This document shows, piece after piece, positions 1 through 64,000 of a DNA stretch of 64,000 nt. How positions within the stretch are numbered: position 1 is the stretch's first letter; each line of letters starts with the position of its first letter. The stretch comes from Bacilli bacterium (GTDB lineage: Bacteria; Bacillota_I; Bacilli_A; ML615J-28; CAG-698): NCBI GenBank assembly GCA_050953045.1, contig JBMNLY010000001.1:156534-220533 (forward strand). Reading direction: 5' to 3'. Below the pieces are notes generated by a model. That model had not been told where the DNA came from and did not search any database. It saw only the letters and a list, made by a program, of their open reading frames with translations. Made by a program: the position numbers and the translations under genes.

Positions 1-694
1 CCCCAAAATAGTGCTTATTTTCGAGTTCTTTTCGTTTTGAAGCTAATGTACTAGGAGAATGTCCTGTATGAAGTAAAGCTAGATTGGCGATTATGTTTTT
101 GCTTGGTTTACTTTTAACTTCTTTTTCTTGCAAATTGCAATGAGCTTCATCAAGTTCAATGTAAATTGTTTCTTTTGACTCATTAAATTTTTCAATGATT
201 TCATCCATTCTAGGAAGATCATTTTCAACTATTGTATAGTTTTCTAAGATATTAGAAACAGTTTGACGAGAAACCTCTGTATCGGTTAATGCTTTTCTAG
301 CAGCATAGGAAGCATTAACTTCAGTAGCCATTTTGGTTAACTCAACAATTGCATTCATTGAAAGTCTTGAATATTTGATTATCCCTAAGAAACTATCTAC
401 GAAGAAGAAGTTTTCAATATCTTGTGATTTATTAAGTGCAACATAATAACGTCTTTTAAAAGTAATAACACCAATAGATGTAATAAGAGTACGTTCTTTA
501 AAACCGTGATTTCTATGAGTAGCTTTCCAAAGTTTGCTTTTAAAATATCTGTTATCAATTGTTTCTAGACATTCAATAATAGCTTGTCTAGTAAGTTCTT
601 TAGAATATTCTTTAAATCTAAAAACAACATCACTAAAAGAATAATTTTTAGGATTGCTCTTTAAAACTGGATTAGAATTTGATATAATATTCAT
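1..694 (-). CDS. ISLre2-family transposase, N-terminal portion (gene continues beyond window start)
   Basis: ATG (rc) at 692-694 corresponds to start of 478-aa transposase ORF 12425..13861. Confidence 0.75.
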   Translation of the reverse strand, partial: MNIISNSNPVLKSNPKNYSFSDVVFRFKEYSKELTRQAIIECLETIDNRYFKSKLWKATHRNHGFKERTLITSIGVITFKRRYYVALNKSQDIENFFFVDSFLGIIKYSRLSMNAIVELTKMATEVNASYAARKALTDTEVSRQTVSNILENYTIVENDLPRMDEIIEKFNESKETIYIELDEAHCNLQEKEVKSKPSKNIIANLALLHTGHSPSTLASKRKELENKHYFG

Positions 695-847
695 GGGTGG
701 GTCTCCTCTCTATGTTTGGTTTTGTCACTTAAATTATAGCGAAGACTCACCTCATTGTAAAGATGAATATTATTAACTAATACAGTTATGGTGATTTTCA
801 CCATATTTTTTATTTTTTTGATTTACCCACAACAAGTTGACACTATC
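1..847 (-). mobile_element. ISLre2-family (UPF0236) insertion sequence, partial copy truncated by window start; near-identical to full copy at 12342..14014
   Basis: 1..847 aligns base-for-base with 13168..14014 (one mismatch, 355 T vs 13522 C); homology stops at identical point in both copies; terminal sequence GATTTACCCACAACAAGTTGACACTATC. Confidence 0.8.
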
Positions 848-863
848 ATTTTTTCAGAAATAT

Positions 864-892
864 TTGAATTCTTTAAAACTGTATGGTATAAT
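864..892 (+). promoter_or_regulatory. sigma-A type promoter for cmk-rpsA (TTGAAT -17- TGgTATAAT)
   Basis: -35 TTGAAT 864-869, 17-nt spacer, extended -10 TGGTATAAT ending 892; RBS AGAGGT before ATG 919. Confidence 0.5.
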
Positions 893-918
893 AGGGAAGT
901 AATATTTAGAGGTATAAT

Positions 919-3306
919 ATGAATTGGCGTATTGCTATTGATGGCCCTGCTGGTGCAGGTAAAAGTACAATTTCAAAAAGAGTCGCAAAAATTCTCGGTT
1001 TCGAATACATCGATACCGGAGCAATGTATCGTGCTGTTACTTTAAAGGCATTAGACTTAAAAATTAACTTGCATAACGAAGATGATTATAAGTTTCTTGA
1101 AGAAACAAAAATTGATTTTCGAAATCAACGTTTGTTTTTAGATGATAAAGATGTTTCTGATAAAATCAGAAGCTTGGAGGTCTCGAACAATGTCTCGTTA
1201 GTTTCTAGTTTCGGTTATGTCCGCGAGAAACTCGTGCAGCTTCAGAGGAAACTCGCCGAGAATAAAAATGTGATAATGGATGGACGCGATATCGGAACAG
1301 TGGTCCTGCCGGATGCTGAACTCAAGGTCTTTCTTAATGCTGATATTAAGGAACGGGCGAAGCGGAGGTTGAATGAACGCTTAGAAAAAAATCAACCTGT
1401 CCAAAGTCTAGCAGCGACGATCGAGGAAATCAGAGAACGCGACCTCAAGGATAGCCAACGCGCGATCAGTCCTTTACAAAAGGCGGTTGATGCGTTTGAG
1501 ATTGATACATCTAAATTAAATGTTGATGAAGTGGTTGAAGAAATAATTAAGTTAGTGTTGAAAAGAGGTTACAAAATGGAGAATTTAGAAAAAAACAAGA
1601 TGCTTCAAAATGAAGAAACAACTGCTGAAGAAATGCAAGCGAAAGAAGAACAAATGCCCGAAACAGCCGATGTTTTAGAGGCAAAAACCGAAGAAGTTCC
1701 GACTGAAAATGCGGAAGCTTTAGAAGAAAAAGTTCAAGAAGAACCTGCTGAACAAGCAGAAGAAACTGCGGCACCTGCTGAAGAAGCAGAGGAAGAAGTT
1801 TCTGATGAAGATGATGATCTTGACGAAGACGATGTAGATCAAGAATCTCACGAAACAGAAGCACCGGAAGATGCTGACGATGAAGACGAAGCGACCCCTG
1901 AAAAACCTAAGTATCGTGAATTACAGGTTGTAGAAGGAACGGTTGTAGAAGTAATCGAAGCACGTCCGGAAGAACGTCGCGGAAACAAAGTTATCAAAGC
2001 GAAGAAAGAAAGAGTCTTAATTCAGCTTGATGACGGGCAGGAAGGTTATCTGTTCCGCAGAGACACTGCCGATATTCGTGAAGATGAAGATTTATTTGAT
2101 TTATTCCTTGAAGGCGACCGCGTACAGGTTGTCATCAAGAAAATATATCCTGACGGAGGAAAATTCATATTCTCAACCGTGCTTTTAAAGATGCGGAACG
2201 AATTGAAGCAATTTGATGAAGTGATTAAAAATCACGGCATCATCACAGCAAAGGTTGTAAAAGAGTTAAGCGTTGGCTATCTCTTAAAACACAATGAATT
2301 TTCATGTCTCCTTCCGTCAACGCAAGTTGCGGTTCCGGAAGATGAAAGAGAAAACTTCATCGGTTCGGAAATCGAAGTTGCACCGATTAGAATTGATTAC
2401 GGACGCATTCGTTTAATCGTCTCGCAAACTGTTGCTAACGCCATTAAGAAGCGTCAAGAAAAACGCGAATTCTTGGAAACTGTTGAAGTCGGACAAGTAT
2501 TTGATGGCGTTGTTAAGAACATTGAATCTTATGGGGCGTTTGTTGAAATTGCGCCGGGAGTTGAAGGTCTCCTGCATATTTCCGAACTAGATCATAAGCG
2601 TGTTTACAAAGTTGAAAAAGTCTTAAATGTCGGAGATCCTGTTAAAGTTCAAGTTATCAAAGTTGATGATGAACGTGTCGGACTCTCTCGCAAAGCTCTG
2701 CTTCCGAATCATTGGTCGGATTATGTTGCTGACAAAGAAGTCGGTATGGTTATCGAAGCTGAAATTATTGAAATCAATAATTCCGGCGTTGTCTTGCAAC
2801 TTGCGGAAGAAGTTACCGGTTTCTTGCCGAAGAGTGAATTTGCTTATGAACGCAATACTTATATAACTGACTTTGTAGAAGTCGGCGAAAAAATTTCCGC
2901 AAAAATAATTGAAATTGATCCTCATAAGAAGAGAATTATTCTTTCCAGAAAACAACTTACCGAAAATCCTTGGGAAAACTTAGATTGCAAAGTTAACGAT
3001 ACAGTCGAAGTAACCATCTTCAAGGAATTGAAGGAAGGATATAAAGTCTCGCTTGGTGGCGCAATCGGGTATCTTCCGAAGAGAAGCGTTCCTGCACAGG
3101 AAACTGTTTCTGAAGGTGATGTCGTTAAGGCTAAAGTTCGCGTCTTCGATCCACAAAAAACTCGTTTGGTTGTCAGCATGAGAGCCGAACAAGAAAGACA
3201 AGAACGCGAAGCTTACGGCAAGTTTATGAAAACTCAAACTCAAGAAAAACTTTCCGATACCTTTGGCGACCTTATAGAAGATCAATTGAAAGGACTTAAA
3301 AAATAA
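919..3306 (+). CDS. cmk: cytidylate kinase fused to ribosomal protein S1 (four S1 domains) via ~100-aa acidic low-complexity linker
   Basis: N-term GPAGAGKST P-loop Cmk; E/D-rich linker aa ~230-330; C-terminal repeated S1 folds (GxV.G.V..I..G.FV). Confidence 0.85.
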   Translation: MNWRIAIDGPAGAGKSTISKRVAKILGFEYIDTGAMYRAVTLKALDLKINLHNEDDYKFLEETKIDFRNQRLFLDDKDVSDKIRSLEVSNNVSLVSSFGYVREKLVQLQRKLAENKNVIMDGRDIGTVVLPDAELKVFLNADIKERAKRRLNERLEKNQPVQSLAATIEEIRERDLKDSQRAISPLQKAVDAFEIDTSKLNVDEVVEEIIKLVLKRGYKMENLEKNKMLQNEETTAEEMQAKEEQMPETADVLEAKTEEVPTENAEALEEKVQEEPAEQAEETAAPAEEAEEEVSDEDDDLDEDDVDQESHETEAPEDADDEDEATPEKPKYRELQVVEGTVVEVIEARPEERRGNKVIKAKKERVLIQLDDGQEGYLFRRDTADIREDEDLFDLFLEGDRVQVVIKKIYPDGGKFIFSTVLLKMRNELKQFDEVIKNHGIITAKVVKELSVGYLLKHNEFSCLLPSTQVAVPEDERENFIGSEIEVAPIRIDYGRIRLIVSQTVANAIKKRQEKREFLETVEVGQVFDGVVKNIESYGAFVEIAPGVEGLLHISELDHKRVYKVEKVLNVGDPVKVQVIKVDDERVGLSRKALLPNHWSDYVADKEVGMVIEAEIIEINNSGVVLQLAEEVTGFLPKSEFAYERNTYITDFVEVGEKISAKIIEIDPHKKRIILSRKQLTENPWENLDCKVNDTVEVTIFKELKEGYKVSLGGAIGYLPKRSVPAQETVSEGDVVKAKVRVFDPQKTRLVVSMRAEQERQEREAYGKFMKTQTQEKLSDTFGDLIEDQLKGLKK

Positions 3307-3313
3307 GATATAT

Positions 3314-4621
3314 ATGCGTGGAGTAGTTGCTATAGTTGGTCGGCCAAATGTTGGCAAGTCCAGCTTGTTCAATCGGATAGTGGGAGAAAGAATCTCAATT
3401 ACAGATGATGCCAGCGGGATCACCAGGGATCGAATCTATAGTAAAACTTCATGGTTGAATCAAGAATTCAGAATTATTGATACCGGAGGGATCATCTTAA
3501 AAGATGAGCCCTTTTCTAAAGAAATTAGGGCCCAAGCTGAACTTGCAATGAACGAAGCTGATGTCATTATTATGGTTGTTGATGTCAGAACCGGTATTAC
3601 CACCGAAGATGAAGATGTCGCTTTGATTCTTCAAAAAAGCGGGAAACCAGTTTTGGTTGCTGCTAATAAGGTGGATGATAATAGTTTTGTACCTTTGATT
3701 TATGAGTTCTATAATCTCGGTCTTGGCGATGTGTTTCCGGTTTCCTCGCTCCATGGTATCGGTGTTGGGGACCTCTTAGACAAAGTTATTTCGCTTTTGC
3801 CTGAAACTCGGAAGAAAACTCCTGACGATGCTTCGATTCGTTTTTGTTTAATCGGACAGCCCAATGTCGGAAAGTCAACCCTTGCGAATGCCATCATCGG
3901 AGAAGACCGCGTTATCGTTAGCGAAATCCCGGGCACGACACGGGATGCTGTCGATACACTTTTTTCCAGAGACGGCAAAAAATTTGTTGTTATCGATACA
4001 GCGGGAATTAGAAAACAAGGGAAGATTTATGAGAATGCGGAAAAATATTCTGTTTTAAGAGCAATGGCCGCCTTAGAACGATCCGAGATTGCAGTTTTAC
4101 TACTTGACGGAACCAGTGACATTACTGAGCAGGATAAAAGAATTGCAGGTTATGCTCGCGATTATAATCGGGCGATAATTATTGTCGTTAATAAATGGGA
4201 TTTAGTCGAAAAGGATGAAAAAACAATGCGGGAATTCGAGAGGAAAATCCGAAACGAGTTTGTCTTTTTGGATTTCGCGCCGATTGTTTTCCTTTCCGCA
4301 AAAAACAAACAAAGAGTTCAAACGCTTTTTGCAGAGCTAAACCATGTTTACGAAGCCTTTACAAGAAGAATCTCGACCAGCCTTTTAAATGAAGTCTTAA
4401 CGGATGCATTCTTGCTTAATCAGCCGCCGATTTTTAACGGTAATCGCCTAAAACTGAGTTATGCAACCCAGGAAGATACAAAACCGCCTTCCTTTGTGCT
4501 TTTCGTTAATAATGAAAAACATATGCATTTTTCTTACTTGCGATACCTGGAAAATCGAATTCGAGAAAACTTTGATTTTACTGGTACGCCGCTAAAATTT
4601 ATTTTGAGGAAAAAGGAGTAA
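3314..4621 (+). CDS. der: GTPase Der (EngA), two tandem GTP-binding domains + KH-like C-term
   Basis: GRPNVGKSSLFN and GQPNVGKSTLAN G1 motifs, DTAG G3 motifs twice. Confidence 0.9.
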   Translation: MRGVVAIVGRPNVGKSSLFNRIVGERISITDDASGITRDRIYSKTSWLNQEFRIIDTGGIILKDEPFSKEIRAQAELAMNEADVIIMVVDVRTGITTEDEDVALILQKSGKPVLVAANKVDDNSFVPLIYEFYNLGLGDVFPVSSLHGIGVGDLLDKVISLLPETRKKTPDDASIRFCLIGQPNVGKSTLANAIIGEDRVIVSEIPGTTRDAVDTLFSRDGKKFVVIDTAGIRKQGKIYENAEKYSVLRAMAALERSEIAVLLLDGTSDITEQDKRIAGYARDYNRAIIIVVNKWDLVEKDEKTMREFERKIRNEFVFLDFAPIVFLSAKNKQRVQTLFAELNHVYEAFTRRISTSLLNEVLTDAFLLNQPPIFNGNRLKLSYATQEDTKPPSFVLFVNNEKHMHFSYLRYLENRIRENFDFTGTPLKFILRKKE

Positions 4622-4624
4622 GGT

Positions 4625-5608
4625 ATGGAAAGACTTGCCATCATTGGTGCCGGAAGTTGGGGAAGCGCCCTTGGAAAAATTGCCTATGATAACGGTCATG
4701 CGGTGCTTTTGTATGATAATTCTAAAGAAGCAATTGCAAGATTTAATTCTAAAACAACCGCTTCTTCAAGAATATTTCAAGCAACCACAGATCTTAAAGA
4801 AGCAGTTGCTTTCGGTGATATTATCTTGCTTGCGGTTCCGACTTCGGTAATTAGGAGTGTCTTAAAGGAAATTAATTTGGTAATCGAATCAGAAAAGGTG
4901 TTTGTAAACGCAAGCAAAGGTTTGGAACCAAAAACCTTTAAAAGAGTTTCGGAGATTGTTGAAGAGGAAATCAAGAGTAAGTTTGTAAAAGGATTTGTTG
5001 CGTTAAGTGGTCCCAGTCATGCAGAAGAAGTCATTTTAGAAATGCTGACGCTTGTAACAGCAACCAGTCCCGATTTGAAGCAAGCTCAATTGATTCAAAG
5101 AGTTTTTTCCAATCAAACTTACTTTCGCGTTTATACATTAACTGATTTAATCGGTGTAGAAATTTGTTCCGCTTTAAAAAATATTATTGCACTAGCTTCC
5201 GGCATTATTGCCGGTCTTGGTTATGGTGATAATACCCGAGCGGCCTTGATTACCCGTGGTCTAGTTGAAATCAAAAGAATTGCCTGTATGTTTGGGGCAG
5301 AAGAGAAGACCGTTTTTGGGCTTGCCGGCCTCGGAGATTTGGTCGTAACCTGTACTAGCACCCATAGCCGTAACTTTCAAGCAGGTTATAAAATCGGCAG
5401 CGGCAAAGACCTTGAACAAGCCTTAGCGGAAATGACGATGGTTGTTGAAGGAGCAAGAAGTGCAATTGCTGCTCATGAGATGATTGTAGAAAATAATATT
5501 TATGCTCCGATAATTGAAGCGGTTTATGATATAATTTACCATAAATTCGATCCGCGAGAAAGAATTATGCTTCTGATGCAAAATGATCTTAAAGAAGAAA
5601 TATTATAG
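4625..5608 (+). CDS. gpsA: NAD(P)H-dependent glycerol-3-phosphate dehydrogenase
   Basis: N-term IGAGSWGSALG Rossmann; conserved GpsA core; synteny der-gpsA. Confidence 0.9.
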   Translation: MERLAIIGAGSWGSALGKIAYDNGHAVLLYDNSKEAIARFNSKTTASSRIFQATTDLKEAVAFGDIILLAVPTSVIRSVLKEINLVIESEKVFVNASKGLEPKTFKRVSEIVEEEIKSKFVKGFVALSGPSHAEEVILEMLTLVTATSPDLKQAQLIQRVFSNQTYFRVYTLTDLIGVEICSALKNIIALASGIIAGLGYGDNTRAALITRGLVEIKRIACMFGAEEKTVFGLAGLGDLVVTCTSTHSRNFQAGYKIGSGKDLEQALAEMTMVVEGARSAIAAHEMIVENNIYAPIIEAVYDIIYHKFDPRERIMLLMQNDLKEEIL

Positions 5609-5630
5609 CAAGCTTCGGCTTGCTTTTTAT
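5608..5630 (+). terminator. rho-independent terminator after gpsA
   Basis: GCAAGCTTCGGCTTGC hairpin followed by TTTTTAT. Confidence 0.6.
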
Positions 5631-5679
5631 TTGCATTTAAGTTCAAATATGTTATAATTTTCTATATACGGAGGAAAGT

Positions 5680-6276
5680 ATGAGTAAAAACGACTTAAAC
5701 ATTGAAATCAATGATGTTGTTGTCCTAGCCAATAATGAATCGGTGTTAGAAACTTTTACCGGTTTTGAAATTATTGAACCGATTGGAAAAGGCTATTTTA
5801 CAATCACCAATCGGCGGTTGATTTACTATGCGACTTTTCGCGATAAATTATCGAATTCGATAGCAGTCCGAGAATGTTCCTTAGAAGATGTCGGCGTTAT
5901 CTCAAGCGAATACGGGAAAAGAACCAACAAACTTCAAAAAACTATTGGTTTTATCATTTTCCTGCTTGGTTTAGCTCTCGTCTTATATGGGGTTTCTAAT
6001 TTTGTAATAAAAAAAGTCCCGTATGGATTAGAGGCTTTAATTGCTGGCGGAGTCTTTTTCCTCGCTGGTTTAATTGTTGTTGTGACTTCAAAAAGAAAGA
6101 TGTTTTCCTTAGAAGTCTTTACTAATACTTCACAATCGAATTTTGTGTCGCTTACCAGTGATTATTTTCAGTCGCCGAGTCGCGGTCGGATTAAAATAAA
6201 ACCGAATCGTGAAACTGGCTCTATGATTAAAGCGCTCGGAAAATATGTTTTGGAAGCTAAAGCACGAAAGTATTAA
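5680..6276 (+). CDS. hypothetical membrane protein (N-terminal soluble domain, two TM helices)
   Basis: ORF with RBS GGAGGAAAG; hydrophobic segments IIFLLGLALVLYGV and LIAGGVFFLAGLIVVV; occupies yphE/yphF position between gpsA and spoIVA. Confidence 0.5.
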   Translation: MSKNDLNIEINDVVVLANNESVLETFTGFEIIEPIGKGYFTITNRRLIYYATFRDKLSNSIAVRECSLEDVGVISSEYGKRTNKLQKTIGFIIFLLGLALVLYGVSNFVIKKVPYGLEALIAGGVFFLAGLIVVVTSKRKMFSLEVFTNTSQSNFVSLTSDYFQSPSRGRIKIKPNRETGSMIKALGKYVLEAKARKY

Positions 6277-6302
6277 TGCGGATAACCGCATTTTTCTTTT
6301 TT
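6277..6302 (+). terminator. rho-independent terminator
   Basis: TGCGGATAACCGCA hairpin + T-run. Confidence 0.55.
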
Positions 6303-6350
6303 AGGAAATAAAATTAGTTTTTGTCATATACTTTTATGAGGGGTGAAATG

Positions 6351-6587
6351 ATGAATTTTGGAAAAATTTTTAATCTACTTGCTCAAAACAATATTAATCC
6401 AGAACAAATTTTCGCTTTGGTCGAAAGAATTAAAAATTCTGACCTAAAAGATGAAACAAATATTAGAGAAATTATCCATGAAGTCAGCAAAATTGCTGGA
6501 AAAAAACTCGATAAACAGAAGGAAGAACAGCTTGTTAAAAAAATTATGAACGAAGGTGTCGCCGAAGACTTGTTTGAAATGCTGTAA
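6351..6587 (+). CDS. small sporulation protein, SpoVIF-like (tentative)
   Basis: 78-aa ORF with RBS GAGGGG; pattern ..LAQNNINPEQIFALVE..SDLKDETNIREIIHEVSKIAGK resembles SpoVIF/YjcC family; directly upstream of spoIVA. Listed ORF starts earlier at TTG 6321. Confidence 0.4.
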   Translation: MNFGKIFNLLAQNNINPEQIFALVERIKNSDLKDETNIREIIHEVSKIAGKKLDKQKEEQLVKKIMNEGVAEDLFEML

Positions 6588-6652
6588 ATAAGGTTATATT
6601 TTGGCCTGTTTCCGAATATTATTTATTAGAAATTAGAGAAGGTGAGGAAAAT

Positions 6653-8128
6653 ATGAGCGATAGTATTATCCGTAATGTTGTTTATAGAACTAATGGGGAA
6701 ATGTTTATCGGAGTTGTTGGTTCCGTCAGAAGCGGAAAATCGCTTTTCATCCGGAGGTTTATTGAGAAAAAAGTCTTACCATATGTTTCAGCGGAGTTTA
6801 AAAACGAAATTATCGATGATATGCCTCAAAGTGCCGAAGGAAGAACGATTATGACGGTGGAACCGAAATTTGTTCCCGCAAATCCCGCTAATATCACCGT
6901 CGATAAAGACCTCAACTTAAGTATCCGTTTGGTCGATTGCGTCGGATACATTATTCCCAGTGCAAAAGGATATATGAACGAAGATCAAAGTCCCCGACTT
7001 GTCCGCACGCCCTGGTTCAGCGAAAACATCCCCTTTGAGGAAGCTGCCAGCATCGGCACAAAAAAGGTTATTGAGAATCATACAAATATCGGCATCTTGG
7101 TTACAAGCGACGGTAGTTTCGGCGAATTTAATCGGGCTGATTATGAAAATGTTGAAGAGCGGCTTGTTTCAGAACTGAAAAATTATGATAAGCCTTTTGT
7201 TGTGCTACTTAATACAACCGAGGCGGGCAGCAATCGGACGAAAAGAATGGTTGATGAACTTTCCGCAAAATACGAAGTCGGCGTAATTCCCGTCGATGTA
7301 ATGAATATGACTGATTCCGATATCGACCGGATTTTAAAAGAAGCGCTGAACGAATTCGACATTTCGAAACTCGATATTCGCATCCCCAATTGGCTTTCCG
7401 TGCTTGACGACGAACATTATGTGAAGAAAGAATTTAACGATGTAATCGGAAATGTAACCGGCGAATTTCGGAAGTTTAAGCATGCGGAAACAATCAGAGC
7501 GAAACTTGCTGAATGTCCTTTATTTGACTCCGTCAATATTACGACCTTAGATAGCGGTACCGGCGAAGTTGTGATGGAGATTAATTGCAGCGATGATTTA
7601 TATAATGGGGTTGTAGAAGAGATTATCGGCGATGCCATTAATGATCGCGGTAAATTTATTGAACTCTTGCAGTCTTCAAAGGTTGCGAAAAGAGCATTCG
7701 ATCAATATAAAGCCGCGCTTGATCAAGTTAAAACCACGGGTTACGGAATCGCTTGCCCGACAATCGAAGAAATGGTCTTAGATACCCCACAAATCATCCG
7801 TCAGGGAAGCCGTTACGGCATTAAAATGAGAGCGATCGCACCGTCAATTCACATGATTAAAGTCGAGGTTGAATCAAGCTTTGAACCGATTATCGGCTCT
7901 GAAGAACAATCAAAACAATTACTTGATAAAATCATGACCGATTATGATACGAATCCGACTGAAATCTGGAATTCGGAAATTTTCGGAAGAAAACTGAGCG
8001 AAGTGGTTAATGACGGAATCCGAGCTAAACTATACCTGCTTCCGGAAAATATTCAATATAAATTCCGAGAAAGTTTGGAAAAAGTCGTTAATAAAGGCCG
8101 CGGCGGAATCATCGCGTTTATACTTTAA
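6653..8128 (+). CDS. spoIVA: stage IV sporulation protein A (spore coat morphogenetic ATPase)
   Basis: 491 aa; N-term GVVGSVRSGKSLFIRRF Walker A as in B. subtilis SpoIVA (492 aa); synteny gpsA-spoIVA-hbs. Confidence 0.85.
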   Translation: MSDSIIRNVVYRTNGEMFIGVVGSVRSGKSLFIRRFIEKKVLPYVSAEFKNEIIDDMPQSAEGRTIMTVEPKFVPANPANITVDKDLNLSIRLVDCVGYIIPSAKGYMNEDQSPRLVRTPWFSENIPFEEAASIGTKKVIENHTNIGILVTSDGSFGEFNRADYENVEERLVSELKNYDKPFVVLLNTTEAGSNRTKRMVDELSAKYEVGVIPVDVMNMTDSDIDRILKEALNEFDISKLDIRIPNWLSVLDDEHYVKKEFNDVIGNVTGEFRKFKHAETIRAKLAECPLFDSVNITTLDSGTGEVVMEINCSDDLYNGVVEEIIGDAINDRGKFIELLQSSKVAKRAFDQYKAALDQVKTTGYGIACPTIEEMVLDTPQIIRQGSRYGIKMRAIAPSIHMIKVEVESSFEPIIGSEEQSKQLLDKIMTDYDTNPTEIWNSEIFGRKLSEVVNDGIRAKLYLLPENIQYKFRESLEKVVNKGRGGIIAFIL

Positions 8129-8136
8129 AAACAAAA

Positions 8137-8167
8137 AGTATTTTCTTCATGAAGATACTTTTTTTTA
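8137..8167 (+). terminator. rho-independent terminator after spoIVA
   Basis: AAGTATTTTCTTCATGAAGATACTT hairpin + TTTTTTT. Confidence 0.55.
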
Positions 8168-8231
8168 CATTTTTTTGATTCTGTCTTGAGAAAAGCGCTC
8201 TTAAATGTTATACTAACAACGGGGCGAAAGT

Positions 8232-8525
8232 ATGAAAAAAAAATTCTATCTTGAAGAAATCAAAGCAAGAACCGGGATTTCGAAAATTGTAAGTGAAAAG
8301 GTGCTTGAAGAGTTTTTTAAGATTCTTAAAAGCGAACTTCAAGCCAAAGGCAAAGTTAACTTACATAAATTCGGTACTTTTACAGCCAAAAAAACCAAAC
8401 CTCATTCTTTTTTTAGTCCCGTAGACGGCAAAACAATTAAAACAAAAGGCATAACTAAAGTATATTTTTCTTCCAGCAAAGATCTATTGAATATGTTAAC
8501 GGGGGCGGACTATGGAAACAATTAG
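8232..8525 (+). CDS. HU-family histone-like DNA-binding protein (divergent)
   Basis: 97 aa; ...FGTFTAKKTKPHSFFSPVDGKTIKTKGITKVYFSSSKDL matches HU arm pattern; B. subtilis hbs lies next to spoIVA. Confidence 0.55.
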   Translation: MKKKFYLEEIKARTGISKIVSEKVLEEFFKILKSELQAKGKVNLHKFGTFTAKKTKPHSFFSPVDGKTIKTKGITKVYFSSSKDLLNMLTGADYGNN

Positions 8526-9822
8526 AAGACTTTACTCAGAAACCGGCAATAATGATTCCGGAAACATCTTAGAAGCGGTTATGAAAAATGACTGTAAATA
8601 CATTATTAATTTTCTGGAGTCCGATGGCGATTTAAATATTATCGATGAAAAAAAGGAAACTTTGTTACATAAGGCTTCCCGGAACAACCACTTTGAAGTC
8701 GTTGATATTTTAATTAAATTTGGTTTGGATATAAATGCGAAAAACAGATATGGAGATACGCCTTTGCATCTTGCAGTTCAATTTCGAAACGCTTATGTTG
8801 CTGACAAATTGGTGTTTGAAGGCGCCGATGTTAATGCGAAAAATAAGAAACATGTAACCCCCTTACATCTTGCTGCGGCGAGAGGTGATCAAGAAATATT
8901 AAATATCTTGCTTGATAACAAGGCAAAGTTAAATCTTTCTGATGAGAACGGAGCCAAACCGATTCATTATGCCGTAAAATCCGGGAAAGCTCCGATTATT
9001 CGCCACCTTTTAAACAATGGTAGCAGTCTCAATGATTGCGATGACCGGAAAAATACGGTGCTTCATTATGCCTGTGATAAAGGCGATAATGAACTTGTTG
9101 CTTTTATCTTAAGACATCTGACGGTCAATGATTCTCGAAACCTTTACCAAGAAACCCCTTTACATTTAGCTGCCGAAAGATGCTCCCTTGAAACCGTGAA
9201 ATTGCTTTTAAATAATGGCTACAATCCTTTAGCTATCAATCTCAATAAACAAACACCAGCGGAGGTTGCGGAAGCGAAAAGGCGACCGGAAATTGCAGAA
9301 TATTTAGCTGAATATCTGCGCAGTGAAGATTACAAAGAAAAGTTTGCGAAATATCCTTTGCATCGCGCTGCCTGCAATGATCAATATGAAGTTCTTGTCC
9401 AGATGCTTGATTCATCTCAAATCAATGAATTTGATTATTTTGGAAAATCCTTAATGTATTATGCAGTCAATATCGGTTCTTTAAAAATGGTTGATTATCT
9501 TTGGAAAAGAGGCGCCAGAATTAATGTCGTCGATGAATTCGGTCAATCGGCATTGCTCATTGCCGTTTATACAGAAGATTTAAAAATGATTGAGTATTTT
9601 TTGAAAAAGAACGTAAATGTTGATGAAATCTACTATGGTAGGAGTTATTTATTCCGAGCAATTTTAAGAAATAATTATGACTTAGCAAAACTCTTAATCG
9701 ATTATGGAGCCGATGTAAATTATATCGATTCAAGGCATCGAACCATTTATTCTTATGCGTTGGAATATGCGAGCGAAGACATCATTGAACTCCTTGTTGA
9801 AAAGAAGGCCTCATTAGTTTGA
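8512..9822 (+). CDS. ankyrin-repeat protein (about 11 ANK repeats)
   Basis: repeated ..G.TPLH.A...G....V..LL..GA..N motif (TPLHLAV, TPLHLAAARGD, PIHYAV, VLHYAC, TPLHLAAE...); start overlaps HU gene by 14 nt. Confidence 0.8.
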   Translation: METIRRLYSETGNNDSGNILEAVMKNDCKYIINFLESDGDLNIIDEKKETLLHKASRNNHFEVVDILIKFGLDINAKNRYGDTPLHLAVQFRNAYVADKLVFEGADVNAKNKKHVTPLHLAAARGDQEILNILLDNKAKLNLSDENGAKPIHYAVKSGKAPIIRHLLNNGSSLNDCDDRKNTVLHYACDKGDNELVAFILRHLTVNDSRNLYQETPLHLAAERCSLETVKLLLNNGYNPLAINLNKQTPAEVAEAKRRPEIAEYLAEYLRSEDYKEKFAKYPLHRAACNDQYEVLVQMLDSSQINEFDYFGKSLMYYAVNIGSLKMVDYLWKRGARINVVDEFGQSALLIAVYTEDLKMIEYFLKKNVNVDEIYYGRSYLFRAILRNNYDLAKLLIDYGADVNYIDSRHRTIYSYALEYASEDIIELLVEKKASLV

Positions 9823-9870
9823 GGTTTTTTTCAAGGTTATAAATTAAAAAAATTACTCATAAAATGAGAT

Positions 9871-10662
9871 ATGAAAAAAATACTTTTGGTCGGCAGTCTT
9901 TATCTTTTCATCTTTTTGGTAATTTATATTGTTGCGAAACCGCGACCGAGTAATCTTGAAATTGAGTTTGTTAATGAATTAGAAACTAAAGAACCGGAAA
10001 AGTTTAAAGCTTGTGTTCTTCGTAAAGATGGAAATTTAGTTCTTTTGGATCTTGAAAAGAAGAGTGATGAAAACATTTATCTTTATGCATTAAAAATCTA
10101 CGACCATTATCGCAACAGCTTACCCAATACTTATCAAACGCCTTTAAAAGGTAATTTTGAAATTAAAAAGTTAGAAAAAAAAGGAACGATATTGGAAATC
10201 GAGTTAGAATTTTTATATCTTGAAGAAAACTTTAAACTCTTTTTAACTGCGCTTATGTGGACGTATCAAAGTTTAGGAATCGAAAGTGTCACAATCAAAG
10301 CCGGAAGGGAAAACATTCATTTAAAAAAGAACGAAATCATCAATCCGGAAATTGAGGCTATCACCCCCGAAAATGCAATCGAACAAATTATCTATTTTCA
10401 CCAAGATGAAGAAATCTTACCGGTTACTTTCATCCATCAAGAAGATAGTACATATTTTGTAATAAAGAAAATCACCGAAAATTTTTCGGGAACAACTTTT
10501 ACTTACGAAACCCAAGCCGGAATATTTATTGTCTATTTAAGTGATCCCTATTATCAAATTACAAGAGCAACAATTGAAACTCTCGCTTATAATTTGACCA
10601 CTCTTTCTTTATATGAAGATATCGTGATTGTAAAAAATGGCCAATTAGTTTATAATAATTAA
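9871..10662 (+). CDS. membrane-anchored protein, GerM-like (two GerMN-type domains, tentative)
   Basis: N-terminal TM anchor LLVGSLYLFIFLVIYIV; domain pattern similar to GerMN; adjacent to rdgB as gerM is near ysnA/rph in B. subtilis. Confidence 0.35.
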   Translation: MKKILLVGSLYLFIFLVIYIVAKPRPSNLEIEFVNELETKEPEKFKACVLRKDGNLVLLDLEKKSDENIYLYALKIYDHYRNSLPNTYQTPLKGNFEIKKLEKKGTILEIELEFLYLEENFKLFLTALMWTYQSLGIESVTIKAGRENIHLKKNEIINPEIEAITPENAIEQIIYFHQDEEILPVTFIHQEDSTYFVIKKITENFSGTTFTYETQAGIFIVYLSDPYYQITRATIETLAYNLTTLSLYEDIVIVKNGQLVYNN

Positions 10663-10727
10663 TGTAATAATTATTGCAAAAAAACGCAACTTGTAATATT
10701 ATATGTATTAGTAGAGGTTTTTAGCTT

Positions 10728-11315
10728 ATGGAACTCATTTTCGCATCCCATAATCCGCATAAACTTTCGGAAGTTCGGGCAATCCTCTCCGACCTTCCGG
10801 TTGTAGTAACCGACCTTAAAGAAATCGGTGCTGATTCTGAGGTTGAAGAAACCGGTACTACCTTTCGTGAAAACGCTCGAATCAAAGCCGAGTTTTTCTA
10901 CAAAAAATTCAAAAAACCAGTGTTTGCGGATGATTCGGGTTTGATCGTTACTGCCTTAGGGGGCGAACCGGGAGTTCATTCTGCACGTTATGCGGGCGAA
11001 CACGGAAACCACTACAAAAACAATCTTTATCTCTTAGAAAAAATGCAAGGGATCACAGAACGCGATGCATACTTTTTGACCGTAATCTGTTTCTTTGATA
11101 ATACTGGACAAGCTCATTTTTTCGAAGGCAGGCTTAATGGCGAAATTGCTTATGAATTAAAAGGAAGCGGTGGTTTTGGTTATGACCCCGTCTTTTATCT
11201 GCCGGAGTACAACAGTACGCTTGCGGAAATGGGAGTTTTGAAGAAAAACCAACTCTCGCACCGCTATTTGGCTTTAAAAGAATTTGCTAAATATTTAAAG
11301 AAAGAAGTTGGATGA
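10728..11315 (+). CDS. rdgB: non-canonical purine NTP pyrophosphatase (RdgB/HAM1 family)
   Basis: FASHNPHKL...FADDSGL...GGEPGVHSARYAG...FGYDP motifs. Confidence 0.9.
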   Translation: MELIFASHNPHKLSEVRAILSDLPVVVTDLKEIGADSEVEETGTTFRENARIKAEFFYKKFKKPVFADDSGLIVTALGGEPGVHSARYAGEHGNHYKNNLYLLEKMQGITERDAYFLTVICFFDNTGQAHFFEGRLNGEIAYELKGSGGFGYDPVFYLPEYNSTLAEMGVLKKNQLSHRYLALKEFAKYLKKEVG

Positions 11316-12176
11316 ATGGAAAAGGTAGTTGTAAATGATCTTATCAGAATAATGAAGACTGAAAATGTTAAAGTCATTGAAAGACTGATGGGTGGTATGA
11401 GTAATTATACTTATGCCGTTTCCGTAAACGGGAAGAAGTATACTTACCGTATTCCCGGTGAAAATTCAGACTTCTTTGTTGATCGGCTTGAAGAAAGAGA
11501 AAATATTCGTAAAGTTGAAACTTTAGGAATTACCAATAAAACCATTTATTTTAATTTAAAAGACGGATGTAAGCTTGCGGAGTATGTTGAAGGAAACCCG
11601 CTTTCTACGCTTTCAGAATATCCTTACGAGAAAGTAGTAGAAATCTTAAAAATAATCCATAACTCCGGCCTTAAGGCTGCAAACGATTATCAACCTTTCC
11701 AAAGGCTTAAGAATTATGAATTGATTTTAAAAGAACTGGGTTTTGTTCATTCCTTTCATTATTTAAAACTGAGAGCCAGTTTCAATAATTTTAAAACTTA
11801 TTTGGAAGGTCAAGAAAAGGTTTTTACGCATGGTGATGCCCAACCTTCAAATTTTGTTTATGACGGCAAAAATTTAATTGTTGTCGATTTTGAATTTACC
11901 GGAAATAATGATCCGATTTACGATATAGCTTGCTTTGCTAACATTCGTTATGAAGAAGGCTTAAAGTTATTACAAGTCTATTATGAAAACCCTTCGGACG
12001 ATGAAATGAAAAGATTCAATCTTTGGCGTTGTTTCCAATGTTTACAATGGTATAACGTTGCAATGATTAAAGAGAAGAAGGGAATGAGCAAGAGTTTGAA
12101 AATTGATTTCGCAAAAGTTGCAGAAAATTACTTAGAACTTGCAGAAATGCTCTTAAACAAAGTTTTAGATTCCTAG
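11316..12176 (+). CDS. phosphotransferase family kinase (APH/choline-ethanolamine kinase-like)
   Basis: Brenner motif HGDAQPSNFVY and VVDFEF (DFE) catalytic loop; ATG overlaps rdgB stop (TGAATGG). Confidence 0.7.
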   Translation: MEKVVVNDLIRIMKTENVKVIERLMGGMSNYTYAVSVNGKKYTYRIPGENSDFFVDRLEERENIRKVETLGITNKTIYFNLKDGCKLAEYVEGNPLSTLSEYPYEKVVEILKIIHNSGLKAANDYQPFQRLKNYELILKELGFVHSFHYLKLRASFNNFKTYLEGQEKVFTHGDAQPSNFVYDGKNLIVVDFEFTGNNDPIYDIACFANIRYEEGLKLLQVYYENPSDDEMKRFNLWRCFQCLQWYNVAMIKEKKGMSKSLKIDFAKVAENYLELAEMLLNKVLDS

Positions 12177-12211
12177 CAATCCATCCTCTATATTTTCATA
12201 CAGTATCGTAG

Positions 12212-12256
12212 GCAGCCCTTTATTGTTCTTTTTAGAGCGACAAAGGGCTGCTTTTA
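12212..12256 (+). terminator. terminator-like inverted repeat downstream of kinase gene
   Basis: GCAGCCCTTT...AAAGGGCTGC + TTTT. Confidence 0.45.
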
Positions 12257-12341
12257 ATATACAGTTTTTAATATAAATTACTCACAATTATAAATAAAAT
12301 ATGGGACTTAGGAGCAGGTGTGCTTTTTACTTTTTAAAAAA

Positions 12342-14014
12342 GGTAGTGTAAAGTTTTAGTGGGTAAATATAGATATATTAGTTATATAGCTATATTTAAG
12401 CATTTTGAAAACTGAAGAAATTTTCTAACTATAAAGCCACTTTGGTGACACAAGATTATGAATGTAGTTTTTCATATTTGTGTTATTAGATTCCATTATT
12501 GCTAACTCAATATTGTAATCATAAAACTTCTTATACATCTTATTTGCTGCTAAACTTCTGACATTCTTTTGTTCTTGAATTGGTTTCTTCCATTCAAGGA
12601 TATCTTGAATTGTTAATTCGTAAAGATTAGCATTCATTACTATTAGTTGAATTAGGTTTTCTAAAACAGTTCTTTTAAAACCTTTTGGTCTAGATGTTAA
12701 TCTAGATGCAAGTACATGTGATATATGTCCTTCCATACTACATGAGGTTTTATATTCAGGATGTAGTTGGTTTTTAATGTATATCCAGTTGTTGCAGATG
12801 TAGCGCACATGGGAGTTAAAGGCATCAATGTTTAGTTTGTGATCCGGATTATTTTCATAGAAGTACATTGCTATTAATTTAAACTGATTTTTATCTAATG
12901 TTTTTAAATTACTAAAGAAAAAATTAATCATTTCTTTATTTCCAGAAAAGATAGAATTTAATCTTTTCCTTAAGTGAAACTTATCTAGAACTTGAATAAT
13001 CTGAATTTTATATCCACTAAAACAGTATCTTAGTTTTGAGGTGAAACTGTTAATCCATTTAGCGCCATCACCACTAACAAATATATATTGGATATCTTCT
13101 ACATTAAACCTCTTAGGGATATAATCGAAGATTCTATCAGCAAAAATGCTTGTGTCAACGTTTAAACCCCCAAAATAGTGCTTATTTTCGAGTTCTTTTC
13201 GTTTTGAAGCTAATGTACTAGGAGAATGTCCTGTATGAAGTAAAGCTAGATTGGCGATTATGTTTTTGCTTGGTTTACTTTTAACTTCTTTTTCTTGCAA
13301 ATTGCAATGAGCTTCATCAAGTTCAATGTAAATTGTTTCTTTTGACTCATTAAATTTTTCAATGATTTCATCCATTCTAGGAAGATCATTTTCAACTATT
13401 GTATAGTTTTCTAAGATATTAGAAACAGTTTGACGAGAAACCTCTGTATCGGTTAATGCTTTTCTAGCAGCATAGGAAGCATTAACTTCAGTAGCCATTT
13501 TGGTTAACTCAACAATTGCATCCATTGAAAGTCTTGAATATTTGATTATCCCTAAGAAACTATCTACGAAGAAGAAGTTTTCAATATCTTGTGATTTATT
13601 AAGTGCAACATAATAACGTCTTTTAAAAGTAATAACACCAATAGATGTAATAAGAGTACGTTCTTTAAAACCGTGATTTCTATGAGTAGCTTTCCAAAGT
13701 TTGCTTTTAAAATATCTGTTATCAATTGTTTCTAGACATTCAATAATAGCTTGTCTAGTAAGTTCTTTAGAATATTCTTTAAATCTAAAAACAACATCAC
13801 TAAAAGAATAATTTTTAGGATTGCTCTTTAAAACTGGATTAGAATTTGATATAATATTCATGGGTGGGTCTCCTCTCTATGTTTGGTTTTGTCACTTAAA
13901 TTATAGCGAAGACTCACCTCATTGTAAAGATGAATATTATTAACTAATACAGTTATGGTGATTTTCACCATATTTTTTATTTTTTTGATTTACCCACAAC
14001 AAGTTGACACTATC
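12342..14014 (-). mobile_element. ISLre2-family (UPF0236) insertion sequence, complete copy with imperfect terminal inverted repeats and probable 8-9 bp TSD
   Basis: left end GGTAGTGTAAAGTTTTAGTGGGTAAAT vs rc of right end GATAGTGTCAACTTGTTGTGGGTAAAT; flanks TTTTTAAAAAA | IS | TTTAAAAAAAAAA. Confidence 0.75.
12425..13861 (-). CDS. ISLre2-family transposase (UPF0236), 478 aa
   Basis: size, motif GDGAKWI and overall similarity pattern to ISLre2/UPF0236 transposases of clostridia; second identical 5' part at window start. Confidence 0.7.
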   Translation of the reverse strand: MNIISNSNPVLKSNPKNYSFSDVVFRFKEYSKELTRQAIIECLETIDNRYFKSKLWKATHRNHGFKERTLITSIGVITFKRRYYVALNKSQDIENFFFVDSFLGIIKYSRLSMDAIVELTKMATEVNASYAARKALTDTEVSRQTVSNILENYTIVENDLPRMDEIIEKFNESKETIYIELDEAHCNLQEKEVKSKPSKNIIANLALLHTGHSPSTLASKRKELENKHYFGGLNVDTSIFADRIFDYIPKRFNVEDIQYIFVSGDGAKWINSFTSKLRYCFSGYKIQIIQVLDKFHLRKRLNSIFSGNKEMINFFFSNLKTLDKNQFKLIAMYFYENNPDHKLNIDAFNSHVRYICNNWIYIKNQLHPEYKTSCSMEGHISHVLASRLTSRPKGFKRTVLENLIQLIVMNANLYELTIQDILEWKKPIQEQKNVRSLAANKMYKKFYDYNIELAIMESNNTNMKNYIHNLVSPKWLYS

Positions 14015-14106
14015 TTTAAAAAAAAAAGACTAGACAAGGCTAGTCTGCTATGTTATAATAAACTCAGAAAAACAAACAAAGTACGCATATTCGAACGAGG
14101 TAAGAA

Positions 14107-14883
14107 ATGGCTCCAAACAAATCTGTTGAAAAAAGTTTAAAAATTTTAGAATTAATTTCAAAATACCCTGAAGGAATTACACTTGCCGATATTTACAAAA
14201 CTTTAAAATTACCGAAAGCAAGTGTTTTTGATATTCTTCAAGCCTTATATAAGGAAGATGCAATTTATTATAAAGATCCGAATTTGAAAACTTATGTAAT
14301 TGGTTCGAAAATCTTTTCCATCGGTCAAGCTTATACAAAAAACTCTAACTTTATTAACTTTGCAAGCCAAGGTTTGAAAGATTTCGCCAACAAATATGAA
14401 ATGACTGCCTTTGCTGCCAAACGATTGGGCGACAAAGTTATTTATATATATAAATATGAATCCCCAAAAACCAAGATTATTACAAATGACGTCGGAATCC
14501 AAATGCCCTTGCATCAAAATCCTGCCGGCATTGCTTTTCTCAGTTTTCTACATGAAGAAAAACGAAATTCTTTGCTTTCGGAAATTAAAGAAAAAGAATA
14601 TAAAAATTTAGACACATTAGAATTCAAAAAGTTGCTTGCAGATATCGAACGCTATCGCGAGTTGGGCTATGTCTTTGATGACGGCGAAACTGAAGGATAT
14701 ATCCGTTATCTTGCTGCTCCCGTATATAACTTTGAAAATAAAGCGACGGGAGTAATTTGTGTCTGCGGACTAATCAACGGCTTCGATGAAGAACAAATCC
14801 AAATTCAAATTAATGAGTTTTTAGAAATCGCAGATTATATTTCGGAAAGACAAGGTTTTAAGAAACCGAAAAAATATATTTAA
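14107..14883 (+). CDS. IclR-family transcriptional regulator (KdgR-like)
   Basis: N-terminal HTH SLKILELISKYPEGITLADIYKTLKLPKASVFDILQAL; heads pectin/hexuronate gene cluster. Confidence 0.8.
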   Translation: MAPNKSVEKSLKILELISKYPEGITLADIYKTLKLPKASVFDILQALYKEDAIYYKDPNLKTYVIGSKIFSIGQAYTKNSNFINFASQGLKDFANKYEMTAFAAKRLGDKVIYIYKYESPKTKIITNDVGIQMPLHQNPAGIAFLSFLHEEKRNSLLSEIKEKEYKNLDTLEFKKLLADIERYRELGYVFDDGETEGYIRYLAAPVYNFENKATGVICVCGLINGFDEEQIQIQINEFLEIADYISERQGFKKPKKYI

Positions 14884-14931
14884 GCAGGAAGGATCAGATT
14901 ATCCGACTCTTCCAAAACAGAGGAGAAAAGT

Positions 14932-16323
14932 ATGAAGAAGTTTAACGATGAAAATTTTCAACTTTATACAAAAACAGCCCAAGAACTTTATTTTAAATAC
15001 GCCAAGGATTTGCCGATAATTGATTATCACTGTCATTTAAATCCCCGAGAAATTTATGAGGATATAAAATTTCAAGATCTCACCGAAGTGTGGTTAAAAG
15101 GCGATCATTATAAATGGCGAGCCCTCCGAACTTATGGAATTGAAGAAAAATACATCACTGGTTCCGCTACCAATGAAGAAAAGTTTCAAGCTTGGGCGGA
15201 AGTGGTTCCTTATACAATCGGAAATCCGCTATACCATTGGACCCATATGGAATTAAAAACCTTCTTTGGTATCGAAGAAGTTCTTAATCCTAAAACTGCC
15301 AAAGATATTTATCAAAAAGCAAACAAAGCCTTAGAAACCCTAACCGCTCGGAAGATGATTGAGCGCTGTAATGTTGAAGTAATTTGTACGACCGATGATC
15401 CGACGGATTCCCTTGAATTTCATCAAGCCCTCCAACAAAACAAAGATTTTAAAGTAAAGGTTTATCCGGCTTTTCGTCCCGATAAAGCCTTAAATATCGA
15501 ACTTCCTTGGTTTATCTCTTGGACTGAAGACTTAAGCAAGGTTGTCGGTTATCCGATTCGGGAATTAAACGACCTCTTAAAAGCATTGGCTGAGAGAATT
15601 GAATATTTCGATCAGTTTGGGTGTAAAATATCCGATCATGCTTTAGATGTGGTACTCTATGCAAAGACCTCATATGCAGAAGCGGCTTTAATCTTTGAAA
15701 AAGCGCTGAATAAAGAAAATTTAACCGATGAAGAAATTTCAAAATACAAAACTTATCTTTTAAAATATCTCGGTAAAAAATATCACGAAAAAGATTGGGT
15801 TCAACAATATCATATCGGGGCCTTAAGAGATGTTAATACAAAAATGTTAAACAGGCTCGGACCTAACACTGGCTATGATGCGATTGACGATCGGTATTTC
15901 GCAGCAAATCTTGCAAGATTACTTGATGCTCTTGCGGAAGAAGACTCGCTTCCGAAAACTATAGTCTATACCTTAAACCCTGCTGCCGATGATGTTGTTG
16001 CAGCTATAGTAAATTCTTTCCAAGAAAAAATTCCTGGTAAGATGCAATTCGGATCAGCTTGGTGGTTTAATGACCATGCTTTGGGAATGTTGAAGCAGAT
16101 GACGGCCTTAAGCAGCATTGGCTTAATCAGCCAATTTGTCGGTATGTTAACCGACTCCAGAAGCTTCCTTTCCTATCCCCGCCATGATTATTTCCGAAGA
16201 ATCCTATGCAATTATTTCGGTGATTTAATCGAAAACGGCGAGTATCCAGCCGATTTTGAATTTGTCGGTAAGGTTATTCAAGATATTTGTTATTATAATG
16301 CGAAAAGATATTTTAACCTCTAA
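14932..16323 (+). CDS. uxaC: glucuronate (uronate) isomerase
   Basis: N-term ...DLPIIDYHCHL... hallmark of UxaC; 463 aa. Confidence 0.9.
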   Translation: MKKFNDENFQLYTKTAQELYFKYAKDLPIIDYHCHLNPREIYEDIKFQDLTEVWLKGDHYKWRALRTYGIEEKYITGSATNEEKFQAWAEVVPYTIGNPLYHWTHMELKTFFGIEEVLNPKTAKDIYQKANKALETLTARKMIERCNVEVICTTDDPTDSLEFHQALQQNKDFKVKVYPAFRPDKALNIELPWFISWTEDLSKVVGYPIRELNDLLKALAERIEYFDQFGCKISDHALDVVLYAKTSYAEAALIFEKALNKENLTDEEISKYKTYLLKYLGKKYHEKDWVQQYHIGALRDVNTKMLNRLGPNTGYDAIDDRYFAANLARLLDALAEEDSLPKTIVYTLNPAADDVVAAIVNSFQEKIPGKMQFGSAWWFNDHALGMLKQMTALSSIGLISQFVGMLTDSRSFLSYPRHDYFRRILCNYFGDLIENGEYPADFEFVGKVIQDICYYNAKRYFNL

Positions 16324-16330
16324 AAAATTT

Positions 16331-16360
16331 GAGAGGGTAGCTCTCTACCCTCTTTATTTT
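16331..16360. terminator. bidirectional terminator between uxaC and pectinesterase
   Basis: AGAGGGTAGCTCTCTACCCTCT hairpin flanked by A-run/T-run. Confidence 0.55.
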
Positions 16361-17268
16361 AATATATTTTCAACTGTATATTTTTCTTTTTCTTCATCTG
16401 AAAGCGTTTTAAGGAAATCCACCCGTTTATATTCAAAATCGCCTTTGTAACGGCAATCAGTTTCATAGAAGCGGCAGGTTTTTTCTCTACCTTCCACCCA
16501 GTTGTGGAAACCTTCTTTTTTAATGTGTTTTTCATAAACGCAATCAATGAATACCGCTTTTCCGTTATTACGCCAAGGGCGAGCAAGATAAGTGTTATTT
16601 TCGCCTGCTCCTGTAAAGGTGCAATTTAAGAATGTGAAACCGTATTCCTGGTTTTCTGGTGTCGACGGTGCCGCCACATAGCCTGAGCTCAAAGAAATAA
16701 TCTGGCAATTTGTGAAGACAGCGTTTGCGGAGCCGAAGATAAAGTCGACATCGCCGATGATAGTTGAAGATTTAATTAAAACGCGTGCATTTTCGATTGT
16801 AATTAATTCATCAGCAGGTAAGAAATTTTCATATCTTACAGTTAAATCTTCCGGTAAGGGTCCTAAGAAAATTGTGTCCTGATACGATTTGATTAAGCAA
16901 TTGTTAATTTTTATCTTATCTCCCAATGTGTGTAAGGCGACCGCTTGACCATAGATAGCTCCGGGACCGCTTCCGTTTTCAATCGTTATATTTTTCAGTT
17001 CGATATTATCGGCCGCGAGCATTAAAGTATAGGTTCGAAAAGTATTGTATTCCAATCCGTCCTTATGGATTTTCTTTGCATAATCATTATTGGTTATGAT
17101 TGTTTTTTTCGGATTGAAACCATAGATTTTTAAGTTAGGTTTTTTGATTTTGAGTTTTTCTTCATATCGGCCCGGAAAAACTATAATCGTTCCTCCGGCC
17201 TCTACTAAATTTACAGCCTTACCTATACTATCAATGTTTGTGCCTTTTTTAACTACTATAGTTTTCAT
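16354..17268 (-). CDS. pectinesterase (pectin methylesterase, CE8)
   Basis: GQAVAL, QDTIFLG, DFIFG, LARPW motifs. Confidence 0.85.
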   Translation of the reverse strand: MKTIVVKKGTNIDSIGKAVNLVEAGGTIIVFPGRYEEKLKIKKPNLKIYGFNPKKTIITNNDYAKKIHKDGLEYNTFRTYTLMLAADNIELKNITIENGSGPGAIYGQAVALHTLGDKIKINNCLIKSYQDTIFLGPLPEDLTVRYENFLPADELITIENARVLIKSSTIIGDVDFIFGSANAVFTNCQIISLSSGYVAAPSTPENQEYGFTFLNCTFTGAGENNTYLARPWRNNGKAVFIDCVYEKHIKKEGFHNWVEGREKTCRFYETDCRYKGDFEYKRVDFLKTLSDEEKEKYTVENILK

Positions 17269-17394
17269 CCTCTCACCTCACAATATTATAACACAAAAAT
17301 AAAATTCCTTCAAAGGTCTTTTAAAGGTCTTAAAATTTGAGATTTTTAAAATAATTTTGAAACAAAATAACTTAACTAAGAAGAGGTTGATTCA

Positions 17395-18942
17395 ATGAAA
17401 TTAAAAATTCTTTTCCTTTCTGCTTTTAATATTACCATCGAAATCGAAAACAACACTCCTTTTTATACAAAAGAAACATACGAAGTTTTCTTAAATGGTG
17501 AGGTTTTAATTGCAGGCGGAAACAAAAATGTTTTTTCCCTTGCGGAATTAAAACCTAATAAAAACTATCATTTGCTTTTAAAAACGGATAATCAAGAAGC
17601 CGAGCTTTCTTTTCAAACTCCGGAAGTTAAATATTTATTAAGCGTCAAGGCTTTTAAAGCGAAAGGAGACGGCATAACCGACGATACGCTTTCTATTCAG
17701 GCAGCGATTGCTGCTTGTCCCAAAGACGGCATCATTTATGTTCCGGAAGGTAAATATCTTGTCAAGAGTTTGTTTTTAAAATCAAACCTCAAGATTTATC
17801 TTTCCAAAGATGCAAAACTTATCGGCTCAATTAACCGGGATGATTATGCGATTTTACCCGGGGTAATAAAAAGCCGGGATGATGAACTGGTTCTTGGTTC
17901 CTGGGAAGGCAATCCTTTAGATATTTACACCAGTTTGATTACCGGTATCAACGTGGAAAATGTCATGATTTTTGGAGAAGGAGAAATTGACTGTTCCGGT
18001 AATTTAGGGCCTTGGTGGCTTGAACCGAAGAAAAAATTCGGAGCCTACAGACCACGGGGAATTTTCTTGAATGCTTGTAAACGGGTTTTGGTTCAAGGAA
18101 TAAGTTTAAGAAATAGTCCCAGTTGGTCAATTCATCCTTTCTATTCCGATGATTTAAGTTTCTATGATCTAAAAATATTAAATCCGGAAGATGCCGCCAA
18201 TACTGACGGCCTTAATCCCGAGTCTTGTCGGAATGTTGAAATAATCGGTGTTCATTTTTCCGTCGGTGATGATTGCATTGCGATTAAATCTGGGAAGATT
18301 TACATGGCTAAAAAGCATTATCGACCCACTTCAAACCTGGTAATCCGGAATTGTTTAATGGAGAAAGGGCATGGTGCGGTTGTCTTTGGAAGCGAAATCA
18401 GCGGCGGAGCCGAGAATGTAACTGTGTCTAAGTGTGCTTTTATTGAAACCGACCGCGGACTTAGAATTAAAACTCGCCGTGGTCGCGGCAATAAGGAAAT
18501 TAATAATGTTAAGTTTGATAATATTTACATGCGGGGCGTAAAAAATGCTTTTGTAATCAATATGTTTTATTTCTGTGATCCCGATGGTAAAACCGAATAT
18601 GTTTATTCAAAAAAACCTTTGCCGGTTGATGAAAGAACACCTGCGCTCGGGAGTTTCCATTTTAGAAATATAGTTGCGGAAGAGACGAAGATTTCGGCCG
18701 GATTCTTTTATGGTTTACCGGAATCAGCAATTGCTGAGGTTGTCTTAGAAGACATTAAGATGAGTTTCTCAGAAGAAGCAGAATCAGGCAAACCGGCAAT
18801 GATGAGTTTTATTGAAGATTATTCGAAACTAGGATTTTATTTCAATAATGTTCAAAAGGTTAGAGTCAAAAATGTTACAATTACAGGTCAAAATGGTGAG
18901 AAATTCTGTTTTGAAAATGTAACTGAAATAATAAAAGAATAA
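17395..18942 (+). CDS. glycoside hydrolase family 28 (polygalacturonase/exo-polygalacturonosidase) with N-terminal beta-sandwich domain
   Basis: NTDGLNPE, GDDCIAIKSG, GHG, RIKT motifs. Confidence 0.85.
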   Translation: MKLKILFLSAFNITIEIENNTPFYTKETYEVFLNGEVLIAGGNKNVFSLAELKPNKNYHLLLKTDNQEAELSFQTPEVKYLLSVKAFKAKGDGITDDTLSIQAAIAACPKDGIIYVPEGKYLVKSLFLKSNLKIYLSKDAKLIGSINRDDYAILPGVIKSRDDELVLGSWEGNPLDIYTSLITGINVENVMIFGEGEIDCSGNLGPWWLEPKKKFGAYRPRGIFLNACKRVLVQGISLRNSPSWSIHPFYSDDLSFYDLKILNPEDAANTDGLNPESCRNVEIIGVHFSVGDDCIAIKSGKIYMAKKHYRPTSNLVIRNCLMEKGHGAVVFGSEISGGAENVTVSKCAFIETDRGLRIKTRRGRGNKEINNVKFDNIYMRGVKNAFVINMFYFCDPDGKTEYVYSKKPLPVDERTPALGSFHFRNIVAEETKISAGFFYGLPESAIAEVVLEDIKMSFSEEAESGKPAMMSFIEDYSKLGFYFNNVQKVRVKNVTITGQNGEKFCFENVTEIIKE

Positions 18943-18956
18943 TATGGAGGTATAGT

Positions 18957-19757
18957 ATGGTATTAGAAAACTTTAGACTTGATAATAAAATTGCTTTGAT
19001 AACCGGAGCTTCTTATGGCATCGGTTTCGCGATTGCAAAAGGTTTATCTGAAGCCGGAGCAAAAATTGCTTTTAATGACATTAATCAAGATCTTGTTGAC
19101 AAGGGTTTAAAAGCTTATAAAGAAGCGGGAATTTCCGTGAAAGGTTATGTTTGCGATATCACTGATGAAAAACAAGTTCAAGAACTTATAAAGAAAATCG
19201 AAGCTGACCTAGGCACGATCGACATTTTGGTAAATAATGCAGGTATTATTAAAAGAATCCCGATGATCGAAATGAGTGCCGAGGATTTTAGGAAAGTAAT
19301 CGATATTGATTTGACCGGCCAGTTTATTTGTGCGAAAGCTGTTATTCCGGGAATGATAAAAAAAGGCGGCGGTAAAATCATTAATATTTGTTCGATGATG
19401 AGCGAACTGGGTCGGGAAACTGTCTCCGCTTATGCCTCTGCCAAAGGTGGCTTGAAGATGTTAACTAGAAATATTGCCTCCGAATATGGCGAATATAATA
19501 TTCAATGCAACGGGCTTGGACCCGGATATATTGCGACTCCGCAAACAGCGCCTTTACGGGAAAGGCAAGCTGACGGAAGTCGCCATCCCTTTGATGCTTT
19601 TATAATTGCCAAAACACCTGCAGGCAGATGGGGAACTCCGGAAGACTTGACCGGACCCGCGGTTTTCCTTGCTTCTGAAGCTTCTAATTTTGTAAACGGT
19701 CATATTCTTTATGTTGACGGCGGTATTTTAGCCTATATCGGTAAACAACCATCATAA
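18957..19757 (+). CDS. kduD: SDR oxidoreductase, KduD/gluconate 5-dehydrogenase family
   Basis: TGASYGIGFAIA...NNAGI...YASAKGG motifs; pectin context. Confidence 0.7.
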   Translation: MVLENFRLDNKIALITGASYGIGFAIAKGLSEAGAKIAFNDINQDLVDKGLKAYKEAGISVKGYVCDITDEKQVQELIKKIEADLGTIDILVNNAGIIKRIPMIEMSAEDFRKVIDIDLTGQFICAKAVIPGMIKKGGGKIINICSMMSELGRETVSAYASAKGGLKMLTRNIASEYGEYNIQCNGLGPGYIATPQTAPLRERQADGSRHPFDAFIIAKTPAGRWGTPEDLTGPAVFLASEASNFVNGHILYVDGGILAYIGKQPS

Positions 19758-19762
19758 AAAGT

Positions 19763-19795
19763 AAAGGGGTCTTTAGATAACTAAAGCCCCTTTTA
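19763..19795. terminator. bidirectional terminator
   Basis: AAGGGGTCTTTAGATAACTAAAGCCCCTTTT. Confidence 0.55.
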
Positions 19796-19796
19796 A

Positions 19797-20030
19797 TTAA
19801 CATCGTCTACGATTGTCACTTAAGAAGATAACAAAGGCAGCAACAACAGCAATGATGACGAAGAGGACAAAGATGACAACTAAAGCGATAACAAAGATGC
19901 TACCAGCGCCTAAGCCTAGGCTAAAAGGAATCAACAGCGAGAGCCCAATAACTCCACTTAAAAGTAAAAATCCGAAGAAAAGAATTGCTGATCTGATAGT
20001 TTCACCCCCTTTCATCCTGTTTGCATTCAA
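19797..20030 (-). CDS. small hydrophobic membrane protein (hypothetical)
   Basis: 77-aa ORF, two predicted TM helices, abuts terminator; no recognisable family. Confidence 0.25.
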   Translation of the reverse strand: MNANRMKGGETIRSAILFFGFLLLSGVIGLSLLIPFSLGLGAGSIFVIALVVIFVLFVIIAVVAAFVIFLSDNRRRC

Positions 20031-20202
20031 ACACCAGGGGTATTATTAATATATTCTTTAAAGGAAATAATGAAGTGGTATTCGTACAATAATTAAAAAT
20101 TGCACCTAATATATATCAAAATTGTAAAATGACTTATATTTACCCAAAAAGAAAAACCCAGTGCTTAAACCGGGTTTAGTTAGTTTTGTTGTTATAAATT
20201 AT

Positions 20203-21249
20203 TTATAAAATTTCGCTATAGGCGAGGATAAACGGAGCGACGCCTTTTACTTCATCGCTTTTTATTTTTTCTGATAAATAATAAGCAATCGAACCGTCGC
20301 GTCTTTCGTTGTCAAGACCGGCAACTTCGCAAATACCGCCTAAGTGATAACCATTTTCATCTTGATAGAAATAACGCTTTATTGTTGCATTAAATATTTC
20401 ATTGCCTTTCTCAAAATATTCTTTCTCAAGTAAGCCTAAACGAGCTCCTTTTAAATAGGCATAGCATAACATCATAGTTCCGCTTGTTTCATGGTAATTA
20501 CCTTCAACATCGGGGCGGTCAATGATTTGTAACCACATACCGTCCTGTTTGTATTGATCGATGCCTTTTACTAATTCCTGAAACATTTTTAATATATTCG
20601 CATCCGCTCTAAGGATTAGCATCTCAAGTAAAGCCATAGCCAGCCAGCCAACCGAGCGCGACCAAACAATTGGACTTTTACCTGTTTCCTTATCTGCCCA
20701 TTGCATGACTTTTTGTTCGTCATAAGCGTGTAAATATAATTCTTTTTCTTCATCAAAGAGATATTTTCTAACATTCGCAAGCTGGTTGTCAATGTCGGCT
20801 AAGATTTCTTCTTGTTTGTTTTTAAGTGCAAATTTTGTTAAGAAGACCTGGCCCATATAAATCCCGTCCAGCCAAACTTGATAGGGATAGCGTTTTTTAT
20901 GCCAGAAATTCCCTTCCTTAGTTCGAGGATGATGTTTTAACTGTTCAAATAATTCAAGAATTGCATGGTGATATTTTTCTTTTTTTGTTTTTTCAAACAT
21001 ATCAAAAAGAGCAATACCGGGAGCGATATTATCAATATTATACTCGCTCTGTGTAAAACCTTTTATCTTTCCTTCTGAATCAATCATCTCATCATAGTAT
21101 TTTTCTACAAAATCAAAATAAGTTCGATTATTTGTTTTTTCGTATAAACAAAGTAAAGCATGCATTAAGATGCCGTCTTCATAGCACCAAGTGCCGCTTT
21201 TATAGGGACGGAAACTATCCATGTATTGTTTGATATAGGTTTTAATCAT
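20203..21249 (-). CDS. glycoside hydrolase family 88/105 (unsaturated glucuronyl/rhamnogalacturonyl hydrolase, YteR-like)
   Basis: 348 aa, SRSVGWLAMAL and ETSGTMMLCYAYLKGARLG motifs typical of Glyco_hydro_88 fold. Confidence 0.7.
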   Translation of the reverse strand: MIKTYIKQYMDSFRPYKSGTWCYEDGILMHALLCLYEKTNNRTYFDFVEKYYDEMIDSEGKIKGFTQSEYNIDNIAPGIALFDMFEKTKKEKYHHAILELFEQLKHHPRTKEGNFWHKKRYPYQVWLDGIYMGQVFLTKFALKNKQEEILADIDNQLANVRKYLFDEEKELYLHAYDEQKVMQWADKETGKSPIVWSRSVGWLAMALLEMLILRADANILKMFQELVKGIDQYKQDGMWLQIIDRPDVEGNYHETSGTMMLCYAYLKGARLGLLEKEYFEKGNEIFNATIKRYFYQDENGYHLGGICEVAGLDNERRDGSIAYYLSEKIKSDEVKGVAPFILAYSEIL

Positions 21250-21770
21250 AACGGATACCTTTCTTTCACTTTAGCTTTAAATCTTAAATATAAATCATTA
21301 TCATAATCATCTTTTGGAATGAAATCTAAAAATTCGGGACCAAGATAGTCATAGGTTAAGGAAGCTAAGAGCAGAAGCGCTTTTTCTAAATCAAGTCCTT
21401 CCCTCAGCAAGTTCTTCATTACCTCAGAAAAATCAGTGCAGAGGCTCTGATATTCGTCATAAAGCATTTCATCCATCATTTGCAGAGCGAGAAAACCTGC
21501 TTGTCCATAAGCTAAGGAATTTTCCTTTTTTGCTTTAAACTCATTTAAAAGCCGATGAAGGTTTTCCATTTTTTGAAAATGGCGGTCATAACCGATTAAG
21601 AAAGGATATTTGATGATACTTCGAGATTCTAAGAGAATGGGATAAAATTCAACTAAGGATTGTTTCAACTCACTTTTTGGTTCTTTTTCATATTTCTTCA
21701 ACATCATAAAAGCGCAGGGAGGAAGGTCTTTACCCAAACAAAAATCAAGATATTTATGGAAGATATTCAT
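21246..21770 (-). CDS. hypothetical protein (174 aa), translationally coupled to neighbours
   Basis: ORF overlaps upstream stop and downstream start by 4 nt. Confidence 0.45.
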   Translation of the reverse strand: MNIFHKYLDFCLGKDLPPCAFMMLKKYEKEPKSELKQSLVEFYPILLESRSIIKYPFLIGYDRHFQKMENLHRLLNEFKAKKENSLAYGQAGFLALQMMDEMLYDEYQSLCTDFSEVMKNLLREGLDLEKALLLLASLTYDYLGPEFLDFIPKDDYDNDLYLRFKAKVKERYPL

Positions 21771-22597
21771 ATATTAGCCTCCAATTCTTTGACATATTCA
21801 CGGCTAGTTTTAATATCATCACCGGTAACACCTTCAAAAACTAAAACGGCATCAGGAATATTTTCTTTGATTGTCCTAATCAGATAGGGATAATCCATCA
21901 AGCCTTGGCCGAGTCCCACTTGTTTTAATGTTCCTTCCGAAACAATAAAATCTTTCAAGTGAATGACGGTGATCTTATCTTTTAAAAGTTCAATTGCGGT
22001 CTTAAAAATCTCCCGTTGGTTTTGGTAATTATTGATATTCAAGTAATTATATAAATCAATAATTACGCGAAGGTTTTGGGAGGGAATCTCATCGACCAAA
22101 CGTTTTAAGAGTTCAGGATTATAAATTAAATGGTTATAGGCCCCTTCAATTAATACACAGGCATCCACCATTTCCGCATAACCCACCAAATCACGGATGA
22201 TTTCCCGAACTTCCAAATAGGATTCTTCGAGATGATTGCGGGGATGATAAGTCCAGGGTGAATCCTGGTAGGAACCGGTTTCGGTTCCGACATAGGGAGT
22301 ACCAAAGAATTTTGAAAATTCTAAATGTTTTTTAAAGCGAGCAATATTATTGTTTCGAAATACGAGATCGCTATGGACGGGGTTGAAATAAGAACCGAGC
22401 AAAGCAATTTTTACTTTTTGTTTTTGAAAAGGTTCCAGCAGTTTTTCAATATTGAAAGGACTTAATTCTTCAATATTGATTCCGAAAGCTTTATTAAGCA
22501 CTAACTGTAAATAATCGAACTCAAAATGGCGGGCTAGAGCCGCTAGTTCTTCAGAAGTATTTACCTTTAAATCGTGAGCACGAATTCCTATTTTCAT
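21767..22597 (-). CDS. sugar phosphate isomerase/epimerase (xylose isomerase-like TIM barrel)
   Basis: 276 aa, MKIGIRAHDL... TIM-barrel AP-endonuclease/xylose-isomerase-like pattern. Confidence 0.6.
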   Translation of the reverse strand: MKIGIRAHDLKVNTSEELAALARHFEFDYLQLVLNKAFGINIEELSPFNIEKLLEPFQKQKVKIALLGSYFNPVHSDLVFRNNNIARFKKHLEFSKFFGTPYVGTETGSYQDSPWTYHPRNHLEESYLEVREIIRDLVGYAEMVDACVLIEGAYNHLIYNPELLKRLVDEIPSQNLRVIIDLYNYLNINNYQNQREIFKTAIELLKDKITVIHLKDFIVSEGTLKQVGLGQGLMDYPYLIRTIKENIPDAVLVFEGVTGDDIKTSREYVKELEANI

Positions 22598-22794
22598 TAT
22601 ACCTCCTCATAAATTTGCATCTTTTTTCAAAACATGTTATAATTTGAGAGTAAAGGGTTTTTCTTTCTCTATATTTGGAAATGGCTATTTATACCTATTA
22701 TATCAAATTTAGGTTTGATAGTAAATCCCATTTCAAGCTTGGGTTGATAATTTTCCGAAAATCGACTTTTTTTCCGAGAAAAACAAGAAATTGC

Positions 22795-22823
22795 TTTACA
22801 TTTAATCATATCTATGTTATAAT
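22795..22823 (+). promoter_or_regulatory. promoter for rpsU (TTTACA -17- TGtTATAAT)
   Basis: consensus spacing, extended -10. Confidence 0.5.
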
Positions 22824-22864
22824 ACTTGAGTAAATTACGTGGTGGAAGGAGGGACGAAGAAGAA

Positions 22865-23050
22865 ATGCCAAAAACCGTAGTTCGCGAAAATGAAACAATT
22901 GAAGAAGCTCTTAAACGTTTTAAAAGAGATGTATCTAGAAACGGCGTCCTTGCAGAAGCACGTAAGAGAGAGCACTATCTGAAACCGAGCGACATTAAAA
23001 AAATGAAAAAGCGCGCAGCAAGAAAGCACGCTTATCGTCGTTCGCGCTAA
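22865..23050 (+). CDS. rpsU: 30S ribosomal protein S21
   Basis: [21 protein letters not shown]...; RBS GGTGGAAGGAGGG; ORF list start 22826 is upstream in-frame extension. Confidence 0.9.
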
Positions 23051-23062
23051 GTGAAATAAAGA

Positions 23063-23090
23063 GAACTTGATGATATTAAGTTCTTTTTTT
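23063..23090 (+). terminator. rho-independent terminator after rpsU
   Basis: GAACTTGATGATATTAAGTTC + TTTTTTT. Confidence 0.6.
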
Positions 23091-23133
23091 CATTTGATTA
23101 TTTTATTTGCTCTTTTTTCATATAATTCTTTAG

Positions 23134-23349
23134 GTGATGTATATGAGAAAAGGATCGGATCTTAAATTGACGATTTACCACAATGAACGGATCGTGATTG
23201 AAAATTACACTCAGCTTCTTGATTTAAATGAGGAATTGATTAGGGTCGATTTTTATACGATTGTCGGAAAATTTTTAAAATTAACTCAGATGGACAGTTA
23301 CATGATTGAAGTGCTTGGCTCCATCCACCAGGTGTTAATCGAAGGTTAA
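23134..23349 (+). CDS. yqfC: sporulation protein YqfC (YabP family)
   Basis: 71 aa; YabP-like pattern; B. subtilis order rpsU...yqfC-yqfD-phoH. Confidence 0.6.
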   Translation: MMYMRKGSDLKLTIYHNERIVIENYTQLLDLNEELIRVDFYTIVGKFLKLTQMDSYMIEVLGSIHQVLIEG

Positions 23350-23350
23350 A

Positions 23351-24445
23351 ATGAAAAAATATGCCGTTTCGACCGCAAAATCCAATCTGATCCATCTTAA
23401 CCGCTTTCGAATTAAAAACCTGAGAGTAGTGGAAGAAAAGCTGGAATTCATTACCGACAAACGGAATTTGGAAGAAATCTCAAAAATAATTCCTTTGGAA
23501 TATCTTGATTTAACAACATCCAAATTAAAAACTGTAGTCAAGAAACATTTAATTACGATCATTGGTACTTTAATAATCATTTTTGCTTTGATTATTCAAA
23601 GCAAATCAATCCGCGAAGTTATTTTTACTGACCCTGATACTTATAATCCGGAAGTTCTTTCCTATCTTGACAAATATTTCGATCGCTTTGGTCCTCTTGG
23701 CTTTCTAAAAGAAAACTTAACCACAATTAATACCGATCTCCGCAGTGAATTCTATCATTATGAATGGATTGGAATCAGAAGAAACGGCGCGACTCTTTAC
23801 ATTGACATTAGAGAGATAAAAAACGCTCCGATAGTGGAAGATAAAACCCCAGGTTCGATTTATGCGAAAGAATCGGGGATAGTGAAAAAGTATCATGTTG
23901 AAAGAGGTTTGGTGCTGGTACAAGAAGAAGTTTATGTTGAAAAGGGGACTCTTCTTATCAGCGGCGAACTGATTCATTTAGATAGCACTGTCGAAAATAT
24001 CCGTGCCAAAGGTTATGTGATTGCGGAAGTGTTGAGGTATCACGATTATACGATTCGGAAAGTAAAAGTCGAAACTGTTAGGACCGGAAGGATGGAAATC
24101 AAAAAAAATTATTATTTTTTTTCTAAGAAATTAAATAAACATAAAGTTAGTTTTCAGGAATATGAATCTGAAACTGGCGAATTAAAAACACTTGGTCTTA
24201 TAAAAATTGAGAAGGAATACTTCTATGAAATCAAAGAAGTCAAGACAGTTTATTCTGAAGAAGAAGCTATTGCTTATGCGAAATCGCAAGTTGTAAAAGC
24301 GTTTCGGAAAAACAAAGTCAGTCCACTTGAAAAAATAATCTATAATAAATTGGTAAAAATAGAATTTGACGGCACCTATTATCGCGTCAGATTGATTGTA
24401 AAAACATATCAGAATATAGCTGAATTTATTCCGCTGATAAACTAG
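23351..24445 (+). CDS. yqfD: sporulation protein YqfD (stage IV-like, single TM)
   Basis: 364 aa, TM LITIIGTLIIIFALII; synteny. Confidence 0.6.
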   Translation: MKKYAVSTAKSNLIHLNRFRIKNLRVVEEKLEFITDKRNLEEISKIIPLEYLDLTTSKLKTVVKKHLITIIGTLIIIFALIIQSKSIREVIFTDPDTYNPEVLSYLDKYFDRFGPLGFLKENLTTINTDLRSEFYHYEWIGIRRNGATLYIDIREIKNAPIVEDKTPGSIYAKESGIVKKYHVERGLVLVQEEVYVEKGTLLISGELIHLDSTVENIRAKGYVIAEVLRYHDYTIRKVKVETVRTGRMEIKKNYYFFSKKLNKHKVSFQEYESETGELKTLGLIKIEKEYFYEIKEVKTVYSEEEAIAYAKSQVVKAFRKNKVSPLEKIIYNKLVKIEFDGTYYRVRLIVKTYQNIAEFIPLIN

Positions 24446-24497
24446 ATGACATATATTTTTTGCTGTGATATAATAATAAAGAGGATGGTAATTATTA

Positions 24498-25454
24498 GTG
24501 AGTTTTAAAAGTATTTATCGTTTAAGAAATGCTCTGAACGAAGCAAAAATTGCAGGCCCGAATAATAAATATCTCTATTTGATAGAAGATTATTTTCAAG
24601 AAGAAATATTATTGCGACTTGCGGAAATTAAAATTAGAGAAGATTCCAAAAATGAAAAGCTCCTGACTGAATTATTTTCGATGCTTGAATTTATTTTAGA
24701 GCATAATAATCTTACAGAAATTGATTTAGTCACAATCTTGAATAACTTTAACGGCGATAATGGGGAAGAAATTATTGACCTTTATTTGAATAGAAACATT
24801 CTGATAACTACCGCTTCCGGTAAAACCATTTATCCGAAAACGGTCAACCAAAAATATTATTTGAATTCTTTGGAAAAGAATGATGTTATCTTTGCAGTTG
24901 GTCCTGCTGGTACCGGCAAAACTTACCTAGGTGTCCTTTATGCTGTAAGCAAACTAAAAGCGGGAGAAATCAGAAAAATTGTTTTGGTTCGTCCGGTTGT
25001 TGAAGCGGGCGAAAAATTGGGTTATCTTCCGGGCGACCTAAAAGAAAAAATCGATCCTTACTTGGTTCCATTATACGATAGTTTAAACGAAGCTTTGGGC
25101 AAAGAAAATGTCGATAGGATGATTGAAAAAGGTATCGTTGAAATTGCGCCCCTAGCTTATATGCGCGGACGCACCATCGATGGAGCAATTATTATATTAG
25201 ACGAAGCCCAAAATAGTTCGCAAATACAAATGAAGATGTTTTTAACTAGACTTGGATACGGATCGAAAATGATTATTACCGGAGACATTACCCAAATTGA
25301 TTTACCGAATCGAAGTTCTTCAGGCTTGATTCAAGCCTTGAATATTCTCGATAATATTAAAAATATCCAAATCTGCCATTTTACACGCAATGATGTCATG
25401 CGTCATCCTTTGGTTCAAAAAATCATAGAAAGATATGAAAACTATGGTGATTAA
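24498..25454 (+). CDS. phoH: PhoH-like ATPase
   Basis: Walker A GPAGTGKTYL; synteny. Confidence 0.85.
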   Translation: MSFKSIYRLRNALNEAKIAGPNNKYLYLIEDYFQEEILLRLAEIKIREDSKNEKLLTELFSMLEFILEHNNLTEIDLVTILNNFNGDNGEEIIDLYLNRNILITTASGKTIYPKTVNQKYYLNSLEKNDVIFAVGPAGTGKTYLGVLYAVSKLKAGEIRKIVLVRPVVEAGEKLGYLPGDLKEKIDPYLVPLYDSLNEALGKENVDRMIEKGIVEIAPLAYMRGRTIDGAIIILDEAQNSSQIQMKMFLTRLGYGSKMIITGDITQIDLPNRSSSGLIQALNILDNIKNIQICHFTRNDVMRHPLVQKIIERYENYGD

Positions 25455-25857
25455 TCTCTTCAATAATTACGGAGATCTTGACTTTGATTTTAATAAAATC
25501 ATTACCGCTACTGAAAACTATTTTAAAGGCGATGAAGAAGTTAGTTTAATCTTGGTAAATGAAGAAGAAATCCGGCGCTTAAATCGTGACTATCGAAAAA
25601 TAGATCGGGCAACAGATGTTATTTCTTTTCCGGATGCGGAAGATAATTATCGTGGCGATATATTTATCTGTATCGAAAAAGTTAACGAGCAAGCAAAAGA
25701 ATATGGTCATAGCCGGGAACGCGAATTTGCCTTCTTATTGGTCCATGGCCTCTTACATCTTCAAGGATTTGATCACATGAATCCAGAAGATGAAAAAGTA
25801 ATGATTCAAAAACAAGAAGAAATCTTAACAGCTTTAGGTTATCGGAGGACAAAATGA
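25435..25857 (+). CDS. ybeY: rRNA maturation endoribonuclease YbeY
   Basis: HGLLHLQGFDH metal-binding motif. Confidence 0.85.
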   Translation: MKTMVINLFNNYGDLDFDFNKIITATENYFKGDEEVSLILVNEEEIRRLNRDYRKIDRATDVISFPDAEDNYRGDIFICIEKVNEQAKEYGHSREREFAFLLVHGLLHLQGFDHMNPEDEKVMIQKQEEILTALGYRRTK

Positions 25858-26270
25858 ATACTAACGAGAAACTATATGAAAAGGTAATAATTGCCTATCA
25901 GAATGCTTATACACCTTACTCAAAATTTAATGTCGGGGCCGCTCTATTAATGAAAGACGGTTCCATCATTACCGGTAGCAACATTGAAAATGCCTCTTAC
26001 GGACTTTCGAATTGTGCAGAAAGATCGGCACTTTTTGCTGCCTATTCCCAAGGTTATCGAAAAGAAGATATTGTAAAAATGATGGTTATCGGTGCTACGG
26101 ATAGACCGATTTCGCCTTGCGGTGCTTGCCGTCAAGTGATGAGTGAATTAATTGATGCGGAAGTTGAAGTGGTTCTTACCAATTTAAATAAGGATTTTAA
26201 AAGCTTAAAGGTAAAAGATTTATTACCTTATAGCTTTTCGGACGGAGACTTACATGGAAAAGGATTTTAA
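25854..26270 (+). CDS. cdd: cytidine deaminase
   Basis: CAERSALF and PCGACRQ zinc motifs. Confidence 0.85.
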   Translation: MNTNEKLYEKVIIAYQNAYTPYSKFNVGAALLMKDGSIITGSNIENASYGLSNCAERSALFAAYSQGYRKEDIVKMMVIGATDRPISPCGACRQVMSELIDAEVEVVLTNLNKDFKSLKVKDLLPYSFSDGDLHGKGF

Positions 26271-27162
26271 ATCAGGTTTTGTAGCAATAATCGGCCGTCC
26301 TAATGTCGGCAAATCAACCTTTTTAAATTATGTTTTAGGCGAAAAGATTTCAATCATCAGCCAAAAACCGCAAACAACACGCAATCGAATTCAAGGTATA
26401 TATACTAGCGAAAGCGAACAAATTATCTTTATTGATACCCCTGGAATCCATAAACCCTTGCATGGGCTTGGAGAATTTATGAATAAGGAAGCTTTTGTAA
26501 CACTTAGAGATGTTGAGATTATTCTCTATCTCGTTTCCGCAAACCTTCCCTTTGGCCGCGGTGATGAGTTTGTTATTTCGCTCCTAAAAAAAGTTGATAC
26601 ACCGGTGTTTTTAGTTTTCAATAAAATCGATCTTATCCAAGATAAAGGCGCCTTAATGGAAAATGTCGTGAAGTTTACCGAAAGCTTTGATTTTTCCGAA
26701 GTTTTTTATATTAGTGCTTTAACCGGTGAAAACACTGAAAAAGTGATGAACGGTATTATTTCTTATTTAGAACCGGGGCCGATGTATTATCCGAAAAACC
26801 AAAAAAGCAATTATCCGGAAAAGTTTATTGTTGGAGAAATTATCCGAGAAAAAGTCTTAACCTTAACTGCAGAAGAAGTACCGCATTCGGTAGCGGTGGT
26901 GATAGAAGCGATGGAAGCTGATGATGAAAATCCTGAACTTTTGAATATCCGAGCTGTAATTTATGTAGAACGTCCATCCCAGAAGAAGATTATTATTGGT
27001 TCCGGCGGAAAAATGATTAAAAAGATTGGGACTTTAGCTCGGCAAGAAATAGTTATGCTGCTTGGTCAAAAGGTCTTTCTTGACTTATGGGTAAAGGTTG
27101 AAAAGGACTGGCGGAACAAACAAAATGTCTTAAGGAGACTCGGTTATATAGCTGAAATTTAA
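26254..27162 (+). CDS. era: GTPase Era
   Basis: GRPNVGKSTFLN, DTPG, KH domain C-term. Confidence 0.9.
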   Translation: MEKDFKSGFVAIIGRPNVGKSTFLNYVLGEKISIISQKPQTTRNRIQGIYTSESEQIIFIDTPGIHKPLHGLGEFMNKEAFVTLRDVEIILYLVSANLPFGRGDEFVISLLKKVDTPVFLVFNKIDLIQDKGALMENVVKFTESFDFSEVFYISALTGENTEKVMNGIISYLEPGPMYYPKNQKSNYPEKFIVGEIIREKVLTLTAEEVPHSVAVVIEAMEADDENPELLNIRAVIYVERPSQKKIIIGSGGKMIKKIGTLARQEIVMLLGQKVFLDLWVKVEKDWRNKQNVLRRLGYIAEI

Positions 27163-27221
27163 TTATTATTTTTGTATAAATGTATAAATTTTTGTCAAGA
27201 TATTATTAAAGGAGGAATAAT

Positions 27222-27371
27222 ATGATTGACAAAAATTTAAAGAAATTCATCGAAACTGGAAAAGTTAAGGATTACCTTAATTACAAAAAACATCAACGTG
27301 AAAAAACGGAAATAGCAAAAGAGCTAGTGAACGGAGTGAAAAATGCAACTAAGAGAGGGGATAATAGTTAA
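27222..27371 (+). CDS. yqzL: YqzL-family small protein (49 aa), not in ORF track
   Basis: RBS AAAGGAGG 8 nt upstream; ..FIETGKVKDYLNYK.. pattern; sits between era and recO as in B. subtilis; overlaps recO start by 29 nt. Confidence 0.45.
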   Translation: MIDKNLKKFIETGKVKDYLNYKKHQREKTEIAKELVNGVKNATKRGDNS

Positions 27372-28086
27372 ATCCCAAAAATACCAAGAAAATTCAAAAA
27401 TTATTACCCTGGTCAATACCGAAGGCCTCGCCACATTTTTGGTACGCGGAGCCGGACTTCATAAAAGCCGGAATTTCAGTTATTCCCAAGCTTTAACAAA
27501 AATCGGCTATGATTATCATGAAGGGCGTAATTCTTTTAATATCCTAACAACCGGCAAAGTTATTGAAAGTTACGCCGGAATTAAATCCGATTTAAACAAA
27601 ATGAATGACGCTTTACTAATCATTGAAGCGACCAACCAACTTGGTATTCATCTTTCCGATTTTCCTACTTTCTATCAGTTTTTAGATGAAATTTTGTTTC
27701 TCCTCAATCAAAACCCCTATCATCCCTATTATTTGTTAATCTTTAGGGCCAAACTTTTATACTTGCTCGGTATTGGCCCAATCTTTTCCAAATGTGTGGA
27801 TTGTGGAAGCAGGGAACATCTGGTTGGTTTTGATTTTCTTAAAGGGGGAATGAAATGCAGTGAATGTAATTTTGATTCTACCATTTATCATAATCAAGAA
27901 GTAATTCAACTTCTGAGATTGCTTTATCTCATAAAACTAGAAAACTTGAATTACGAAGTTCTAAGTGAGCTTCCGGATTTATATCCCGAAGCAGCCAAGT
28001 TTTTGGATCGTTATTACGAACATTTCCTTGGTTATCAAAGCCGAGCTTCGAAAATTATTAAAAAGATGAAAACATCTGAGAATTGA
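27343..28086 (+). CDS. recO: DNA repair protein RecO
   Basis: N-term MQLREGIIVKSQKYQENSKIITL and C4 zinc finger CVDCGS...CSEC. Confidence 0.85.
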   Translation: MQLREGIIVKSQKYQENSKIITLVNTEGLATFLVRGAGLHKSRNFSYSQALTKIGYDYHEGRNSFNILTTGKVIESYAGIKSDLNKMNDALLIIEATNQLGIHLSDFPTFYQFLDEILFLLNQNPYHPYYLLIFRAKLLYLLGIGPIFSKCVDCGSREHLVGFDFLKGGMKCSECNFDSTIYHNQEVIQLLRLLYLIKLENLNYEVLSELPDLYPEAAKFLDRYYEHFLGYQSRASKIIKKMKTSEN

Positions 28087-28113
28087 TTGGGTTGCCGTCA
28101 ATTCTCTTTTTTT
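28078..28113 (+). terminator. rho-independent terminator after recO
   Basis: GAGAATTGATTGGGTTGCCGTCAATTCTC + TTTTTTT. Confidence 0.6.
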
Positions 28114-28152
28114 AAACAAGATATGAAAATGATATCATTTCAAAAAGGCTAT

Positions 28153-28180
28153 TCACAATTTCCAAGTTTTATGTTATAAT
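28153..28180 (+). promoter_or_regulatory. promoter for rnf operon (TTCACA -17- TGtTATAAT)
   Basis: spacing and extended -10; RBS AAAGGAGG before GTG 28219. Confidence 0.45.
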
Positions 28181-28218
28181 ACAAATGTTTGAAAGCATCG
28201 TAACAAAGGAGGTAAACT

Positions 28219-29517
28219 GTGTTTATTAAGAGTAAAGGAACACATATTTCGGAACACAAAGGCCATAAGGAACTCTCTTCAACAGCACCGGTCTTTGAAT
28301 ATTTAAAACCGGAATATGTCTATATTCCTTTAGTAGAATCCAATGCACCCTGCGAAGCATTAGTTAAAGTCGGAGACACCGTCAAAATAGGACAAGTTGT
28401 TGCAAAAAAGACAGGCCGTTTCCCGATTAATTTGCATGCATCGGTTAGCGGTGAGGTTGTTTCCATTAATCAAAGAATGTGGCATTGTTCGGGAAAAATG
28501 GTTCCGACAATTCAAATTAAAAACGATTATAAGGAAACAAAAGTTGAGACAAAGCCTAATGATGTCGATTCTTTAACTAAAGAAGAAATAATCGAAATCA
28601 TCAAGGATTGCGGCATTGTCGGTCTTGGGGGCGGAAGTTTTCCGGCTTATGCGAAATATCAAACAGATCACAAAATTGATTATGTGATTTTGAATGCGGC
28701 TGAATGTGAACCTTATCTTACTGCTGATTATACATTGCTTAATCATAATTTAGATACGGTTTTGCGTGGATTAAGATATATCATGAAAGCCGTTTCTTCA
28801 GAACGTGGCGTTATCGCCATCAAAGCAAACAAAAAAGCTTTAATTGAAAAAATCAGGCTGGCGATAGCCGATCAAAATGATTTGAGTTTGTTTCTTTTGA
28901 AAGACGTTTACCCCGCAGGTTGGGAGAAATATATAGTTCAAAGAGTAACTAAAAAGGATTATCACGGACTTCCGAGCGAAGCTGGAGCCGTTGTCAACAA
29001 TGTCGGCACAGCGCATGCGGTTTGCCGCGCAGTCGAAGAAAATCAACCGCTTGTTGATAAAATCCTTACTATTACCGGCGAAGGTATTAAAAATCCCCAA
29101 AATGTTCATGTAAAAGTAGGAACAAATTTGAAAGAAGTTATTCAAGTCATCGGCGGTTATCAACCTGATTTAGGCGACGCTTATCTGATAGCCGGCGGTC
29201 CGATGACAGGAAAATCTGTTGTCTTTGATAACCTGATTGCGAATCGTGCTTTAACAAGTGTTGTTGTAATGCCGAAAGACATTCGCGAAGTCAATCCTGA
29301 ATGTATGGGTTGTGGAAAATGTAGCGATGTCTGCCCGGTCTTCCTGTCTCCGATTGTCATCAGAGATACACTGAAAGATAATGAAGTTGAAAAACTCGTC
29401 GAACTAAGACCGGAACTTTGTATGCAATGTGGATTATGCTCATATATCTGCCCGTCAAGAATCGAACTAACGGATGCAGTAGTCAGAGCTAAAAATAGAG
29501 TGTTGACAAGAAGGTGA
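28219..29517 (+). CDS. rnfC: Rnf complex subunit C (NADH/FMN-binding, two [4Fe-4S])
   Basis: CMGCGKCSDVCP and CMQCGLCSYICP; SLBB/NADH-binding core; GTG start. Confidence 0.85.
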   Translation: MFIKSKGTHISEHKGHKELSSTAPVFEYLKPEYVYIPLVESNAPCEALVKVGDTVKIGQVVAKKTGRFPINLHASVSGEVVSINQRMWHCSGKMVPTIQIKNDYKETKVETKPNDVDSLTKEEIIEIIKDCGIVGLGGGSFPAYAKYQTDHKIDYVILNAAECEPYLTADYTLLNHNLDTVLRGLRYIMKAVSSERGVIAIKANKKALIEKIRLAIADQNDLSLFLLKDVYPAGWEKYIVQRVTKKDYHGLPSEAGAVVNNVGTAHAVCRAVEENQPLVDKILTITGEGIKNPQNVHVKVGTNLKEVIQVIGGYQPDLGDAYLIAGGPMTGKSVVFDNLIANRALTSVVVMPKDIREVNPECMGCGKCSDVCPVFLSPIVIRDTLKDNEVEKLVELRPELCMQCGLCSYICPSRIELTDAVVRAKNRVLTRR

Positions 29518-30242
29518 GACATATGAGTGAAAATAAAAAATTTATCTTAAGCAAAGAACCTTTTATTAGAAAAGCCGACCATAACGAAAATACAACGGTG
29601 ATGATGCGCGATTTTATGATCGCCTTGTTTCCTTTGATTATTTTTGCTTGGGTTAAAAACGGCTTAATTCCATATCTTAACGATGCAACAAATTTCTTCG
29701 GAATGCTTTATCCGCTCCTTTTAGTTTTAGTGGGCGGCCTTTCCGCATTTCTGTTTGAATTTTTATGGTATAAATTTCTTATCAAAAAAGAAGATGTGAA
29801 GATTAGCTTATCTAAGAGCTATCCTTTGATACCGGGAATTCTCCTTGGGATGATCGTTCCCTTAGCAACGCCGTTATGGTTGGTTGTTATCGGTGTCTTC
29901 TTTGCGACGGTAATCGGAAAACTGCTCTTTGGCGGCTTTGGAAACAATATCTTTAACCCCGCCCTTATTGGTTATCTTTTCTTAACTTACGCTTATTTTA
30001 ATGTCATTACCGGAGACAATGCTTTAATCAATGCAAGTGGCTTTTTTAATGCGAAAGAAGTTGCTGATGCTATAACTACTGCCACTCCGATGACTATTTT
30101 CGCAAACGATCGTGCCGGTGCTGTTAACCAAATCCTTAGAAAACTACACTCTTTGGGATATGTTCCTTGGAATGAAACCGGGTTCGCTTGCGGAAACAAG
30201 TGTCTTACTCTGCTTAATTTCCTTAGTATATCTAATTGTTAG
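29514..30242 (+). CDS. rnfD: Rnf subunit D, N-terminal two thirds (frame interrupted around 30112-30142)
   Basis: MRDFMIALFPLIIF..., NqrB/RnfD family; reading frame ends in non-homologous tail while homology continues in +1 frame ORF 30112..31734. Confidence 0.75.
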   Translation: MRHMSENKKFILSKEPFIRKADHNENTTVMMRDFMIALFPLIIFAWVKNGLIPYLNDATNFFGMLYPLLLVLVGGLSAFLFEFLWYKFLIKKEDVKISLSKSYPLIPGILLGMIVPLATPLWLVVIGVFFATVIGKLLFGGFGNNIFNPALIGYLFLTYAYFNVITGDNALINASGFFNAKEVADAITTATPMTIFANDRAGAVNQILRKLHSLGYVPWNETGFACGNKCLTLLNFLSISNC

Positions 30243-31734
30243 AAAAACTATCAATTGGCGCATTCCCGTTATTTATCTTGGAACCGTATTTGTATTAACT
30301 TATATTATCGGTGCTTTTAACGGTTATGCAGGGACTCTAAACTATGCTCTCTTCGGGCTCTTAAACGGTGGTCTCGTGTTCGGGGCTGTCTTTATGGCAA
30401 CTGAACCGGTAACAAGTCCCAGAACTCCGAACGGGAAAATCATCTATGCCTTTGGCTTAGGTGTCTTGACCATTCTTTTCCGCTTCGCTAGCTCGATGCC
30501 TGAAGGTGTTGCTACTTCAATTTTAATTCTGAATATGTTTACAGCTTTAATTGAACGTATTTCCGCAAAACTCCGTGTTGAGCCGAATAAAATTAAAGTT
30601 GCTCTTAATTATGTTGTAATCGGACTTTTATTCTCCGGAATTAGTGTTTTTGCGGTTGTAAAAAATGTTCCGACGGAAATCGTTACTCCTGAGATTGTGG
30701 TAGAAGTGTCTGTTTACGAACAAGATTTTGATACTCTAAACTTTAAATATACATTAACTGTTGACGGCGAAGAAGTGATTGTTGAAACAGATCAAAGTTA
30801 CAAGATTTTAAATATCAGCAATCCTGAATTTAAAGCAAATGAATATAAAGATGCAATTTCAGAAGCTATCAGCAAGAAAAAAATGACGCTTTATATTCTT
30901 GAACATTTAGAAACAGATGATGAAATCATTCTTTATGTTAATACCAAAGGTTTTGCTGTGAATATGACAGCAACTATCACCTTCAACAATGATTTTGAAA
31001 TGACCTCTTATTCGGTTGATACTAGAAATGAATCTTACCAACATTATGGAGATTGGAATGGTAAACATCCTGATGAAGAAGTTCCAAATCAGATTATTGA
31101 AAATCAGACTGATTTAGGCCAAGTTCAGGTTGTAACCGGAGCAACAATTACTTCAAAAGCTTTGGTAGAAGCTGCTCGTTTAGCTTTAGATTATGTTGAA
31201 TATCTTGAAAACCTAACAACAATAAAGCTTGTAAATAGTTATCAAAACTTAGAAAACTTCAATTTTATTTATCTTTTCCGAAATGCTGACGGTAAATTTA
31301 AAGTCGAAGCCGATCAAGATGGCAACCTCTTAACTACGGTAAATGAAGATATTAAAGCTGAAGTAGAAGAAGCGGTTTCCGAAAATCTGCTTGAAGAATA
31401 CATCGTCGGTGCAGGTACTGAAGCAAATAGCATTGTTGTAAAAACAAAAGGCTATGGAAATAATCCTGCTTTAGAATCTACAATCACCTATGATCCTGAT
31501 ACCTTAAAAATTACCGGTTTTAAGACCAATACCGAATCAGAAACATATCAATATAGTCAAAGCTGGACCGGCGAAGAGCCTGGTCAAGTGATGCCGAATC
31601 GGATTGTTACCGGTCAGGATGATTTAGACAATGTTGATACAGTAACCGGTGCTACCGTCACCTCAAAATCTCTTATCAGAGCCGCTAAACTCGCTCTTGA
31701 GTATTTGGCTTACTTAGGAGGCAATAATGAATAG
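30112..31734 (+). CDS. rnfD: RnfD C-terminal third fused in-frame to an RnfG-like module (TM helix + two FMN_bind domains)
   Basis: ..LWDMFLGMKPGSLAETS..EPVTSP..ILILNMF (RnfD C-term) then TM YVVIGLLFSGISVFAVV and two FMN-binding motifs VVTGATITSKA / TVTGATVTSKS. Confidence 0.7.
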   Translation: MPVLLTKSLENYTLWDMFLGMKPGSLAETSVLLCLISLVYLIVRKTINWRIPVIYLGTVFVLTYIIGAFNGYAGTLNYALFGLLNGGLVFGAVFMATEPVTSPRTPNGKIIYAFGLGVLTILFRFASSMPEGVATSILILNMFTALIERISAKLRVEPNKIKVALNYVVIGLLFSGISVFAVVKNVPTEIVTPEIVVEVSVYEQDFDTLNFKYTLTVDGEEVIVETDQSYKILNISNPEFKANEYKDAISEAISKKKMTLYILEHLETDDEIILYVNTKGFAVNMTATITFNNDFEMTSYSVDTRNESYQHYGDWNGKHPDEEVPNQIIENQTDLGQVQVVTGATITSKALVEAARLALDYVEYLENLTTIKLVNSYQNLENFNFIYLFRNADGKFKVEADQDGNLLTTVNEDIKAEVEEAVSENLLEEYIVGAGTEANSIVVKTKGYGNNPALESTITYDPDTLKITGFKTNTESETYQYSQSWTGEEPGQVMPNRIVTGQDDLDNVDTVTGATVTSKSLIRAAKLALEYLAYLGGNNE

Positions 31735-32272
31735 AACTTTAAAATATACATTGTTTTTGCTGATAATGGGTATTGTCGCCGGAGGATTATTAGCGCTTGT
31801 AAATAGTTTTACAGCACCGATAATCGAGGAAAGACAAAGACAAGCTGTTATGGAAGTTTTAGGCGAACATTTCGATTATCAGGATTATTCGCTTGATAAA
31901 GCAAGCGAATATCCAGATCGAGATACTGCCATAATGGCCATCTATTTTGCCCGCAATTCCGAAGGAGAAGTTGCTGCCGTAATTTACCAAACATCTGCTA
32001 AAGGTTATGGAGGTCAGATTGTCTCCTTAATCGGAATCAAAGCTGACGGCAGTTTCGATAATGTTGCGGTTGTGGAAGCTAGCGGCGAGACAAAAGGACT
32101 AGGAACACAGGTGCTTGATTTCGACTTCGGTGTCAACAATGAAAGCGTGAATGATTATTCATATAATTCCATTTCGGGTGCCACCGTTTCATCGGCAGCA
32201 GTACACATCGGAATTGATGTTGCTGCGGCACATTTTAAGAGGCACTTTATAGGAGGAATAACTAATGAATAA
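31727..32272 (+). CDS. rnfG: Rnf subunit G (FMN-binding)
   Basis: N-term TM, SGATVSSAAV flavin-attachment motif. Confidence 0.8.
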   Translation: MNRTLKYTLFLLIMGIVAGGLLALVNSFTAPIIEERQRQAVMEVLGEHFDYQDYSLDKASEYPDRDTAIMAIYFARNSEGEVAAVIYQTSAKGYGGQIVSLIGIKADGSFDNVAVVEASGETKGLGTQVLDFDFGVNNESVNDYSYNSISGATVSSAAVHIGIDVAAAHFKRHFIGGITNE

Positions 32273-32798
32273 TAATAAAAATGAAGTACTCTTAAACGGA
32301 ATTTGGAAAGAAAATCCGGTACTTGTTTCCCTTTTAGGATTATGTTCCGTACTGGCGATTTCACTTACCATTGAAAATGCACTCGGAATGGGCATAGCCT
32401 TCTCATTTGTCTTAATTATGTCGAACGTGATTATCTCATTAATCAGAAACATCGTTCCTAGTGAAATTCGGATTCCTGTCTACATTGTCGTCGTTGCAAC
32501 TTTGGTTGTAATTGTCGAAATGTTAATGGCGGCATTTCTTCCCGCTCTTTATGAAAGTTTAGGAATATTCATTCCTTTGATTGTTGTTAACTGTATCATC
32601 TTAGGAAGAGCCGAAGCTTTTGCTTCCAAAAACGACGTTTTTGATTCGTTCTTAGATGCGATTGGCATGTCACTCGGATATACGATCGTTCTCATTGTTC
32701 TTTCTATGGTCAGAGAGTTTTTCGCTTCTGGAAATATTACAATCTGGGGAAATCTGCAACTTTCCCTTCCTGAAAAAGTGAAAGAAATCTTTTGCTGA
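32265..32798 (+). CDS. rnfE: Rnf subunit E, frameshifted near 32790 (true C-terminus continues in +1 frame to 32907)
   Basis: RnfE/NqrD pattern; +1 frame after T4 run encodes ..FFTDFFVKPPSAFILLGVFIGVANIINNSLKGAKK and ends TAATG overlapping rnfA start. Confidence 0.75.
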   Translation: MNNNKNEVLLNGIWKENPVLVSLLGLCSVLAISLTIENALGMGIAFSFVLIMSNVIISLIRNIVPSEIRIPVYIVVVATLVVIVEMLMAAFLPALYESLGIFIPLIVVNCIILGRAEAFASKNDVFDSFLDAIGMSLGYTIVLIVLSMVREFFASGNITIWGNLQLSLPEKVKEIFC

Positions 32799-32906
32799 TT
32801 TCTTCACCGATTTCTTTGTTAAACCACCTTCAGCATTTATCTTGCTCGGTGTCTTTATCGGTGTTGCTAATATTATAAATAATTCTTTGAAAGGAGCTAA
32901 GAAATA

Positions 32907-33485
32907 ATGGGTGAACTCATAACTTTAGCTTTTACTGCTATCGTCATTGAAAATGTTTTGTTAGCAAGATTCTTAGGGGTTTGCCCGTTCTTAGGCGTCT
33001 CGAAGAAACGTGATTCCGCGGTTGGAATGGGACTCGCAGTTATCTTTGTTATTACTCTTTCCAGCGTTGTCGCTTGGCTCCTTTATACTTATATTCTTGT
33101 TCCTTTTAAGATGGTTTACATGCGGACGATTATCTTCATTCTCGTAATCGCATCCCTTGTACAAATGATTGAAATGTTTATTAAGAAGATTTCACCGGCG
33201 CTCTATCGTTCGCTCGGAATTTATCTCCCGCTGATTACGACCAACTGTGCGGTTTTGGGTATGGCGACTCTTGTAGCCGATCCCTCCTACACATTTTTAA
33301 CCGCTTTAATCTTCTCGTTTGCTTCAGCGGTAGGCTTCTTATTCGTAATCTATCTATTTTCAACAATTAGGGAAAAGATTGCCCGTGGTGATGTTCCGAA
33401 AGCTTTCCAAGGCGTACCGATTGCTTTGATTACTGCCGGAATTATGGCGATGATCTTTTCTAGATTTGGAGTGTTGAATTTATGA
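32907..33485 (+). CDS. rnfA: Rnf subunit A
   Basis: 192 aa, MGELITLAFTAIVIENVLLARFLGVCPFLGVSKK. Confidence 0.85.
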   Translation: MGELITLAFTAIVIENVLLARFLGVCPFLGVSKKRDSAVGMGLAVIFVITLSSVVAWLLYTYILVPFKMVYMRTIIFILVIASLVQMIEMFIKKISPALYRSLGIYLPLITTNCAVLGMATLVADPSYTFLTALIFSFASAVGFLFVIYLFSTIREKIARGDVPKAFQGVPIALITAGIMAMIFSRFGVLNL

Positions 33486-33781
33486 TCTTAAATGTTTTCC
33501 AAACATATTTCTTGCCCGCAATCGTTCTTGCGGGTACAGGCGCCATTTTCGGTCTTTTGATCGGCGTTTTTTCCAAAATTTTTGCAGTCGAAGTTGACGA
33601 GAGACTTTCACAATTAATCGAAATGCTTCCCGGTTATAATTGCGGTGCTTGCGGTTATCCCGGTTGTGCCGGTATGGCTGAGGGTCTTTCGAAAGGTGAA
33701 GTTGAAGTAGCTTCATGCAAACCCGCAAAAGAAGAAGTTCGTGATAAAATTAGACAATTTTTGAAAGAAAATTACAATTAG
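33482..33781 (+). CDS. rnfB: Rnf subunit B, short form: TM + N-terminal Fe-S domain only, no ferredoxin-like domains
   Basis: CGACGYPGCAG...C four-Cys cluster motif; ORF stops at 99 aa; no downstream coding remnant. Confidence 0.65.
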   Translation: MILNVFQTYFLPAIVLAGTGAIFGLLIGVFSKIFAVEVDERLSQLIEMLPGYNCGACGYPGCAGMAEGLSKGEVEVASCKPAKEEVRDKIRQFLKENYN

Positions 33782-33807
33782 TAAAACATTTACATTTTAA
33801 AAGATGA

Positions 33808-33836
33808 TTGTATAATTAAAGCCTATATGGTATAAT
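33808..33836 (+). promoter_or_regulatory. promoter of the pre-insertion lipoprotein gene (TTGTAT -17- TGgTATAAT)
   Basis: followed by RBS AAGGAGGA and ATG 33875 now separated from its ORF by the transposon. Confidence 0.4.
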
Positions 33837-33876
33837 ACTTATGTCTTAAGTAATATTAAGGAGGAAAAGACGACAT

Positions 33877-33884
33877 GTTAAAAA
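33877..33884 (+). repeat. 8-bp target site duplication GTTAAAAA (left)
   Basis: identical 8-mer abuts the outer end of each IS copy; second at 38577..38584. Confidence 0.75.
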
Positions 33885-33979
33885 GATTAAGCCCTTATAA
33901 TTGTGTAAAAAGAAAATGAGCCACAAACTCATATCCTCGGTTAGAATATAAGTGACAAACAAATACCAAACCGAGGAGG

Positions 33980-35197
33980 ATGAAATCCATGGCTCAGTTT
34001 AATATTACCCTAACCGAAGAAGAATTGCACGGACTTTTTATAAGCAACGGACGAGATGTAGCCGTAGCAAAATTGCTAGAAAAGATCTTTAATGAGATCC
34101 TTCGAGGCCAGTCCACTGAACAGCTATGTGCTGAACCGTATGAGAGAACCGATCAGCGAAGAGCATACCGTAATGGCAGCTATAAGCGTGAACTGGTGAC
34201 CCGGGTTGGAACACTGACCTTACGCATTCCTCGCCACCGAAACGGCGAATTCAGCACCGAACTTTTTGAACGTTATCAGCGGAGCGAACAGGCACTGGTG
34301 CTGGCCATGATGGAAATGGTGGTTAATGGTGTCTCTACTCGGAAAGTAGAAACCATCACCGAAGAACTCTGTGGCAAGAAGTTTTCTAAATCAACCGTTT
34401 CAGCTCTTTGTCAGAAATTGGACCCGCTGGTTCATGACTTTCGAACAAGACCGCTGGAAAGCCACTATCCGTTTTTGATAGTCGATGCCCTTTATCTCAA
34501 AGCGCGCATTAATAACAGGGTACAATCCAGAGGCTTACTTGTCGCTATCGGTGTCAACGAAAAAGGAAATCGGGAAGTTATCGGCTTTCAAGTGGCCAAT
34601 AGCGAATCGGAAAGCAGCTGGAGCGATTTTTTTGAATCATTAAAAGAGCGAGGGCTGAAGGATGTGCACCTGGTGACTTCCGACAACCATAAAGGCCTGG
34701 TGAATGCCATTCAGAAACAATTCCAGGGAACCACTTGGCAAAGGTGTCAAACCCACTTTTCAAGGAACATGATTGATCAGACACCCAAATCGCTGCAGGT
34801 CGAAATGAAGGAAGATCTGCGCCGACTTTACGAAGCCGTAGACCTGGAAAGCGCCAAAGGTGTCCGGGATCAGATTATTGCCACATATGAATCCAAAGCG
34901 CCTAGAGCAACATCCTTACTGGATGAAGCCTTTGACGATATTACCGCCGTTTTAATCATGCCACTCAAATACCGCAAAAGACTGCGTACAACCAATGGGG
35001 TAGAACGGCTTAACCAGGAAATCCGGCGTCGTGAACGGGTTATACGTATTTTCCCTAACGAGGCATCAGTGATCCGGCTCATGGGTGCCCTGCTGATGGA
35101 ACAAAGCGAAAAATGGCAGACAGGGTGTAAATACTTTGAGATGGATCTGTATTACCAGGCTATGAAAAAAGATTCAAAAGATACGTTTGCTGCTTAG
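33980..35197 (+). CDS. IS256-family (MULE) transposase; probable true start ATG 33989
   Basis: YPFLIVDALYLKAR, WQRCQTHFSRN, RTTNGVERLNQEIRRRERV signature blocks. Confidence 0.85.
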   Translation: MKSMAQFNITLTEEELHGLFISNGRDVAVAKLLEKIFNEILRGQSTEQLCAEPYERTDQRRAYRNGSYKRELVTRVGTLTLRIPRHRNGEFSTELFERYQRSEQALVLAMMEMVVNGVSTRKVETITEELCGKKFSKSTVSALCQKLDPLVHDFRTRPLESHYPFLIVDALYLKARINNRVQSRGLLVAIGVNEKGNREVIGFQVANSESESSWSDFFESLKERGLKDVHLVTSDNHKGLVNAIQKQFQGTTWQRCQTHFSRNMIDQTPKSLQVEMKEDLRRLYEAVDLESAKGVRDQIIATYESKAPRATSLLDEAFDDITAVLIMPLKYRKRLRTTNGVERLNQEIRRRERVIRIFPNEASVIRLMGALLMEQSEKWQTGCKYFEMDLYYQAMKKDSKDTFAA

Positions 35198-35217
35198 AGT
35201 CGCATTTATTCCACGGT

Positions 35218-35401
35218 CCTGGTTGACAGTGAGCCTCTAGCCGCATGGCTTCTGGCACCACAGGCAGCCCCCTGTTCACAACTGCCTACCTGGTCCTAAT
35301 GGGTGATTTAAAGCTGCCGAGTATTGCCATAAAGGTTGTCCCGTGTTTGGGTGCTGCCAGGCTTTTAGCCTACCATGCGGCCTCTCACTGTTCAACCAGG
35401 C
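35218..35401 (+). other. GC-rich structured segment inside IS 3' region (long-range stem CCTGGTTGACAGTGAG...CTCACTGTTCAACCAGG, inner stem GCCGCATGG/CCATGCGGC); candidate IS-borne RNA element
   Basis: 314-bp non-coding tail after transposase stop, nested inverted repeats. Confidence 0.35.
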
Positions 35402-35505
35402 TTTCGCGGCATAAAAGCTCACGGTTTGTGATACTGAAAAAGTGAGCAGCCTTAACAACAAACTGATTAAAGTGTTACCGAGGAAATTTACACACTAATT
35501 GGGAC

Positions 35506-35534
35506 TTGACTTTGTAACGTTTGCATATTATCAT
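35506..35534 (+). promoter_or_regulatory. possible hybrid promoter: outward -35 TTGACT at IS end + flank -10 TATCAT (17-nt spacer) directed at SDR gene
   Basis: IS256 ends are known to create hybrid promoters; geometry fits. Confidence 0.35.
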
Positions 35535-35621
35535 ATTATTACAGTATTTGATTCGTGTGTTAACCAAATAGCGGAAATGTTAAACGAAAAGAAAGAGGTG
35601 ATGTGTAAGTAGAAACACCTG

Positions 35622-36059
35622 AAAGATAAAAATTTAGAAAGGTGGAATCTATAATGGGTAAATTAGATGGCAAAGTAGTAGTAGTGACAGGTTCAGTTTC
35701 AGCGATTCCTGGTTTTGACTCTATCGGTTCGGCAACAGTTCGTGAAGCATTGGCTGAAGGAGCAAAAAAAGATAAAAATTTAGAAAGGTGGAATCTATAA
35801 TGGGTAAATTAGATGGCAAAGTAGTAGTAGTGACAGGTTCAGTTTCAGCGATTCCTGGTTTTGACTCTATCGGTTCGGCAACAGTTCGTGAAGCATTGGC
35901 TGAAGGAGCAAAAAAAGATAAAAATTTAGAAAGGTGGAATCTATAATGGGTAAATTAGATGGCAAAGTAGTAGTAGTGACAGGTTCAGTTTCAGCGATTC
36001 CTGGTTTTGACTCTATCGGTTCGGCAACAGTTCGTGAAGCATTGGCTGAAGGAGCAAAA
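35622..36059 (+). repeat. tandem triplication (3 x 146 bp) of SDR gene leader + RBS + first 37 codons
   Basis: ATGs at 35654, 35800, 35946 each preceded by GGTGGAATCTATA; upstream minigenes end ..ERWNL TAA overlapping next ATG (TAATG). Confidence 0.9.
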
Positions 36060-36875
36060 GGGGTAGTTGTGTCCGACATTAACGACAAATTGGGTGAAGC
36101 TTTTGTTAAGGAATTAAATGAGAAATACGGTGAAGGACACGCAACTTTTGTTCACACTGACGTATCTAAACCTGAAGATGTTGAAAAATTATTTGAAACT
36201 ACAGAAAAGGTTTATGGAACTGTAGATGCAATAATGGCTAATGCCGGCGTGGTAACTGCAGAAGATGTCGATAAAGATCCGGAAGAAGTCTTGAAATCTC
36301 GTAAATTTATTCAAAGCATCAATGAAGATGGAGTATTCTATACAGCATTATATGGTTCTCGTTTAATGATCAAAAAAGGAACAAAAGGTTCAATCGTAAT
36401 GGTTTCCAGTATTCATGGTGTTGCAGGTCGTCCTAAAGTTGTAAATCAGGAAACAGGCGATGTTTTAATTGAGCGTTTCAATTTACTTCAATATACAATG
36501 GGTAAACATGGCGTAGTTGGTTTATCAAAAGCATTAGCCCTGCAATTAGCAGATTATGGTATACGCGTAAATACTGTAAATCCAGGTTATATTATGACAC
36601 CATTATTCCAAGCAGCTGTAGCTGCCGATAAAAACGATCTGGCAGATAAAGATTCATTGACAACAGAAGCATTTGACTTTGCTCAATTAGCAGCATTACA
36701 CCCATTATGCAATGACCCTGTAAAAGATAAAGATATCGTTCCTCGCGGCAAATTCGGCGGCCGGATGGGGGTTCCTGCTGAAATTGCTAAGCCTGCGGTA
36801 TTCTTAATGTCAGATGAAGCATCCTTTGTGACAGGTCAAAAATTAGTAATTGATGGGGGTTATACTGCAAGCTAA
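35946..36875 (+). CDS. short-chain dehydrogenase/reductase (SDR) family oxidoreductase, transposon passenger
   Basis: YTMGK (YxxxK), NTVNPGYIMTPL, atypical Gly-rich N-term TGSVSAIPGFDSIGSA; ORF-track start 35934 is an upstream GTG. Confidence 0.75.
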   Translation: MGKLDGKVVVVTGSVSAIPGFDSIGSATVREALAEGAKGVVVSDINDKLGEAFVKELNEKYGEGHATFVHTDVSKPEDVEKLFETTEKVYGTVDAIMANAGVVTAEDVDKDPEEVLKSRKFIQSINEDGVFYTALYGSRLMIKKGTKGSIVMVSSIHGVAGRPKVVNQETGDVLIERFNLLQYTMGKHGVVGLSKALALQLADYGIRVNTVNPGYIMTPLFQAAVAADKNDLADKDSLTTEAFDFAQLAALHPLCNDPVKDKDIVPRGKFGGRMGVPAEIAKPAVFLMSDEASFVTGQKLVIDGGYTAS

Positions 36876-36949
36876 AAGCAACCTAATAATCACTAAACCG
36901 TGTAAATGGAATAATGATCTAAAAATCTAGTTAGGGGCTGCTGAAAAAC

Positions 36950-38576
36950 GATTAAGCCCTTATAATTGTGTAAAAAGAAAATGAGCCACAAACTCATATC
37001 CTCGGTTAGAATATAAGTGACAAACAAATACCAAACCGAGGAGGATGAAATCCATGGCTCAGTTTAATATTACCCTAACCGAAGAAGAATTGCACGGACT
37101 TTTTATAAGCAACGGACGAGATGTAGCCGTAGCAAAATTGCTAGAAAAGATCTTTAATGAGATCCTTCGAGGCCAGTCCACTGAACAGCTATGTGCTGAA
37201 CCGTATGAGAGAACCGATCAGCGAAGAGCATACCGTAATGGCAGCTATAAGCGTGAACTGGTGACCCGGGTTGGAACACTGACCTTACGCATTCCTCGCC
37301 ACCGAAACGGCGAATTCAGCACCGAACTTTTTGAACGTTATCAGCGGAGCGAACAGGCACTGGTGCTGGCCATGATGGAAATGGTGGTTAATGGTGTCTC
37401 TACTCGGAAAGTAGAAACCATCACCGAAGAACTCTGTGGCAAGAAGTTTTCTAAATCAACCGTTTCAGCTCTTTGTCAGAAATTGGACCCGCTGGTTCAT
37501 GACTTTCGAACAAGACCGCTGGAAAGCCACTATCCGTTTTTGATAGTCGATGCCCTTTATCTCAAAGCGCGCATTAATAACAGGGTACAATCCAGAGGCT
37601 TACTTGTCGCTATCGGTGTCAACGAAAAAGGAAATCGGGAAGTTATCGGCTTTCAAGTGGCCAATAGCGAATCGGAAAGCAGCTGGAGCGATTTTTTTGA
37701 ATCATTAAAAGAGCGAGGGCTGAAGGATGTGCACCTGGTGACTTCCGACAACCATAAAGGCCTGGTGAATGCCATTCAGAAACAATTCCAGGGAACCACT
37801 TGGCAAAGGTGTCAAACCCACTTTTCAAGGAACATGATTGATCAGACACCCAAATCGCTGCAGGTCGAAATGAAGGAAGATCTGCGCCGACTTTACGAAG
37901 CCGTAGACCTGGAAAGCGCCAAAGGTGTCCGGGATCAGATTATTGCCACATATGAATCCAAAGCGCCTAGAGCAACATCCTTACTGGATGAAGCCTTTGA
38001 CGATATTACCGCCGTTTTAATCATGCCACTCAAATACCGCAAAAGACTGCGTACAACCAATGGGGTAGAACGGCTTAACCAGGAAATCCGGCGTCGTGAA
38101 CGGGTTATACGTATTTTCCCTAACGAGGCATCAGTGATCCGGCTCATGGGTGCCCTGCTGATGGAACAAAGCGAAAAATGGCAGACAGGGTGTAAATACT
38201 TTGAGATGGATCTGTATTACCAGGCTATGAAAAAAGATTCAAAAGATACGTTTGCTGCTTAGAGTCGCATTTATTCCACGGTCCTGGTTGACAGTGAGCC
38301 TCTAGCCGCATGGCTTCTGGCACCACAGGCAGCCCCCTGTTCACAACTGCCTACCTGGTCCTAATGGGTGATTTAAAGCTGCCGAGTATTGCCATAAAGG
38401 TTGTCCCGTGTTTGGGTGCTGCCAGGCTTTTAGCCTACCATGCGGCCTCTCACTGTTCAACCAGGCTTTCGCGGCATAAAAGCTCACGGTTTGTGATACT
38501 GAAAAAGTGAGCAGCCTTAACAACAAACTGATTAAAGTGTTACCGAGGAAATTTACACACTAATTGGGACTTGACT
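36950..38576 (+). mobile_element. IS256-family insertion sequence, copy 2 (identical to copy 1)
   Basis: identical sequence and ORF content. Confidence 0.8.
37045..38262 (+). CDS. IS256-family transposase (copy 2)
   Basis: identical to 33980..35197. Confidence 0.85.
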   Translation: MKSMAQFNITLTEEELHGLFISNGRDVAVAKLLEKIFNEILRGQSTEQLCAEPYERTDQRRAYRNGSYKRELVTRVGTLTLRIPRHRNGEFSTELFERYQRSEQALVLAMMEMVVNGVSTRKVETITEELCGKKFSKSTVSALCQKLDPLVHDFRTRPLESHYPFLIVDALYLKARINNRVQSRGLLVAIGVNEKGNREVIGFQVANSESESSWSDFFESLKERGLKDVHLVTSDNHKGLVNAIQKQFQGTTWQRCQTHFSRNMIDQTPKSLQVEMKEDLRRLYEAVDLESAKGVRDQIIATYESKAPRATSLLDEAFDDITAVLIMPLKYRKRLRTTNGVERLNQEIRRRERVIRIFPNEASVIRLMGALLMEQSEKWQTGCKYFEMDLYYQAMKKDSKDTFAA

Positions 38577-38584
38577 GTTAAAAA
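38577..38584 (+). repeat. 8-bp target site duplication GTTAAAAA (right)
   Basis: see 33877..33884. Confidence 0.75.
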
Positions 38585-38586
38585 GA

Positions 38587-39510
38587 ATGTTAATGGTTTT
38601 AGTAGCCGTATTTAGTCTCTTTGCTCTTACAGCTTGTGGAGAAAGAACTTATAAGGCTGACGGTGTTTATGCAGCATTTGCTGAAAGCACAAATTATGGA
38701 GCTCCTCAAATTACAGTTGTAACTGTCACAATTAAAAATGACAAGATTGAAAGCTTCTATATTGATTGCTTACAATCTACAGCTGTAAAAAATGAGGAAG
38801 ATGTTGTAACCGGTTATAATTTTAACGAAAAAACTAAAAAAGAATTACGTTATGATTACCGTATGCACGGACCGGGTATGGATGAAGAAGAATATTTAGA
38901 TTATCTTGAAGAAAATAACAAACTTGAATGGTTTGAACAAGCAGAACTTCTTGAAGCTTATTTCAAAGAAAACGGCACAGATTTAACTGTTGACAAAGAT
39001 GGCTATATTCAAAACGTTTCTGGTGTTTCCATTGTCGATAGCGATTATTCAAAATTAGCTAAAAAAGCAGTTGAAAATGCGAAAGCCGGAAAAGTTTATA
39101 GCTGGGTTGCAACAGGTGGCTCAACTACTAGTCTGATTTGGGCTGAAGGTACAGTTGATAAGAATGGCAAATTAACCAGCCTGAAACTTGATACTCGCCA
39201 AGGAAGAATAACCGACGGTACATTTGCTTGGGATGAAGAAACCAAACAAGAAAAGGGTTATGATTATCGTATGCATGGACCAGGCATGGAAGAAGAAGCA
39301 TATTTAGATTATCTTGAAGAAAATAACAAACTTGAATGGTTTGAACAAGCAGATCTCTTAGCTGCTTATGTTCTTGAAAACGGCTTGGCGAATGTAAAAT
39401 ATGATGATAACGGCAAACTTGATAATGCACCGGAAGCAATCGCTGAGGTCTCAGTTACCGTTAACCATTATGTAAAAGTTATGAAAGATTTAGTAGATAA
39501 CTGGAAATAA
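38587..39510 (+). CDS. lipoprotein with internal ~50-aa duplication; 5' end (first 4 codons, RBS, promoter) severed by transposon
   Basis: lipobox LFALTAC; repeat YDYRMHGPGM(D/E)EEEYLDYLEENNKLEWFEQA twice; residual ORF lacks SD and positively charged n-region. Confidence 0.7.
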   Translation: MLMVLVAVFSLFALTACGERTYKADGVYAAFAESTNYGAPQITVVTVTIKNDKIESFYIDCLQSTAVKNEEDVVTGYNFNEKTKKELRYDYRMHGPGMDEEEYLDYLEENNKLEWFEQAELLEAYFKENGTDLTVDKDGYIQNVSGVSIVDSDYSKLAKKAVENAKAGKVYSWVATGGSTTSLIWAEGTVDKNGKLTSLKLDTRQGRITDGTFAWDEETKQEKGYDYRMHGPGMEEEAYLDYLEENNKLEWFEQADLLAAYVLENGLANVKYDDNGKLDNAPEAIAEVSVTVNHYVKVMKDLVDNWK

Positions 39511-39520
39511 GAAAAATAAA

Positions 39521-39552
39521 TTGAGCGTTGTCCTTTCAACGCTCAATTTTCT
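39521..39552 (+). terminator. rho-independent terminator
   Basis: TTGAGCGTTGTCCTTTCAACGCTCAA + TTTTCTT. Confidence 0.6.
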
Positions 39553-39609
39553 TGTGTAATTCATTAGAAATCGTATATTAGCAGCTGAATTAATCAATAC
39601 TAAATTAGG

Positions 39610-40134
39610 GTGATTAAGATCAATAAAGCTGAAAACAGATACTTTCTTAAAGAAGTATTAATTAAATCGATGATTATCGGAATCAGTTTTTACTTTTTTC
39701 GGAGTCTAGTGCTTAGCAGTAATTCCAGATTTATTTCAATCGTCTTTAGGAATCCGAACAGTCTTTTCTCTTTATATAAATTCTTTTTTCTTGCAGTTAC
39801 GGTTTTGGTGATTGGAGAATACTTGATTATGTTTAAACTTCCGCCAAATTTCTTACTTTCCCGAGTTATCGGTTTAGTTGTTATGTTTCTTTTAACAACC
39901 ATTCTTTATAGCGGTTATTATTTTAGTTTTGGAGCAAGAATCCGCACCGCCTTTCTTTTGTTAACGACGGGAATTGCGATTATTTTCGGGCAAATTATTT
40001 CTTACCGGGTTCAAAAAAGGAAAAACTTAAGGTGGGGTCATTCATTAGGGTTCTTTAACTATTTTTTGATTGCAACAGTTTTGATGGGGCTTTCCCTTGC
40101 CAAGTTGGAAGGGTTTATTTTTCTAGACTCGTAG
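39610..40134 (+). CDS. hypothetical multi-pass membrane protein (GTG start; may be spurious in T-rich DNA)
   Basis: Phe/Leu-rich ORF, four hydrophobic stretches. Confidence 0.3.
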   Translation: MIKINKAENRYFLKEVLIKSMIIGISFYFFRSLVLSSNSRFISIVFRNPNSLFSLYKFFFLAVTVLVIGEYLIMFKLPPNFLLSRVIGLVVMFLLTTILYSGYYFSFGARIRTAFLLLTTGIAIIFGQIISYRVQKRKNLRWGHSLGFFNYFLIATVLMGLSLAKLEGFIFLDS

Positions 40135-40255
40135 GAGTCTTTTTTCAACTTTTATTGAAAAACCAGTTCTAATTAGATCAAGATATTTTTCTTTACAAAG
40201 AATCTAAATTATGTTAATATTAATAGAAAGTAGATATCAAGAGGAGTGTTTTTAG

Positions 40256-41631
40256 TGGAAAAAATCACGATGGAAAAGCTTGTTGCTTATTTAAAGCAAT
40301 ATGGCTTTGTTTATCAAGGAAGTGAAATTTACGGCGGCCTCGCAAACTCATGGGATTTTGGTCCGATGGGCGTCGAACTTAAGAATAATATTAAAAAAGC
40401 TTGGTGGAAGAAATTTATTCAAGAATCTCCCTATAATGTCGGTATCGATTCCGCAATTCTTATGAACCCAAAGGTTTGGGTTGCAAGCGGTCATGTCGGT
40501 AGTTTCTCCGACCCCTTAACCGATTGTAAAGAATGCGGTGTTCGTTATCGAGCGGACAAGCTGGTTGAAGAGCACACGCAGGGCGAAGTAACTGGCGACG
40601 GCATGACTAATGAAGAATTAATCGATTTTATCAGAAAAGAAAATGTTAAATGCCCGAGTTGCGGAAAAAGCGACTTTACGGATATCAGAAAATTCAATTT
40701 AATGTTTAAGACTAATCAAGGTGTAATTGATGATGAAAAGAACACCGTTTATTTGCGTCCGGAAACCGCCCAAGGCATCTTTGTGAATTTTAAAAATGTT
40801 CAAAGAAGTTCAAGGAAGAAGCTTCCTTTTGGAATCGGTCAAATCGGAAAGAGTTTTCGTAATGAAATCACGCCTGGAAACTTTATTTTTAGGACCCGTG
40901 AATTTGAACAAATGGAAATGCAATTCTTCTGCAAACCCGGAACTGATTTAGAATGGTTTGCTTATTGGAAAGAGTTCTGCAGGGATTTTCTAAATTATTT
41001 AGGTCTTTCCGAAGATAATCTTCGCTATCGCGACCATAGCGCCAAAGAACTATCCTTTTATTCGAAAGCGACAACCGATATCGAATATTTATTTCCATTC
41101 GGTTGGGGTGAATTATGGGGGATAGCTGACAGAACCGATTATGACCTTCGCGTTCATCAAGAACACTCCGGGGAAAATATGGAATATTTTGATCCTGATG
41201 ACAATACGCGTTATTTTCCGTTTGTCATTGAACCTTCAGTCGGTGTTGAACGCTTGCTGCTTGCGGTTTTGGCGGAAAGTTTAGAAAGAGAAGAACTCGC
41301 CGACGGTGAGTGTCGCGATCTTTTACGCTTGAAGCCCTACCTTGCACCGATTAAGGTTGCTGTTCTTCCCTTAGTCAATAAACTAACAGACAAAGCCCTT
41401 GAAGTTTATGGAGATTTGCGGAAAGAATTCATGTGTGAATTTGATACCAGCGGCAAAATTGGAAAAAGATATCGCCGTCAGGATGCTATCGGTACACCTT
41501 TCTGCGTCACAATTGATTACGATACTTTAGAAGACGAAAGCGTAACCGTCCGTGAACGCGATAGTATGGCCCAAGAAAGAATACCGATCAGAGAACTTGC
41601 TGACTATATCAATCAAAAAATAAAAGGATAG
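40256..41631 (+). CDS. glyQS: glycine--tRNA ligase (class II homodimeric GlyQS type); start GTG 40256 or ATG 40273
   Basis: [40 protein letters not shown]; anticodon-binding C-term. Confidence 0.85.
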
Positions 41632-41640
41632 TGATGAAGT

Positions 41641-43386
41641 TTGTTAATTCCTGAGGCTACAATTCAAAAAATCAGAGAAGAAGCGGACCTTGTTCAAATT
41701 ATTGGGGAATTTGTAAAACTGGAGAAGAAAGGAAATAATTATCTCGGTTTATGCCCCTTTCATCAAGATAACAATCCGTCTCTTACCGTTTCGCCGACCA
41801 AAAAAATTTATACTTGCTTCAGTTGCGGAGCGAAAGGAAATGTTTTTACCTTCCTCCAAAACTTTAATAATATTTCTTTTGTTGAAGCGGTCAAATATGT
41901 CGGCGAAAAAAGCGGAATTGCGGTTAATATTGCCACATATTACAGTAAAACACAATATTACGAGAAATATTACAAGATTCTCGAAACAGCAACAAAATTT
42001 TATGAGTTTTTCTTAAAAAATTCAGCCGAAGGAAAAAAAGCTTTAGATTATCTGCATAAAAGAAACTTAAATGATGAGATAATAAAGAGATTCCGAATCG
42101 GGCTAGCTCCGAAAGAAAATGATTTATTATATAAGTCTCTCTTACAAGAGAAGCATCAACCCCTGGATATGATTGAAGCCGGGGTTGTCCGCAGTTATCG
42201 GGACTCATATTTTGATATTTTTAAGAATCGAATCGTATTTCCGCTTGAAGACATAGACGGTCATATCGTCGGTTTCAGCGGTCGCCTTTATACAAAAATC
42301 GCCAATGAGCCCAAGTATGTAAACACCAGCGAAAACAAGATTTTTAAAAAAGGCAAACTCTTATATAATTTCTTCCGAAACATAAATGAGATCCGTCTTC
42401 AGGATGAAATCTATGTTTTTGAAGGCTTTTTGGATGTAATCGCCGCCTATCGTGTCGGCATTAATAATGCAGTTGCGATTATGGGAACGGCTTTAACTGA
42501 GGACCAGATTCAAGCGATTTCCAAAGCAACCAAGAACATAATAATTTGTTATGATGGCGATACAGCAGGAATTGAAGCAACCAAAAGAGCGATTCGTCTT
42601 TTAACGGGATCCGGTTTTAATGTCCGAGCAGTCTTAATGCCGGAAGACCTCGATCCCGATGATTATCTGAATCGATATGGGGCGAATAAACTTAAGGAAC
42701 TCTTAGAGAATTCAGAAAGCGGAATCGAATATCTTTATAAGGTTGCGAAAATTAAATTAAATTATGAAGATTTGGTTAGCGTTGAGGCTTTTAAAACCGA
42801 AATCTTTCAATATTTAAAAGCTTTCAATTCCTTTGTGCTCACGGAGAAGTTTCTCCAAAAACTTTCCGAAGATTTACAGGTCAGCGTAGATAGCTTAAAA
42901 GCTGATTTCGGCCGGATTGATTATCGCCCGCTTCCGAAAACCAAAACTCCGAGGCGATTAATCAAATGGGAGTCGAGTGAAACAAAGTTTTTGAAATCCG
43001 AAAAAGAGCTGGTCAGAAGATCATATCAGGATAAAAAATTTTGTCTTGAACTTTATAAGGATTTAGATTCGCATTATGTTGAATTTAAAAATTTCTGCCT
43101 TTTAGGCAAAATCTATGATTATTATCAAATAAATGATATAATTAATCACGATGAGTTTTTAAAAAATCTCAAAGAAGAAGAAAAAAAACTTTTTGAAGAT
43201 ATTATAAACTCAAAAGAAGCAATCTATCAAGATTTGCCAACTGCGGTTTTAATTAAAACCGTCAAACAATATGAAATTATAAAAAAATACGAAATAGAAA
43301 AAGAAGCGATAAAAGAAAATCTTAATGGCGAGAATTTAAAGAAATTTGCCGAATTAAGAAAAGAAACATTGTTTCATAAGGAGTAG
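41641..43386 (+). CDS. dnaG: DNA primase (TTG start)
   Basis: zinc ribbon [15 protein letters not shown]...[24 protein letters not shown]. Confidence 0.85.
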
Positions 43387-43390
43387 TTCT

Positions 43391-44653
43391 ATGATCTATG
43401 AAAATAAAGCTTTAATGGAATTAATCGAAGAAGGAAAAAAGAATGGATATATTGCAATCAGAGACATCTTAGCTATCGTTAATGAGGACAGCGAAGAATT
43501 TGATGAAGTTTCAAAACTTTTAGAAAATGAAAATATCGATTTAGTTCGAGATGATGACCTCGAAGCTTATGAGACCGGAATCGAAGAAGACAACGGAAAT
43601 CTGAGCGATGATTTCGAAGGTTTTATCGGAGAACTCGATAATGATCCCGAATTCAGTGAATTTACTAATGAAATCGAAAATGATTTAAAAACCAAAGATA
43701 TCGACGATATCGTTTCAACTTTTGCTGCACCGACACAAACCGATGATCCGGTTAAGATGTATCTGAAAGAAATAGGTCAGATCCCCCTCCTTACTACAAA
43801 CCGGGAGTTAGAACTTTCCCGGACCGTTCAACAAGGTCTTCTTGCAAGCGATATTTTAAAACAAGTTGAAAAAGGGAAGAAAGAAATCACAGCCGAAGAC
43901 AAAGAAAGATATAACCTTTATGTTCAAGAGGGCTTAGATGCTCGGGAAATTTTGATTGAATCCAATTTGCGTTTGGTTGTATCGATTGCGAAACGTTATC
44001 TTGGACGCGGCTTGCAATTTCAAGACCTAATTCAAGAAGGAAATATGGGTTTAATGAAAGCTGTCAATAAATTTGACCCTACTAAGGGTTTTAAATTCTC
44101 TACCTATGCAACCTGGTGGATCAGACAAGCGATTACCAGGGCGATTGCGGACCAAGCAAGAACAATCCGAATCCCAGTGCATATGGTCGAAACCATCAAT
44201 AAACTCGTCCGTACTCAAAGAAAGTTAACCCAGGAATTAAGACGGGAACCCACACCGGAAGAAATTGCTGCCGAAATGAAGATTTCGGTTGAAAAAGTCC
44301 AACAAATACAAAAGATTGCACAAGAACCGGTTTCACTTGAAACCCCGGTCGGCGAAGAGGACGATTCAACTTTAGGTGATTTTGTCCATGATACCGAGCT
44401 TCCCAATCCTCTCGATTATACAATTAACGAAAAATACAAAGAAGAAATCGATACTGTCTTAAAAACACTCACACCCCGCGAGGAAAAGGTTTTACGTTTG
44501 CGTTTCGGACTTACGGACGGAAAACCGCATACTCTCGAGGAAGTTGGAAAAGAATTTGGCGTAACCAGAGAAAGAATCCGCCAAATCGAAGCCAAGGCAA
44601 TCAGACGCCTCCGGCATCCGACCCGTCAGAAACGTCTCAGTCAGTATAAGTAA
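43391..44653 (+). CDS. sigA: RNA polymerase sigma factor SigA/RpoD
   Basis: regions 2-4: [28 protein letters not shown]-term HTH. Confidence 0.9.
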
Positions 44654-44682
44654 AGCCGATTCGCCAGAATTGGCTTTTTTCT
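44653..44682 (+). terminator. rho-independent terminator after sigA
   Basis: AGCCGATTCGCCAGAATTGGCT + TTTTTT. Confidence 0.55.
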
Positions 44683-44685
44683 GTG

Positions 44686-44800
44686 TGCCAGACGGTATGA
44701 AACTAGGGCATGATGCGTTAGACCGCTATCTAAATGTGGATACTGTAATATTGGACGTACCGCCGGATACAAGGCCCGTACGTCCAGTCTGTGAGAGGGA
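44686..44800 (+). ncRNA. candidate structured RNA / GC-rich intergenic island (about 50% GC) between sigA and trmK
   Basis: stems GGACGTAC...GTACGTCC and CCAGAC...GTCTG; no ORF; composition deviates from AT-rich intergenic norm. Confidence 0.2.
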
Positions 44801-44828
44801 TGAATTTTAAAAAAATATCTCTACTCGA

Positions 44829-44857
44829 TTGAAATAAACTAGGCTTTAAGATATAAT
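44829..44857 (+). promoter_or_regulatory. promoter for trmK (TTGAAA -17- TATAAT)
   Basis: consensus hexamers and spacing. Confidence 0.5.
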
Positions 44858-44881
44858 ACTTTTGAAAGACAGGTGCTTTTT

Positions 44882-45535
44882 ATGATTTCCGAAAGAATAA
44901 AAACCTTGGCCGCACTTGTTCCCCCAGCAAAAAGTTTGGCGGATGTCGGCTGTGATCATGGATATTTATTAGTCGAAGCCTTTCAAAAATATGGTTTGGA
45001 TTATGCCGTCGCCATCGACAACAAAGAACTCCCTTTAAAAAATGCTCGCGATAATTTAAAGCGCTACCCCTTTTTCTCACAAATCCGTTTCAGTCTTTCC
45101 GATGGACTCGAAGATTTAAAAGAAGAAGTGGAAGCAATCGTGATTGCCGGAATGGGAGGGATTTTAATAACTCAGATTTTAAAAGAAGGTTTAACTAAAC
45201 ACCGTGAAGCAAAATATATCTTCCAGGCTAACCGAAATCTCTACGAATTAAGAAGGTTTCTATATGAAGAAAAAATGGAGATCGCATCTGAGAAGATTAT
45301 CTTTGAAGACGGACAGTACTATGAGATAATCGTTTCTAAGGCTGCGAAAAAGCCTCTAGTTTATACGGAAGCGGACCTTATTTTCGGTCCAGTCTTAAGA
45401 CGGACAAAACCGCCTTTGTTTTTGGAGAAATTAAAAGCAGAAATACTAAGGATTTCTGAAATTGATCATCCGGATATAAAAATGAAAATCAAAAGAATCG
45501 AGGAAGAGTTATATGAAAATAAGCACAATCACTGA
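44882..45535 (+). CDS. trmK: tRNA (adenine22-N1)-methyltransferase
   Basis: MISERIKTLAALV...LADVGCDHGYL motif I. Confidence 0.8.
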   Translation: MISERIKTLAALVPPAKSLADVGCDHGYLLVEAFQKYGLDYAVAIDNKELPLKNARDNLKRYPFFSQIRFSLSDGLEDLKEEVEAIVIAGMGGILITQILKEGLTKHREAKYIFQANRNLYELRRFLYEEKMEIASEKIIFEDGQYYEIIVSKAAKKPLVYTEADLIFGPVLRRTKPPLFLEKLKAEILRISEIDHPDIKMKIKRIEEELYENKHNH

Positions 45536-46295
45536 TTATTTAGAGCGGAGATTCCCTCAAGACCTTGCCTCCGATATTGACTACGGTAAAGTCGGTTTTA
45601 TAATTGGAAACGAAGACTTAGAATTAAAGAACATCCTGCTTGCTTTGGATTTAAATCTTGCTGTTATCCATGAGGCGATTGACCGGGATGCGAATTTAAT
45701 CATCGTTCACCATCCCTTTATTTTTCATCCGCTTACAAAGATTCATTTTAATGATAAATATGGGAAAATCTTACGGTTGATGTTTGAAAACCAGATATCG
45801 CTTTACGTAACCCATACGGCGCTTGATGTCGGTAAAGGTGGAGTTAATGATACGCTCGCAAGACTTTTAGAAATTAAGGATTTAAATTATGAAATAGAAA
45901 AAGACCGCTTCCTCCGTTATGGGAAAATCGAAGCGATCTTCTTAAAAGACTTAGCTATCAAGGTTAAAGAAAAGTTTGCGCTCACGGGACTTAGATTGGC
46001 CGGAAACGGTGAACAAGTTATCCGCTATTTAGGAATTATCGGCGGGAGCGGAGGTCGCGAAAGCGATATTGATTTGGCTCTAACTTTAGGACTGGATTGT
46101 TATATTACTTCTGAAGTCAGTTTACATGCCGCTCAAAAGGCGGTTGAGAATAATCTTGCCATTATTGAAGTTAATCATGGCATTGAAAAGTTTGTTTTTA
46201 TTACCCTTGCGGAAGAATTAAAAGAAGAGTTTAGCTTAGAGGAACAAATCTTTATTTCCAAAATTGAAACAGATCCTTTTATAACCATTAAATGA
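45513..46295 (+). CDS. Nif3-family dinuclear metal centre protein (YqfO-like)
   Basis: HHP..FHPL and conserved His/Glu ligands; follows trmK as in B. subtilis. Confidence 0.8.
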   Translation: MKISTITDYLERRFPQDLASDIDYGKVGFIIGNEDLELKNILLALDLNLAVIHEAIDRDANLIIVHHPFIFHPLTKIHFNDKYGKILRLMFENQISLYVTHTALDVGKGGVNDTLARLLEIKDLNYEIEKDRFLRYGKIEAIFLKDLAIKVKEKFALTGLRLAGNGEQVIRYLGIIGGSGGRESDIDLALTLGLDCYITSEVSLHAAQKAVENNLAIIEVNHGIEKFVFITLAEELKEEFSLEEQIFISKIETDPFITIK

Positions 46296-46321
46296 AAAAG
46301 TCGGTAATTACTTACCGACAA

Positions 46322-46489
46322 TTATCTTTCAATAATAGCTTCTACAGGGCATACTTCCTGACATGCGCCGCAATCGATGCAAGCTTCTTCATCAATAACA
46401 TAAATATCGCCTTCACTGATGCAGTCGACGGGGCATTCTGCTTGGCAAGAACCACAAGCTATACATGAATCTAAAATAAATCTTGGCAT
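46322..46489 (-). CDS. 2x[4Fe-4S] ferredoxin (55 aa), not in ORF track
   Basis: rc translation MPRFILDSCIACGSCQAECPVDCI...CIDCGACQEVCPVEAI; RBS GAGGAGGA. Confidence 0.7.
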   Translation of the reverse strand: MPRFILDSCIACGSCQAECPVDCISEGDIYVIDEEACIDCGACQEVCPVEAIIER

Positions 46490-46623
46490 CTTAATCCTCC
46501 TCGTTAACTGTGTTAATTATATCATTTATTTAAAAAAAGGTAAACACTTTACAAACATTTTCATTGTCTTTTTATATATTTTGTAGTAAAATAGATATAG
46601 TTTATAATAAAGGAGTGAACATA

Positions 46624-46854
46624 ATGGTAGAATTAGCTTGGTGGTGGTTTGTTCTCATACTCTTAGGTGTGCTGATTGTTGGAGCTGTCATTGGTTTCTT
46701 TGTTGCAAGAAAGGTTTTCTCTTCTTATTTAGAAAAAAACCCGCCTGTAACTGAAAAAATGATCCGTGTGATGATGCAACAAATGGGCAGAACACCATCC
46801 GAAAAACAAGTCCGTCAAATCATGGCTTCTATGAATCAAGCTCGAAACAAGTAA
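46624..46854 (+). CDS. yneF: UPF0154 family small membrane protein (YneF-like); true start ATG 46624
   Basis: MVELAWWWFVLILLGVLIVGAVIGFFVARK...EKNPPVTEKMIRVMMQQMGRTPSEKQ matches YneF. Confidence 0.75.
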   Translation: MVELAWWWFVLILLGVLIVGAVIGFFVARKVFSSYLEKNPPVTEKMIRVMMQQMGRTPSEKQVRQIMASMNQARNK

Positions 46855-46860
46855 TAAACT

Positions 46861-46886
46861 AGGCCGTATGCTACGGCTTTTTTTAT
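46861..46886. terminator. bidirectional terminator between yneF and plsY
   Basis: AGCCGTATGCTACGGCT + T-run. Confidence 0.6.
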
Positions 46887-47536
46887 TTATTCTTATGAAT
46901 TAAAAAAGTAACTTTATTTTCCTTTTTATTTTTTAATCTGACAATATTTTCATAGTGGCGATAAAAGATGATTAGTACTATTAAAACGCAGAAAATCGGA
47001 AAATAATAATTTATTGGGTAACCAAAAACAGGATCATAACCGATAATATAAAGAATAAGGGCAGAAATTAAGGTGAAAATTGCACTCAAAAGCGAACCTA
47101 AGGAAACATAGCGAGTTAAGGCTACAATAATAAAGAAAAAGAGAATCAAAACCGGAAGTAGCCATGGACAAAAGCCCAAGATAACACCGCTGCTGGTAGC
47201 AACCGCTTTTCCGCCTTTAAATTTTAGAAAGACCGAACATGTATGACCGATAACAGCAAGCAAACCATAAAGAAGCGGAGAAATTACCATATAGGTAGCG
47301 GGGATGATTCCAAAACGGAAAAGAAAAACAAAGAGGCCACCCTTAGTTGCATCTAGTAAGTAAGCTAAAACAGCATATTTTTTACCAAGAACACGGCCGA
47401 CATTTGTAGAACCGATATTTTTACTTCCATGGTCACGAATATCGACGCCTTTAACCTTCCCGATAATAAATCCAAAAGGAATTGCGCCGAAAAAATATGC
47501 TAAAACAAGAATTATTATTTTAAGTGCTAGTACCAT
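46883..47536 (-). CDS. plsY: glycerol-3-phosphate acyltransferase PlsY
   Basis: ..GSKNIGSTNVGRVLGKK..; RBS AAGGTGA before ATG (MVLALK). Confidence 0.85.
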   Translation of the reverse strand: MVLALKIIILVLAYFFGAIPFGFIIGKVKGVDIRDHGSKNIGSTNVGRVLGKKYAVLAYLLDATKGGLFVFLFRFGIIPATYMVISPLLYGLLAVIGHTCSVFLKFKGGKAVATSSGVILGFCPWLLPVLILFFFIIVALTRYVSLGSLLSAIFTLISALILYIIGYDPVFGYPINYYFPIFCVLIVLIIFYRHYENIVRLKNKKENKVTFLIHKNK

Positions 47537-47713
47537 AAAAATCACCTTGTTCTATTATATTATATCCTTTATTCAAATGCAAGAAGAAAATATATTTCAA
47601 TAAAATACATTTTTCTACAGGTTTAACATACGCATTAATATAAAATGAGTATATTTATTTAATCGAAATAATGATTTACATTTCCTTAAATATATGCTAT
47701 AATATAGTCATGA

Positions 47714-52124
<4,411 letters not shown>

Positions 52125-52145
52125 AATTCTATAAAATAGGGCTCT

Positions 52146-52198
52146 TCAGAGAAGATTATCTTAATGATGGCGAATAGTTCATCATTAATCTTCTCTGA
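52146..52198. repeat. hairpin element carrying GAGAAGATTATCTT motif (TCAGAGAAGATTA[TCT]TAATGATG - loop - CATCATTAATCTTCTCTGA)
   Basis: 20-bp inverted repeat; prototype of motif family recurring 52.1-59.4 kb. Confidence 0.7.
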
Positions 52199-52218
52199 AT
52201 CTGGCAAAGGAGTTCATT

Positions 52219-53262
52219 ATGAGCACAGTACTTAATATCAATCGTTTCATCATCCCTAACGATGTTGTAGTTTCGCTTTCGACGGTTTACCGCTGGATCG
52301 GAAAAAATGGATTTTTTGAAGAAACGGTTAAAACTGATTTAAATAGGATTGTACAAGCAACAGTTGAAAGAGATGCTTATTTTCTTTTAAAAATCTTAGA
52401 TTTAAATGTAACCGATTCAAGAGCTCGTTTGATTATTACCAAGAATTCTAATCCTCGTACCAAGGATGAAACTGCACTCTTTCGGCTCAAGGAATTGCTG
52501 TTACAAATTCAAGAAAATTATCGCGAAATCCGCCACCAAAGCAATGATTTATTAGACTTGGCTAATTTTCTTTTCTCACATTATCATGAGATAAAATTTA
52601 CTTATGAAGAAACAGATAAGAAAACTGTTTTAAAAAGTCAAGCCAATCGCAGCAAACGCTTAATTTTGGATAAAATCAATGAACAGGCTGATGAAATTAA
52701 TGAAAAAAAGAGTTTTGAAAAACTCGTGCTTTACTTAAATCTTTTTATCGATTTTTATAATATTGCTCCCTTTACGGAGAGGAATAAAGAAGTATCTTTA
52801 ATCTTGTTATTGCTATTACTCTTAAAAGCGGATCTTGAAGCTTTTCGGTATGTCAGCTTTTTTGAACTCTTGAATAATAACTTATCTGAATTTAAAACTG
52901 AAGTCAAAAATGCCAGTTTTAACTGGAAAGAGGGTTTTGCTCAAACAATGGGCTTTATCCGTTTTATGTTGCGTTTAGTAATAAATGCTTATGAAAAAGC
53001 TTATGATATCATTAAAGATTATCAGTTTGATACTAATTTAAATAAGGGTTATAATATCAAAAACACAATACTTAAACTGCCGCAAATCTTTACAAAAGAT
53101 GAAATAAGAATCTTACATCCTTTTGTGAGTGATTCTACAATTAACCGGACCTTAATTAGAATGCGGGATGAGGGGTTGATTAAACCATTAGGAAAAGGAA
53201 GATCCGCAAAATGGATTCGGATCACTCAGGAAAAGGACTATGGCAAAAACCAACTATCATAA
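52219..53262 (+). CDS. hypothetical protein with C-terminal winged-helix DNA-binding domain (possibly degenerate Fic/DOC-like)
   Basis: C-term ..RTLIRMRDEGLIKPLGKGRSAKWIRI wHTH pattern; no intact HPFx[DE]GNGR motif. Confidence 0.45.
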   Translation: MSTVLNINRFIIPNDVVVSLSTVYRWIGKNGFFEETVKTDLNRIVQATVERDAYFLLKILDLNVTDSRARLIITKNSNPRTKDETALFRLKELLLQIQENYREIRHQSNDLLDLANFLFSHYHEIKFTYEETDKKTVLKSQANRSKRLILDKINEQADEINEKKSFEKLVLYLNLFIDFYNIAPFTERNKEVSLILLLLLLLKADLEAFRYVSFFELLNNNLSEFKTEVKNASFNWKEGFAQTMGFIRFMLRLVINAYEKAYDIIKDYQFDTNLNKGYNIKNTILKLPQIFTKDEIRILHPFVSDSTINRTLIRMRDEGLIKPLGKGRSAKWIRITQEKDYGKNQLS

Positions 53263-54019
53263 CCATACCTATTTATGTCAACATGCCCAAGGCTTACCCT
53301 ATGATTATATTAAGCGTGCTGTTGAACTTGACTACGATGAAATTGGAATGAGTGATCACGGACCAATATTATATGATCTTTTTGCCCGAATGACGCTTTC
53401 TGAATTTTATGATATTTATTTACCTGATATCGAGAAAGCCAAACAAGAATTTTTTAAGCAGATTAAAATCTACAAAGGACTCGAAATTGAATATTTCCAA
53501 AATCATCATCAACATTATGAAATGTTATTGAAAGACCTTGATTACTTAATTTTGGGTCAGCATGTCCTTATTCATCAAAGCAAGTTCATTGATGTCTTTC
53601 GGGATATGAATGATGAATATTTGGAACTATATAAAGATACTGTAATTGAAGCATTAGAAACCAAGTATTTTCGGATTTTGGCTCACCCCGACATTTATCT
53701 TTTTGGCTACCAAACATGGAATGAAAAAACCGAAAAAGTCGCTAGAGCTATCATTGAAGCAGCAATCCGAACCGATACGCTTCTGGAAATTAATGCAAAC
53801 GGCATCAGAAGAAGAAGGATTATCAATCAAGATGGAGAAGAGGTTTATCTTTATCCTCGGAAAGAATTCTGGACTCTTTTAAAAGCTTATCCGGAAGCAC
53901 AAATCATAATTAATGAAGACAATCATGCTTTAAAACAAATAGGAGATAAAGCTGTCTTCCGGGCACATGAGTTTGCTCAGGAGTTAAATTTAACGATAAG
54001 GGATTTTCTTTATGATTAG
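53240..54019 (+). CDS. PHP-family histidinol-phosphatase-like phosphoesterase (HisJ family)
   Basis: N-term YHNHTYLCQHA...DHGP metal-binding motifs. Confidence 0.7.
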   Translation: MAKTNYHNHTYLCQHAQGLPYDYIKRAVELDYDEIGMSDHGPILYDLFARMTLSEFYDIYLPDIEKAKQEFFKQIKIYKGLEIEYFQNHHQHYEMLLKDLDYLILGQHVLIHQSKFIDVFRDMNDEYLELYKDTVIEALETKYFRILAHPDIYLFGYQTWNEKTEKVARAIIEAAIRTDTLLEINANGIRRRRIINQDGEEVYLYPRKEFWTLLKAYPEAQIIINEDNHALKQIGDKAVFRAHEFAQELNLTIRDFLYD

Positions 54020-54812
54020 CATCTACAAATGGCGTTTATTCTATTTAATACTTTCATCAATTTTACTGCTTACACTTGCATATTTTGTCATCAAAGAACG
54101 TTTTTCTTATGATATTTTTTTTCTGTTAATTGTTTTTTTCCTCTTTTTACATTTCTTTTTCCAAAGATTTGAAAAGAAGAAAACGTTAAAAATCCATATG
54201 ATTTACCTGCAGGATTTAAATCCTTTAGCTTATCTGGAAGAATATCAGAAATTTAATAAAAAACGTTTCTTATCAAAAGCAGCAAAATCAATAAATAAAA
54301 TTAATAGTGCCCTTGTTTTGCTTACCGCAGATAAGATTGAAAAAGCTCATCAAATTCTAATTGGTCTTGTGGATCAAGAACCGAAATTTGGGCCTTATCT
54401 TCGTTTCTGGTATTATACAGCCTGGATTAATTACTATGACGAAGTTGATGATCTAACTAGGATGAAATTTCTGCTGGAGCAGAATAAAGCAATCTTAAAA
54501 GAAATACCTCCTAAATATCGCCAAAAATTAGTTGAAAATTTTGAGTTTTTTAAAGCAAAATGTTTTGTAAAGGAAGGCATTTTTCTCGACACTGCAGAAA
54601 ACTACTTCTATGACATCCTCCGCACTAACCTGCCTAAACTAACCATCTTAAATTGCGTTTACCAACTTGGAGTTATTGCTTATAAGAACGGAAAATATGA
54701 ACTTTCTAAAAGAAGGTTTCAGTCGGTAGTGATGAACGGAAAAGACTTAAACGAAGCCAAGAAAGCAAAAACATTCCTTGAGAAAATAGATGAACTTAAC
54801 CTAAATGCATAG
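54012..54812 (+). CDS. hypothetical membrane protein with two N-terminal TM helices and TPR-like helical C-terminal domain
   Basis: hydrophobic N-term LFYLILSSILLLTLAYFVI / IFFLLIVFFLFLHFFF. Confidence 0.45.
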   Translation: MISIYKWRLFYLILSSILLLTLAYFVIKERFSYDIFFLLIVFFLFLHFFFQRFEKKKTLKIHMIYLQDLNPLAYLEEYQKFNKKRFLSKAAKSINKINSALVLLTADKIEKAHQILIGLVDQEPKFGPYLRFWYYTAWINYYDEVDDLTRMKFLLEQNKAILKEIPPKYRQKLVENFEFFKAKCFVKEGIFLDTAENYFYDILRTNLPKLTILNCVYQLGVIAYKNGKYELSKRRFQSVVMNGKDLNEAKKAKTFLEKIDELNLNA

Positions 54813-54863
54813 ATTAAACCAACTCTCAATTTTGAGAGTTTTATTTTTTTAACCTTATTCTAA

Positions 54864-54875
54864 GAAGATTATCTT
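54864..54875 (+). repeat. GAAGATTATCTT motif copy (followed by TTCATCATTAA half, degenerate hairpin element)
   Basis: exact 10-mer AGATTATCTT. Confidence 0.6.
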
Positions 54876-54942
54876 TAATATTGTTTAGAGTTCATCATTA
54901 AACCTATTAAATAGCGCATATACTCTTATAAGCATGCTATAA

Positions 54943-54954
54943 GAAGATTATCTT
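54943..54954 (+). repeat. GAAGATTATCTT motif copy, about 90 bp upstream of PP-loop operon
   Basis: exact 10-mer. Confidence 0.6.
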
Positions 54955-55041
54955 TTCTTTGTTTAACAATTATAGTATAATTTTATTACATGTCGATTCT
55001 TAGCAGCTTTGTGCTATTATTGAAGAAGAAAGGAAATTGGT

Positions 55042-56436
55042 ATGGAATATTATCTACAAAAACGCTGGAAATTAGAAGAGCGAAGTTTAGTTTATTATGG
55101 CCTTCGAAACAAAGAAAATTTATTTAAGAACACTATAAAACTCTCTAAGAAACAAAGTAGGATTATAGGTAGTTTACCGAAGACGCTGGATGAAAAGGAA
55201 TGTGTAATCTTAAAGAAATTTATCGGTAAACAGGTTGTTTTGAAAAAAGATCTTAAAAAAATTCCTAAATCTTTAAAAGAAGCAAAATTCTGTAAGGAAT
55301 GCGTTGCAAATGATTATATGATACCTGGCTTAGAATTAAACGATTTCGGATTATGTCCCTTATGTCAAACCAAGGAACTTGCGGAAACTTTAAAAAGCGT
55401 CGTTCCGATTCTAAACGAGATTCCAAAATCAAAAAAATCCAGATTTGATGTCGGTCTTTTTTACACCGGTGGTAAAGATTCTACATATCTTTTGTATTAT
55501 TTATCAGAGGTCTTACAATTACGGGTACTCGCTATGACATGGGAAATCCCTTTTATCTCCTCTTCCGCAAAAGCCAGCATTGAGAATGCGAAAAGGAAAC
55601 TCGCAAATGTAGAATTTATTACTAAAAAGATAAACGATAATGATTTACGTAAAATCTATAATAAACTCTATTCTTTAAATGAAAACACCTGTGCCTGTCC
55701 TTCGCTAGCTTATATTCTTTTTTATCCTGATTTGGTAGAAAACAAAGTTCCATATTTTGTTGTTGGTAATGAACCCGTGCAAATGCTTGGCCTTTATTAT
55801 AATCAGATGGCACCAAAAATTGCTTACAGATTCTCCAATTATTTTCTTTTAAATCTTTTAATAAATATTTTTCGAATGCTTACCTTAAGACCACCTTTTA
55901 AAAAAGGTCAACTCCATACACTCATGACAATGAAGCAACTTGCTTATGGTGACAGTTTCGTAAAGAAAATTTCAAAATATAAAAATGAATTGGTTTCAAA
56001 TGTAGTAGCTTCCATCCATGAAGTCAAGTCAATCCTAATTCCCTTAAAAAGAAGTATCAGAAGATCAGCATGGACCGGAAGCATTCCCCGTTTTGTCCAT
56101 ATTGATTTAAATGACATCTCCGGCGGAATCTATGATTGGCAGAATGTAAAAGAAATTATAATTGATAAATGTGGTTGGGTGGCTCCGGAAGAGAAAGGAA
56201 AAGGACTTCATACCAGCTGCTCAATCGAAAAATGCAAAGAATATTCTCAATTCCAAAGATTCTATCATATGAGAAGCAAAATGATACCTTTCAGCGCCTT
56301 AGAAATAGCTCTTGCGAGTAGAAACAAAAACATTACGAGAGAAGAAGCAGTTTATGAATTAGAAAGAGTACTTGGCTTTTCTTTAACTGAAATTCCTGAA
56401 TGCAAGATTATGAAAGATTATTTAGGAGCAAAATAA
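55042..56436 (+). CDS. zinc-ribbon + PP-loop ATP pyrophosphatase of TtuA/Ncs6/TtcA-like type with ~250-aa C-terminal extension
   Basis: CKEC...CPLC zinc ribbon then FYTGGKDSTYLL (SGGxDS PP-loop); further Cys pairs CAC, C..C..KC. Confidence 0.55.
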   Translation: MEYYLQKRWKLEERSLVYYGLRNKENLFKNTIKLSKKQSRIIGSLPKTLDEKECVILKKFIGKQVVLKKDLKKIPKSLKEAKFCKECVANDYMIPGLELNDFGLCPLCQTKELAETLKSVVPILNEIPKSKKSRFDVGLFYTGGKDSTYLLYYLSEVLQLRVLAMTWEIPFISSSAKASIENAKRKLANVEFITKKINDNDLRKIYNKLYSLNENTCACPSLAYILFYPDLVENKVPYFVVGNEPVQMLGLYYNQMAPKIAYRFSNYFLLNLLINIFRMLTLRPPFKKGQLHTLMTMKQLAYGDSFVKKISKYKNELVSNVVASIHEVKSILIPLKRSIRRSAWTGSIPRFVHIDLNDISGGIYDWQNVKEIIIDKCGWVAPEEKGKGLHTSCSIEKCKEYSQFQRFYHMRSKMIPFSALEIALASRNKNITREEAVYELERVLGFSLTEIPECKIMKDYLGAK

Positions 56437-56437
56437 A

Positions 56438-57142
56438 ATGAATTTAGTTATTTGTTTTTCTCCGACTGGAGGAACAAAGAAAATCGCTGATTATGCAGCA
56501 AATTATCTAAATTTTCAATTGCTTGACTTAACAGCTTTTAAAGATCACAAAGATTTCAATTTCCAACAAGAATTCGATTATCTCGTTCTTTGTTTTCCGG
56601 TTTACTCACAAAACATTCCTAAACCAGTTAAAGAAATTATCAAAAAACTGAAAGCTAAATGTTATATTCTAATAGCTACCTACGGTAGAATGCATATGGG
56701 TAATGTTTTATGGGAAGCAAACAAACACTTACAGGGAAGATTGATCGGTGGTGCCTATATACCGACAAAACATACTTATCAAGAAGGAGATTATTTTAAA
56801 GATTATCAAAAACTTAATTCCCTGCTTTCTAGAGCAATAAAAAAAGAAACCAAGCAAATTGTAATTCCGAAACTAAAGAAGAATCCTTTTGCTGATTTCT
56901 TTCCAAATGGAAGAAGCCGGTATGCGATAAAAATAAAGAAGAACGCAAATTGCAATAAATGTAATCATTGTAACCGCGTTTGTCCACAAGAAGCTATTAA
57001 TTTTGGAACAATTACGAAGGACTGTATTAGATGCCTTAGCTGTTATTACAATTGTCCGAATAAAGCTTTGGAAGTAAAATATTCAATTTTCTTAAAAGCT
57101 TATTTAAAAAAGGATAAAATTAAAGATTTAATTATTTACTAA
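56438..57142 (+). CDS. flavodoxin-like domain fused to 2x[4Fe-4S] ferredoxin domain
   Basis: N-term CFSPTGGTKKIADY flavodoxin signature; C-term CNKCNHCNRVCP and CIRCLSCYYNCP; ATG 1 nt after upstream stop. Confidence 0.65.
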   Translation: MNLVICFSPTGGTKKIADYAANYLNFQLLDLTAFKDHKDFNFQQEFDYLVLCFPVYSQNIPKPVKEIIKKLKAKCYILIATYGRMHMGNVLWEANKHLQGRLIGGAYIPTKHTYQEGDYFKDYQKLNSLLSRAIKKETKQIVIPKLKKNPFADFFPNGRSRYAIKIKKNANCNKCNHCNRVCPQEAINFGTITKDCIRCLSCYYNCPNKALEVKYSIFLKAYLKKDKIKDLIIY

Positions 57143-57163
57143 TAATCAATACCCCTTTTTAGA

Positions 57164-57175
57164 GAAGATTATCTT
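57164..57175 (+). repeat. GAAGATTATCTT motif copy between convergent gene ends
   Basis: exact 10-mer. Confidence 0.6.
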
Positions 57176-57259
57176 TTATTAAGCGGGCAATTAACAATAA
57201 AGATTTTCTCAAGCCCTCTTTAGAAAATCTTTAATTTATTCTCTTATATAAATAGCGCT

Positions 57260-57748
57260 TTATTCGTCGCCTTTATCAATAAATTTCTTTATCAAACGAA
57301 CAAATTCAGCTATTTCCTGATGATCGATTGTAGGTGCAATAAAATTAGGATTTTTCATTAAGGCTTTAGTCATTAATTTGGCTAAACCTTTTTGTTTTTC
57401 TAGAATTAATACTCCTCCGAAAGTCTTCATGACAAGGGCATCGTTTCTGATGCTTTCTGTAAAATTTTGACTCATTACCTTAGTAAATGTTTCAGGTAAC
57501 CCTTGGCAAACAAAGATCGCAAAATTTTTTTCTTGAATTAAATTTTTGTATTTTTTCAAAAACCTCTTAATCTTAGGGTGAACCATTCCCATACGGATAG
57601 AAGAACCAATAATGATAATATCATAATCATTTAAATTTCCATTGTCAGCCTCTAAATTGATAAGAGAAGCATCCAGGGCTTTACTCAATATCCCTGCACA
57701 ATATTCAGTAGTACCTGTTTTTCCAGCATAGATTATCCCTATTTTCAT
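57260..57748 (-). CDS. flavodoxin family protein
   Basis: MKIGIIYAGKTGTTEYCAG flavodoxin-like N-term, 162 aa. Confidence 0.6.
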   Translation of the reverse strand: MKIGIIYAGKTGTTEYCAGILSKALDASLINLEADNGNLNDYDIIIIGSSIRMGMVHPKIKRFLKKYKNLIQEKNFAIFVCQGLPETFTKVMSQNFTESIRNDALVMKTFGGVLILEKQKGLAKLMTKALMKNPNFIAPTIDHQEIAEFVRLIKKFIDKGDE

Positions 57749-57836
57749 TCAAACCTCCTAAATTTAATTACCATAATAATACAAAAATCGAGTGAGATTG
57801 GCAAAGGATATTTTAATGTGTAAGAATCCTTGTTCT

Positions 57837-57850
57837 GAAAAGATTATCTT
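57837..57850 (+). repeat. GAAAAGATTATCTT motif copy + TTCATCATTAA half, about 95 bp upstream of flavodoxin start
   Basis: exact 10-mer; same composite architecture as 52146 and 54864 copies. Confidence 0.6.
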
Positions 57851-58177
57851 TATTAATGCCGGTTATTCATCATTAAGCTAATCAAATTTGGCCATAAATT
57901 ACCTTAGTTAAAGAAATATAGGAAGATGTTATAAGTAATCAAAAAGAATTTAATATATTTATTTTTGGATTTATAGATAAACAACTGACTTCCTATAATA
58001 TATATTATGTTAAGTAGATAATATATACGACCCTGCCTGAAAAAATAAAACGGTGTTTAGATGTTGAAATAAGCAATTCACTTAATAGATAACAATAAAG
58101 TAATTATCACCTAGATTGGAAAGGGCAACTCTCAGGCGCTTATTAAACAACTTTATTCATGATTCTCCATCTCAAAA

Positions 58178-58194
58178 AAGATAACCTTCTGAGA
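58178..58194 (-). repeat. motif copy (rc TCTCAGAAGGTTATCTT, 1 mismatch)
   Basis: within ORF-free 1.1-kb region. Confidence 0.45.
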
Positions 58195-58264
58195 GGCTCG
58201 GTTTAAATTGATTCTTTAATAAGATCTTTGATTTGATTAATTATGATTTTCTCTTAACCAAACA

Positions 58265-58277
58265 AAAGATAATCTCC
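58265..58277 (-). repeat. motif copy (rc GGAGATTATCTTT)
   Basis: exact 10-mer. Confidence 0.5.
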
Positions 58278-58441
58278 TTTAAAGCAGCTTCTTCTTTTTC
58301 TATATTTTTTTCATTAATCAAAACAATCATAAACTGATATTGGATAATACATCAGATCAATTTAGAAAGAGAAAATATTTCTGACTATTACGGATTAAAA
58401 AAATCTTATTAGAAGGTCAACGGATCATAACTTTACTAAAT

Positions 58442-58459
58442 TAAAGATAATCTTCTCTA
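58442..58459 (-). repeat. motif copy (rc CTAGAGAAGATTATCTTT)
   Basis: exact 10-mer with GAGAAG flank. Confidence 0.6.
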
Positions 58460-58845
58460 GTGAGGTCTTTTGAAGCATGATACAAATAAAAAAAGCTCCC
58501 TTTAAGAGAAAGCTTAATACAGAGTCTAAATTACTATTAAACAGGCCAAACTCCAAATTTCCCTTTACACCGTTTTTGGTTCAGGAGTGAGTATTTTATG
58601 GTCCTAATTGATAAAATGGAAATTGGGCGAAATTTAAGAGTGAATATCTACGCTTGAAGGCAAATTTATAAATAGATTAAATAAGCTATGAATAAAGGTA
58701 GATAATATTCGACTTTTTTCTACATTCTTCTACAAATAAATTAACTCATTATTGATTGCTGACTGCATTTAATGAAAATAATAGAGTAAAATGTCGAAAT
58801 AATTAGTATAATTTGTAAAAGGTTGTAATAATTAAATGAATTCTA

Positions 58846-59280
58846 TCAGAAAAACTTGATTATTGTAACAGCAAGAAGTCCCGACATTTCTAAAGCATTA
58901 ATAATCAGTCCAAAAGAATTTAAAACTAAACCGGTTGTTGCATAATAACCGGATTTTCTGATAATCCTTGCTTTTAGAAAGCCAATTGTTCCACAAATCA
59001 TCCCAATCAATGTGAAAACAAGAACCGAAAAGATCATTCCAATTTGAATGATTTTATCGTCTGTATCAGTTAAGATGATTGCTAAAATCAAAAACATTGA
59101 TACAAGAGAAAGAGCTAGACTTACGCAACCTAAAGCATTAAGTACCAACATATTCTTCTGCTTTTTTCTTTCGTATCTTTTTATTTCGTCAATACTTTTT
59201 TCAAACACTGGTTGTTCCATATCCGCCTCGTTTACAATTGGTTTAATAATATTATTTCTGAAATGATGAAATTTATACAA
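58846..59280 (-). CDS. hypothetical membrane protein (3-4 TM)
   Basis: 144 aa, hydrophobic C-terminal two thirds. Confidence 0.45.
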   Translation of the reverse strand: MYKFHHFRNNIIKPIVNEADMEQPVFEKSIDEIKRYERKKQKNMLVLNALGCVSLALSLVSMFLILAIILTDTDDKIIQIGMIFSVLVFTLIGMICGTIGFLKARIIRKSGYYATTGLVLNSFGLIINALEMSGLLAVTIIKFF

Positions 59281-59337
59281 ACTTGTATTATTGAGGCGGA
59301 TTTTGAGATGTTTTATAGAAGAATTCTACGTCACAAA

Positions 59338-59354
59338 AAGATAATCTACTCAGA
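59338..59354 (-). repeat. motif copy (rc TGAGTAGATTATCTTT), about 60 bp upstream of membrane protein start
   Basis: exact 10-mer. Confidence 0.5.
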
Positions 59355-59362
59355 AACGTGGT

Positions 59363-60292
59363 TTATTCAAGTTTTCCGAGACGGCTGTTTAACCAAGTAA
59401 AACAATCTTTCATTACTTCTTCTTTATTTGTTTCTAAAAGAAGTTCATGGCGAGCACCAGCATATAATTTAAATTCCAAATCCTTGATTTCCATGAATTT
59501 TAAAGTATTGTAAAGAGCGGTGATTAATTTAACCGGACCACCGACTGGATCTTCGGAACCGCTTAAGAGTAAAATCGGAAGTTTCTTGGGAACTAATTCA
59601 AAGTTATGATTGATTGCTCTTAAGCCTCTGAAGAAATCACGGAAAAAGGCAGCGGTGAAAATTCCTCCGCAGTATTCGTCATCAATATACTTCTTTACTT
59701 CATTTTCATCTCGGTTCAGCCAATCAAAATCAGATTTGGACGGACGGAAATATTTATTATAATTTCCGAAGGTTAAATTATTTAAGAGTTTGCTCCGGTG
59801 TCTTGCGCCTTTAAAGCGGATGATTAAACGAGCAAGCAAAATTCCTGCTCTAAGAGCTAGTCTAGGTTGTTTGGCTGATCCAGAAAGAATGATTCCGGAA
59901 ATTTTACTTCCATGTAATTGTACAAATCTTTGGGTAACAAAAGAACCCATGCTGTGGCCAAAGATAAATATAGGCAGTTTCGGGTTTTCTTCTTGAACAT
60001 ATTTGACCATTTCATAAAGATCGGAAACCAAAATCATAAAATTATCATCATCATGCATATAACCGTAATCGTCTTTATTTACGATTGTTCCTTTATGTCC
60101 GCGCTGATTATACCCATAGACGATAAAACCATCTTTACTTAATCTTTCCGCAAATCCCGCATATCTTTCGATGTGTTCGGCCATTCCATGAACAAGAATG
60201 ATTGCGGCTTTTGGTTCTTTAGTTTCATACCATTTATGAGTTTCTATTAAACCTTGGTGACTGAAGGTGAGTTTTTTTACCTCAGTTGCCAT
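59363..60292 (-). CDS. alpha/beta hydrolase (lysophospholipase/monoacylglycerol lipase-like)
   Basis: GHSMGS nucleophile elbow, HG oxyanion motif, C-term His. Confidence 0.7.
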   Translation of the reverse strand: MATEVKKLTFSHQGLIETHKWYETKEPKAAIILVHGMAEHIERYAGFAERLSKDGFIVYGYNQRGHKGTIVNKDDYGYMHDDDNFMILVSDLYEMVKYVQEENPKLPIFIFGHSMGSFVTQRFVQLHGSKISGIILSGSAKQPRLALRAGILLARLIIRFKGARHRSKLLNNLTFGNYNKYFRPSKSDFDWLNRDENEVKKYIDDEYCGGIFTAAFFRDFFRGLRAINHNFELVPKKLPILLLSGSEDPVGGPVKLITALYNTLKFMEIKDLEFKLYAGARHELLLETNKEEVMKDCFTWLNSRLGKLE

Positions 60293-60306
60293 ATTCTCCC
60301 TCCTCT

Positions 60307-61491
60307 TTATTGGATTTCTTTTAAAAAACTGGTGCCGATTTTCGGTTTTTTGATGCGGAAATTATCGGCAATCGTTGCTCCCACATCCGCAAAAGTCTTT
60401 CGAATTCCTAAATCTAAACCGTCAAGGGTATTATTATAGACCAGCAAAGGCGTATATTCACGCGTGTGATCGGTTCCGGTATGGGTTGGATCATTGCCAT
60501 GGTCCGCACAAACGATGAGAAGGTCTTCTTCTTTCAAGTATTCTAAGAGTTTGTCTAAATCACGATCAAATTCTTCAACGCATTCCGCATACCCGACCGG
60601 ATCGCGACGATGTCCGTAAAGAGCATCGAAGTCGACCAAATTAGCAAAGCAAAGTCCGTGGAAATCCTTTTGAGCTACTCGGGTAACTTCTTCCATACCC
60701 TGATGGTTGTTTTTAATTTTATAGGATTCGGTAAGACCTTCACCGTCAAAGATATCATAAATTTTACCGATGGAAATAACCTCAAAACCTTCATCTTCTA
60801 AGAAGTTGAGTACAGTTTTCTCAAACGGTTTGAGGGCATAATCATGCCGGTTCGCCGTTCTTGTAAATGTTTCTTTAGTTTTCCCAACAAAGGGCCGGGC
60901 GATAATTCTTCCAACCATCCATTCGGGATTATCGATTGTAAGTTTGCGCGCAATCTCACATACTCTGTATAGTTCTTCTAAAGGAATGATTTCTTCATTG
61001 GCAGCAATCTGTAAAACAGAATCCGCAGAAGTATAAATAATCAGTTCTTTGGTTTCTAAATGTCTTTCTCCGAGATCGGCAATAATCTTGGTTCCGCTTT
61101 CCGCATAATTTCCAATAAATTTATGTCCGCTTTCCTTCTCCAAAGCAGCAATCAACGCTTCCGGAAAACCGGTATCGGTAAATGAAGGAAAAGCCTTCGT
61201 TACATGGAGTCCCATCAACTCCCAATGCCCGGTTAAGGTGTCTTTGCCGACACTCATTTCTCGCATTTTACCGAAGGATGCAAGCGGGTTCGGGTTGTCG
61301 GGAGTATTATGAACCTTTGTGATATTTCCGATTCCAAGTTTCTGCAAGGTGGGAATTGAGAAATCTACTTTACTATAGCTTAAATGGCTGAGGGTATTAC
61401 TACCTTCATCGCCGTATTTTGCTGCATCTTCCATCGCGCCGACTCCGAGCGAATCGGCAACTATTACAAATATTCTTTTAAATTTTTTCAT
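60307..61491 (-). CDS. deoB: phosphopentomutase
   Basis: MKKFKRIFVIVADSLGVGAMEDA..; ORF-track 61527 start is upstream extension; RBS AAAGGAAGG. Confidence 0.85.
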   Translation of the reverse strand: MKKFKRIFVIVADSLGVGAMEDAAKYGDEGSNTLSHLSYSKVDFSIPTLQKLGIGNITKVHNTPDNPNPLASFGKMREMSVGKDTLTGHWELMGLHVTKAFPSFTDTGFPEALIAALEKESGHKFIGNYAESGTKIIADLGERHLETKELIIYTSADSVLQIAANEEIIPLEELYRVCEIARKLTIDNPEWMVGRIIARPFVGKTKETFTRTANRHDYALKPFEKTVLNFLEDEGFEVISIGKIYDIFDGEGLTESYKIKNNHQGMEEVTRVAQKDFHGLCFANLVDFDALYGHRRDPVGYAECVEEFDRDLDKLLEYLKEEDLLIVCADHGNDPTHTGTDHTREYTPLLVYNNTLDGLDLGIRKTFADVGATIADNFRIKKPKIGTSFLKEIQ

Positions 61492-62398
61492 ATAACCTTC
61501 CTTTTTTTCTTGCTCTAGGATGAGCATGCAAGTATGTTTCTTTCAGTTTTACATTTCTGATATGTGTGTATATTTCAGTTGTGGAAATATCTTCATGACC
61601 GAGAAGCTCTTGAATCAACCTTAAATCCAGTCCCTGTTCCAGCATATGAGAAGCAAAAGAATGCCTTAAGGTGTGTGGAGTGATGTTTTTATTGATGCCG
61701 GCATCCTTTGCTGCATCTTTTATAATTTTCCAAATCGATTCCCTGGTGATACTTGTCCCACGGGTATTTAAAAAAAGAAAATCGGTTTGTTTGTTTTTAA
61801 GTAAAACCGGTCTTGATTCGCGGAGATAAAACTTTAGAGCTTCAATTGCCGGTTCTCCAATCGGGATTATTCTTTCTTTTCTGCCTTTTCCGTATACCTG
61901 GAGAAAACCAATTTGTAAGCGAAGATCGCTTAACCGAAGGCTAATAAGCTCGCTTACGCGCATTCCAGATGAGTAAAGCACTTCAATAACAGCTTTATTC
62001 CGTATTTGGAGCGGATTATCTTTTTTTAAGGAGGCTAGTATACGTTCAACCTCTGCTATTGAAAGTATAATCGGCAATTTTTTTTCCTGTTTCGGAGCAT
62101 CCACCGCCTTAGTTACATTCTTGGTTACATATTTTTCCAAAAGCAGAAATTTATGAAAAGACTTGATGGCAGTTAAATTCCGCGCTTGGCTAGAAGATGC
62201 TATATGCCGCCGTTTTAAGGAGGCAAGATATGCTCTGACATCTTGGGTTTCGATATCCTCCGGATGGTTTTTACCACGATATTTGGTTAGAAAACCACAA
62301 TATTTTTCAATATCGTGAAGATAGCTTTTAACCGTATTAAGACTTAAAGCGAGCTCGCCGGTCAAATAATATTCATATTCTTTTTGATAACTCTGCAT
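61478..62398 (-). CDS. xerD: site-specific tyrosine recombinase XerD
   Basis: R..HTLRHSFASHMLEQG..LLGHEDISTTEIYTH catalytic motifs; overlaps deoB start as in B. subtilis ripX-drm. Confidence 0.85.
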   Translation of the reverse strand: MQSYQKEYEYYLTGELALSLNTVKSYLHDIEKYCGFLTKYRGKNHPEDIETQDVRAYLASLKRRHIASSSQARNLTAIKSFHKFLLLEKYVTKNVTKAVDAPKQEKKLPIILSIAEVERILASLKKDNPLQIRNKAVIEVLYSSGMRVSELISLRLSDLRLQIGFLQVYGKGRKERIIPIGEPAIEALKFYLRESRPVLLKNKQTDFLFLNTRGTSITRESIWKIIKDAAKDAGINKNITPHTLRHSFASHMLEQGLDLRLIQELLGHEDISTTEIYTHIRNVKLKETYLHAHPRARKKGRLYEKI

Positions 62399-62399
62399 T

Positions 62400-62888
62400 T
62401 TACACCTGATATACTATTATTATACTATAAATTACGATAATTATCGTCGCAATGATCATTATATTAAAGTAAACTTTTAAGTTCAGGTTCTGGTAAGAAA
62501 AAAGATTCATAAAGGAACGGAGCGAAAGCGCTAAGGAAAAATAGGAAACCAAGAGAAAAGCCGGAAGAAAAAGCACAATTTCCAGCAACAACAAAAAAAC
62601 AAGTTGCCGAAAGGCGTCCGGAAAAAGTACTGCTAGTAAAGCTCCGAAAAGAAAACCACGAAAAAAAATTATGAGTGATGAAAAAATTAAGCCGATTAGG
62701 GAAAAGCCCATAAGCCAGATTAAAAATATATACCAATAATTCGCAGCAAACACTTCAAGAAAGTTGCGATTGGATGAATGCGGCAAACTCACTCCACGAA
62801 TGAGAAAGATGCCGAAAACCAGACCGGCAAAATAAAGACTAATCGTATAGATGAATATTCGGTCTTTAGCCAGTCGGAACTTTTTCAT
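62400..62888 (-). CDS. multi-pass membrane protein, SpoIIM-like (tentative)
   Basis: 162 aa, 4 hydrophobic helices; sits immediately upstream of xerD where spoIIM is found in many endospore formers. Confidence 0.35.
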   Translation of the reverse strand: MKKFRLAKDRIFIYTISLYFAGLVFGIFLIRGVSLPHSSNRNFLEVFAANYWYIFLIWLMGFSLIGLIFSSLIIFFRGFLFGALLAVLFPDAFRQLVFLLLLEIVLFLPAFLLVSYFSLALSLRSFMNLFSYQNLNLKVYFNIMIIATIIIVIYSIIIVYQV

Positions 62889-62899
62889 ACTCTTCCCCT

Positions 62900-64000
62900 T
62901 TAAATAAAATTAATCAGCACTTCGTTGGACAGATATAAGCTTTTTTCGGGGATATAGAGGTTATCATTTTTTACTGCAAGCAGTTTTAGATTGATTAAAT
63001 TTCTGATAATTGGAAAGGCATCAATGGCGTCGATTCCATATTTCTCTCGAAAAACGGTAAGTTTGATTCCTTCAGTTTTCCTTAGCCCAAGAATCATCTC
63101 TTCGCTCATTTGTTCTTCCAAAGCAAGAACGTTTGCTTCCCTGTAGAGGGGGGTTCCGGAAGCAATGCCTTCACAATAGAGGTCGATATTATTGATATTT
63201 GTATAACGGGTATTTCCTAAATAATAGCTGCTGTTAGCGCCGATCCCTATATAATTCATATTATTCCAATAGGTCAAATTATGTTTGCATTGAAGGTTTT
63301 TCCGTGAGAAATTGCTTATTTCGTAATGGATGAAGCCCCTTTTTTTCAAATAAGAAGTAAGATTTTGGTAAAGTTTCGCTTCCTCATCTTCATCCATTCT
63401 TTCAAATTTTCCTTCATTGTGTAATTTCATTAAGATAGTTTTTTCTTCAAGGATTAATGAATAAGCAGAAATATGGGTTGCGCCATAATTGATTGCTTTT
63501 TTTAGGTCGTTTTTTACTTTTTTAAAATTATCGCCTTTAAGGCCATAGATAATATCCGCATTGATATTTGTAAACCCATATTTACGCAGAAGCGAAAAAG
63601 CTTTTTTAACGTCATGTTCCGTGTGTTTTCGACCCAAAGATTCCAGCTTTTCCGGATCAAAGCTTTGAATGCCGAGGCTGATCCGGTTAACTCCGTTAGT
63701 TTTTAATAGTTCAGCAAGTTCCGGAGTTATATCATTGGGATTTGCTTCAACGGTAAACTCTTCGATTTTATTAAAGTCAATTAATCTTTGCAGATTAGTA
63801 AGGAGAAAATCAAATAAGTTAAAAGGCAGAGAAGTCGGGGTCCCACCTCCGATGAAAATTGTCTTTAAAGCAGAAAAGTAGGACTTTTTCATTTCCGCTT
63901 CTTTTACCAGATGAGAAATATATTTTTGTTTTCTTTCACCCTTGGCGATTAGTTTATAGAAATCACAATAAGTACAAATCGACGAACAAAAGGGAATATG
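62900..64000 (-). CDS. hemW: radical SAM heme chaperone HemW (HemN-like), N-terminus beyond window end
   Basis: GGGTPT...GVNRISLGIQSF; CSSICTYCDFY radical-SAM motif encoded at 63940-63970 upstream of listed ORF start. Confidence 0.8.
   Translation of the reverse strand, partial: HIPFCSSICTYCDFYKLIAKGERKQKYISHLVKEAEMKKSYFSALKTIFIGGGTPTSLPFNLFDFLLTNLQRLIDFNKIEEFTVEANPNDITPELAELLKTNGVNRISLGIQSFDPEKLESLGRKHTEHDVKKAFSLLRKYGFTNINADIIYGLKGDNFKKVKNDLKKAINYGATHISAYSLILEEKTILMKLHNEGKFERMDEDEEAKLYQNLTSYLKKRGFIHYEISNFSRKNLQCKHNLTYWNNMNYIGIGANSSYYLGNTRYTNINNIDLYCEGIASGTPLYREANVLALEEQMSEEMILGLRKTEGIKLTVFREKYGIDAIDAFPIIRNLINLKLLAVKNDNLYIPEKSLYLSNEVLINFI

Follow-up and report, generated by a model that had tools for sequence, protein, structure and literature searches.

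A six-gene rnf operon with an RnfD–FMN_bind fusion and a minimal RnfB in uncultured Bacilli, and the probable strain-mixing origin of its two frameshifts

Introduction

The RnfB subunit of known Rnf complexes carries a C-terminal domain with two to seven [4Fe-4S] clusters (2025 review, PMC12174285), and in the structure from Clostridium tetanomorphum the N- and C-termini of RnfD are both cytoplasmic (PMC9588780). Meheust and colleagues, in their account of multi-flavinylated RnfG in RNF clusters, proposed that electrons take a second route, which leads to extracytosolic acceptors (Meheust et al. 2021, eLife, PMC8238504). In the NQR/RNF-like two-subunit systems, a cytosolic NAD-binding domain of the NqrF type (PF00175) is fused to the RnfD-family protein, which no longer has the flavinylation threonine of RnfD, and these systems have no RnfA, RnfE, RnfB, or RnfC (PMC8238504, PMC10979944).

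The locus described here lies in a 64-kb stretch of metagenome-assembled DNA (hereafter the window) and is the native rnf operon, with six genes in the order rnfC-D-G-E-A-B, of an uncultured, Acholeplasmatales-like bacterium of the Bacilli. The operon encodes an unusual RnfD and a short RnfB, and two of its genes are interrupted by single-base frameshifts.

Organisation of the operon

Consecutive open reading frames match TIGR01945, TIGR01946, TIGR01947, TIGR01948, TIGR01943, and TIGR01944, thus bringing six Rnf subunit families together, and the genes abut or overlap at their stop and start codons; all features lie on the forward (+) strand. A promoter-like site upstream of rnfC (28152–28180; TTCACA-17-TATAAT with a TG extension), identified by consensus match only, is followed by an AGGAGG ribosome-binding site and the rnfC GTG at 28219. 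The intact rnfC (28219–29517) encodes 432 residues that match TIGR01945 with 355 bits and Pfam RnfC_N, Complex1_51K, SLBB, and Fer4. After rnfD comes a separate, canonical rnfG (31727–32272; 181 aa), which matches PF04205 and TIGR01947 (E = 1.1e-19), the latter under its cutoff; RnfC, RnfE, and RnfA all score above theirs. The 5′ part of rnfE (32265–32788, frame 0) gives 221 bits to TIGR01948 and covers positions 4–156 of the 174 in PF02508. The intact rnfA (32907–33485; 192 aa; TIGR01943, 246 bits) encodes a protein found in identical form on 21 other contigs, and rnfB (33482–33781; 99 aa) closes the operon. An Rfam scan of the whole window gave no match. Judged from its sequence, the product of the operon is most likely a functional ion pump, a ferredoxin/flavodoxin:NAD+ oxidoreductase whose design is specific to the lineage.

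RnfD is fused to two FMN_bind modules

The membrane core of RnfD is divided between two overlapping open reading frames: positions 3–153 of the Pfam NQR2_RnfD_RnfE profile (PF03116) fall in a frame-0 ORF (29514–30242) and positions 155–291 in a +1 ORF (30112–31734). The 5′ coding part (29523–30137) accounts for residues 1–205, and the RnfD of relatives starts at MSENKK; the 3′ part (30139–31734) continues in the +1 frame. The first-pass annotation had reported that the C-terminal ORF of RnfD runs on into a membrane helix and two FMN_bind domains ahead of a separate rnfG, and this held: the +1 ORF has no stop from the RnfD core, which ends at about 30588, through a predicted helix into two such domains. 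PF04205 matches the fusion ORF with E = 1.2e-21 in two stretches of one polypeptide, each module has a TGAT motif, and the rnfG family TIGR01947 also matches (E = 2.3e-12). RnfD is thus naturally fused, via an extra eleventh membrane helix (30589–30663; residues 356–380 in the AlphaFold model), to two tandem RnfG-like modules (about 30691–31218 and 31219–31731), with the threonines of the TGAT motifs at 31144–31146 and 31654–31656.

The RnfD core aligns with solved RnfD/NqrB chains in Foldseek at E values of about 1e-11 to 1e-12 and target TM scores of 0.74–0.81. The fused modules are modelled by AlphaFold with pLDDT 85–93; Foldseek with the full model returned only RnfD/NqrB chains and is silent on these modules, and a sequence search of them against the PDB gave only a weak RnfG match (E = 0.35), so that their domain assignment rests on Pfam and NCBIfam. 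Solved Rnf structures have the C-terminus of RnfD in the cytoplasm; as judged from the model and by analogy with those structures, one added helix should therefore bring both modules to the outer face, next to RnfG.

The flavin-attachment threonine of RnfD itself, Thr188 (30084–30086), lies in the frame-0 part within a site that reads TTAT-P, and T188-P189 is invariant in an alignment of 11 homologues (A3). RnfG has an SGAT motif at residues 150–153, with its threonine at 32183–32185. Together with the two TGAT motifs of the fused modules, these would bring the number of ApbE-type sites for covalent flavin to as many as four; no ApbE turned up in the Pfam-scanned ORFs of the window. The extra flavins may form a longer electron relay on the outer face, or a side path to external acceptors.

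RnfB is reduced to an anchor and one Fe-S domain

A membrane helix and a single Cys4 Fe-S domain (PF04060) make up the whole of the 99-residue RnfB. PF04060 is its only Pfam match, with no match to Fer4 families, as the first reading of the sequence had held in noting one Cys4 cluster and no polyferredoxin domain. The protein scores 57.4 against TIGR01944, under the cutoff of 68.7, and aligns to residues 5–74 of the 274-aa C. tetanomorphum RnfB (7ZC6_B). The aligned segment corresponds to the transmembrane helix and FdI of solved RnfB chains and retains the CxxCxxxxC...C motif. RnfB is naturally cut down to a membrane anchor and a small tethered [4Fe-4S] domain, and this minimal form may receive electrons directly from soluble ferredoxin or flavodoxin.

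Downstream, and outside the operon, lies an IS256-family composite element (33885–38575), which starts 104 bp past the rnfB stop, among the opening codons of the following gene. The transposase ORFs of its two IS copies are identical and 405 aa long (Transposase_mut, E = 4e-129 for the first copy, the one tested), and the 9-bp duplication TGTTAAAAA is present at both sides. The element is missing from two related loci, L002 and L004. Truncation of RnfB by this transposon is ruled out: relatives without the insertion also have an RnfB of 99 aa, and the element sits 104 bp downstream with its own target duplication.

The architecture is shared across relatives

An intact RnfD–TM–2×FMN_bind fusion of 682–736 aa is present in five close relatives (69–96% protein identity), which also encode, wherever the contig extends, an RnfE of 207–213 aa and an RnfB of 99 aa. 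The fusion ORF matches 552 proteins at E <= 1e-5, with lengths clustering near 380–410, 560–600, and 730–760 aa and a few above 900 aa. A wider survey covered 80 species-level genomes from the Acholeplasmatales, the Izemoplasmatales, and related Bacilli. RnfD there carries zero, one, or two FMN_bind modules, and RnfB, leaving out one contig-end fragment, is 80–110 aa in all loci where it was found but one (L078, 221 aa).

The RnfD fusion and the short RnfB are hence the lineage norm, conserved across many related genomes. It had been suggested that sequencing errors lay atop a genuine RnfD–FMN_bind fusion and a minimal RnfB; both are indeed genuine and, since they recur in the five relatives and in the survey, neither is peculiar to one genome. 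A literature search for RnfD–RnfG fusions or a short RnfB found no description, neither feature is mentioned in the text of Meheust et al. 2021 (PMC8238504), and no Acholeplasma entries were found in its supplements. The lineage-wide design thus appears undescribed in the literature searched, yet it is common in metagenome-assembled genomes (MAGs).

Two single-base frameshifts

The frame switch in rnfD, proposed from the first inspection and borne out by the two Pfam halves, occurs between CTT (30135–30137) and GAA (30139–30141), where an extra A at 30138 moves the gene into the +1 frame; the nearby A4 run had been placed at 30138–30141 but occupies 30140–30143. At this first site the window reads ATC-CTT-A-GAA-AAC, and relatives read ATC-CTT-GAA-AAA and ATC-TTA-GAA-AAC. 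None of the six covering haplotypes has the extra A (L001, L002, L004, L005, L006, and L008), and a pattern scan of JGI metagenomes for this site returned one locus, in frame. Deletion of the extra base yields an RnfD of 736 aa, identical to P0001 at 715 of 736 positions.

In rnfE, frame 0 stops at TGA (32796–32798), and the C-terminus is encoded in the +1 frame after an extra C at 32789. This 3′ part (32790–32907) matches positions 185–213 of the RsxE profile NF009070, is identical to the C-terminus of RnfE in relatives, and ends in TAATG, with the TAA (32905–32907) overlapping the rnfA ATG at 32907. The ORFs and NF009070 thereby bear out what had been read for rnfE: the stop at 32798, the C-terminus in the +1 frame after a T4 run (32790–32793), and the coupling to rnfA. 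The second site reads GAAAT-C-TTTT-GCTGAT in the window, as against GAAATTTTTGCTGAT in nine loci and GATGTCTTTTCCGAT in three (L008, L012, and L013), and the extra C is absent from all 12 covering haplotypes. Its deletion restores an RnfE of 213 aa. Among about 15 billion proteins, the truncated 177-aa RnfE occurs in this MAG only, and an exact look-up in assemblies gave no record.

A strain-mixing artefact as the probable origin

Both frameshifts are probably artefacts of a consensus built from mixed strains. Two coexisting strain haplotypes differ at each site in such a way that a gapped alignment gives a pair of +1 and −1 indels, and the assembled consensus would have retained the insertion of one haplotype without the compensating deletion. 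At the second site the in-frame strain readings would be GAAATTTTTGCT or GATGTCTTTTCC, with the window as a C+T4+G hybrid. Each extra base falls exactly on a local haplotype difference, and the window is the out-of-register union of two observed haplotypes. In an alignment with 13 other haplotypes, the private alleles of the window between 29500 and 33886 are the two extra bases and one SNP only. Reading frames are intact in the five relatives studied in detail and in eight of nine further contigs with the same RnfA; the only one that is not intact, L009 (coverage 1.4), lacks both insertions. The alignment with close relatives, intact in frame and free of both extra bases, thus points at the sequence level to a consensus artefact. 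Of the suggestion that the frameshifts were two homopolymer sequencing errors, the error probably stands; a homopolymer-length error is ruled out, as comparison with relatives places the inserted A between CTT and GAA and the C within a T5 run.

The rival reading is a genuine and very recent inactivation, in which real one-base insertions have left a non-functional Rnf and the operon is beginning to decay. A single operon shows two independent breaks of frame within 2.7 kb, and the other Pfam-tested ORFs, several of which match their profiles at full length, show none; two hits in one operon also resemble genuine pathway loss. The recent IS256 insertion 104 bp downstream speaks for mobile-element activity in the same strain, the first break falls in the linker between the RnfD profile halves, and, as read from the sequence, the next +1-frame ATG has no evident ribosome-binding site before it, so that the product would probably be lost. 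Against these points, both insertions sit exactly where two known haplotypes differ, and the ratio of two indels to one SNP in 4.4 kb is unlike ordinary mutation. Outside rnfD–rnfE there are no other indels in about 18 kb relative to L004, and no further stops or indels accompany the two breaks. The rnf genes have pN/pS of 0.04–0.20 relative to L004, and the alleles hence carry no sign of relaxed constraint. Apart from the extra base, rnfE, rnfA, and their flanks are 100% identical to those of intact relatives, and the truncated RnfE is absent from every other dataset. Inactivation is accordingly unlikely, and the earlier view of a pseudogenisation linked to the transposon is not supported, with the extra bases on haplotype junctions and RnfB at 99 aa where no transposon is present. 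Hybrid junctions of this kind could also arise from a real recombination event in which the heteroduplex slipped.

Programmed +1 ribosomal frameshifting at CUU-AGA-A and UUU-U-GC would yield full-length RnfD and RnfE. Both shifts are +1, UUU-U permits re-pairing of tRNA-Phe on a reading of the sequence, and CUU-A resembles the slip site of yeast Ty1, which is CUU-AGG-C. A functional site would, however, be conserved, and the extra base is found in none of six haplotypes at the first site and none of 12 at the second, including those with near-identical flanks; moreover, AGA and UGC would not be expected to be rare at 36.5% G+C. Programmed frameshifting is therefore rejected as extremely improbable, the shift site not being conserved among relatives.

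Implications and comparison with known systems

With strain mixing as the preferred explanation, the locus offers a worked example of how the merging of strains in a MAG can produce frameshifts that look like the decay of a gene. The truncated proteins that result, an RnfD of 524 aa and an RsxE of 177 aa, are already in GenBank, and pseudogene counts from MAGs should be read with such frameshifts in mind. Throughout the clade the Rnf operon is complete although its RnfB has no ferredoxin module at all; if these complexes are active, the polyferredoxin input domain would seem to be dispensable. Natural fusions of RnfD to RnfG-type modules also set limits on models of an RnfG that swings from RnfD to RnfA/E and back, and the extra surface flavins could connect fermentation with external electron acceptors.

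Tentatively, and with considerable doubt, the Acholeplasmatales/Izemoplasmatales/RF39-like Rnf may form a distinct, undescribed class, with a minimal RnfB, cut down to its one tethered [4Fe-4S] domain, and an RnfD that has absorbed one or more RnfG-like modules. Where two fused modules accompany a free RnfG, as here, the surface chain of flavins would draw off electrons of NADH or ferredoxin and pass them to external acceptors, and it is possibly a strain-variable surface target; were it such a target, this would explain a recombination hot spot in this part of the operon.

In the extracellular electron transfer system of the Gram-positive Listeria, the surface protein PplA has a tandem pair of FMN_bind domains; it is a free lipoprotein that receives its electrons from Ndh2 and quinone. 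The FMN_bind pair described here is instead fused to an Rnf subunit. As in the multi-flavinylated RnfG of RNF clusters (Meheust et al. 2021, PMC8238504), more than one ApbE-type FMN_bind domain would be present on the outer face of Rnf; the extra domains here are, however, on RnfD and not on RnfG. The NQR/RNF-like two-subunit systems likewise combine an RnfD-family membrane protein bearing a C-terminal fusion with an outer FMN_bind partner (Meheust et al. 2021; PMC10979944), whereas this operon has all Rnf subunits, keeps the flavinylation threonine, and has FMN_bind as its fused domains. With the known Rnf complexes of Clostridium tetanomorphum (7ZC6), Acetobacterium woodii (9ERI), and Azotobacter vinelandii (8AHX) it shares all six subunits, rnfCDGEAB, and both the RnfD flavin threonine and the RnfG SGAT are kept; it departs from them in an RnfD that adds a C-terminal membrane helix and two FMN_bind modules, and in an RnfB without the C-terminal ferredoxin modules.

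Organisation of the rnf operon

The rnf gene layout proposed in the first-pass annotation is borne out by the open reading frame (ORF) map and translations, and each ORF of the operon falls into its expected Rnf subunit family (Pfam, NCBIfam). On the forward strand, an intact rnfC (28219–29517) is followed by rnfD, which runs in frame 0 from an ATG at 29523 and then in the +1 frame to 31734; rnfG (31727–32272); rnfE, for which frame 0 covers 32265–32798 and the true C terminus lies in the +1 frame, ending at 32907; rnfA (32907–33485); and rnfB (33482–33781). Junctions between these genes are all tight, and rnfC is preceded by a ribosome-binding site and a strong promoter-like site, the latter identified by consensus match. 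The frame switch in rnfD also stands, with the Pfam RnfD profile cleanly divided into positions 3–153 in one frame and 155–291 in the other, but the A4 run had been misplaced and lies at 30140–30143.

The RnfD–FMN_bind fusion and its distribution

Besides its share of the RnfD profile, the 3′ part of rnfD (the +1 ORF) encodes two FMN_bind domains and matches the rnfG model (Pfam, NCBIfam). The fusion noted at first pass holds up in relatives: searching with the 540-aa +1 ORF returned 552 homologues (E ≤ 1e-5), the closest being intact proteins of 682–738 aa with 63–96% identity. Remoter homologues cluster at ~560–600 aa (one FMN_bind domain), ~380–410 aa (none), and >900 aa (several); proteins P0076 and P0081 apparently bear three to five modules. 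Five relatives (L001–L005) all possess rnfC, an intact fused rnfD, and rnfG, together with rnfE (207–213 aa), rnfA, and rnfB (99 aa) where the contig extends far enough.

A one-genome-per-species scan, which also took in two complete genomes, yielded 80 loci from Acholeplasmatales, Izemoplasmatales, "Tenericutes/Mycoplasmatota", and other Bacilli MAGs, in which RnfD carries zero, one, or two FMN_bind domains. Where RnfD is ~475–600 aa with modules, a separate rnfG is usually absent, and therefore such proteins look like rnfD–rnfG fusions. Many fused-RnfD operons among these loci lack a separate rnfG; in some loci it is RnfG that is enlarged instead, reaching 549 aa and in several cases holding two FMN_bind domains. 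The window type, with two fused modules and a free rnfG, is common to the nearer relatives. Judged from sequence comparison, the unusual Rnf architecture is real, conserved, and native to the lineage.

For the nearest intact homologue, AlphaFold gives a model (mean pLDDT 75.9) whose core matches RnfD and NqrB chains by structure search, and in which an added helix at residues 356–380 is followed by two well-predicted α/β modules (pLDDT 85–93). Both RnfD termini face the cytoplasm in the C. tetanomorphum structure (PMC9588780), and a single additional helix beyond that C terminus would carry the fused FMN modules across the membrane to the outside.

Origin of the frameshifts

Two single-base insertions in the window account for every frame-breaking difference from L001, L002, L004, and L005: an extra A at 30138 in rnfD (site 1) and an extra C at 32789 in rnfE (site 2). 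The remaining indels all lie within rnf genes and leave the frame unchanged, and ~18 kb aligned to L004 outside rnfD–rnfE contains zero indels, the transposon junction excepted. Disruption was not seen in the other window ORFs tested by Pfam, several of which gave full-length profile matches.

Two haplotypes are known at site 1, ATC CTT GAA AAA TAC ACT (L001, L002, L006, and L008) and ATC TTA GAA AAC TAC AGC (L004 and L005, with L007 duplicating the L004 contig). The window, ATC CTT A GAA AAC TAC ACT, mixes both, combining a C from the L001-type haplotype with an A from the L004-type. Site 2 also has two haplotypes, GAA ATT TTT GCT GAT (nine loci) and GAT GTC TTT TCC GAT (L008, L012, and L013), and the window is a hybrid, GAA AT-C-TTTT-G-CT GAT, with the nine-locus backbone and the C-TTTT string of the second. 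Gapped alignment of both haplotypes at either site gives one insertion plus one deletion; the window retains the insertion without the deletion. The most economical and most likely explanation of the frameshifts is that they arose during consensus calling or polishing, as artefacts of an assembly in which strains were mixed. Strong strain divergence occurs in one window block (29.9–32.3 kb) and a small patch (32.76–32.80 kb), where this artefact is most likely concentrated.

Across 13 aligned haplotypes (29500–33886), only three alleles are private to the window, namely the two extra bases and a SNP at 30333; that the bases are real insertions in this strain is unlikely. Removing both gives an RnfD of 736 aa (715/736 identical to the homologue P0001) and an RnfE of 213 aa. 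The exact RnfA protein is present on 21 other contigs, and among those listed RnfE is 213 aa in nine of ten, the exception (L009, coverage only 1.4) also being without the extra C. By exact protein look-up, the truncated 177-aa RnfE occurs in this MAG only; GenBank already holds the window's products as a 524-aa RnfD, a 177-aa RsxE, and a 99-aa RnfB. Programmed frameshifting in rnfD/rnfE failed a conservation test. Nor is operon decay, one of the two initial readings, supported, since the extra bases sit at haplotype junctions and the rnf differences from L004 are mainly synonymous (pN/pS 0.04–0.20). Both 1.6-kb IS copies downstream, 3 kb apart, are resolved on the 347-kb source contig, which suggests a long-read assembly.

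Positions 29900–32300 form a mosaic, hypervariable at strain level, spanning the rnfD 3′ half, the two FMN modules predicted on the outer face, and rnfG. At synonymous sites this block diverges from L004 by 0.11–0.39, versus 0–0.017 in recO, rnfC, rnfE, and rnfA, with pN/pS in the block again 0.04–0.20; this suggests that the surface-exposed part of the complex is frequently recombined. Fused rnfD is also split, at different positions, in other public assemblies of the species group (P0127/P0128, on an ENA contig of 68,457 bp, and L009), and evidently this hypervariable gene is often mis-assembled.

The downstream composite transposon

An IS256-family composite element (33885–38575) begins 104 bp beyond the rnfB stop and leaves the rnf genes untouched. 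Its two IS copies (33885–35510 and 36950–38575, ~1.6 kb each), identical over the 300 nt compared, surround an SDR gene (35934–36875), and a 9-bp target duplication, TGTTAAAAA, lies at both ends. It interrupts, just past nucleotide 10, the gene that follows rnfB in relatives; this gene encodes a conserved lipoprotein of 311 aa and is thereby cut off from its own promoter and ribosome-binding site; L002 and L004 are without the element. A perfect 146-bp tandem triplication (35622–36059) over the SDR ribosome-binding site and first codons creates two additional 52-aa ORFs upstream of the full SDR gene, and may reflect either genuine amplification or the assembly process.

Other genes of the window

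Sporulation genes are present for SpoIVA (6653–8128), SpoIIM (62400–62888), and a YqfD homologue (near 23351–24445), in a lineage named Acholeplasmataceae or Bacilli by NCBI; with this gene content it is probably a spore-forming organism with a cell wall and not a typical mollicute. A pectin/uronate utilisation cluster (14107–22606), comprising an IclR regulator, UxaC, pectinesterase, GH28, SDR, GH88, and a sugar-phosphate isomerase-like protein, points to a putative plant-polymer-degrading anaerobe. Ankyrin repeats make up nearly the whole of a 436-aa protein (8512–9822; Ank_2, E = 1.7e-93), an unusual composition for bacteria. Two UPF0236-family ORFs lie on the reverse strand (12425–13861 and 2–694, the latter extending past the window start), and ~1.1 kb at 57749–58845 holds no ORF of at least 100 aa and no Rfam match.

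Minimal RnfB and comparison with known Rnf systems

The short RnfB also proved correct: it is 99 aa, as in relatives where the contig extends, and the small FeS domain PF04060 is its sole Pfam match. Across the 80 species-level loci, RnfB, where found, is 80–110 aa in all but one (L078, 221 aa; in L066 it is a contig-end fragment). Aligned with C. tetanomorphum RnfB (274 aa), the 99-aa protein covers residues 5–74, and it pairs with the corresponding N-terminal region in RnfB from A. woodii and A. vinelandii; the CxxCxxxxC...C motif is retained. In the C. tetanomorphum structure, this part comprises a TM helix and the small mobile FdI segment, and RnfC is contacted by the globular FdII+III part (PMC9588780). 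Candidate soluble partners encoded in the window are a 55-aa 2×[4Fe-4S] ferredoxin (46322–46489, reverse strand), a flavodoxin (57260–57748, reverse strand), and a 234-aa protein with a C-terminal Fer4 domain (56438–57142, forward strand).

No description of RnfD–FMN_bind fusions or of RnfB without ferredoxin modules was found in the literature searched. The operon design is undescribed there, yet common and already auto-annotated in public MAGs; a zero-module RnfB likewise seems to be undescribed there, though it is the rule in this clade. Multi-flavinylated RnfG is known from RNF clusters, for which a second path to extracytosolic acceptors has been proposed (Meheust et al. 2021, PMC8238504). 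Known RnfB proteins carry two to seven clusters in the C-terminal domain, according to a 2025 review (PMC12174285), whereas the RnfB described here has zero ferredoxin modules. The RnfD fusion reported by Meheust et al. (2021) and in a 2024 follow-up (PMC10979944) is to a cytosolic NAD-binding domain, whereas RnfD here is fused to FMN_bind modules.

Follow-up and report, generated by a model that had tools for sequence, protein, structure and literature searches.

Tn4001 (IS256 - aacA-aphD - IS256) of staphylococci and enterococci is a compound transposon of about 4.7 kb that is associated with an 8-bp target duplication, carries outward promoter elements and has its IS copies in inverted orientation. 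Hybrid promoters and circles of IS256 have been described (PMC7780238). In ISCth4, a 1503-bp member of the family from Clostridium thermocellum, the TIR has a TGTAAA motif, the duplications are of 8 bp, and circularization would bring a hexamer resembling a -35 box in the R-TIR together with one resembling a -10 box in the L-TIR to give a junction promoter (PMC7780238). In TnSha1 and TnSha2, sh-fabI is mobilized by IS1272, the cargo FabI being the target of triclosan, and there is no target duplication (PMC4923244).

The locus described here lies in a 64,000-nucleotide stretch of DNA that was analyzed as a whole (the window) and resembles Tn4001 in that two IS256-family copies surround a single gene in a unit of about 4.7 kb, with a target duplication of 8 bp and, as a prediction, outward promoter elements at the ends of the IS. 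It differs in that the IS copies are direct, the cargo, an uncharacterised SDR, is no known resistance gene, its hosts among the Acholeplasmataceae and Clostridia are uncultured anaerobes, and the IS is a distant family member of 1627 bp with an extra structured 3' module, compared with the 1324-bp IS256 of Tn4001. The present IS, which is longer than ISCth4, has in common with it the single DDE transposase of Mutator type, the subterminal TGTAAA in imperfect TIRs and the 8-bp duplications, and also, as a prediction, a promoter at the circle junction, where TTGACT at the R-TIR end, a 6-bp spacer and the L-TIR sequence GATTAAGCCCT-TATAAT would form a TTGACT-N17-TATAAT pair. As in TnSha1/TnSha2, an IS has recruited and spread one SDR-superfamily metabolic oxidoreductase gene across species, apparently under selection, although the IS belongs to the IS256 and not the IS1272 family and the SDR has Y-x3-K and not the Y-x6-K of FabI. 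Finally, direct IS copies flanking a passenger recall the translocatable units and pseudo-compound transposons of IS26 type, as do the occupation of one site by a solo IS as well as by a composite and the permuted passenger-IS-passenger order, all expected if IS plus passenger is exchanged; however, the transposase is of the IS256 and not the IS6 type (IS6 model 32 bits vs. a cut-off of 125), and any exchange of units here would have to rely on host homologous recombination.

A composite element at the start of a lipoprotein gene

The two IS copies are 100% identical over 1627 bp and in direct orientation, and their limits, obtained by exact repeat extension, agree to the base with the original prediction of two such copies around a 1438-bp passenger (Table 1). 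No third copy is present in the window, where none is expected by chance. Also as predicted, the composite is flanked on both outer sides by GTTAAAAA, an 8-mer match with a chance probability of about 2.7e-5 at this base composition, while the inner flanks, TTGTAACG at the left IS and TGAAAAAC at the right IS, are unrelated; the duplication brackets the composite and not the single IS copies. The GC content is 46.4% in the IS, 37.9% in the passenger, 39% in the SDR coding sequence and 36.5% in the window, and the earlier estimates of about 50% for the IS and about 42% for the passenger, the only figures to have been overstated, were too high. With these values the IS alone is compositionally foreign. 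The proposal that the passenger is foreign thus loses its GC argument, but is supported by the empty sites described below, which are devoid of it. Three of the features listed in Table 1, namely the 146-bp triple repeat, the hybrid promoter and the structured IS 3' tail, were absent from the original prediction.

Table 1. Features of the composite element and the adjoining genes, numbered from the first letter of the window
Feature	Position	Strand	Details
rnfB, 99 aa	33482..33781	+	Last gene of rnf cluster, upstream of target gene; PF04060 FeS
Orphaned lipoprotein 5' end	33858..33884	+	SD AAGGAGGA 33858-65, ATG 33875-77, first codons
Left target-site duplication, 8 bp	33877..33884	.	GTTAAAAA
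IS copy 1	33885..35511	+	1627 bp, IS256 family
Transposase gene, 402 aa	33989..35197	+	ATG 33989, GGAGG 9 nt upstream; 402 aa called by NCBI
Conserved structured element, IS 3' tail	35198..35423	+	Folding and covariation; repeated in copy 2 at 38263-38488
Hybrid promoter-like site TTGACT-17-TATCAT	35506..35534	+	Toward SDR; prediction, 10/12
Passenger segment, 1438 bp	35512..36949	+	Between the two IS copies
Exact 146-bp tandem repeat, three copies	35622..36059	+	32 nt of 5' UTR with SD and first 38 SDR codons
Two 48-aa uORFs	35654-35800, 35800-35946	+	In first two repeat copies; each ends TAATG over next start codon
SDR gene, 309 aa	35946..36875	+	ATG 35946; PF00106/PF13561; classical SDR with three insertions
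IS copy 2	36950..38576	+	Identical to copy 1; transposase 37054-38262
Right target-site duplication, 8 bp	38577..38584	.	GTTAAAAA
Decapitated lipoprotein remainder	38577..39510	+	Without start codon, SD and promoter; lipobox LTAC kept

The transposase, the longest ORF of which runs from 33980 (405 aa), matches PF00872 (E 4e-129, residues 14-381) and the NCBIfam model NF033543 transpos_IS256 (392.5 bits vs. a cut-off of 150), in accordance with the IS256-type assignment made earlier. The L-TIR (33885-~33909) and R-TIR (~35487-35511) of copy 1 match at 16 of the first 25 bp, and both ends carry the subterminal TGTAAA motif, as GTGTAAA in each case. A single Mutator-type DDE transposase ORF of ~400 aa, imperfect TIRs with TGTAAA and 8-bp duplications are traits of the IS256 family, whereas the length of 1627 bp lies above the ~1.2-1.5 kb usual for it; the excess corresponds to a structured module of ~225 nt that follows the transposase stop and precedes the R-TIR.

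The lipoprotein gene, which is chromosomal and lies just downstream of rnfB, is interrupted within its codons 1-4; the genome is that of a member of the Acholeplasmataceae, a protein identical to this RnfB carrying that name in an Acholeplasmataceae bacterium. The orphaned 5' end of the gene, identical to the empty-site sequence, now runs into the IS and translates as a 14-aa peptide (MLKRLSPYNCVKRK*). In the remainder no SD precedes the first in-frame ATG (38587), and the promoter scan reported no promoter-like site across the right IS end. Because it is severed from its promoter, SD and ATG, the lipoprotein gene is very probably a null allele. As had been anticipated, in silico excision of 33885..38584 restored an intact start, with the SD AAGGAGGA, 9 nt and ATG TTA AAA AGA ATG..., and the joined sequence translates as a 311-aa ORF (MLKRMLMVLVAVFSLFALTAC...). 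Five further contigs from this species have an empty site (L012 (GCA_012841865.1), L013, L015, L016 and L018), and in each of them the predicted junction is present, GTTAAAAA occurs once and a 311-aa gene is called; over 8.3 kb, the first of these contigs matches the excised window with 99.4% identity. The possibility, raised in the original prediction, that the lipoprotein gene is never contiguous with the rnfB-proximal ATG in related genomes is contradicted by these five contigs, which are contiguous and equal to the excision product.

Occurrence at other sites and origin of the unit

The passenger with the same inner junctions was recovered from L003/4, L087/8, L089, L093, L095, L097 and L098. 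The composite is flanked by the 8-bp duplication CATTCTTA in L087/L088/L093, which in L087 again brackets the whole unit and not each IS copy, and sits in a type I hsdM gene in L003/4 and L006/7, where 861 bp adjoining the right IS are present in L007 but missing from L003; L089, L096 and L098 contribute further right flanks, all distinct. At least seven different right flanks are thus represented, and of the three cases in which both ends of the composite are visible, two show a duplication and one the adjacent 861-bp deletion. Since flank GC elsewhere ranges from 31 to 47%, compared with 36% here, several hosts carry the composite. Solo IS copies, 100% identical, were found in other contexts (L002, L005 and L008-L011), that of L005 being flanked by its own 8-bp duplication CATTCTTA. 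The finding of IS-SDR-IS units with identical inner junctions at other sites indicates that the composite transposon is genuine and mobile; it is recent, and a fresh example of a well-known type of element.

Judging from the family, the DDE (Mutator-type) transposase would act on a single element bounded by the left copy's L-TIR and the right copy's R-TIR, which would then move by copy-out/paste-in via a circular intermediate, and staggered integration would yield the 8-bp duplication GTTAAAAA. We consider it reasonably probable that the locus is a 4.7-kb IS256-type composite with an SDR inserted in the lipoprotein gene in this full sense, i.e. including the proposed mechanism and the role of the cargo. 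Movement of the whole 4.7-kb unit in one piece is the simplest reading of the sequence, but another fits too: a single IS may have been inserted at GTTAAAAA with duplication, the SDR and a second IS being added later through homologous recombination, in which the partner was either another composite copy or an IS+SDR circle that had been excised from a different composite. With such an origin, the outer duplication would be uninformative as to whether the 4.7-kb unit moved whole. The two routes are inseparable because the solo IS of L005 occupies the exact site, with the duplication CATTCTTA, that holds the composite in L087/L088/L093, and a composite may accordingly also form from a solo IS by recombination, or decay to one. 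Further points in favor of later addition are the permuted passenger-IS-passenger contigs (L091, L095 and L097), the last of which is a recombination product that links a resident SDR allele, still in its native context, to the passenger tail and IS of the composite, and the perfect 1.6-kb direct repeat, a good substrate for recombination. However, the solo IS of L005 is equally explained by loss of the passenger through recombination between direct copies, and the permuted contigs are possibly assembly walks through the repeat. A solo IS at the site occupied in the window was not found, as L014, a separate Logan assembly with the occupied left junction, shows that junction only, and two events would be required at each of two sites, as opposed to one for transposition of the unit. 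We regard an origin in two steps as possible, but doubtful.

Keeping in mind that the source appears to be a MAG and that the IS flanks of L002, L009, L010 and L011, unpaired as duplications, resemble cross-joins, the composite or its placement might be a chimeric metagenome join through the IS, with the 146-bp triplication mis-resolved. A chimera would not, however, give a perfect 8-bp duplication that restores, to the base, the empty site of five assemblies, the left junction was obtained again in L014, and the inner junctions and the two- and three-copy repeat recur in JGI, ENA and NCBI assemblies; an artefact is thus very improbable. Still less credence can be given to two independent IS insertions around an SDR native to the locus, the only point for which is the host-like GC of the passenger (38%): neither IS copy has a duplication of its own (GTTAAAAA/TTGTAACG and TGAAAAAC/GTTAAAAA), and the idea is refuted by the empty sites without SDR, in which rnfB is joined directly to the lipoprotein gene.

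The SDR cargo and its 5' region

That the passenger gene encodes an SDR, as proposed at the outset, was borne out by the matches to PF00106/PF13561 and by alignment to SDRs in the PDB (5x8h and 1zjy), in which YTMGK and NPGYIxTP are present. The protein has the Rossmann fold, the N-terminal glycine-rich cofactor motif, the catalytic N-S-Y-K residues with Y-x3-K and the NPG motif of a classical SDR. Across 48 homologues N126, S155, Y183 and K187 do not vary, the glycine motif contains a 6-aa insertion (TGSVSAIPGFDSIG), and the AF2 model (pLDDT 82.7) superimposes on SDR structures with a Foldseek TM of 0.9. The enzyme is a classical SDR and would probably act on secondary alcohols or ketones as an NAD(H)-dependent oxidoreductase; all NCBIfam equivalogs score below their cut-offs. 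A FabI-type enoyl-ACP reductase was rejected on the basis of Y-x3-K in place of Y-x6-K, and there is no FabI model among the top NCBIfam matches, all of which are below cut-off.

In the hybrid promoter-like site the IS would provide the -35 (TTGACT) with its final 6 bp, and the -10 (TATCAT) lies within the passenger after a spacer of 17 nt, although the scan returned 15 sites vs. 12.1 in shuffled sequence, i.e. about equal numbers. The spacer is 20, 18 or 17 nt among assemblies, and in L094 an IS21-like end supplies TTGACA-17-TATCAT using the same -10. The 146-bp unit likewise varies, with one copy in L001, L087/8, L090 and L093, two in L003/4, L006, L095 and L097, and three in the window and L089. 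We predict that the outward-facing terminus of the left IS, together with the passenger -10, would drive the SDR, that the triple repeat would give two additional ribosome-loading sites, and that the uORF stops overlapping the next start codon (TAATG) probably couple translation into the SDR. It would appear that at least two IS families, of IS256 type (TTGACT) and IS21 type (TTGACA), recruited the SDR by promoter capture, and from the spacer lengths and repeat copy numbers its expression looks tuned in steps.

For the identical 309-aa SDR the collection gives 120 blocks, among them a record of a MAG named Saccharofermentanales, and an 83% homologue is located on a conjugative plasmid of Comamonas from a wastewater plant. 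The SDR is spreading between unrelated anaerobes, apparently by transposition as well as by homologous recombination, which would involve either IS copies or alleles of the SDR. It looks like a positively selected cargo, and this part of the original prediction has been strengthened by the distribution of the cargo and by the promoter and 5' variants.

The structured IS tail and wider significance

The element in the IS 3' tail has an MFE of -112.5 kcal/mol (z -3.6); its P1 is invariant, the long stem P2 covaries and so does P3, the internal loop reads GCCUCU, and the distal domain is variable. Its architecture recurs in 18-25 relatives, each folded singly, with compensatory changes at 12 of 26 pairs. 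Relatives without the element have tails of ~75 nt, and the most distant ones examined (transposase identity <=60%) mostly do without it. No Rfam match was obtained at E<=1 in 33000-40500, and for the IS tail alone the best hit was Guanidine-I on the opposite strand, with 16.9 bits compared with a gathering threshold of 63. To our knowledge, no IS-encoded RNA of such a kind has been described for the IS256 family.

Two wider, non-exclusive readings are offered jointly and tentatively. In the one, the SDR would be an unrecognised resistance or detoxification determinant, carried across phyla, the Comamonas plasmid homologue included, and under community-wide selection in wastewater and anaerobic-digester microbiomes. 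In the other, the covarying ~225-nt structure that the present IS256 subclade has in its 3' tail would be a functional RNA that controls or assists transposition, and this module, missing from Rfam, may be a new IS-associated RNA.

As a composite transposon the element is ordinary, yet it is an unusually clean natural case, in which occupied, empty, solo-IS, deleted and recombinant states can all be recovered from public assemblies, and it testifies to gene flow in engineered anaerobic systems, with Mollicutes-like Acholeplasmataceae on one side and Clostridia on the other. The SDR shows many signs of selection, in that identical copies occur in many assemblies, it is associated with several IS types, with promoter capture and with 5' amplification, and a homologue is borne on a plasmid; it is thus a concrete candidate to be put through functional screens with biocides or process chemicals.

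The composite transposon and its target gene

The passenger is bracketed by two directly oriented insertion sequences (IS) that exact repeat extension showed to be 100% identical, and no third copy is found within the window. The 8 bp before the left copy and the 8 bp after the right copy both read GTTAAAAA (chance of an 8-mer match about 2.7e-5 at the window's base composition), and the inner flanks, TTGTAACG and TGAAAAAC, bear no relation to each other. In silico removal of the unit with one 8-bp repeat restores a Shine-Dalgarno sequence (SD), AAGGAGGA, a 9-nt spacer and ATG TTA AAA AGA ATG TTA ATG..., and the joined sequence translates as a 311-aa ORF beginning MLKRMLMVLVAVFSLFALTAC. A protein identical to RnfB is encoded on contigs in which the 311-aa gene lies 94 nt after rnfB. 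Five contigs (L012, NCBI GCA_012841865.1; L013, JGI 3300002898; L015; L016; L018) carry the empty site ...GACGACATGTTAAAAAGAATGTTAATGG... with a single GTTAAAAA, which is exactly the in silico excision product, and L012 matches the excised window at 99.4% identity across 8.3 kb. The empty sites also exclude a native short-chain dehydrogenase/reductase (SDR) gene that two IS insertions flanked independently. In L014, a Logan assembly possibly derived from the window's own sample, the left junction is occupied. The source names of RnfB give the host as Acholeplasmataceae bacterium.

In type the unit matches Tn4001: it is a genuine composite transposon, and its IS is a new IS256-family member. 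The original prediction placed it in the start of a lipoprotein gene; its coordinates and sequences all proved correct upon repeat extension, flank comparison and excision, and in relatives with the empty site the gene is indeed contiguous with the rnfB-proximal ATG. The GC contents from which foreign origin had been argued (about 50% for the IS, 42% for the passenger and 35% for the host) require revision to 46.4% for the IS, 37.9% for the passenger (39.1% for the SDR coding sequence) and 36.5% for the window, so that compositional foreignness holds for the IS and is lost for the passenger.

Coordinates of features in the window and in compared sequences
Feature	Sequence	Coordinates	Remarks
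rnf cluster	window	30112-33781
Left IS copy	window	33885-35511	1627 bp
Passenger	window	35512-36949	1438 bp
Right IS copy	window	36950-38576	1627 bp
Segment removed in silico	window	33885-38584
Transposase start, left copy	window	33989	ATG
Structured element, left copy	window	35198-35423	about 160-230 nt; relatives L027-L077
Structured element, right copy	window	38263-38488	about 160-230 nt; relatives L027-L077
66-aa ORF in IS tail	window	35245-35445
Triplicated 146-bp unit	window	35622-36059
SDR start	window	35946	ATG
Lipoprotein internal duplication	window	38827-38976 / 39235-39384	spacing 408 bp
Terminator-like hairpin	window	39518-39549
Recombined SDR region	L097	1-5868
IS21-like promoter junction	L094	1359-1387
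ISL3-family insertion	L092	about 2541
IS right-end remnant	L089	1-73
SDR homologue	L099 (NZ_CP101746.1)	11380-12288

To the left of the insertion, the SD, the ATG and three codons of the lipoprotein gene are kept and now open a 14-aa peptide running into the IS. The remainder on the right lacks a start codon, an SD and a promoter, and the promoter scan found no promoter-like site across the right IS end. The disrupted gene is very probably a null allele; its product has no Pfam or NCBIfam match and no family assignment. Because a strong terminator-like hairpin follows the gene, polar effects on glyS are unlikely. The gene also contains an internal duplication (84% DNA identity) with the motif YDYRMHGPGM.EEEYLDYLEENNKLEWFEQA. 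The neighboring rnf cluster is itself unusual in that RnfB has just 99 aa and consists of the FeS domain only; a 540-aa protein encoded upstream of the RnfG-like gene ends in FMN_bind, PF04205 being detected on the homologous L012 fragment.

The IS encodes a single transposase, for which the longest ORF has 405 aa and the likely product 402 aa, with GGAGG 9 nt upstream of its ATG. It matches Pfam Transposase_mut (E 4e-129) and the NCBIfam IS256 equivalog (392 bits, cut-off 150). The ends are imperfect inverted repeats, matching at 16 of the first 25 bp, and both contain a subterminal TGTAAA motif, a family feature noted for ISCth4 (PMC7780238). As the right end terminates in TTGACT and the left end reads GATTAAGCCCT-TATAAT, a circle joined via a 6-bp spacer is predicted to yield TTGACT-N17-TATAAT. 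Relatives in the plasmid collection reach no more than 60-80% DNA identity and carry the annotation IS256 family transposase.

Other sites and the route of insertion

An identical transposase is encoded on many metagenome contigs, and the identical 309-aa SDR occurs in 120 blocks of the collection. L087 (a 710-kb JGI contig), L088 (GCA_050951905.1) and L093 carry the IS-SDR-IS arrangement with the window's inner junctions within an element that also has serine recombinases; both ends of the arrangement can be seen in L087, and the 8-bp duplication CATTCTTA stands on either side. Two further contig pairs (L003/L004 and L006/L007) have the composite within hsdM of a type I restriction system. 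L003 shows no duplication, and compared with L007 its right flank is missing just the 861 bp adjoining the IS, which fits an IS-adjacent deletion. Three more contigs (L089, L096, L098) share the inner junctions, each with another distinct right flank. Since flank GC ranges from 31% to 47% across sites and the identical SDR also occurs in a record named Saccharofermentanales, the composite is present in several hosts. The metagenome scan for the inner junction returned two loci only, L097 and L098; neither a megablast of the whole unit against the phage collection nor a scan of IMG/VR for the inner junction gave a match. As in the spread of sh-fabI mediated by IS1272, a single metabolic oxidoreductase has been recruited, although IS family, mechanism and cargo all differ from that system (PMC4923244).

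Several contigs show the IS in other states. Solo identical copies in L002, L009, L010 and L011 have flanks that pair as duplications only between contigs (e.g. GCCAATCAC, ATTCTATG), reflecting either IS-mediated rearrangements or assembler cross-joins via the repeat. In L092, an ISL3-family element is inserted 14 bp inside the left terminal inverted repeat of the right IS copy. The left IS of L089 is reduced to a 24-nt remnant of the right terminal inverted repeat with its TTGACT -35; this is a contig end and possibly a chimera.

The outer duplication proves IS256-type integration at GTTAAAAA, and transposition of the 4.7-kb composite as a unit, as originally proposed, is the reading we consider probable. 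A two-step route, in which a solo IS inserted and SDR-IS was then acquired by recombination, is less likely but draws on a pair of loci: L005 carries a solo identical IS at the very site occupied by the composite in L087/L088, with the same duplication CATTCTTA, in a different sample. (The flanks of the two are 99.98% identical on the left and about 4% different on the right.) The pair fits insertion of the composite with later loss of the passenger by recombination between the direct copies, and it equally fits insertion of a solo IS with later gain of SDR-IS. That recombination acts on the SDR module follows from the junction in L097. Here a resident SDR allele, 94.6% identical to the cargo and in a native context 99.8% identical to contigs L020/L023, continues, just past the stop codon, into the 72-nt passenger tail of the composite, followed by the IS and a second passenger; L097 is the product of homologous recombination between resident and incoming SDR modules. 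In view of both the L005/L087 pair and L097, the outer duplication is therefore no proof that the 4.7 kb integrated in one step, and unit transposition remains our favored, not our settled, explanation.

The SDR cargo and its upstream region

Overlooked in the original prediction, the passenger contains an exact tandem triplication of a 146-bp unit, each comprising 32 nt of 5' UTR with the SD AAAGGTGG and the first 38 SDR codons. As 146 is not divisible by 3, copies one and two each give rise to a 48-aa uORF that ends in TAATG over the next ATG, a stop/start overlap classically associated with termination-reinitiation coupling. By eye, the unit boundaries share the microhomology AAAG. One copy is present in L001, L087/L088, L090 and L093, two in L003/L004, L006, L095 and L097, and three in the window and L089.

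Likewise overlooked was a hybrid promoter-like site (10/12) formed by TTGACT, the six bases with which the left IS ends, and a TATCAT at a spacing of 17 nt in the passenger. Small indels at this junction alter the spacer: it is 20 nt with TTGTAAAAGCG, 18 nt with TTGTAAGCG and 17 nt with TTGTAACG. Copy number of the 146-bp unit tracks the spacer variant, being 1 with the two longer spacers and 2 or 3 with the shortest. L094 has a TTGACA from another source, the end of an IS21-like element (IstB upstream), at a distance of exactly 17 nt from the same TATCAT (11/12); judged from sequence, this is a putative case of convergent promoter capture in front of one and the same SDR. As two IS types supply a -35 to one -10 and the spacer appears to have been optimized stepwise, selection for SDR expression is suggested. 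The promoter scan gave no enrichment over shuffled sequence. Downstream of the SDR, a 3' hairpin cut short by the IS256 insertion is retained in L094, a contig that may closely resemble the pre-capture state.

The single passenger gene encodes a 309-aa classical SDR (PF00106/PF13561) with a Y-x3-K active site, an NPG motif and the invariant N, S, Y and K residues. Its clade is tight (about 309 aa, 82-95% identity), with an abrupt fall to about 38% against generic 250-aa SDRs, relative to which the alignment shows three insertions, lengthening the glycine motif by 6 aa, the stretch from the catalytic Ser to the catalytic Tyr by about 15 aa and the C-terminal substrate loop, modeled with low confidence, by about 38 aa. 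Although 213 NCBIfam SDR models hit the protein, none did so at cut-off and no name is assignable. Foldseek neighbors were generic classical SDRs only (BacC, ChKRED20, nepetalactol-related SDRs, 17beta-HSD14), all of them secondary-alcohol/ketone enzymes of the NAD(H) type. In SDRs, Asp at the end of strand beta-2 usually specifies NAD(H), and the VVVSD of the cargo points to this cofactor. Identity as a FabI/triclosan target was rejected, given the Y-x3-K active site and the lack of any FabI model match.

No donor locus of the passenger was found, the nearest alleles (94.6%, 83% and 70%) being homologous over the coding region only, and the homologues have no conserved neighbors; upstream ORFs of 160 and 158 aa in L019 and L026, considered as a conserved divergent regulator, are unrelated and look spurious. 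As close homologues lie in defence-island-like regions, PADLOC was run on the SDR, with no hit. For an integron-cassette reading, inspected by eye, the passenger ends showed no fit to GTTRRRY core sites. The 23.4-kb conjugative MOBP plasmid L099, found in Comamonas sp. C11 of wastewater treatment plant origin, carries an 83% identical homologue in its accessory region, with small recombinase genes on either side. We would guess at an alcohol/carbonyl oxidoreductase as the function of the cargo, with a catabolic or detoxifying role and a substrate that is probably hydrophobic.

The structured IS tail

From the transposase stop to the right terminal inverted repeat, the IS tail spans 314 nt (49% GC) with a folding z of -3.6. 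Tails of relatives from digester MAGs (61-99% transposase identity) keep the invariant flanking strings GCAUUUAUUCCACGG ... CUUUCGCGGCAUAAA, a long stem that varies in sequence while complementarity is kept, a GCCUCU internal loop and a second covarying stem, together with a distal domain that varies and measures 59-127 nt. Folded one by one, 18-25 tails showed a common architecture with at least 31 stacked pairs. RNAalifold returned 26 pairs, 12 with compensatory double changes, when the distal domain was replaced by a GAAA linker, and 19 pairs, 6 of them so supported, for full-length tails. A conserved G-U pair favors the sense strand. Nearly all relatives with at least 73% identity have the module, and most of those at 60% or less lack it, their tails measuring about 75 nt. 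The 66-aa ORF in the tail was rejected as a gene, having no Pfam hit and spanning the variable distal domain. Rfam gave no credible family for positions 33000-40500 (E<=1) or the tail alone (E<=10), and no IS256-associated RNA was found in the literature; the structure may be a new IS-associated RNA.

The architecture of the composite is itself textbook. What is worth pursuing is the evidence for strong convergent selection on the SDR across taxa, together with the unannotated structured module in the IS.

Follow-up and report, generated by a model that had tools for sequence, protein, structure and literature searches.

Downstream of the transposase gene in an IS256-family insertion sequence (IS) of a Bacilli genome lies a long imperfect hairpin whose core (35202-35419), to judge from its kinship with plasmid replication origins, is very probably a single-strand origin of the ssoA/palA kind. 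The explanation that best accommodates all the evidence, and which we consider likely, is that an origin of this kind, belonging to the minus strand, is a conserved internal module of the IS. Such an origin is unexpected in a transposon of double-stranded DNA. Positions throughout are those of the window, by which we mean the whole stretch of 64,000 nucleotides that was analysed, and the features discussed are collected in Table 1.

Table 1. Positions of the IS copies, of the hairpin in the 3' tail and of its sequence elements within the window.
Feature	Position	Strand	Remarks
Target-site duplication, left copy	33877..33884		GTTAAAAA(G); 8 bp, possibly 9 bp
IS256-family IS, copy A	33885..35511	+	About 1627 bp; ends +/-1 nt
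Left inverted repeat	33885..33915	+	TATAAT at 33896-33901, 11 nt from the tip; read from the sequence
Transposase gene	33980..35197	+	405 aa; DDE transposase of Mutator/IS256 type; stop codon at 35197
Probable ssoA/palA-like single-strand-origin hairpin, core of the tail	35202..35419	-	Closing pairs reach 35196-35425
RSB partner arm	35204..35216	-	CCGTGGAATAAAT on the minus strand; 3' arm at the hairpin base
Extended -10-like box	35367..35375	-	TGGTAGGCT; 17 nt past the -35-like hexamer
-35-like hexamer	35390..35395	-	TTGAAC in the window; TTGACA in most homologues
RSB box	35401..35416	-	TTTTATGCCGCGAAAG on the minus strand; 5' arm at the hairpin base
Variable spacer, hairpin to right inverted repeat	35426..35476		Poorly conserved; length varies among relatives
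Right inverted repeat	35477..35511	+	Ends in TTGACT (outward or junction -35)
IS copy B	36950..38576	+	Same orientation as copy A
Second ssoA-like hairpin, in IS copy B	38267..38484	-	Covariance model 99 bits, E = 1e-22
Target-site duplication, right copy	38577..38584		GTTAAAAA(G); directly right of IS copy B

The two IS copies in the window are 99.9% identical over 1633 aligned positions, copy B being aligned from 36944. Each contains a 405-aa gene, the product of which matches Transposase_mut (PF00872) in a Pfam search with an E-value of 4e-129. The left and right inverted repeats can be aligned with each other and both have a subterminal GTGTAAA motif; the right one forms a nearly invariant block in an alignment of 29 tails. 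A TGTAAA motif is typical of the IS256 family and, like an 8-bp target duplication, has been described for it (PMC7780238), so that the Transposase_mut DDE enzyme, the inverted repeats with subterminal TGTAAA and the target duplication of 8-9 bp all place the element in that family. The TnpA of ISCth4 (PDB 6xg8) proved to be only a distant relative of the window transposase (E = 3e-49), and an identification of the window IS as ISCth4 was rejected on this account. By analogy with the circle-junction promoter paradigm of IS256 and ISCth4 (PMC7780238), the TTGACT at the right tip and the TATAAT near the left one would be brought to 17 bp apart by a 6-bp spacer and may thereby form a promoter across the junction of a circle.

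The duplication flanking the IS brackets the whole two-IS unit (33877-38584), and there is no duplication at the inner junctions. On sequence grounds the two copies, together with the DNA between them (35512-36949), are a composite transposon. A short-chain dehydrogenase gene (35934-36875) lies inside this unit, between the IS copies, and rnf genes adjoin the IS. The TTGACT at the IS right end is followed 17 bp further on by a TATCAT in the flanking DNA (35506-35534); this predicted hybrid promoter, with 10 of 12 consensus matches, points outward, at the dehydrogenase gene. A perfect tandem repeat of three 146-bp units (35622-36059) spans the ribosome-binding site of the same gene together with its first 38 codons, producing two 52-aa decoy ORFs ahead of the full-length one, and represents either a recent amplification or an assembly artefact. 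Elsewhere in the window, an 851-bp repeat (1-851 and 13168-14017, 99.8% identical) overlaps a 478-aa ORF (12425-13861, minus strand) which by eye resembles a transposase of the ISLre2/UPF0236 type; repeat and ORF together point to another IS family present in at least two copies. No ssoA-like hairpin lies beside this repeat, the only matches in the window to the covariance model described below being the two borne by the IS256-family copies.

Between the transposase stop codon and the right end of the IS there are 314 non-coding bp, and this tail belongs to the IS since copy B shares it right up to the right end with its inverted repeat. An earlier reading of the region, made from the sequence alone and referred to here as the sequence-only reading, had described a structured tail of this length behind the transposase, and we find it to lie inside the IS and to be common to both copies. 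The nested inverted repeats from which it was recognised are the same as the helices of the minimum-energy fold. The structure is real but of smaller extent than had been supposed: it is restricted to 35196-35425, the remainder of the tail being spacer and right inverted repeat. The hairpin starts 4-7 nt past the stop codon and lies some 90 bp from the IS right end. A GC content of about 55% had been ascribed to the 314 bp, for which the actual figure is 49.4%; only the hairpin reaches 54.1%, and the surrounding genome has 36%.

Folding is significant on either strand. As plus-strand RNA the tail attains -110.8 kcal/mol (z = -3.85), with 0/100 shuffles as good, and the 230-nt core folded as minus-strand DNA attains -50.1 kcal/mol (z = -4.82), with 0/200 shuffles as good. 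The two ORFs overlapping on opposite strands that had been noted in the tail (35245-35445, plus; 35276-35461, minus) do exist. Neither has a match in Pfam and their frames are not kept even in relatives 87-98% identical; a protein-coding reading was rejected for these reasons and the non-coding one, already preferred from the sequence alone, holds. A search of the whole window against Rfam 15, which had been proposed as a check, gave no match at the gathering score, and within 35100-35650 the best E-value was 1.3, which is noise. No terminator-like T run is present at the hairpin.

Conservation of the hairpin was assessed in two sets of sequences. The first derives from a scan of one genome per species for transposase relatives, which gave 60 loci. 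The tail can be aligned in about 33 of these, down to DNA identities of about 66%, while in distant relatives without a tail the 3' end consists only of an inverted repeat of about 78 bp. Among close IS relatives with an intact 3' flank the hairpin is kept in 38 of 38, the exception being a deletion variant (L002); these 38 hairpin-bearing loci are drawn from many Bacillota MAGs, and 13 distant IS relatives lack the hairpin. One relative, 77% identical, has it in six different insertion contexts. The second set comes from pattern scans of metagenome and viral contigs with the 15-mer CTTTCGCGGCATAAA. Most of the matches listed were due to chance, and only the 35 loci among them with the partner motif 123-225 nt away were used, corresponding to 34 distinct cores. 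The two sets together provide 66 distinct cores.

When each tail is folded separately the same plan emerges in every subfamily. From the outside inwards, a short closing stem at the stop codon is followed by a basal helix, nearly invariant and with mismatches that are fixed, then by two helices that covary and finally by a distal part variable in both length and shape. In a plus-strand MAFFT alignment of whole tails, where the distal part has very many gaps, RNAalifold recovered hardly any structure. Pairing was counted on a minus-strand alignment (A2) over the 45 pairs found in the consensus of the per-sequence folds. In the 66 homologues 89.7% of cells pair, compared with 33-46% when partners are slid by 1-3 columns, and in 28 of the 45 pairs both partners have changed. 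The count of compensatory cells is 361, as against 117.5 in shuffles (0/500). The sequence-only reading had named as counter-evidence homologous IS copies without the tail, or stems without compensatory changes; in the copies compared the tail is kept and compensatory changes are present. The 34 IS256-borne copies taken alone tell the same story, with 91.7% of cells pairing (34-45% when slid) and double changes in 19 pairs, which indicates that the hairpin was preserved as the lineage of the IS diverged.

Selection for the hairpin acts on the minus strand, which is opposite to that of the transposase. This strand folds better in 63 of the 66 cores, by a mean of 12 kcal/mol. Over the same 45 consensus pairs, the minus strand has 261 G·T pairs and the plus strand 40; on the latter 81.8% of cells still pair. 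Scores with the covariance model are similarly one-sided, at 99-132 bits for the minus strand and at most 43 bits for the plus strand.

The relationship to plasmid origins is clearest at the base of the hairpin. The published RSB is given as 5'-TTATGCCGAGAAAATTT-3', and the RSB in the tail agrees at 12 of 13 positions with TTATGCCGAGAAA (PMC4598088); both it and its partner arm are invariant in the 66 homologues. In the window TTTATGCCGCGAAAG is paired with CCGTGGAATAAA at the base. The palA/ssoA elements of pT181, pE194 and pC194, which we located by exact RSB matches, each form one long hairpin in which TTTATGCCGAGAAAA pairs with AATTGGAATAAA. In known origins of this kind the RSB is found in the loop-distal part of the hairpin and a loop box, CS-6, terminates the primer (PMC8860593, PMC5703833).

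A covariance model, R1, allowed the relationship to be measured. It has 148 positions and was built from 26 short homologues, the full alignment extending over 305 columns, with both the window and the classical plasmids kept out of the seed. R1 detects the two hairpins of the window at 99 bits each (E = 1e-22), on the minus strand only, and gives full-length matches to pE194 (44.2 bits), pC194 (42.7 bits) and pT181 (39.1 bits), with E-values from 5e-9 to 1e-7. In pUB110 (ssoU) and in pTA1060, pTA1015 and pTA1040 (ssoT) nothing better than E = 0.35 was found with filters off; membership of the ssoU or ssoT types was rejected, their fold being different as well. The comparison with plasmid origins covered the ssoA/palA of pT181, pE194 and pC194 and the ssoU and ssoT types. 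In Bacillus sonorensis, an 8-kb MOBV plasmid bearing an Inc13 replicon has a hairpin of the window type; its size and typing suggest a rolling-circle plasmid.

The tail core thus has the RSB at the loop-distal base of a strand-specific imperfect hairpin that is homologous to palA elements. As in the ssoA/palA of pT181, pE194 and pC194, the hairpin is long (about 160-230 nt) and specific to one strand; the RSB in its 5' basal arm pairs with ..GGAATAAA, with the same unpaired G, G·T wobble and purine-rich interior loop; promoter-like hexamers occur in the stem at the same distance; and the whole often starts a few nucleotides past a neighbouring stop codon. In pT181 (L304) the mobV/pre stop codon is at 3762 and palA begins 5 nt further on, at 3767; hairpins beside IS and recombinase genes lie similarly close to a stop codon, but in both orientations. 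There are differences too. The RSB in the window has C for A at one position, the partner arm reads CCGTGG rather than AATTGG, the distal part of window-type hairpins is variable and often branched, and GC content is about 54% rather than about 40%. CS-6 (TAGCGT/A) is absent from the window element and is found anywhere at all in only five of the 66 cores, never at the loop-equivalent place, for which reason we call the element ssoA-like, or a CS-6-less variant, rather than a canonical ssoA. Finally, where ssoA is expected on a plasmid or other carrier with a single-stranded stage, the window element sits inside a chromosomal DDE insertion sequence, inverted with respect to the adjacent gene.

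Among the possibilities raised in the sequence-only reading, those of a captured fragment or of a cis-acting structure came close to the mark. The module could also be a piece of a rolling-circle plasmid or ICE that was acquired once by an ancestral IS and has been a dead passenger since. Its clear plasmid type and its absence from distant IS256 relatives would be expected in that case, as would deletions in some copies. Two close relatives with transposases 98-99% identical have damaged tails: in one (L002, 2719-2937) the hairpin has lost its RSB-side half, and the other (L001, 2719-2986) has a distal part that is different and shorter. These indicate that the hairpin is dispensable for persistence. 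Several facts tell against a passenger without function. The 38 sampled relatives whose 3' flank is intact all retain the hairpin, at DNA identities between tails as low as about 66%; within the IS lineage, compensatory double changes occur in 19 pairs and 91.7% of cells pair; and the nucleotides of P1 and RSB are invariant although the adjoining spacer varies freely. We therefore regard a dead passenger as improbable.

Also at a fixed place in the 5' arm, about 44 nt past the RSB, is a conserved module of the form TTGACA-N16-19-TGnTAnnnT. One subfamily has a perfect TGGTATAAT at the -10-like box. The -10-like hexamer of the window itself, TAGGCT, agrees with the consensus at three of six positions and was not called by a generic promoter scan. 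By eye, weaker boxes can be discerned at the equivalent place in pT181 palA (TGT-TAGCTA) and in pE194 (TATACT). The -35-like and -10-like boxes may function as a promoter.

These boxes bear on the reading that had been favoured from the sequence alone, namely a regulatory, structured RNA. This could be the 3'UTR of the transposase mRNA, acting as stabiliser, terminator or cis-regulator, or else an antisense RNA, transcribed from double-stranded DNA at the promoter-like boxes and running leftwards into the transposase gene at its 3' end. A hairpin that begins 4-7 nt past a stop codon, with a significant plus-strand RNA fold (z = -3.85) and 81.8% of plus-strand cells pairing, is compatible with an RNA, and the conserved -35 and extended -10 boxes do face the transposase gene, so that a transcript from double-stranded DNA can be envisaged. 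However, pairing has been selected on the strand complementary to the transposase mRNA, which argues against the sense version. An antisense transcript starting past the -10 box would be without the RSB and the whole of the 5' arm. Both of these show covariation with the 3' arm, which an RNA cannot explain and only a single strand having both arms does. The same two-arm base, moreover, is found in the homologous ssoA/palA origins of plasmids, where it works as single-stranded DNA (PMC5703833), and neither an Rfam family nor a T run speaks for an RNA. A structured RNA thus appears unlikely in either version, and the reading of the hairpin as a single-strand DNA origin is to be preferred.

Hairpins of the same kind are found beside genes other than IS256 transposases. 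Among the matches listed, an IS256 transposase adjoins only two of the 34 distinct metagenome and viral cores. The other cores listed lie 6-40 nt from a stop codon, in either orientation, and the neighbouring genes encode large serine recombinases and transposases of IS3-like, Zn-finger DDE (with an IS240-like domain), ISLre2, IS110 and other rve-domain types. Examples at the 3' ends of genes include an IS3-like pair (L113, 1234-1414; L123, 1535-1718), a Zn-finger DDE pair (L067, 2110-2270; L129, 38-196) and a large serine recombinase pair (L089, 7997-8168; L296, 2874-3060). Inverted repeats enclosing the hairpin were sought in these other IS families and pairwise homology gave partial answers. 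Homology in the IS3-like pair runs about 100 nt past the hairpin, making the latter internal, and in the other two pairs the hairpin is co-inherited with the Zn-finger DDE gene and the serine recombinase gene, respectively. Such homology through the hairpins suggests that the module is internal to several unrelated mobile elements, although the associations outside IS256 should be taken as leads rather than as settled. A viral contig (L209, 687-753) contains a 67-nt miniature, made up of the invariant basal helix, with RSB and partner arm, and a short AT-rich hairpin closing it, without the promoter-like boxes.

This range of neighbours makes it extremely improbable that the IS256-type transposase binds the hairpin as a subterminal cis-acting site, marking the right end for instance. 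Its location some 90 bp from that end would be suitable, and end asymmetry does matter in copy-out/paste-in transposition (PMC7780238), but the identical base motif adjoins IS3-like, Zn-finger DDE, IS110 and serine recombinase genes and occurs also on plasmids without any transposase. The neighbours bear as well on a main role as a site of recombination or insertion, by which the IS would recombine with sso-bearing plasmids or attract other ISs. The RSB was first defined as a hot spot of plasmid cointegration. It promotes plasmid cointegrates (PMC5703833). In two unrelated hairpins, which belong to different subfamilies (L107, 5341-5507; L124, 1518-1749), the RSB lies 16-17 nt from the end of an ISLre2-like transposase gene, and in L124 the ISLre2-like gene cuts an IS256 copy exactly at the edge of the hairpin. 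These junctions suggest insertion or recombination targeted at the RSB, but they are few and all from single metagenome contigs. As the main role it would also leave unexplained the whole hairpin of 150-230 nt, its strand bias and the promoter-like boxes, and we consider it very unlikely.

How might an ssoA-like origin work in this setting? By analogy with the plasmid origins, a minus strand in single-stranded form would fold into the imperfect hairpin of about 220 nt, with the RSB TTTATGCCGCGAAAG paired with CCGTGGAATAAA at its base, and the stem would rebuild a duplex promoter of sigma-A type (TTGACA-like, 17 nt, TGnTAnnnT). Host RNA polymerase would bind the RSB and the rebuilt promoter and make a short primer RNA, which DNA polymerase would then extend toward the right inverted repeat, on the 5' side of the minus strand. 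Where the single strand is circular, synthesis would first cross the junction of right and left inverted repeats and afterwards the transposase gene. A minus-strand circle would accordingly have its junction promoter rebuilt before its transposase gene, though such a circle would need the left end as donor. On a linear minus strand, synthesis would exit the IS rather than cross the transposase gene.

Two occasions for such synthesis can be envisaged. In the first, a displaced single-strand circle of the IS would be converted during copy-out/paste-in. In the second, the IS would serve as a portable origin, from which single-stranded carriers, for example rolling-circle plasmids, ICEs or IMEs, would have their second strand synthesised. 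That the origin, with RNA polymerase priming second-strand synthesis, is functional for the IS seems to us, on balance, the better supposition; either occasion in particular can be put forward at most tentatively. The firing of the origin, the binding of RNA polymerase, priming and a single-stranded stage of the window IS are all inferred by analogy with known origins.

Two aspects of IS256-family transposition sit awkwardly with this. Elements of the family are thought to move via double-stranded circles (PMC7780238), so that the need for a single-strand origin is not obvious. In the strand-transfer complex of ISCth4 the role of recipient is assigned to the left inverted repeat (PMC7780238); if the right inverted repeat is likewise the donor here, the circularised strand would be the plus strand and not the one bearing the hairpin.

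Among known systems, a parallel is offered by ICEBs1, the sso1 of which lies 6 bp downstream of nicK, is orientation-specific and aids the element both after single-strand transfer and in autonomous rolling-circle replication (PMC4595007). The window hairpin resembles sso1 in lying on an integrated mobile element just past the last gene of a module. It differs in architecture, since sso1 and the ssoT of pTA1060 and pBAA1 are made up of three stem-loops, with a different fold and no R1 match, and ICEs have a documented single-stranded stage whereas IS256-type elements do not. With IS256 and ISCth4 the window IS shares the Transposase_mut DDE enzyme, TGTAAA inverted repeats, an AT-rich 8-bp target duplication and -35 and -10 halves at its tips. 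It is longer, at about 1627 bp compared with about 1.3-1.5 kb, the extra length consisting of the origin-like hairpin and the spacer.

DNA structures acting in single-stranded form are known from other mobile elements. The Frpo-type single-stranded DNA promoters of conjugative plasmid leading regions, in which a long hairpin rebuilds -35 and -10 boxes, were reportedly described by Masai and Arai in 1997. The Frpo hairpin lets host RNA polymerase start on incoming single strands; it belongs to Gram-negative plasmids, serves early gene expression as well as priming and is not known to share an RSB with the window element. The subterminal hairpins of IS200/IS605 elements are likewise IS-borne DNA structures that act single-stranded. 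Those are short, lie at both ends and are recognised for cleavage by an HUH transposase, unlike the one large internal hairpin, with a plasmid-origin signature, of the DDE element in the window. Single-strand origins apparently occur in IMEs also.

Origins of this class are already known from rolling-circle plasmids and from ICEs (PMC4595007), for which a single-stranded stage is documented. Full-text literature searches found no report of a DDE insertion sequence with one as a conserved internal component. In practical terms, model R1 can annotate CS-6-less ssoA-like origins, which searches for RSB and CS-6 motifs would miss, and the hairpin, which can be deleted or inverted, offers a simple experimental handle. 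IS insertions near an origin can alter plasmid host range by another route (PMC12016507); the present finding would suggest that ISs can also equip their carriers with a host-adapted origin, and this has a bearing on plasmid host range. A more general proposition, that ISs of Bacillota moving by copy-out/paste-in, in this IS256 lineage and apparently also in IS3-like and further families, possess a second-strand origin of their own with a primer made by RNA polymerase, is rather doubtful at present. Were it true, the IS life cycle would include a single-stranded form, circular or transferred, and in the former case an origin near the right end would rebuild the junction promoter ahead of the transposase gene; or else such ISs, acting as portable single-strand origins adapted to the host, would come to the rescue of rolling-circle plasmids and ICEs and be spread along with them.

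Follow-up and report, generated by a model that had tools for sequence, protein, structure and literature searches.

The duplication of a gene's own initiation region has been described, for example, in erm(C), where the start site stays accessible after a 63-bp duplication that brings in an extra SD (SD2) and a truncated gene start (PMC3429524). According to Lodder et al. (1996, AAC 40:215), as cited in the same paper, tandem duplications in the attenuators of erm(C) and erm(A) result in constitutive MLS-B resistance. Translational coupling has been described in terms of TAATG spacing and of unwinding by the ribosome; it is most efficient at spacings of -4 to +3 nt, and a spacing of -1 nt is enriched among coupled pairs (PMC12548453). 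The MIRUs, in the account of Supply et al. (1997) cited in that paper, are a dispersed family of units of about 40-100 bp, found at many loci and with a spacing of -4 nt. Hybrid promoters formed by IS256 are also known, for example that of walKR in S. aureus (PMC6702299).

In the window, by which we mean the whole stretch of 64,000 nucleotides that was analysed, the start of an SDR gene is present in three tandem copies. As in erm(C) and erm(A), the tandem duplication holds the SD of the gene and a truncated 5' coding segment, the functional start is located downstream of an SD-sequestering stem (here a predicted one), out of its reach, and the duplication arises on a mobile element by illegitimate recombination or slippage. 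Unlike in those genes, the SDR unit is 146 bp long and occurs in up to three copies, as against about 25-63 bp in erm, the passenger is a generic SDR and not a resistance methylase, and the leader is without a convincing leader peptide and four-stem attenuator, its hairpin being the weaker one. In view of the geometry that they share, the erm(C)/erm(A) attenuator duplications are the closest precedent, and by analogy the duplication of a leader and initiation region on a mobile gene is of a known kind, of which the SDR array is a variant. The SDR leader has no recognisable leader-peptide attenuator and we have therefore not filed the array in the erm attenuator family. The array also resembles coupled gene pairs and engineered bicistronic designs, in which an upstream short ORF contains the downstream SD and stops on a TAATG that overlaps the next ATG, and a ribosome translating this ORF should melt the structure and be passed on to the following start. 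In contrast to the bicistronic designs, the SDR minigene is a frame-shifted duplicate of the gene's own 5' end, neither designed nor anciently evolved. With MIRU-VNTR loci it shares a variable-number tandem repeat at a gene start, and small ORFs that overlap the stop or start of their neighbours and preserve downstream expression. This resemblance is loose, however, as the SDR repeat is a self-duplication at a single locus: a repeat search of the window found the 146-bp unit nowhere besides the SDR locus, and orthologous loci have the unit once.

Tandem Repeats Finder describes 35622-36059 as three perfect units (period 146, 3.0 copies, 100% matches, 0 indels, score 876), self-BLAST of the array gives 292/292 identities (E 9e-154), and the repeat search of the window places the beginnings of the 146-nt copies at 35622, 35768 and 35914. 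Chance is far from sufficient to account for 438 bp of perfect identity. The tandem triplication of the leader and SDR start that a preliminary description of this DNA had reported is thus confirmed by all of these programs; the phase that it had given was 3 nt off (units at 35625, 35771 and 35917, with an end at 36062 in place of 36059). The units and the gene that they precede are as follows.

35622..35767, + strand: repeat unit 1, with SD, ATG at 35654 and SDR codons 1-38 (Tandem Repeats Finder, repeat search, self-BLAST)
35768..35913, + strand: repeat unit 2, identical to unit 1 (Tandem Repeats Finder, repeat search, self-BLAST)
35914..36059, + strand: repeat unit 3, identical to units 1 and 2, heading the intact SDR gene
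35946..36875, + strand: intact SDR gene, the transposon passenger, 309 aa (Pfam adh_short_C2 3e-44, adh_short 3e-34)

Each unit has the SD AGGTGGA, an ATG (at 35654, 35800 and 35946) and 38 complete SDR codons, so that the complete SD and ATG previously claimed for every unit are borne out by the sequence. As 146 is 3x48+2, the first two ATGs open frames of 48 codons, in which the 38 SDR codons are followed by a 10-codon out-of-frame tail, KDKNLERWNL. The preliminary description had the correct total of 48 aa, which it had split as 37 + 11. The TAA stops of these frames (35798-35800 and 35944-35946) share their last base with the ATG that follows, giving the sequence TAATG at 35798-35802 and 35944-35948, and the SD AGGTGGA of the following start lies inside the last 7 codons of each minigene. 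This stop/start overlap, pointed out earlier, is real, and its spacing of -1 nt is one of those enriched among coupled pairs (PMC12548453).

35654..35800, + strand: minigene A, 48 codons, its TAA overlapping the next ATG
35800..35946, + strand: minigene B, 48 codons, its TAA overlapping the ATG of the SDR gene

Between the duplicated segment and its flanks 0 bases are shared, and simple slippage at short direct repeats is therefore disfavoured. The base before the array, 35621 (g), differs from its counterpart 35767 (a), as does the base after it, 36060 (g), from 35914 (a), so the homology at the breakpoints is 0 nt; the nearest AAAG/AAAG pair is spaced at 143 nt and not 146. The A-rich microhomology at the junction, and with it the slipped-strand origin that the preliminary description had proposed, must therefore be abandoned. 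A second reading, put forward there, sees the array as an intermediate stage in the amplification of a gene under selection, with slipped-strand mispairing at such microhomology as its source, and the presence of the SDR gene on a mobile element, together with signs of selection on its upstream region, would be in keeping with it. Against this, the breakpoints lack the homology, the repeat covers only the 146 bp of the 5' end, which leaves gene dosage unchanged, and no whole-gene repeat was seen at any locus, barring the IS-SDR-IS loop to which short-read assembly of a composite transposon should give rise. Amplification is contradicted by the sequence and we consider it to be highly improbable.

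The SDR gene is the passenger of an IS256-family composite transposon, and each of the features of such an element that we tested was found. Its parts, and the gene that it interrupts, are:

33877..33884, no strand: target-site duplication, left copy, GTTAAAAA, the same 8 bp being found after the second IS
33885..35511, + strand: IS256-family IS, copy 1, 1627 bp, with the ends GATTAAGCCC... and ...GGGACTTGACT
33980..35197, + strand: transposase gene of IS copy 1, 405 aa (Pfam Transposase_mut, PF00872, E 4e-129; NCBIfam IS256)
36950..38576, + strand: IS256-family IS, copy 2, in direct orientation (self-BLAST; shared ends bounded by 8 bp)
38577..38584, no strand: target-site duplication, right copy, GTTAAAAA, 8 bp matching the left copy
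38587..39510, + strand: remainder of a lipoprotein gene split by the transposon after codon 3 (original ATG at 33875)

Self-BLAST shows the IS copies as a 1633-bp direct repeat, the first being 99.94% identical to 36944-38576, and the transposase, a DDE enzyme of the Mutator/IS256 type, scores 392.5 bits against the NCBIfam model transpos_IS256 (cut-off 150). The terminal inverted repeats of the IS are imperfect (33889-33909 and 35487-35507, 76% complementary over 21 nt). At three different sites the same IS ends stand next to 8-bp duplications, namely GTTAAAAA for the window, CATTCTTA for locus L001 and AGCTCACC for L011; around the IS-SDR-IS of L012 no 8-bp target-site duplication was found. 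The interrupted lipoprotein gene sits downstream of an rnf cluster. Empty sites with a single GTTAAAAA are present in L096 (GCA_012841865.1) and L097, both with an uninterrupted lipoprotein gene of 311 aa and flanks 98-99.9% identical to the window, and in the short contigs L099, L100 and L102. The composite transposon is thus shown by the target duplication and by the empty sites in related contigs. As in the IS256 composite transposons and hybrid promoters known from elsewhere, two direct IS copies surround a passenger within an 8-bp target duplication, and an outward -35 at the IS terminus is separated by 17-18 nt from a -10 that the neighbouring DNA provides (a candidate promoter here). 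Unlike in the staphylococcal and enterococcal cases, the IS is 1627 bp long and is found in anaerobic-digester Bacillota MAGs. The context of the SDR gene as first described was incomplete, in that the composite transposon, the -35 hexamer borne by the IS and the hairpin predicted to sequester the SD had no place in it.

The identical 309-aa SDR is widespread in anaerobic-digester metagenomes and is listed in 120 blocks of a public collection, while 33 blocks have contigs on which the 48-aa minigene product was called, two numbers that are unreliable as an estimate of frequency since the repeat causes short-read contigs to break or collapse. MAGs that carry the SDR protein are labelled Saccharofermentanales, Desulfitobacteriaceae and Dysgonamonadaceae, and those with a closely related transposase Lutisporaceae, Thermoanaerobacterales and Syntrophothermaceae; together these labels point to anaerobic-digester communities. 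The number of units varies among the loci.

One unit: L001 (710-kb contig), L002 (472 kb), L005-L008
Two units: L011 (400 kb), L012 (519 kb), L009
At least two units: L003/L015, L014, L016/L060, L019, L059
Three units: L004/L013, at an insertion site other than that of the window, and the window itself

Alleles with one, two and three units and an identical junction are found at insertion sites that differ from one another, as do their 8-bp duplications, and most of the composite-transposon insertion sites sampled have at least two units. In one sample (JGI 3300053716) the one-copy and the two-copy transposon are found on different long contigs. The same junction is thus found with one to three units on independent contigs, some of them of 400-700 kb, and the array is genuinely polymorphic in copy number, not an artefact. 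That the copy number in the window is a product of assembly was nevertheless considered, since short-read assemblers mishandle 146-bp repeats. The array of L010 contains a scaffold gap of Ns and several contigs end within the array, so that copy numbers from short reads are not fully reliable. The junction, however, is present in 10 or more independent assemblies that come from several projects, a three-copy array is also closed at a different site in ERZ2647956 NODE_6429, two-copy arrays lie within contigs of 400-520 kb, and two 1.6-kb IS copies are resolved in the window, as is usual in long-read assemblies. An artefact in the window is therefore barely credible. One-copy alleles do occur in independent assemblies, which the preliminary description had equated with an artefact; the two- and three-copy alleles with the same junction at other sites contradict that equation. 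From locus to locus the transposon differs by 0-4 SNPs per 2.8 kb; it is nearly clonal, and its spread is therefore recent. In L017/L018 the substitution C82G (Ala17Gly) is in the last unit and absent from the first, so the copies can diverge.

Judged by its sequence, the 309-aa protein is a classical short-chain dehydrogenase/reductase (SDR). It matches PF00106, the adh_short Rossmann domain, and PF13561, the YxxxK catalytic motif is present in the translation as YTMGK, and its best solved relatives in the PDB are SDRs and R-specific alcohol dehydrogenases (E 6e-35 and weaker). In an NCBIfam search of the protein no model reached its cut-off. From Pfam, NCBIfam and the PDB the protein can be assigned only as a generic SDR. 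Nothing on function can be learnt from the neighbours of the orthologues at native loci, an MpsC-domain protein and a Zn-ADH-like ORF. Orthologues with 83-95% aa identity were found at about 70 loci in genome and metagenome scans, and all have a single leader and start, as the preliminary description had expected from a comparison with other genomes. Those with 90-95% aa identity are from Syntrophomonas and Thermacetogenium-type MAGs, and those with 83-85% from many Proteobacteria; at the one proteobacterial locus examined, L046 of Stenotrophomonas, the SDR gene adjoins two ORFs, one resolvase-like and the other integrase-like. The native loci are homologous from 35605 on, 17 nt upstream of unit 1, and the 93 bp from the IS end (35512-35604, including the -10 of the candidate promoter) have no homology to native orthologues. 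A megablast search of a plasmid collection with the passenger and a search of viral contigs for the junction pattern gave no match.

Upstream of the array, a candidate promoter and a predicted RNA structure span the boundaries between IS, passenger and repeat.

35506..35534, + strand: candidate hybrid promoter, TTGACT-17 nt-TATCAT (10/12 in the promoter scan)
35512..35621, + strand: unique leader, from the IS end to unit 1, ending with the anti-SD CACCUG (35616-35621)
35609..35652, + strand: predicted hairpin, in which CACCU (35616-35620) pairs with the first SD, AGGUG (35640-35644), its 5' arm lying outside the repeat

The 6 nt with which the IS ends, TTGACT, form the -35 of the candidate promoter, and its -10, TATCAT, lies in the passenger. 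The spacer between the two is 18 nt in all one-copy alleles, 18 or 17 nt in two-copy alleles and 17 nt in both three-copy alleles. The alleles thus form a nested series: one copy with the 18-nt spacer, two with 18, two with 17 and three with 17. An overlapping promoter candidate in the passenger, TTGTAA-16-TATTAT, is moved off the 17-nt optimum by the 1-bp change in the spacer. A further possibility is that the unit-unit junctions themselves make a promoter, TTGGCT (nt 129-134 of the unit) standing 17 nt upstream of TAAAAA(T) (nt 6-12 of the unit), so that extra transcripts would start before each SD. The two occurrences of TTGGCT-17-TAAAAA, at 35750-35778 and 35896-35924, are confined to the junctions, the -35-like hexamer being absent upstream of unit 1. 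The match is 8/12, however, and falls below the threshold of the promoter scan, the -10 is without its first or last T, and a 5' UTR of no more than about 14 nt would result; we regard a promoter made at the junction as improbable.

The fold of 35596-35665, which contains the first unit's SD, has a predicted energy of -10.1 kcal/mol (z -2.0) with the SD paired, and 7 of 200 shuffled sequences fold as well; the fold across a unit-unit junction has -4.6 kcal/mol (z +0.5) with the SD unpaired. When full-length transcripts with one, two and three copies are folded, the probability that the SD is unpaired is 0.29 in unit 1 and 0.45-0.60 in the later units. The predicted hairpin is modest, with 5 SD pairs. 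The boundary of the duplication lies 1 nt after the anti-SD CACCUG, so the added copies have the initiation region without its presumed inhibitory partner. In native orthologues AUACCCG replaces ACACCUG and the folds are weak (z +0.9 to +1.5); a hairpin conserved as a regulator among them is accordingly not supported. For a leader peptide like those of erm and cat the only candidates, MLNEKKEVMCK (ATG at 35578, with a poor SD) and MCK (ATG at 35602, with an SD abutting the ATG), are without a usable SD, and no four-stem attenuator arrangement was found in the SDR leader. In the independent rearrangement of L003/L015, unrelated DNA with a perfect TATAAT is joined at nt 17 of the unit, which leaves the anti-SD gone and the SD open. 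A promoter TTGTAT-17-TATAAT in L003 was picked out by eye, with 3/6 matches in the -35, and was discarded, as it is not in the output of the promoter scan.

An expression role for the array, as put forward in the preliminary description, is plausible from these arrangements. We tentatively prefer the explanation that the array is a very recent, variable tandem duplication of the initiation region that raises or de-represses translation of the SDR gene, with confidence somewhat short of even. In the one-copy allele the SD would be paired with the upstream anti-SD CACCUG. The first duplication would have had a single origin, without microhomology, in an allele already borne on the transposon, and every added copy, including the one that heads the intact SDR gene, would have the SD and ATG without the 5' arm of the hairpin. 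Three copies may have arisen from two by unequal recombination between the 146-bp repeats, and the transposon would have kept moving among genomes with the array aboard. The TAATG overlap of -1 nt would place a ribosome that finishes a minigene on the next start, so that a ribosome ending at UAAUG could unwind the region and re-initiate. In the three-copy array minigene B, open and well translated, would feed the SDR start directly. The proposed scheme follows that of the duplications by which erm(C) becomes constitutive, and of bicistronic designs. The nested series of alleles, the rearrangement of L003/L015, the prevalence of at least two units and the -35 supplied by the IS fit selection on expression, on circumstantial grounds. 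Against the explanation, the hairpin is modest and is not conserved in native orthologues, the change in the spacer acts on the overlapping promoter candidate of the passenger in the opposite sense, and copy numbers from short reads are unreliable. Two copies would also already give the escape from the hairpin, and a third would need the additional argument of coupling or none. The series of alleles could also reflect the shared ancestry of a few lineages, the loci being few, and the translation of two useless 48-aa peptides would be costly.

The main alternative, and a serious rival with a substantial if smaller probability, is that the array is a neutral and unstable duplication, a chance illegitimate event in the leader with little effect, which hitch-hikes on a transposon that spreads for other reasons and whose copy number drifts by unequal recombination. 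The last unit is identical to the start of the one-copy gene, with SD, ATG and frame intact, and a duplication so built is bound to be tolerated. The near-clonality of the element leaves little time for loss to have occurred, and alleles with one copy survive in several contexts. The evidence for the hairpin is weak, and the anti-SD is absent from native leaders. On the other side, most sampled sites keep at least two copies, though perfect 146-bp repeats should be readily lost, and the breakpoint is placed 1 nt after the anti-SD. An independent rearrangement, that of L003/L015, removes the same segment, and the copy number rises in step with the change in the promoter spacer.

If the array does raise or de-repress translation, a further reading is that it acts as a naturally evolved translational 'rheostat' that can be tuned by copy number, a VNTR of the gene's own initiation region that would adjust how much of a newly mobilised gene's product is made in each new host. 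This would combine escape from the hairpin with chained minigenes coupled by TAATG, and selection would have proceeded stepwise through the alleles 1/18, 2/18, 2/17 and 3/17 together with the promoter supplied by the IS. We consider this reading rather unlikely.

Across anaerobic-digester Bacillota the SDR, on its nearly clonal transposon, shows 100% conservation. This conservation on a spreading element, together with the relatives in Proteobacteria, one of them (L046) beside resolvase- and integrase-like ORFs, suggests that the substrate of the SDR may be under strong selection. A neutral array would be useful as a strain marker only. If it raises expression, it would be a natural case of an acquired gene that has been tuned after transfer by duplication of its own initiation region, the principle of the erm attenuator duplications would extend beyond resistance genes, and the array would be a wild counterpart of the bicistronic designs of synthetic biology. 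The alleles with one, two and three copies and with 17- and 18-nt spacers are a ready-made allelic series on a spreading transposon.

An IS256-family composite transposon occupies positions 33885-38576 of the window and carries the SDR gene as its passenger. This composite transposon is nearly clonal, with 0-4 SNPs per 2.8 kb among loci, and it occupies several different insertion sites in Bacillota MAGs from anaerobic digesters (the window, L001, L011, L012 and L004). In the window the insertion has interrupted a lipoprotein gene behind its third codon, and the ATG at 38587, in the remaining part of that gene, has no obvious SD in front of it. The disrupted lipoprotein has no significant family in Pfam. 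It contains an internal 150-bp repeat (38827-38976 versus 39235-39384, 408 bp apart), which at 85% identity indicates a duplicated domain.

Two further features of the window lie outside the composite transposon. A long direct repeat is formed by positions 1-851 and 13168-14017, which are 99.8% identical over 851 bp, and the start of the window falls inside one copy of this repeat element. The copy at 13168-14017 overlaps a 478-aa ORF on the reverse strand (12425-13861) that matches Pfam UPF0236. The repeat probably represents a further, unrelated mobile element. A 795-aa ORF at 919-3306 combines a cytidylate kinase domain with S1 RNA-binding repeats, that is, a fusion of the Cmk-RpsA type.

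The leader ahead of the first 146-bp unit contains a short frame, MLNEKKEVMCK (35578-35613), with a second start, MCK, nested in it and preceded by AAAGAGGTG. The frame stops at a TAG within the 5’ arm of the predicted SD-sequestering hairpin, and a second AGGUG at 35595-35599 is a possible competitor for the CACCU of that hairpin. The leader frame and the second AGGUG might together constitute an alternative-pairing switch, but a well-spaced SD is absent for both of the starts in this frame.

In the two-copy allele of L017/L018 (153-298), the unit heading the intact SDR carries C82G, which replaces Ala17 with Gly in the glycine-rich loop, while the upstream minigene unit retains C at nt 82. 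The repeats are therefore not quickly homogenised.

At L005 (3640-3880) and L008 an IS21-family element (IstA/IstB), the end of which includes a tandem duplication of 50-odd bp, directly abuts the passenger at the position corresponding to window nt 35512. The passenger meets the IS256-family element of the window at the same nucleotide, so that two IS types share one boundary. At L003/L015 (2500-2580) the SDR has unrelated DNA joined to it on the upstream side, at unit nt 17; this DNA has a perfect TATAAT and is adjoined by a large serine recombinase gene. The same contig crosses the IS and then enters a leader of two or more units. This variant may be either a genuine additional copy of the SDR or a path that the assembly took through the repeat. 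In JGI24501J29690_1000138 (L014/L016/L060) an SDR allele of 95% identity, headed by a single leader of its own, is located directly upstream of the IS, and the 100% allele with at least two units follows downstream of that same IS. This layout could have arisen when a resident orthologue recombined with the transposon, or could hint at the origin of the element.

Versions of the 309-aa SDR from Bacillota and from many Proteobacteria (among loci L020-L095) share 83-85% identity.

Examples of proteobacterial loci with the SDR
L046, Stenotrophomonas sp. JC08
L039, Novosphingobium
L037, Pusillimonas

At L046, the only proteobacterial locus examined, the SDR adjoins a resolvase-like ORF and an integrase-like ORF. 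The conservation of the SDR between phyla is unusually high, which suggests that this gene has spread widely by horizontal transfer under selection.
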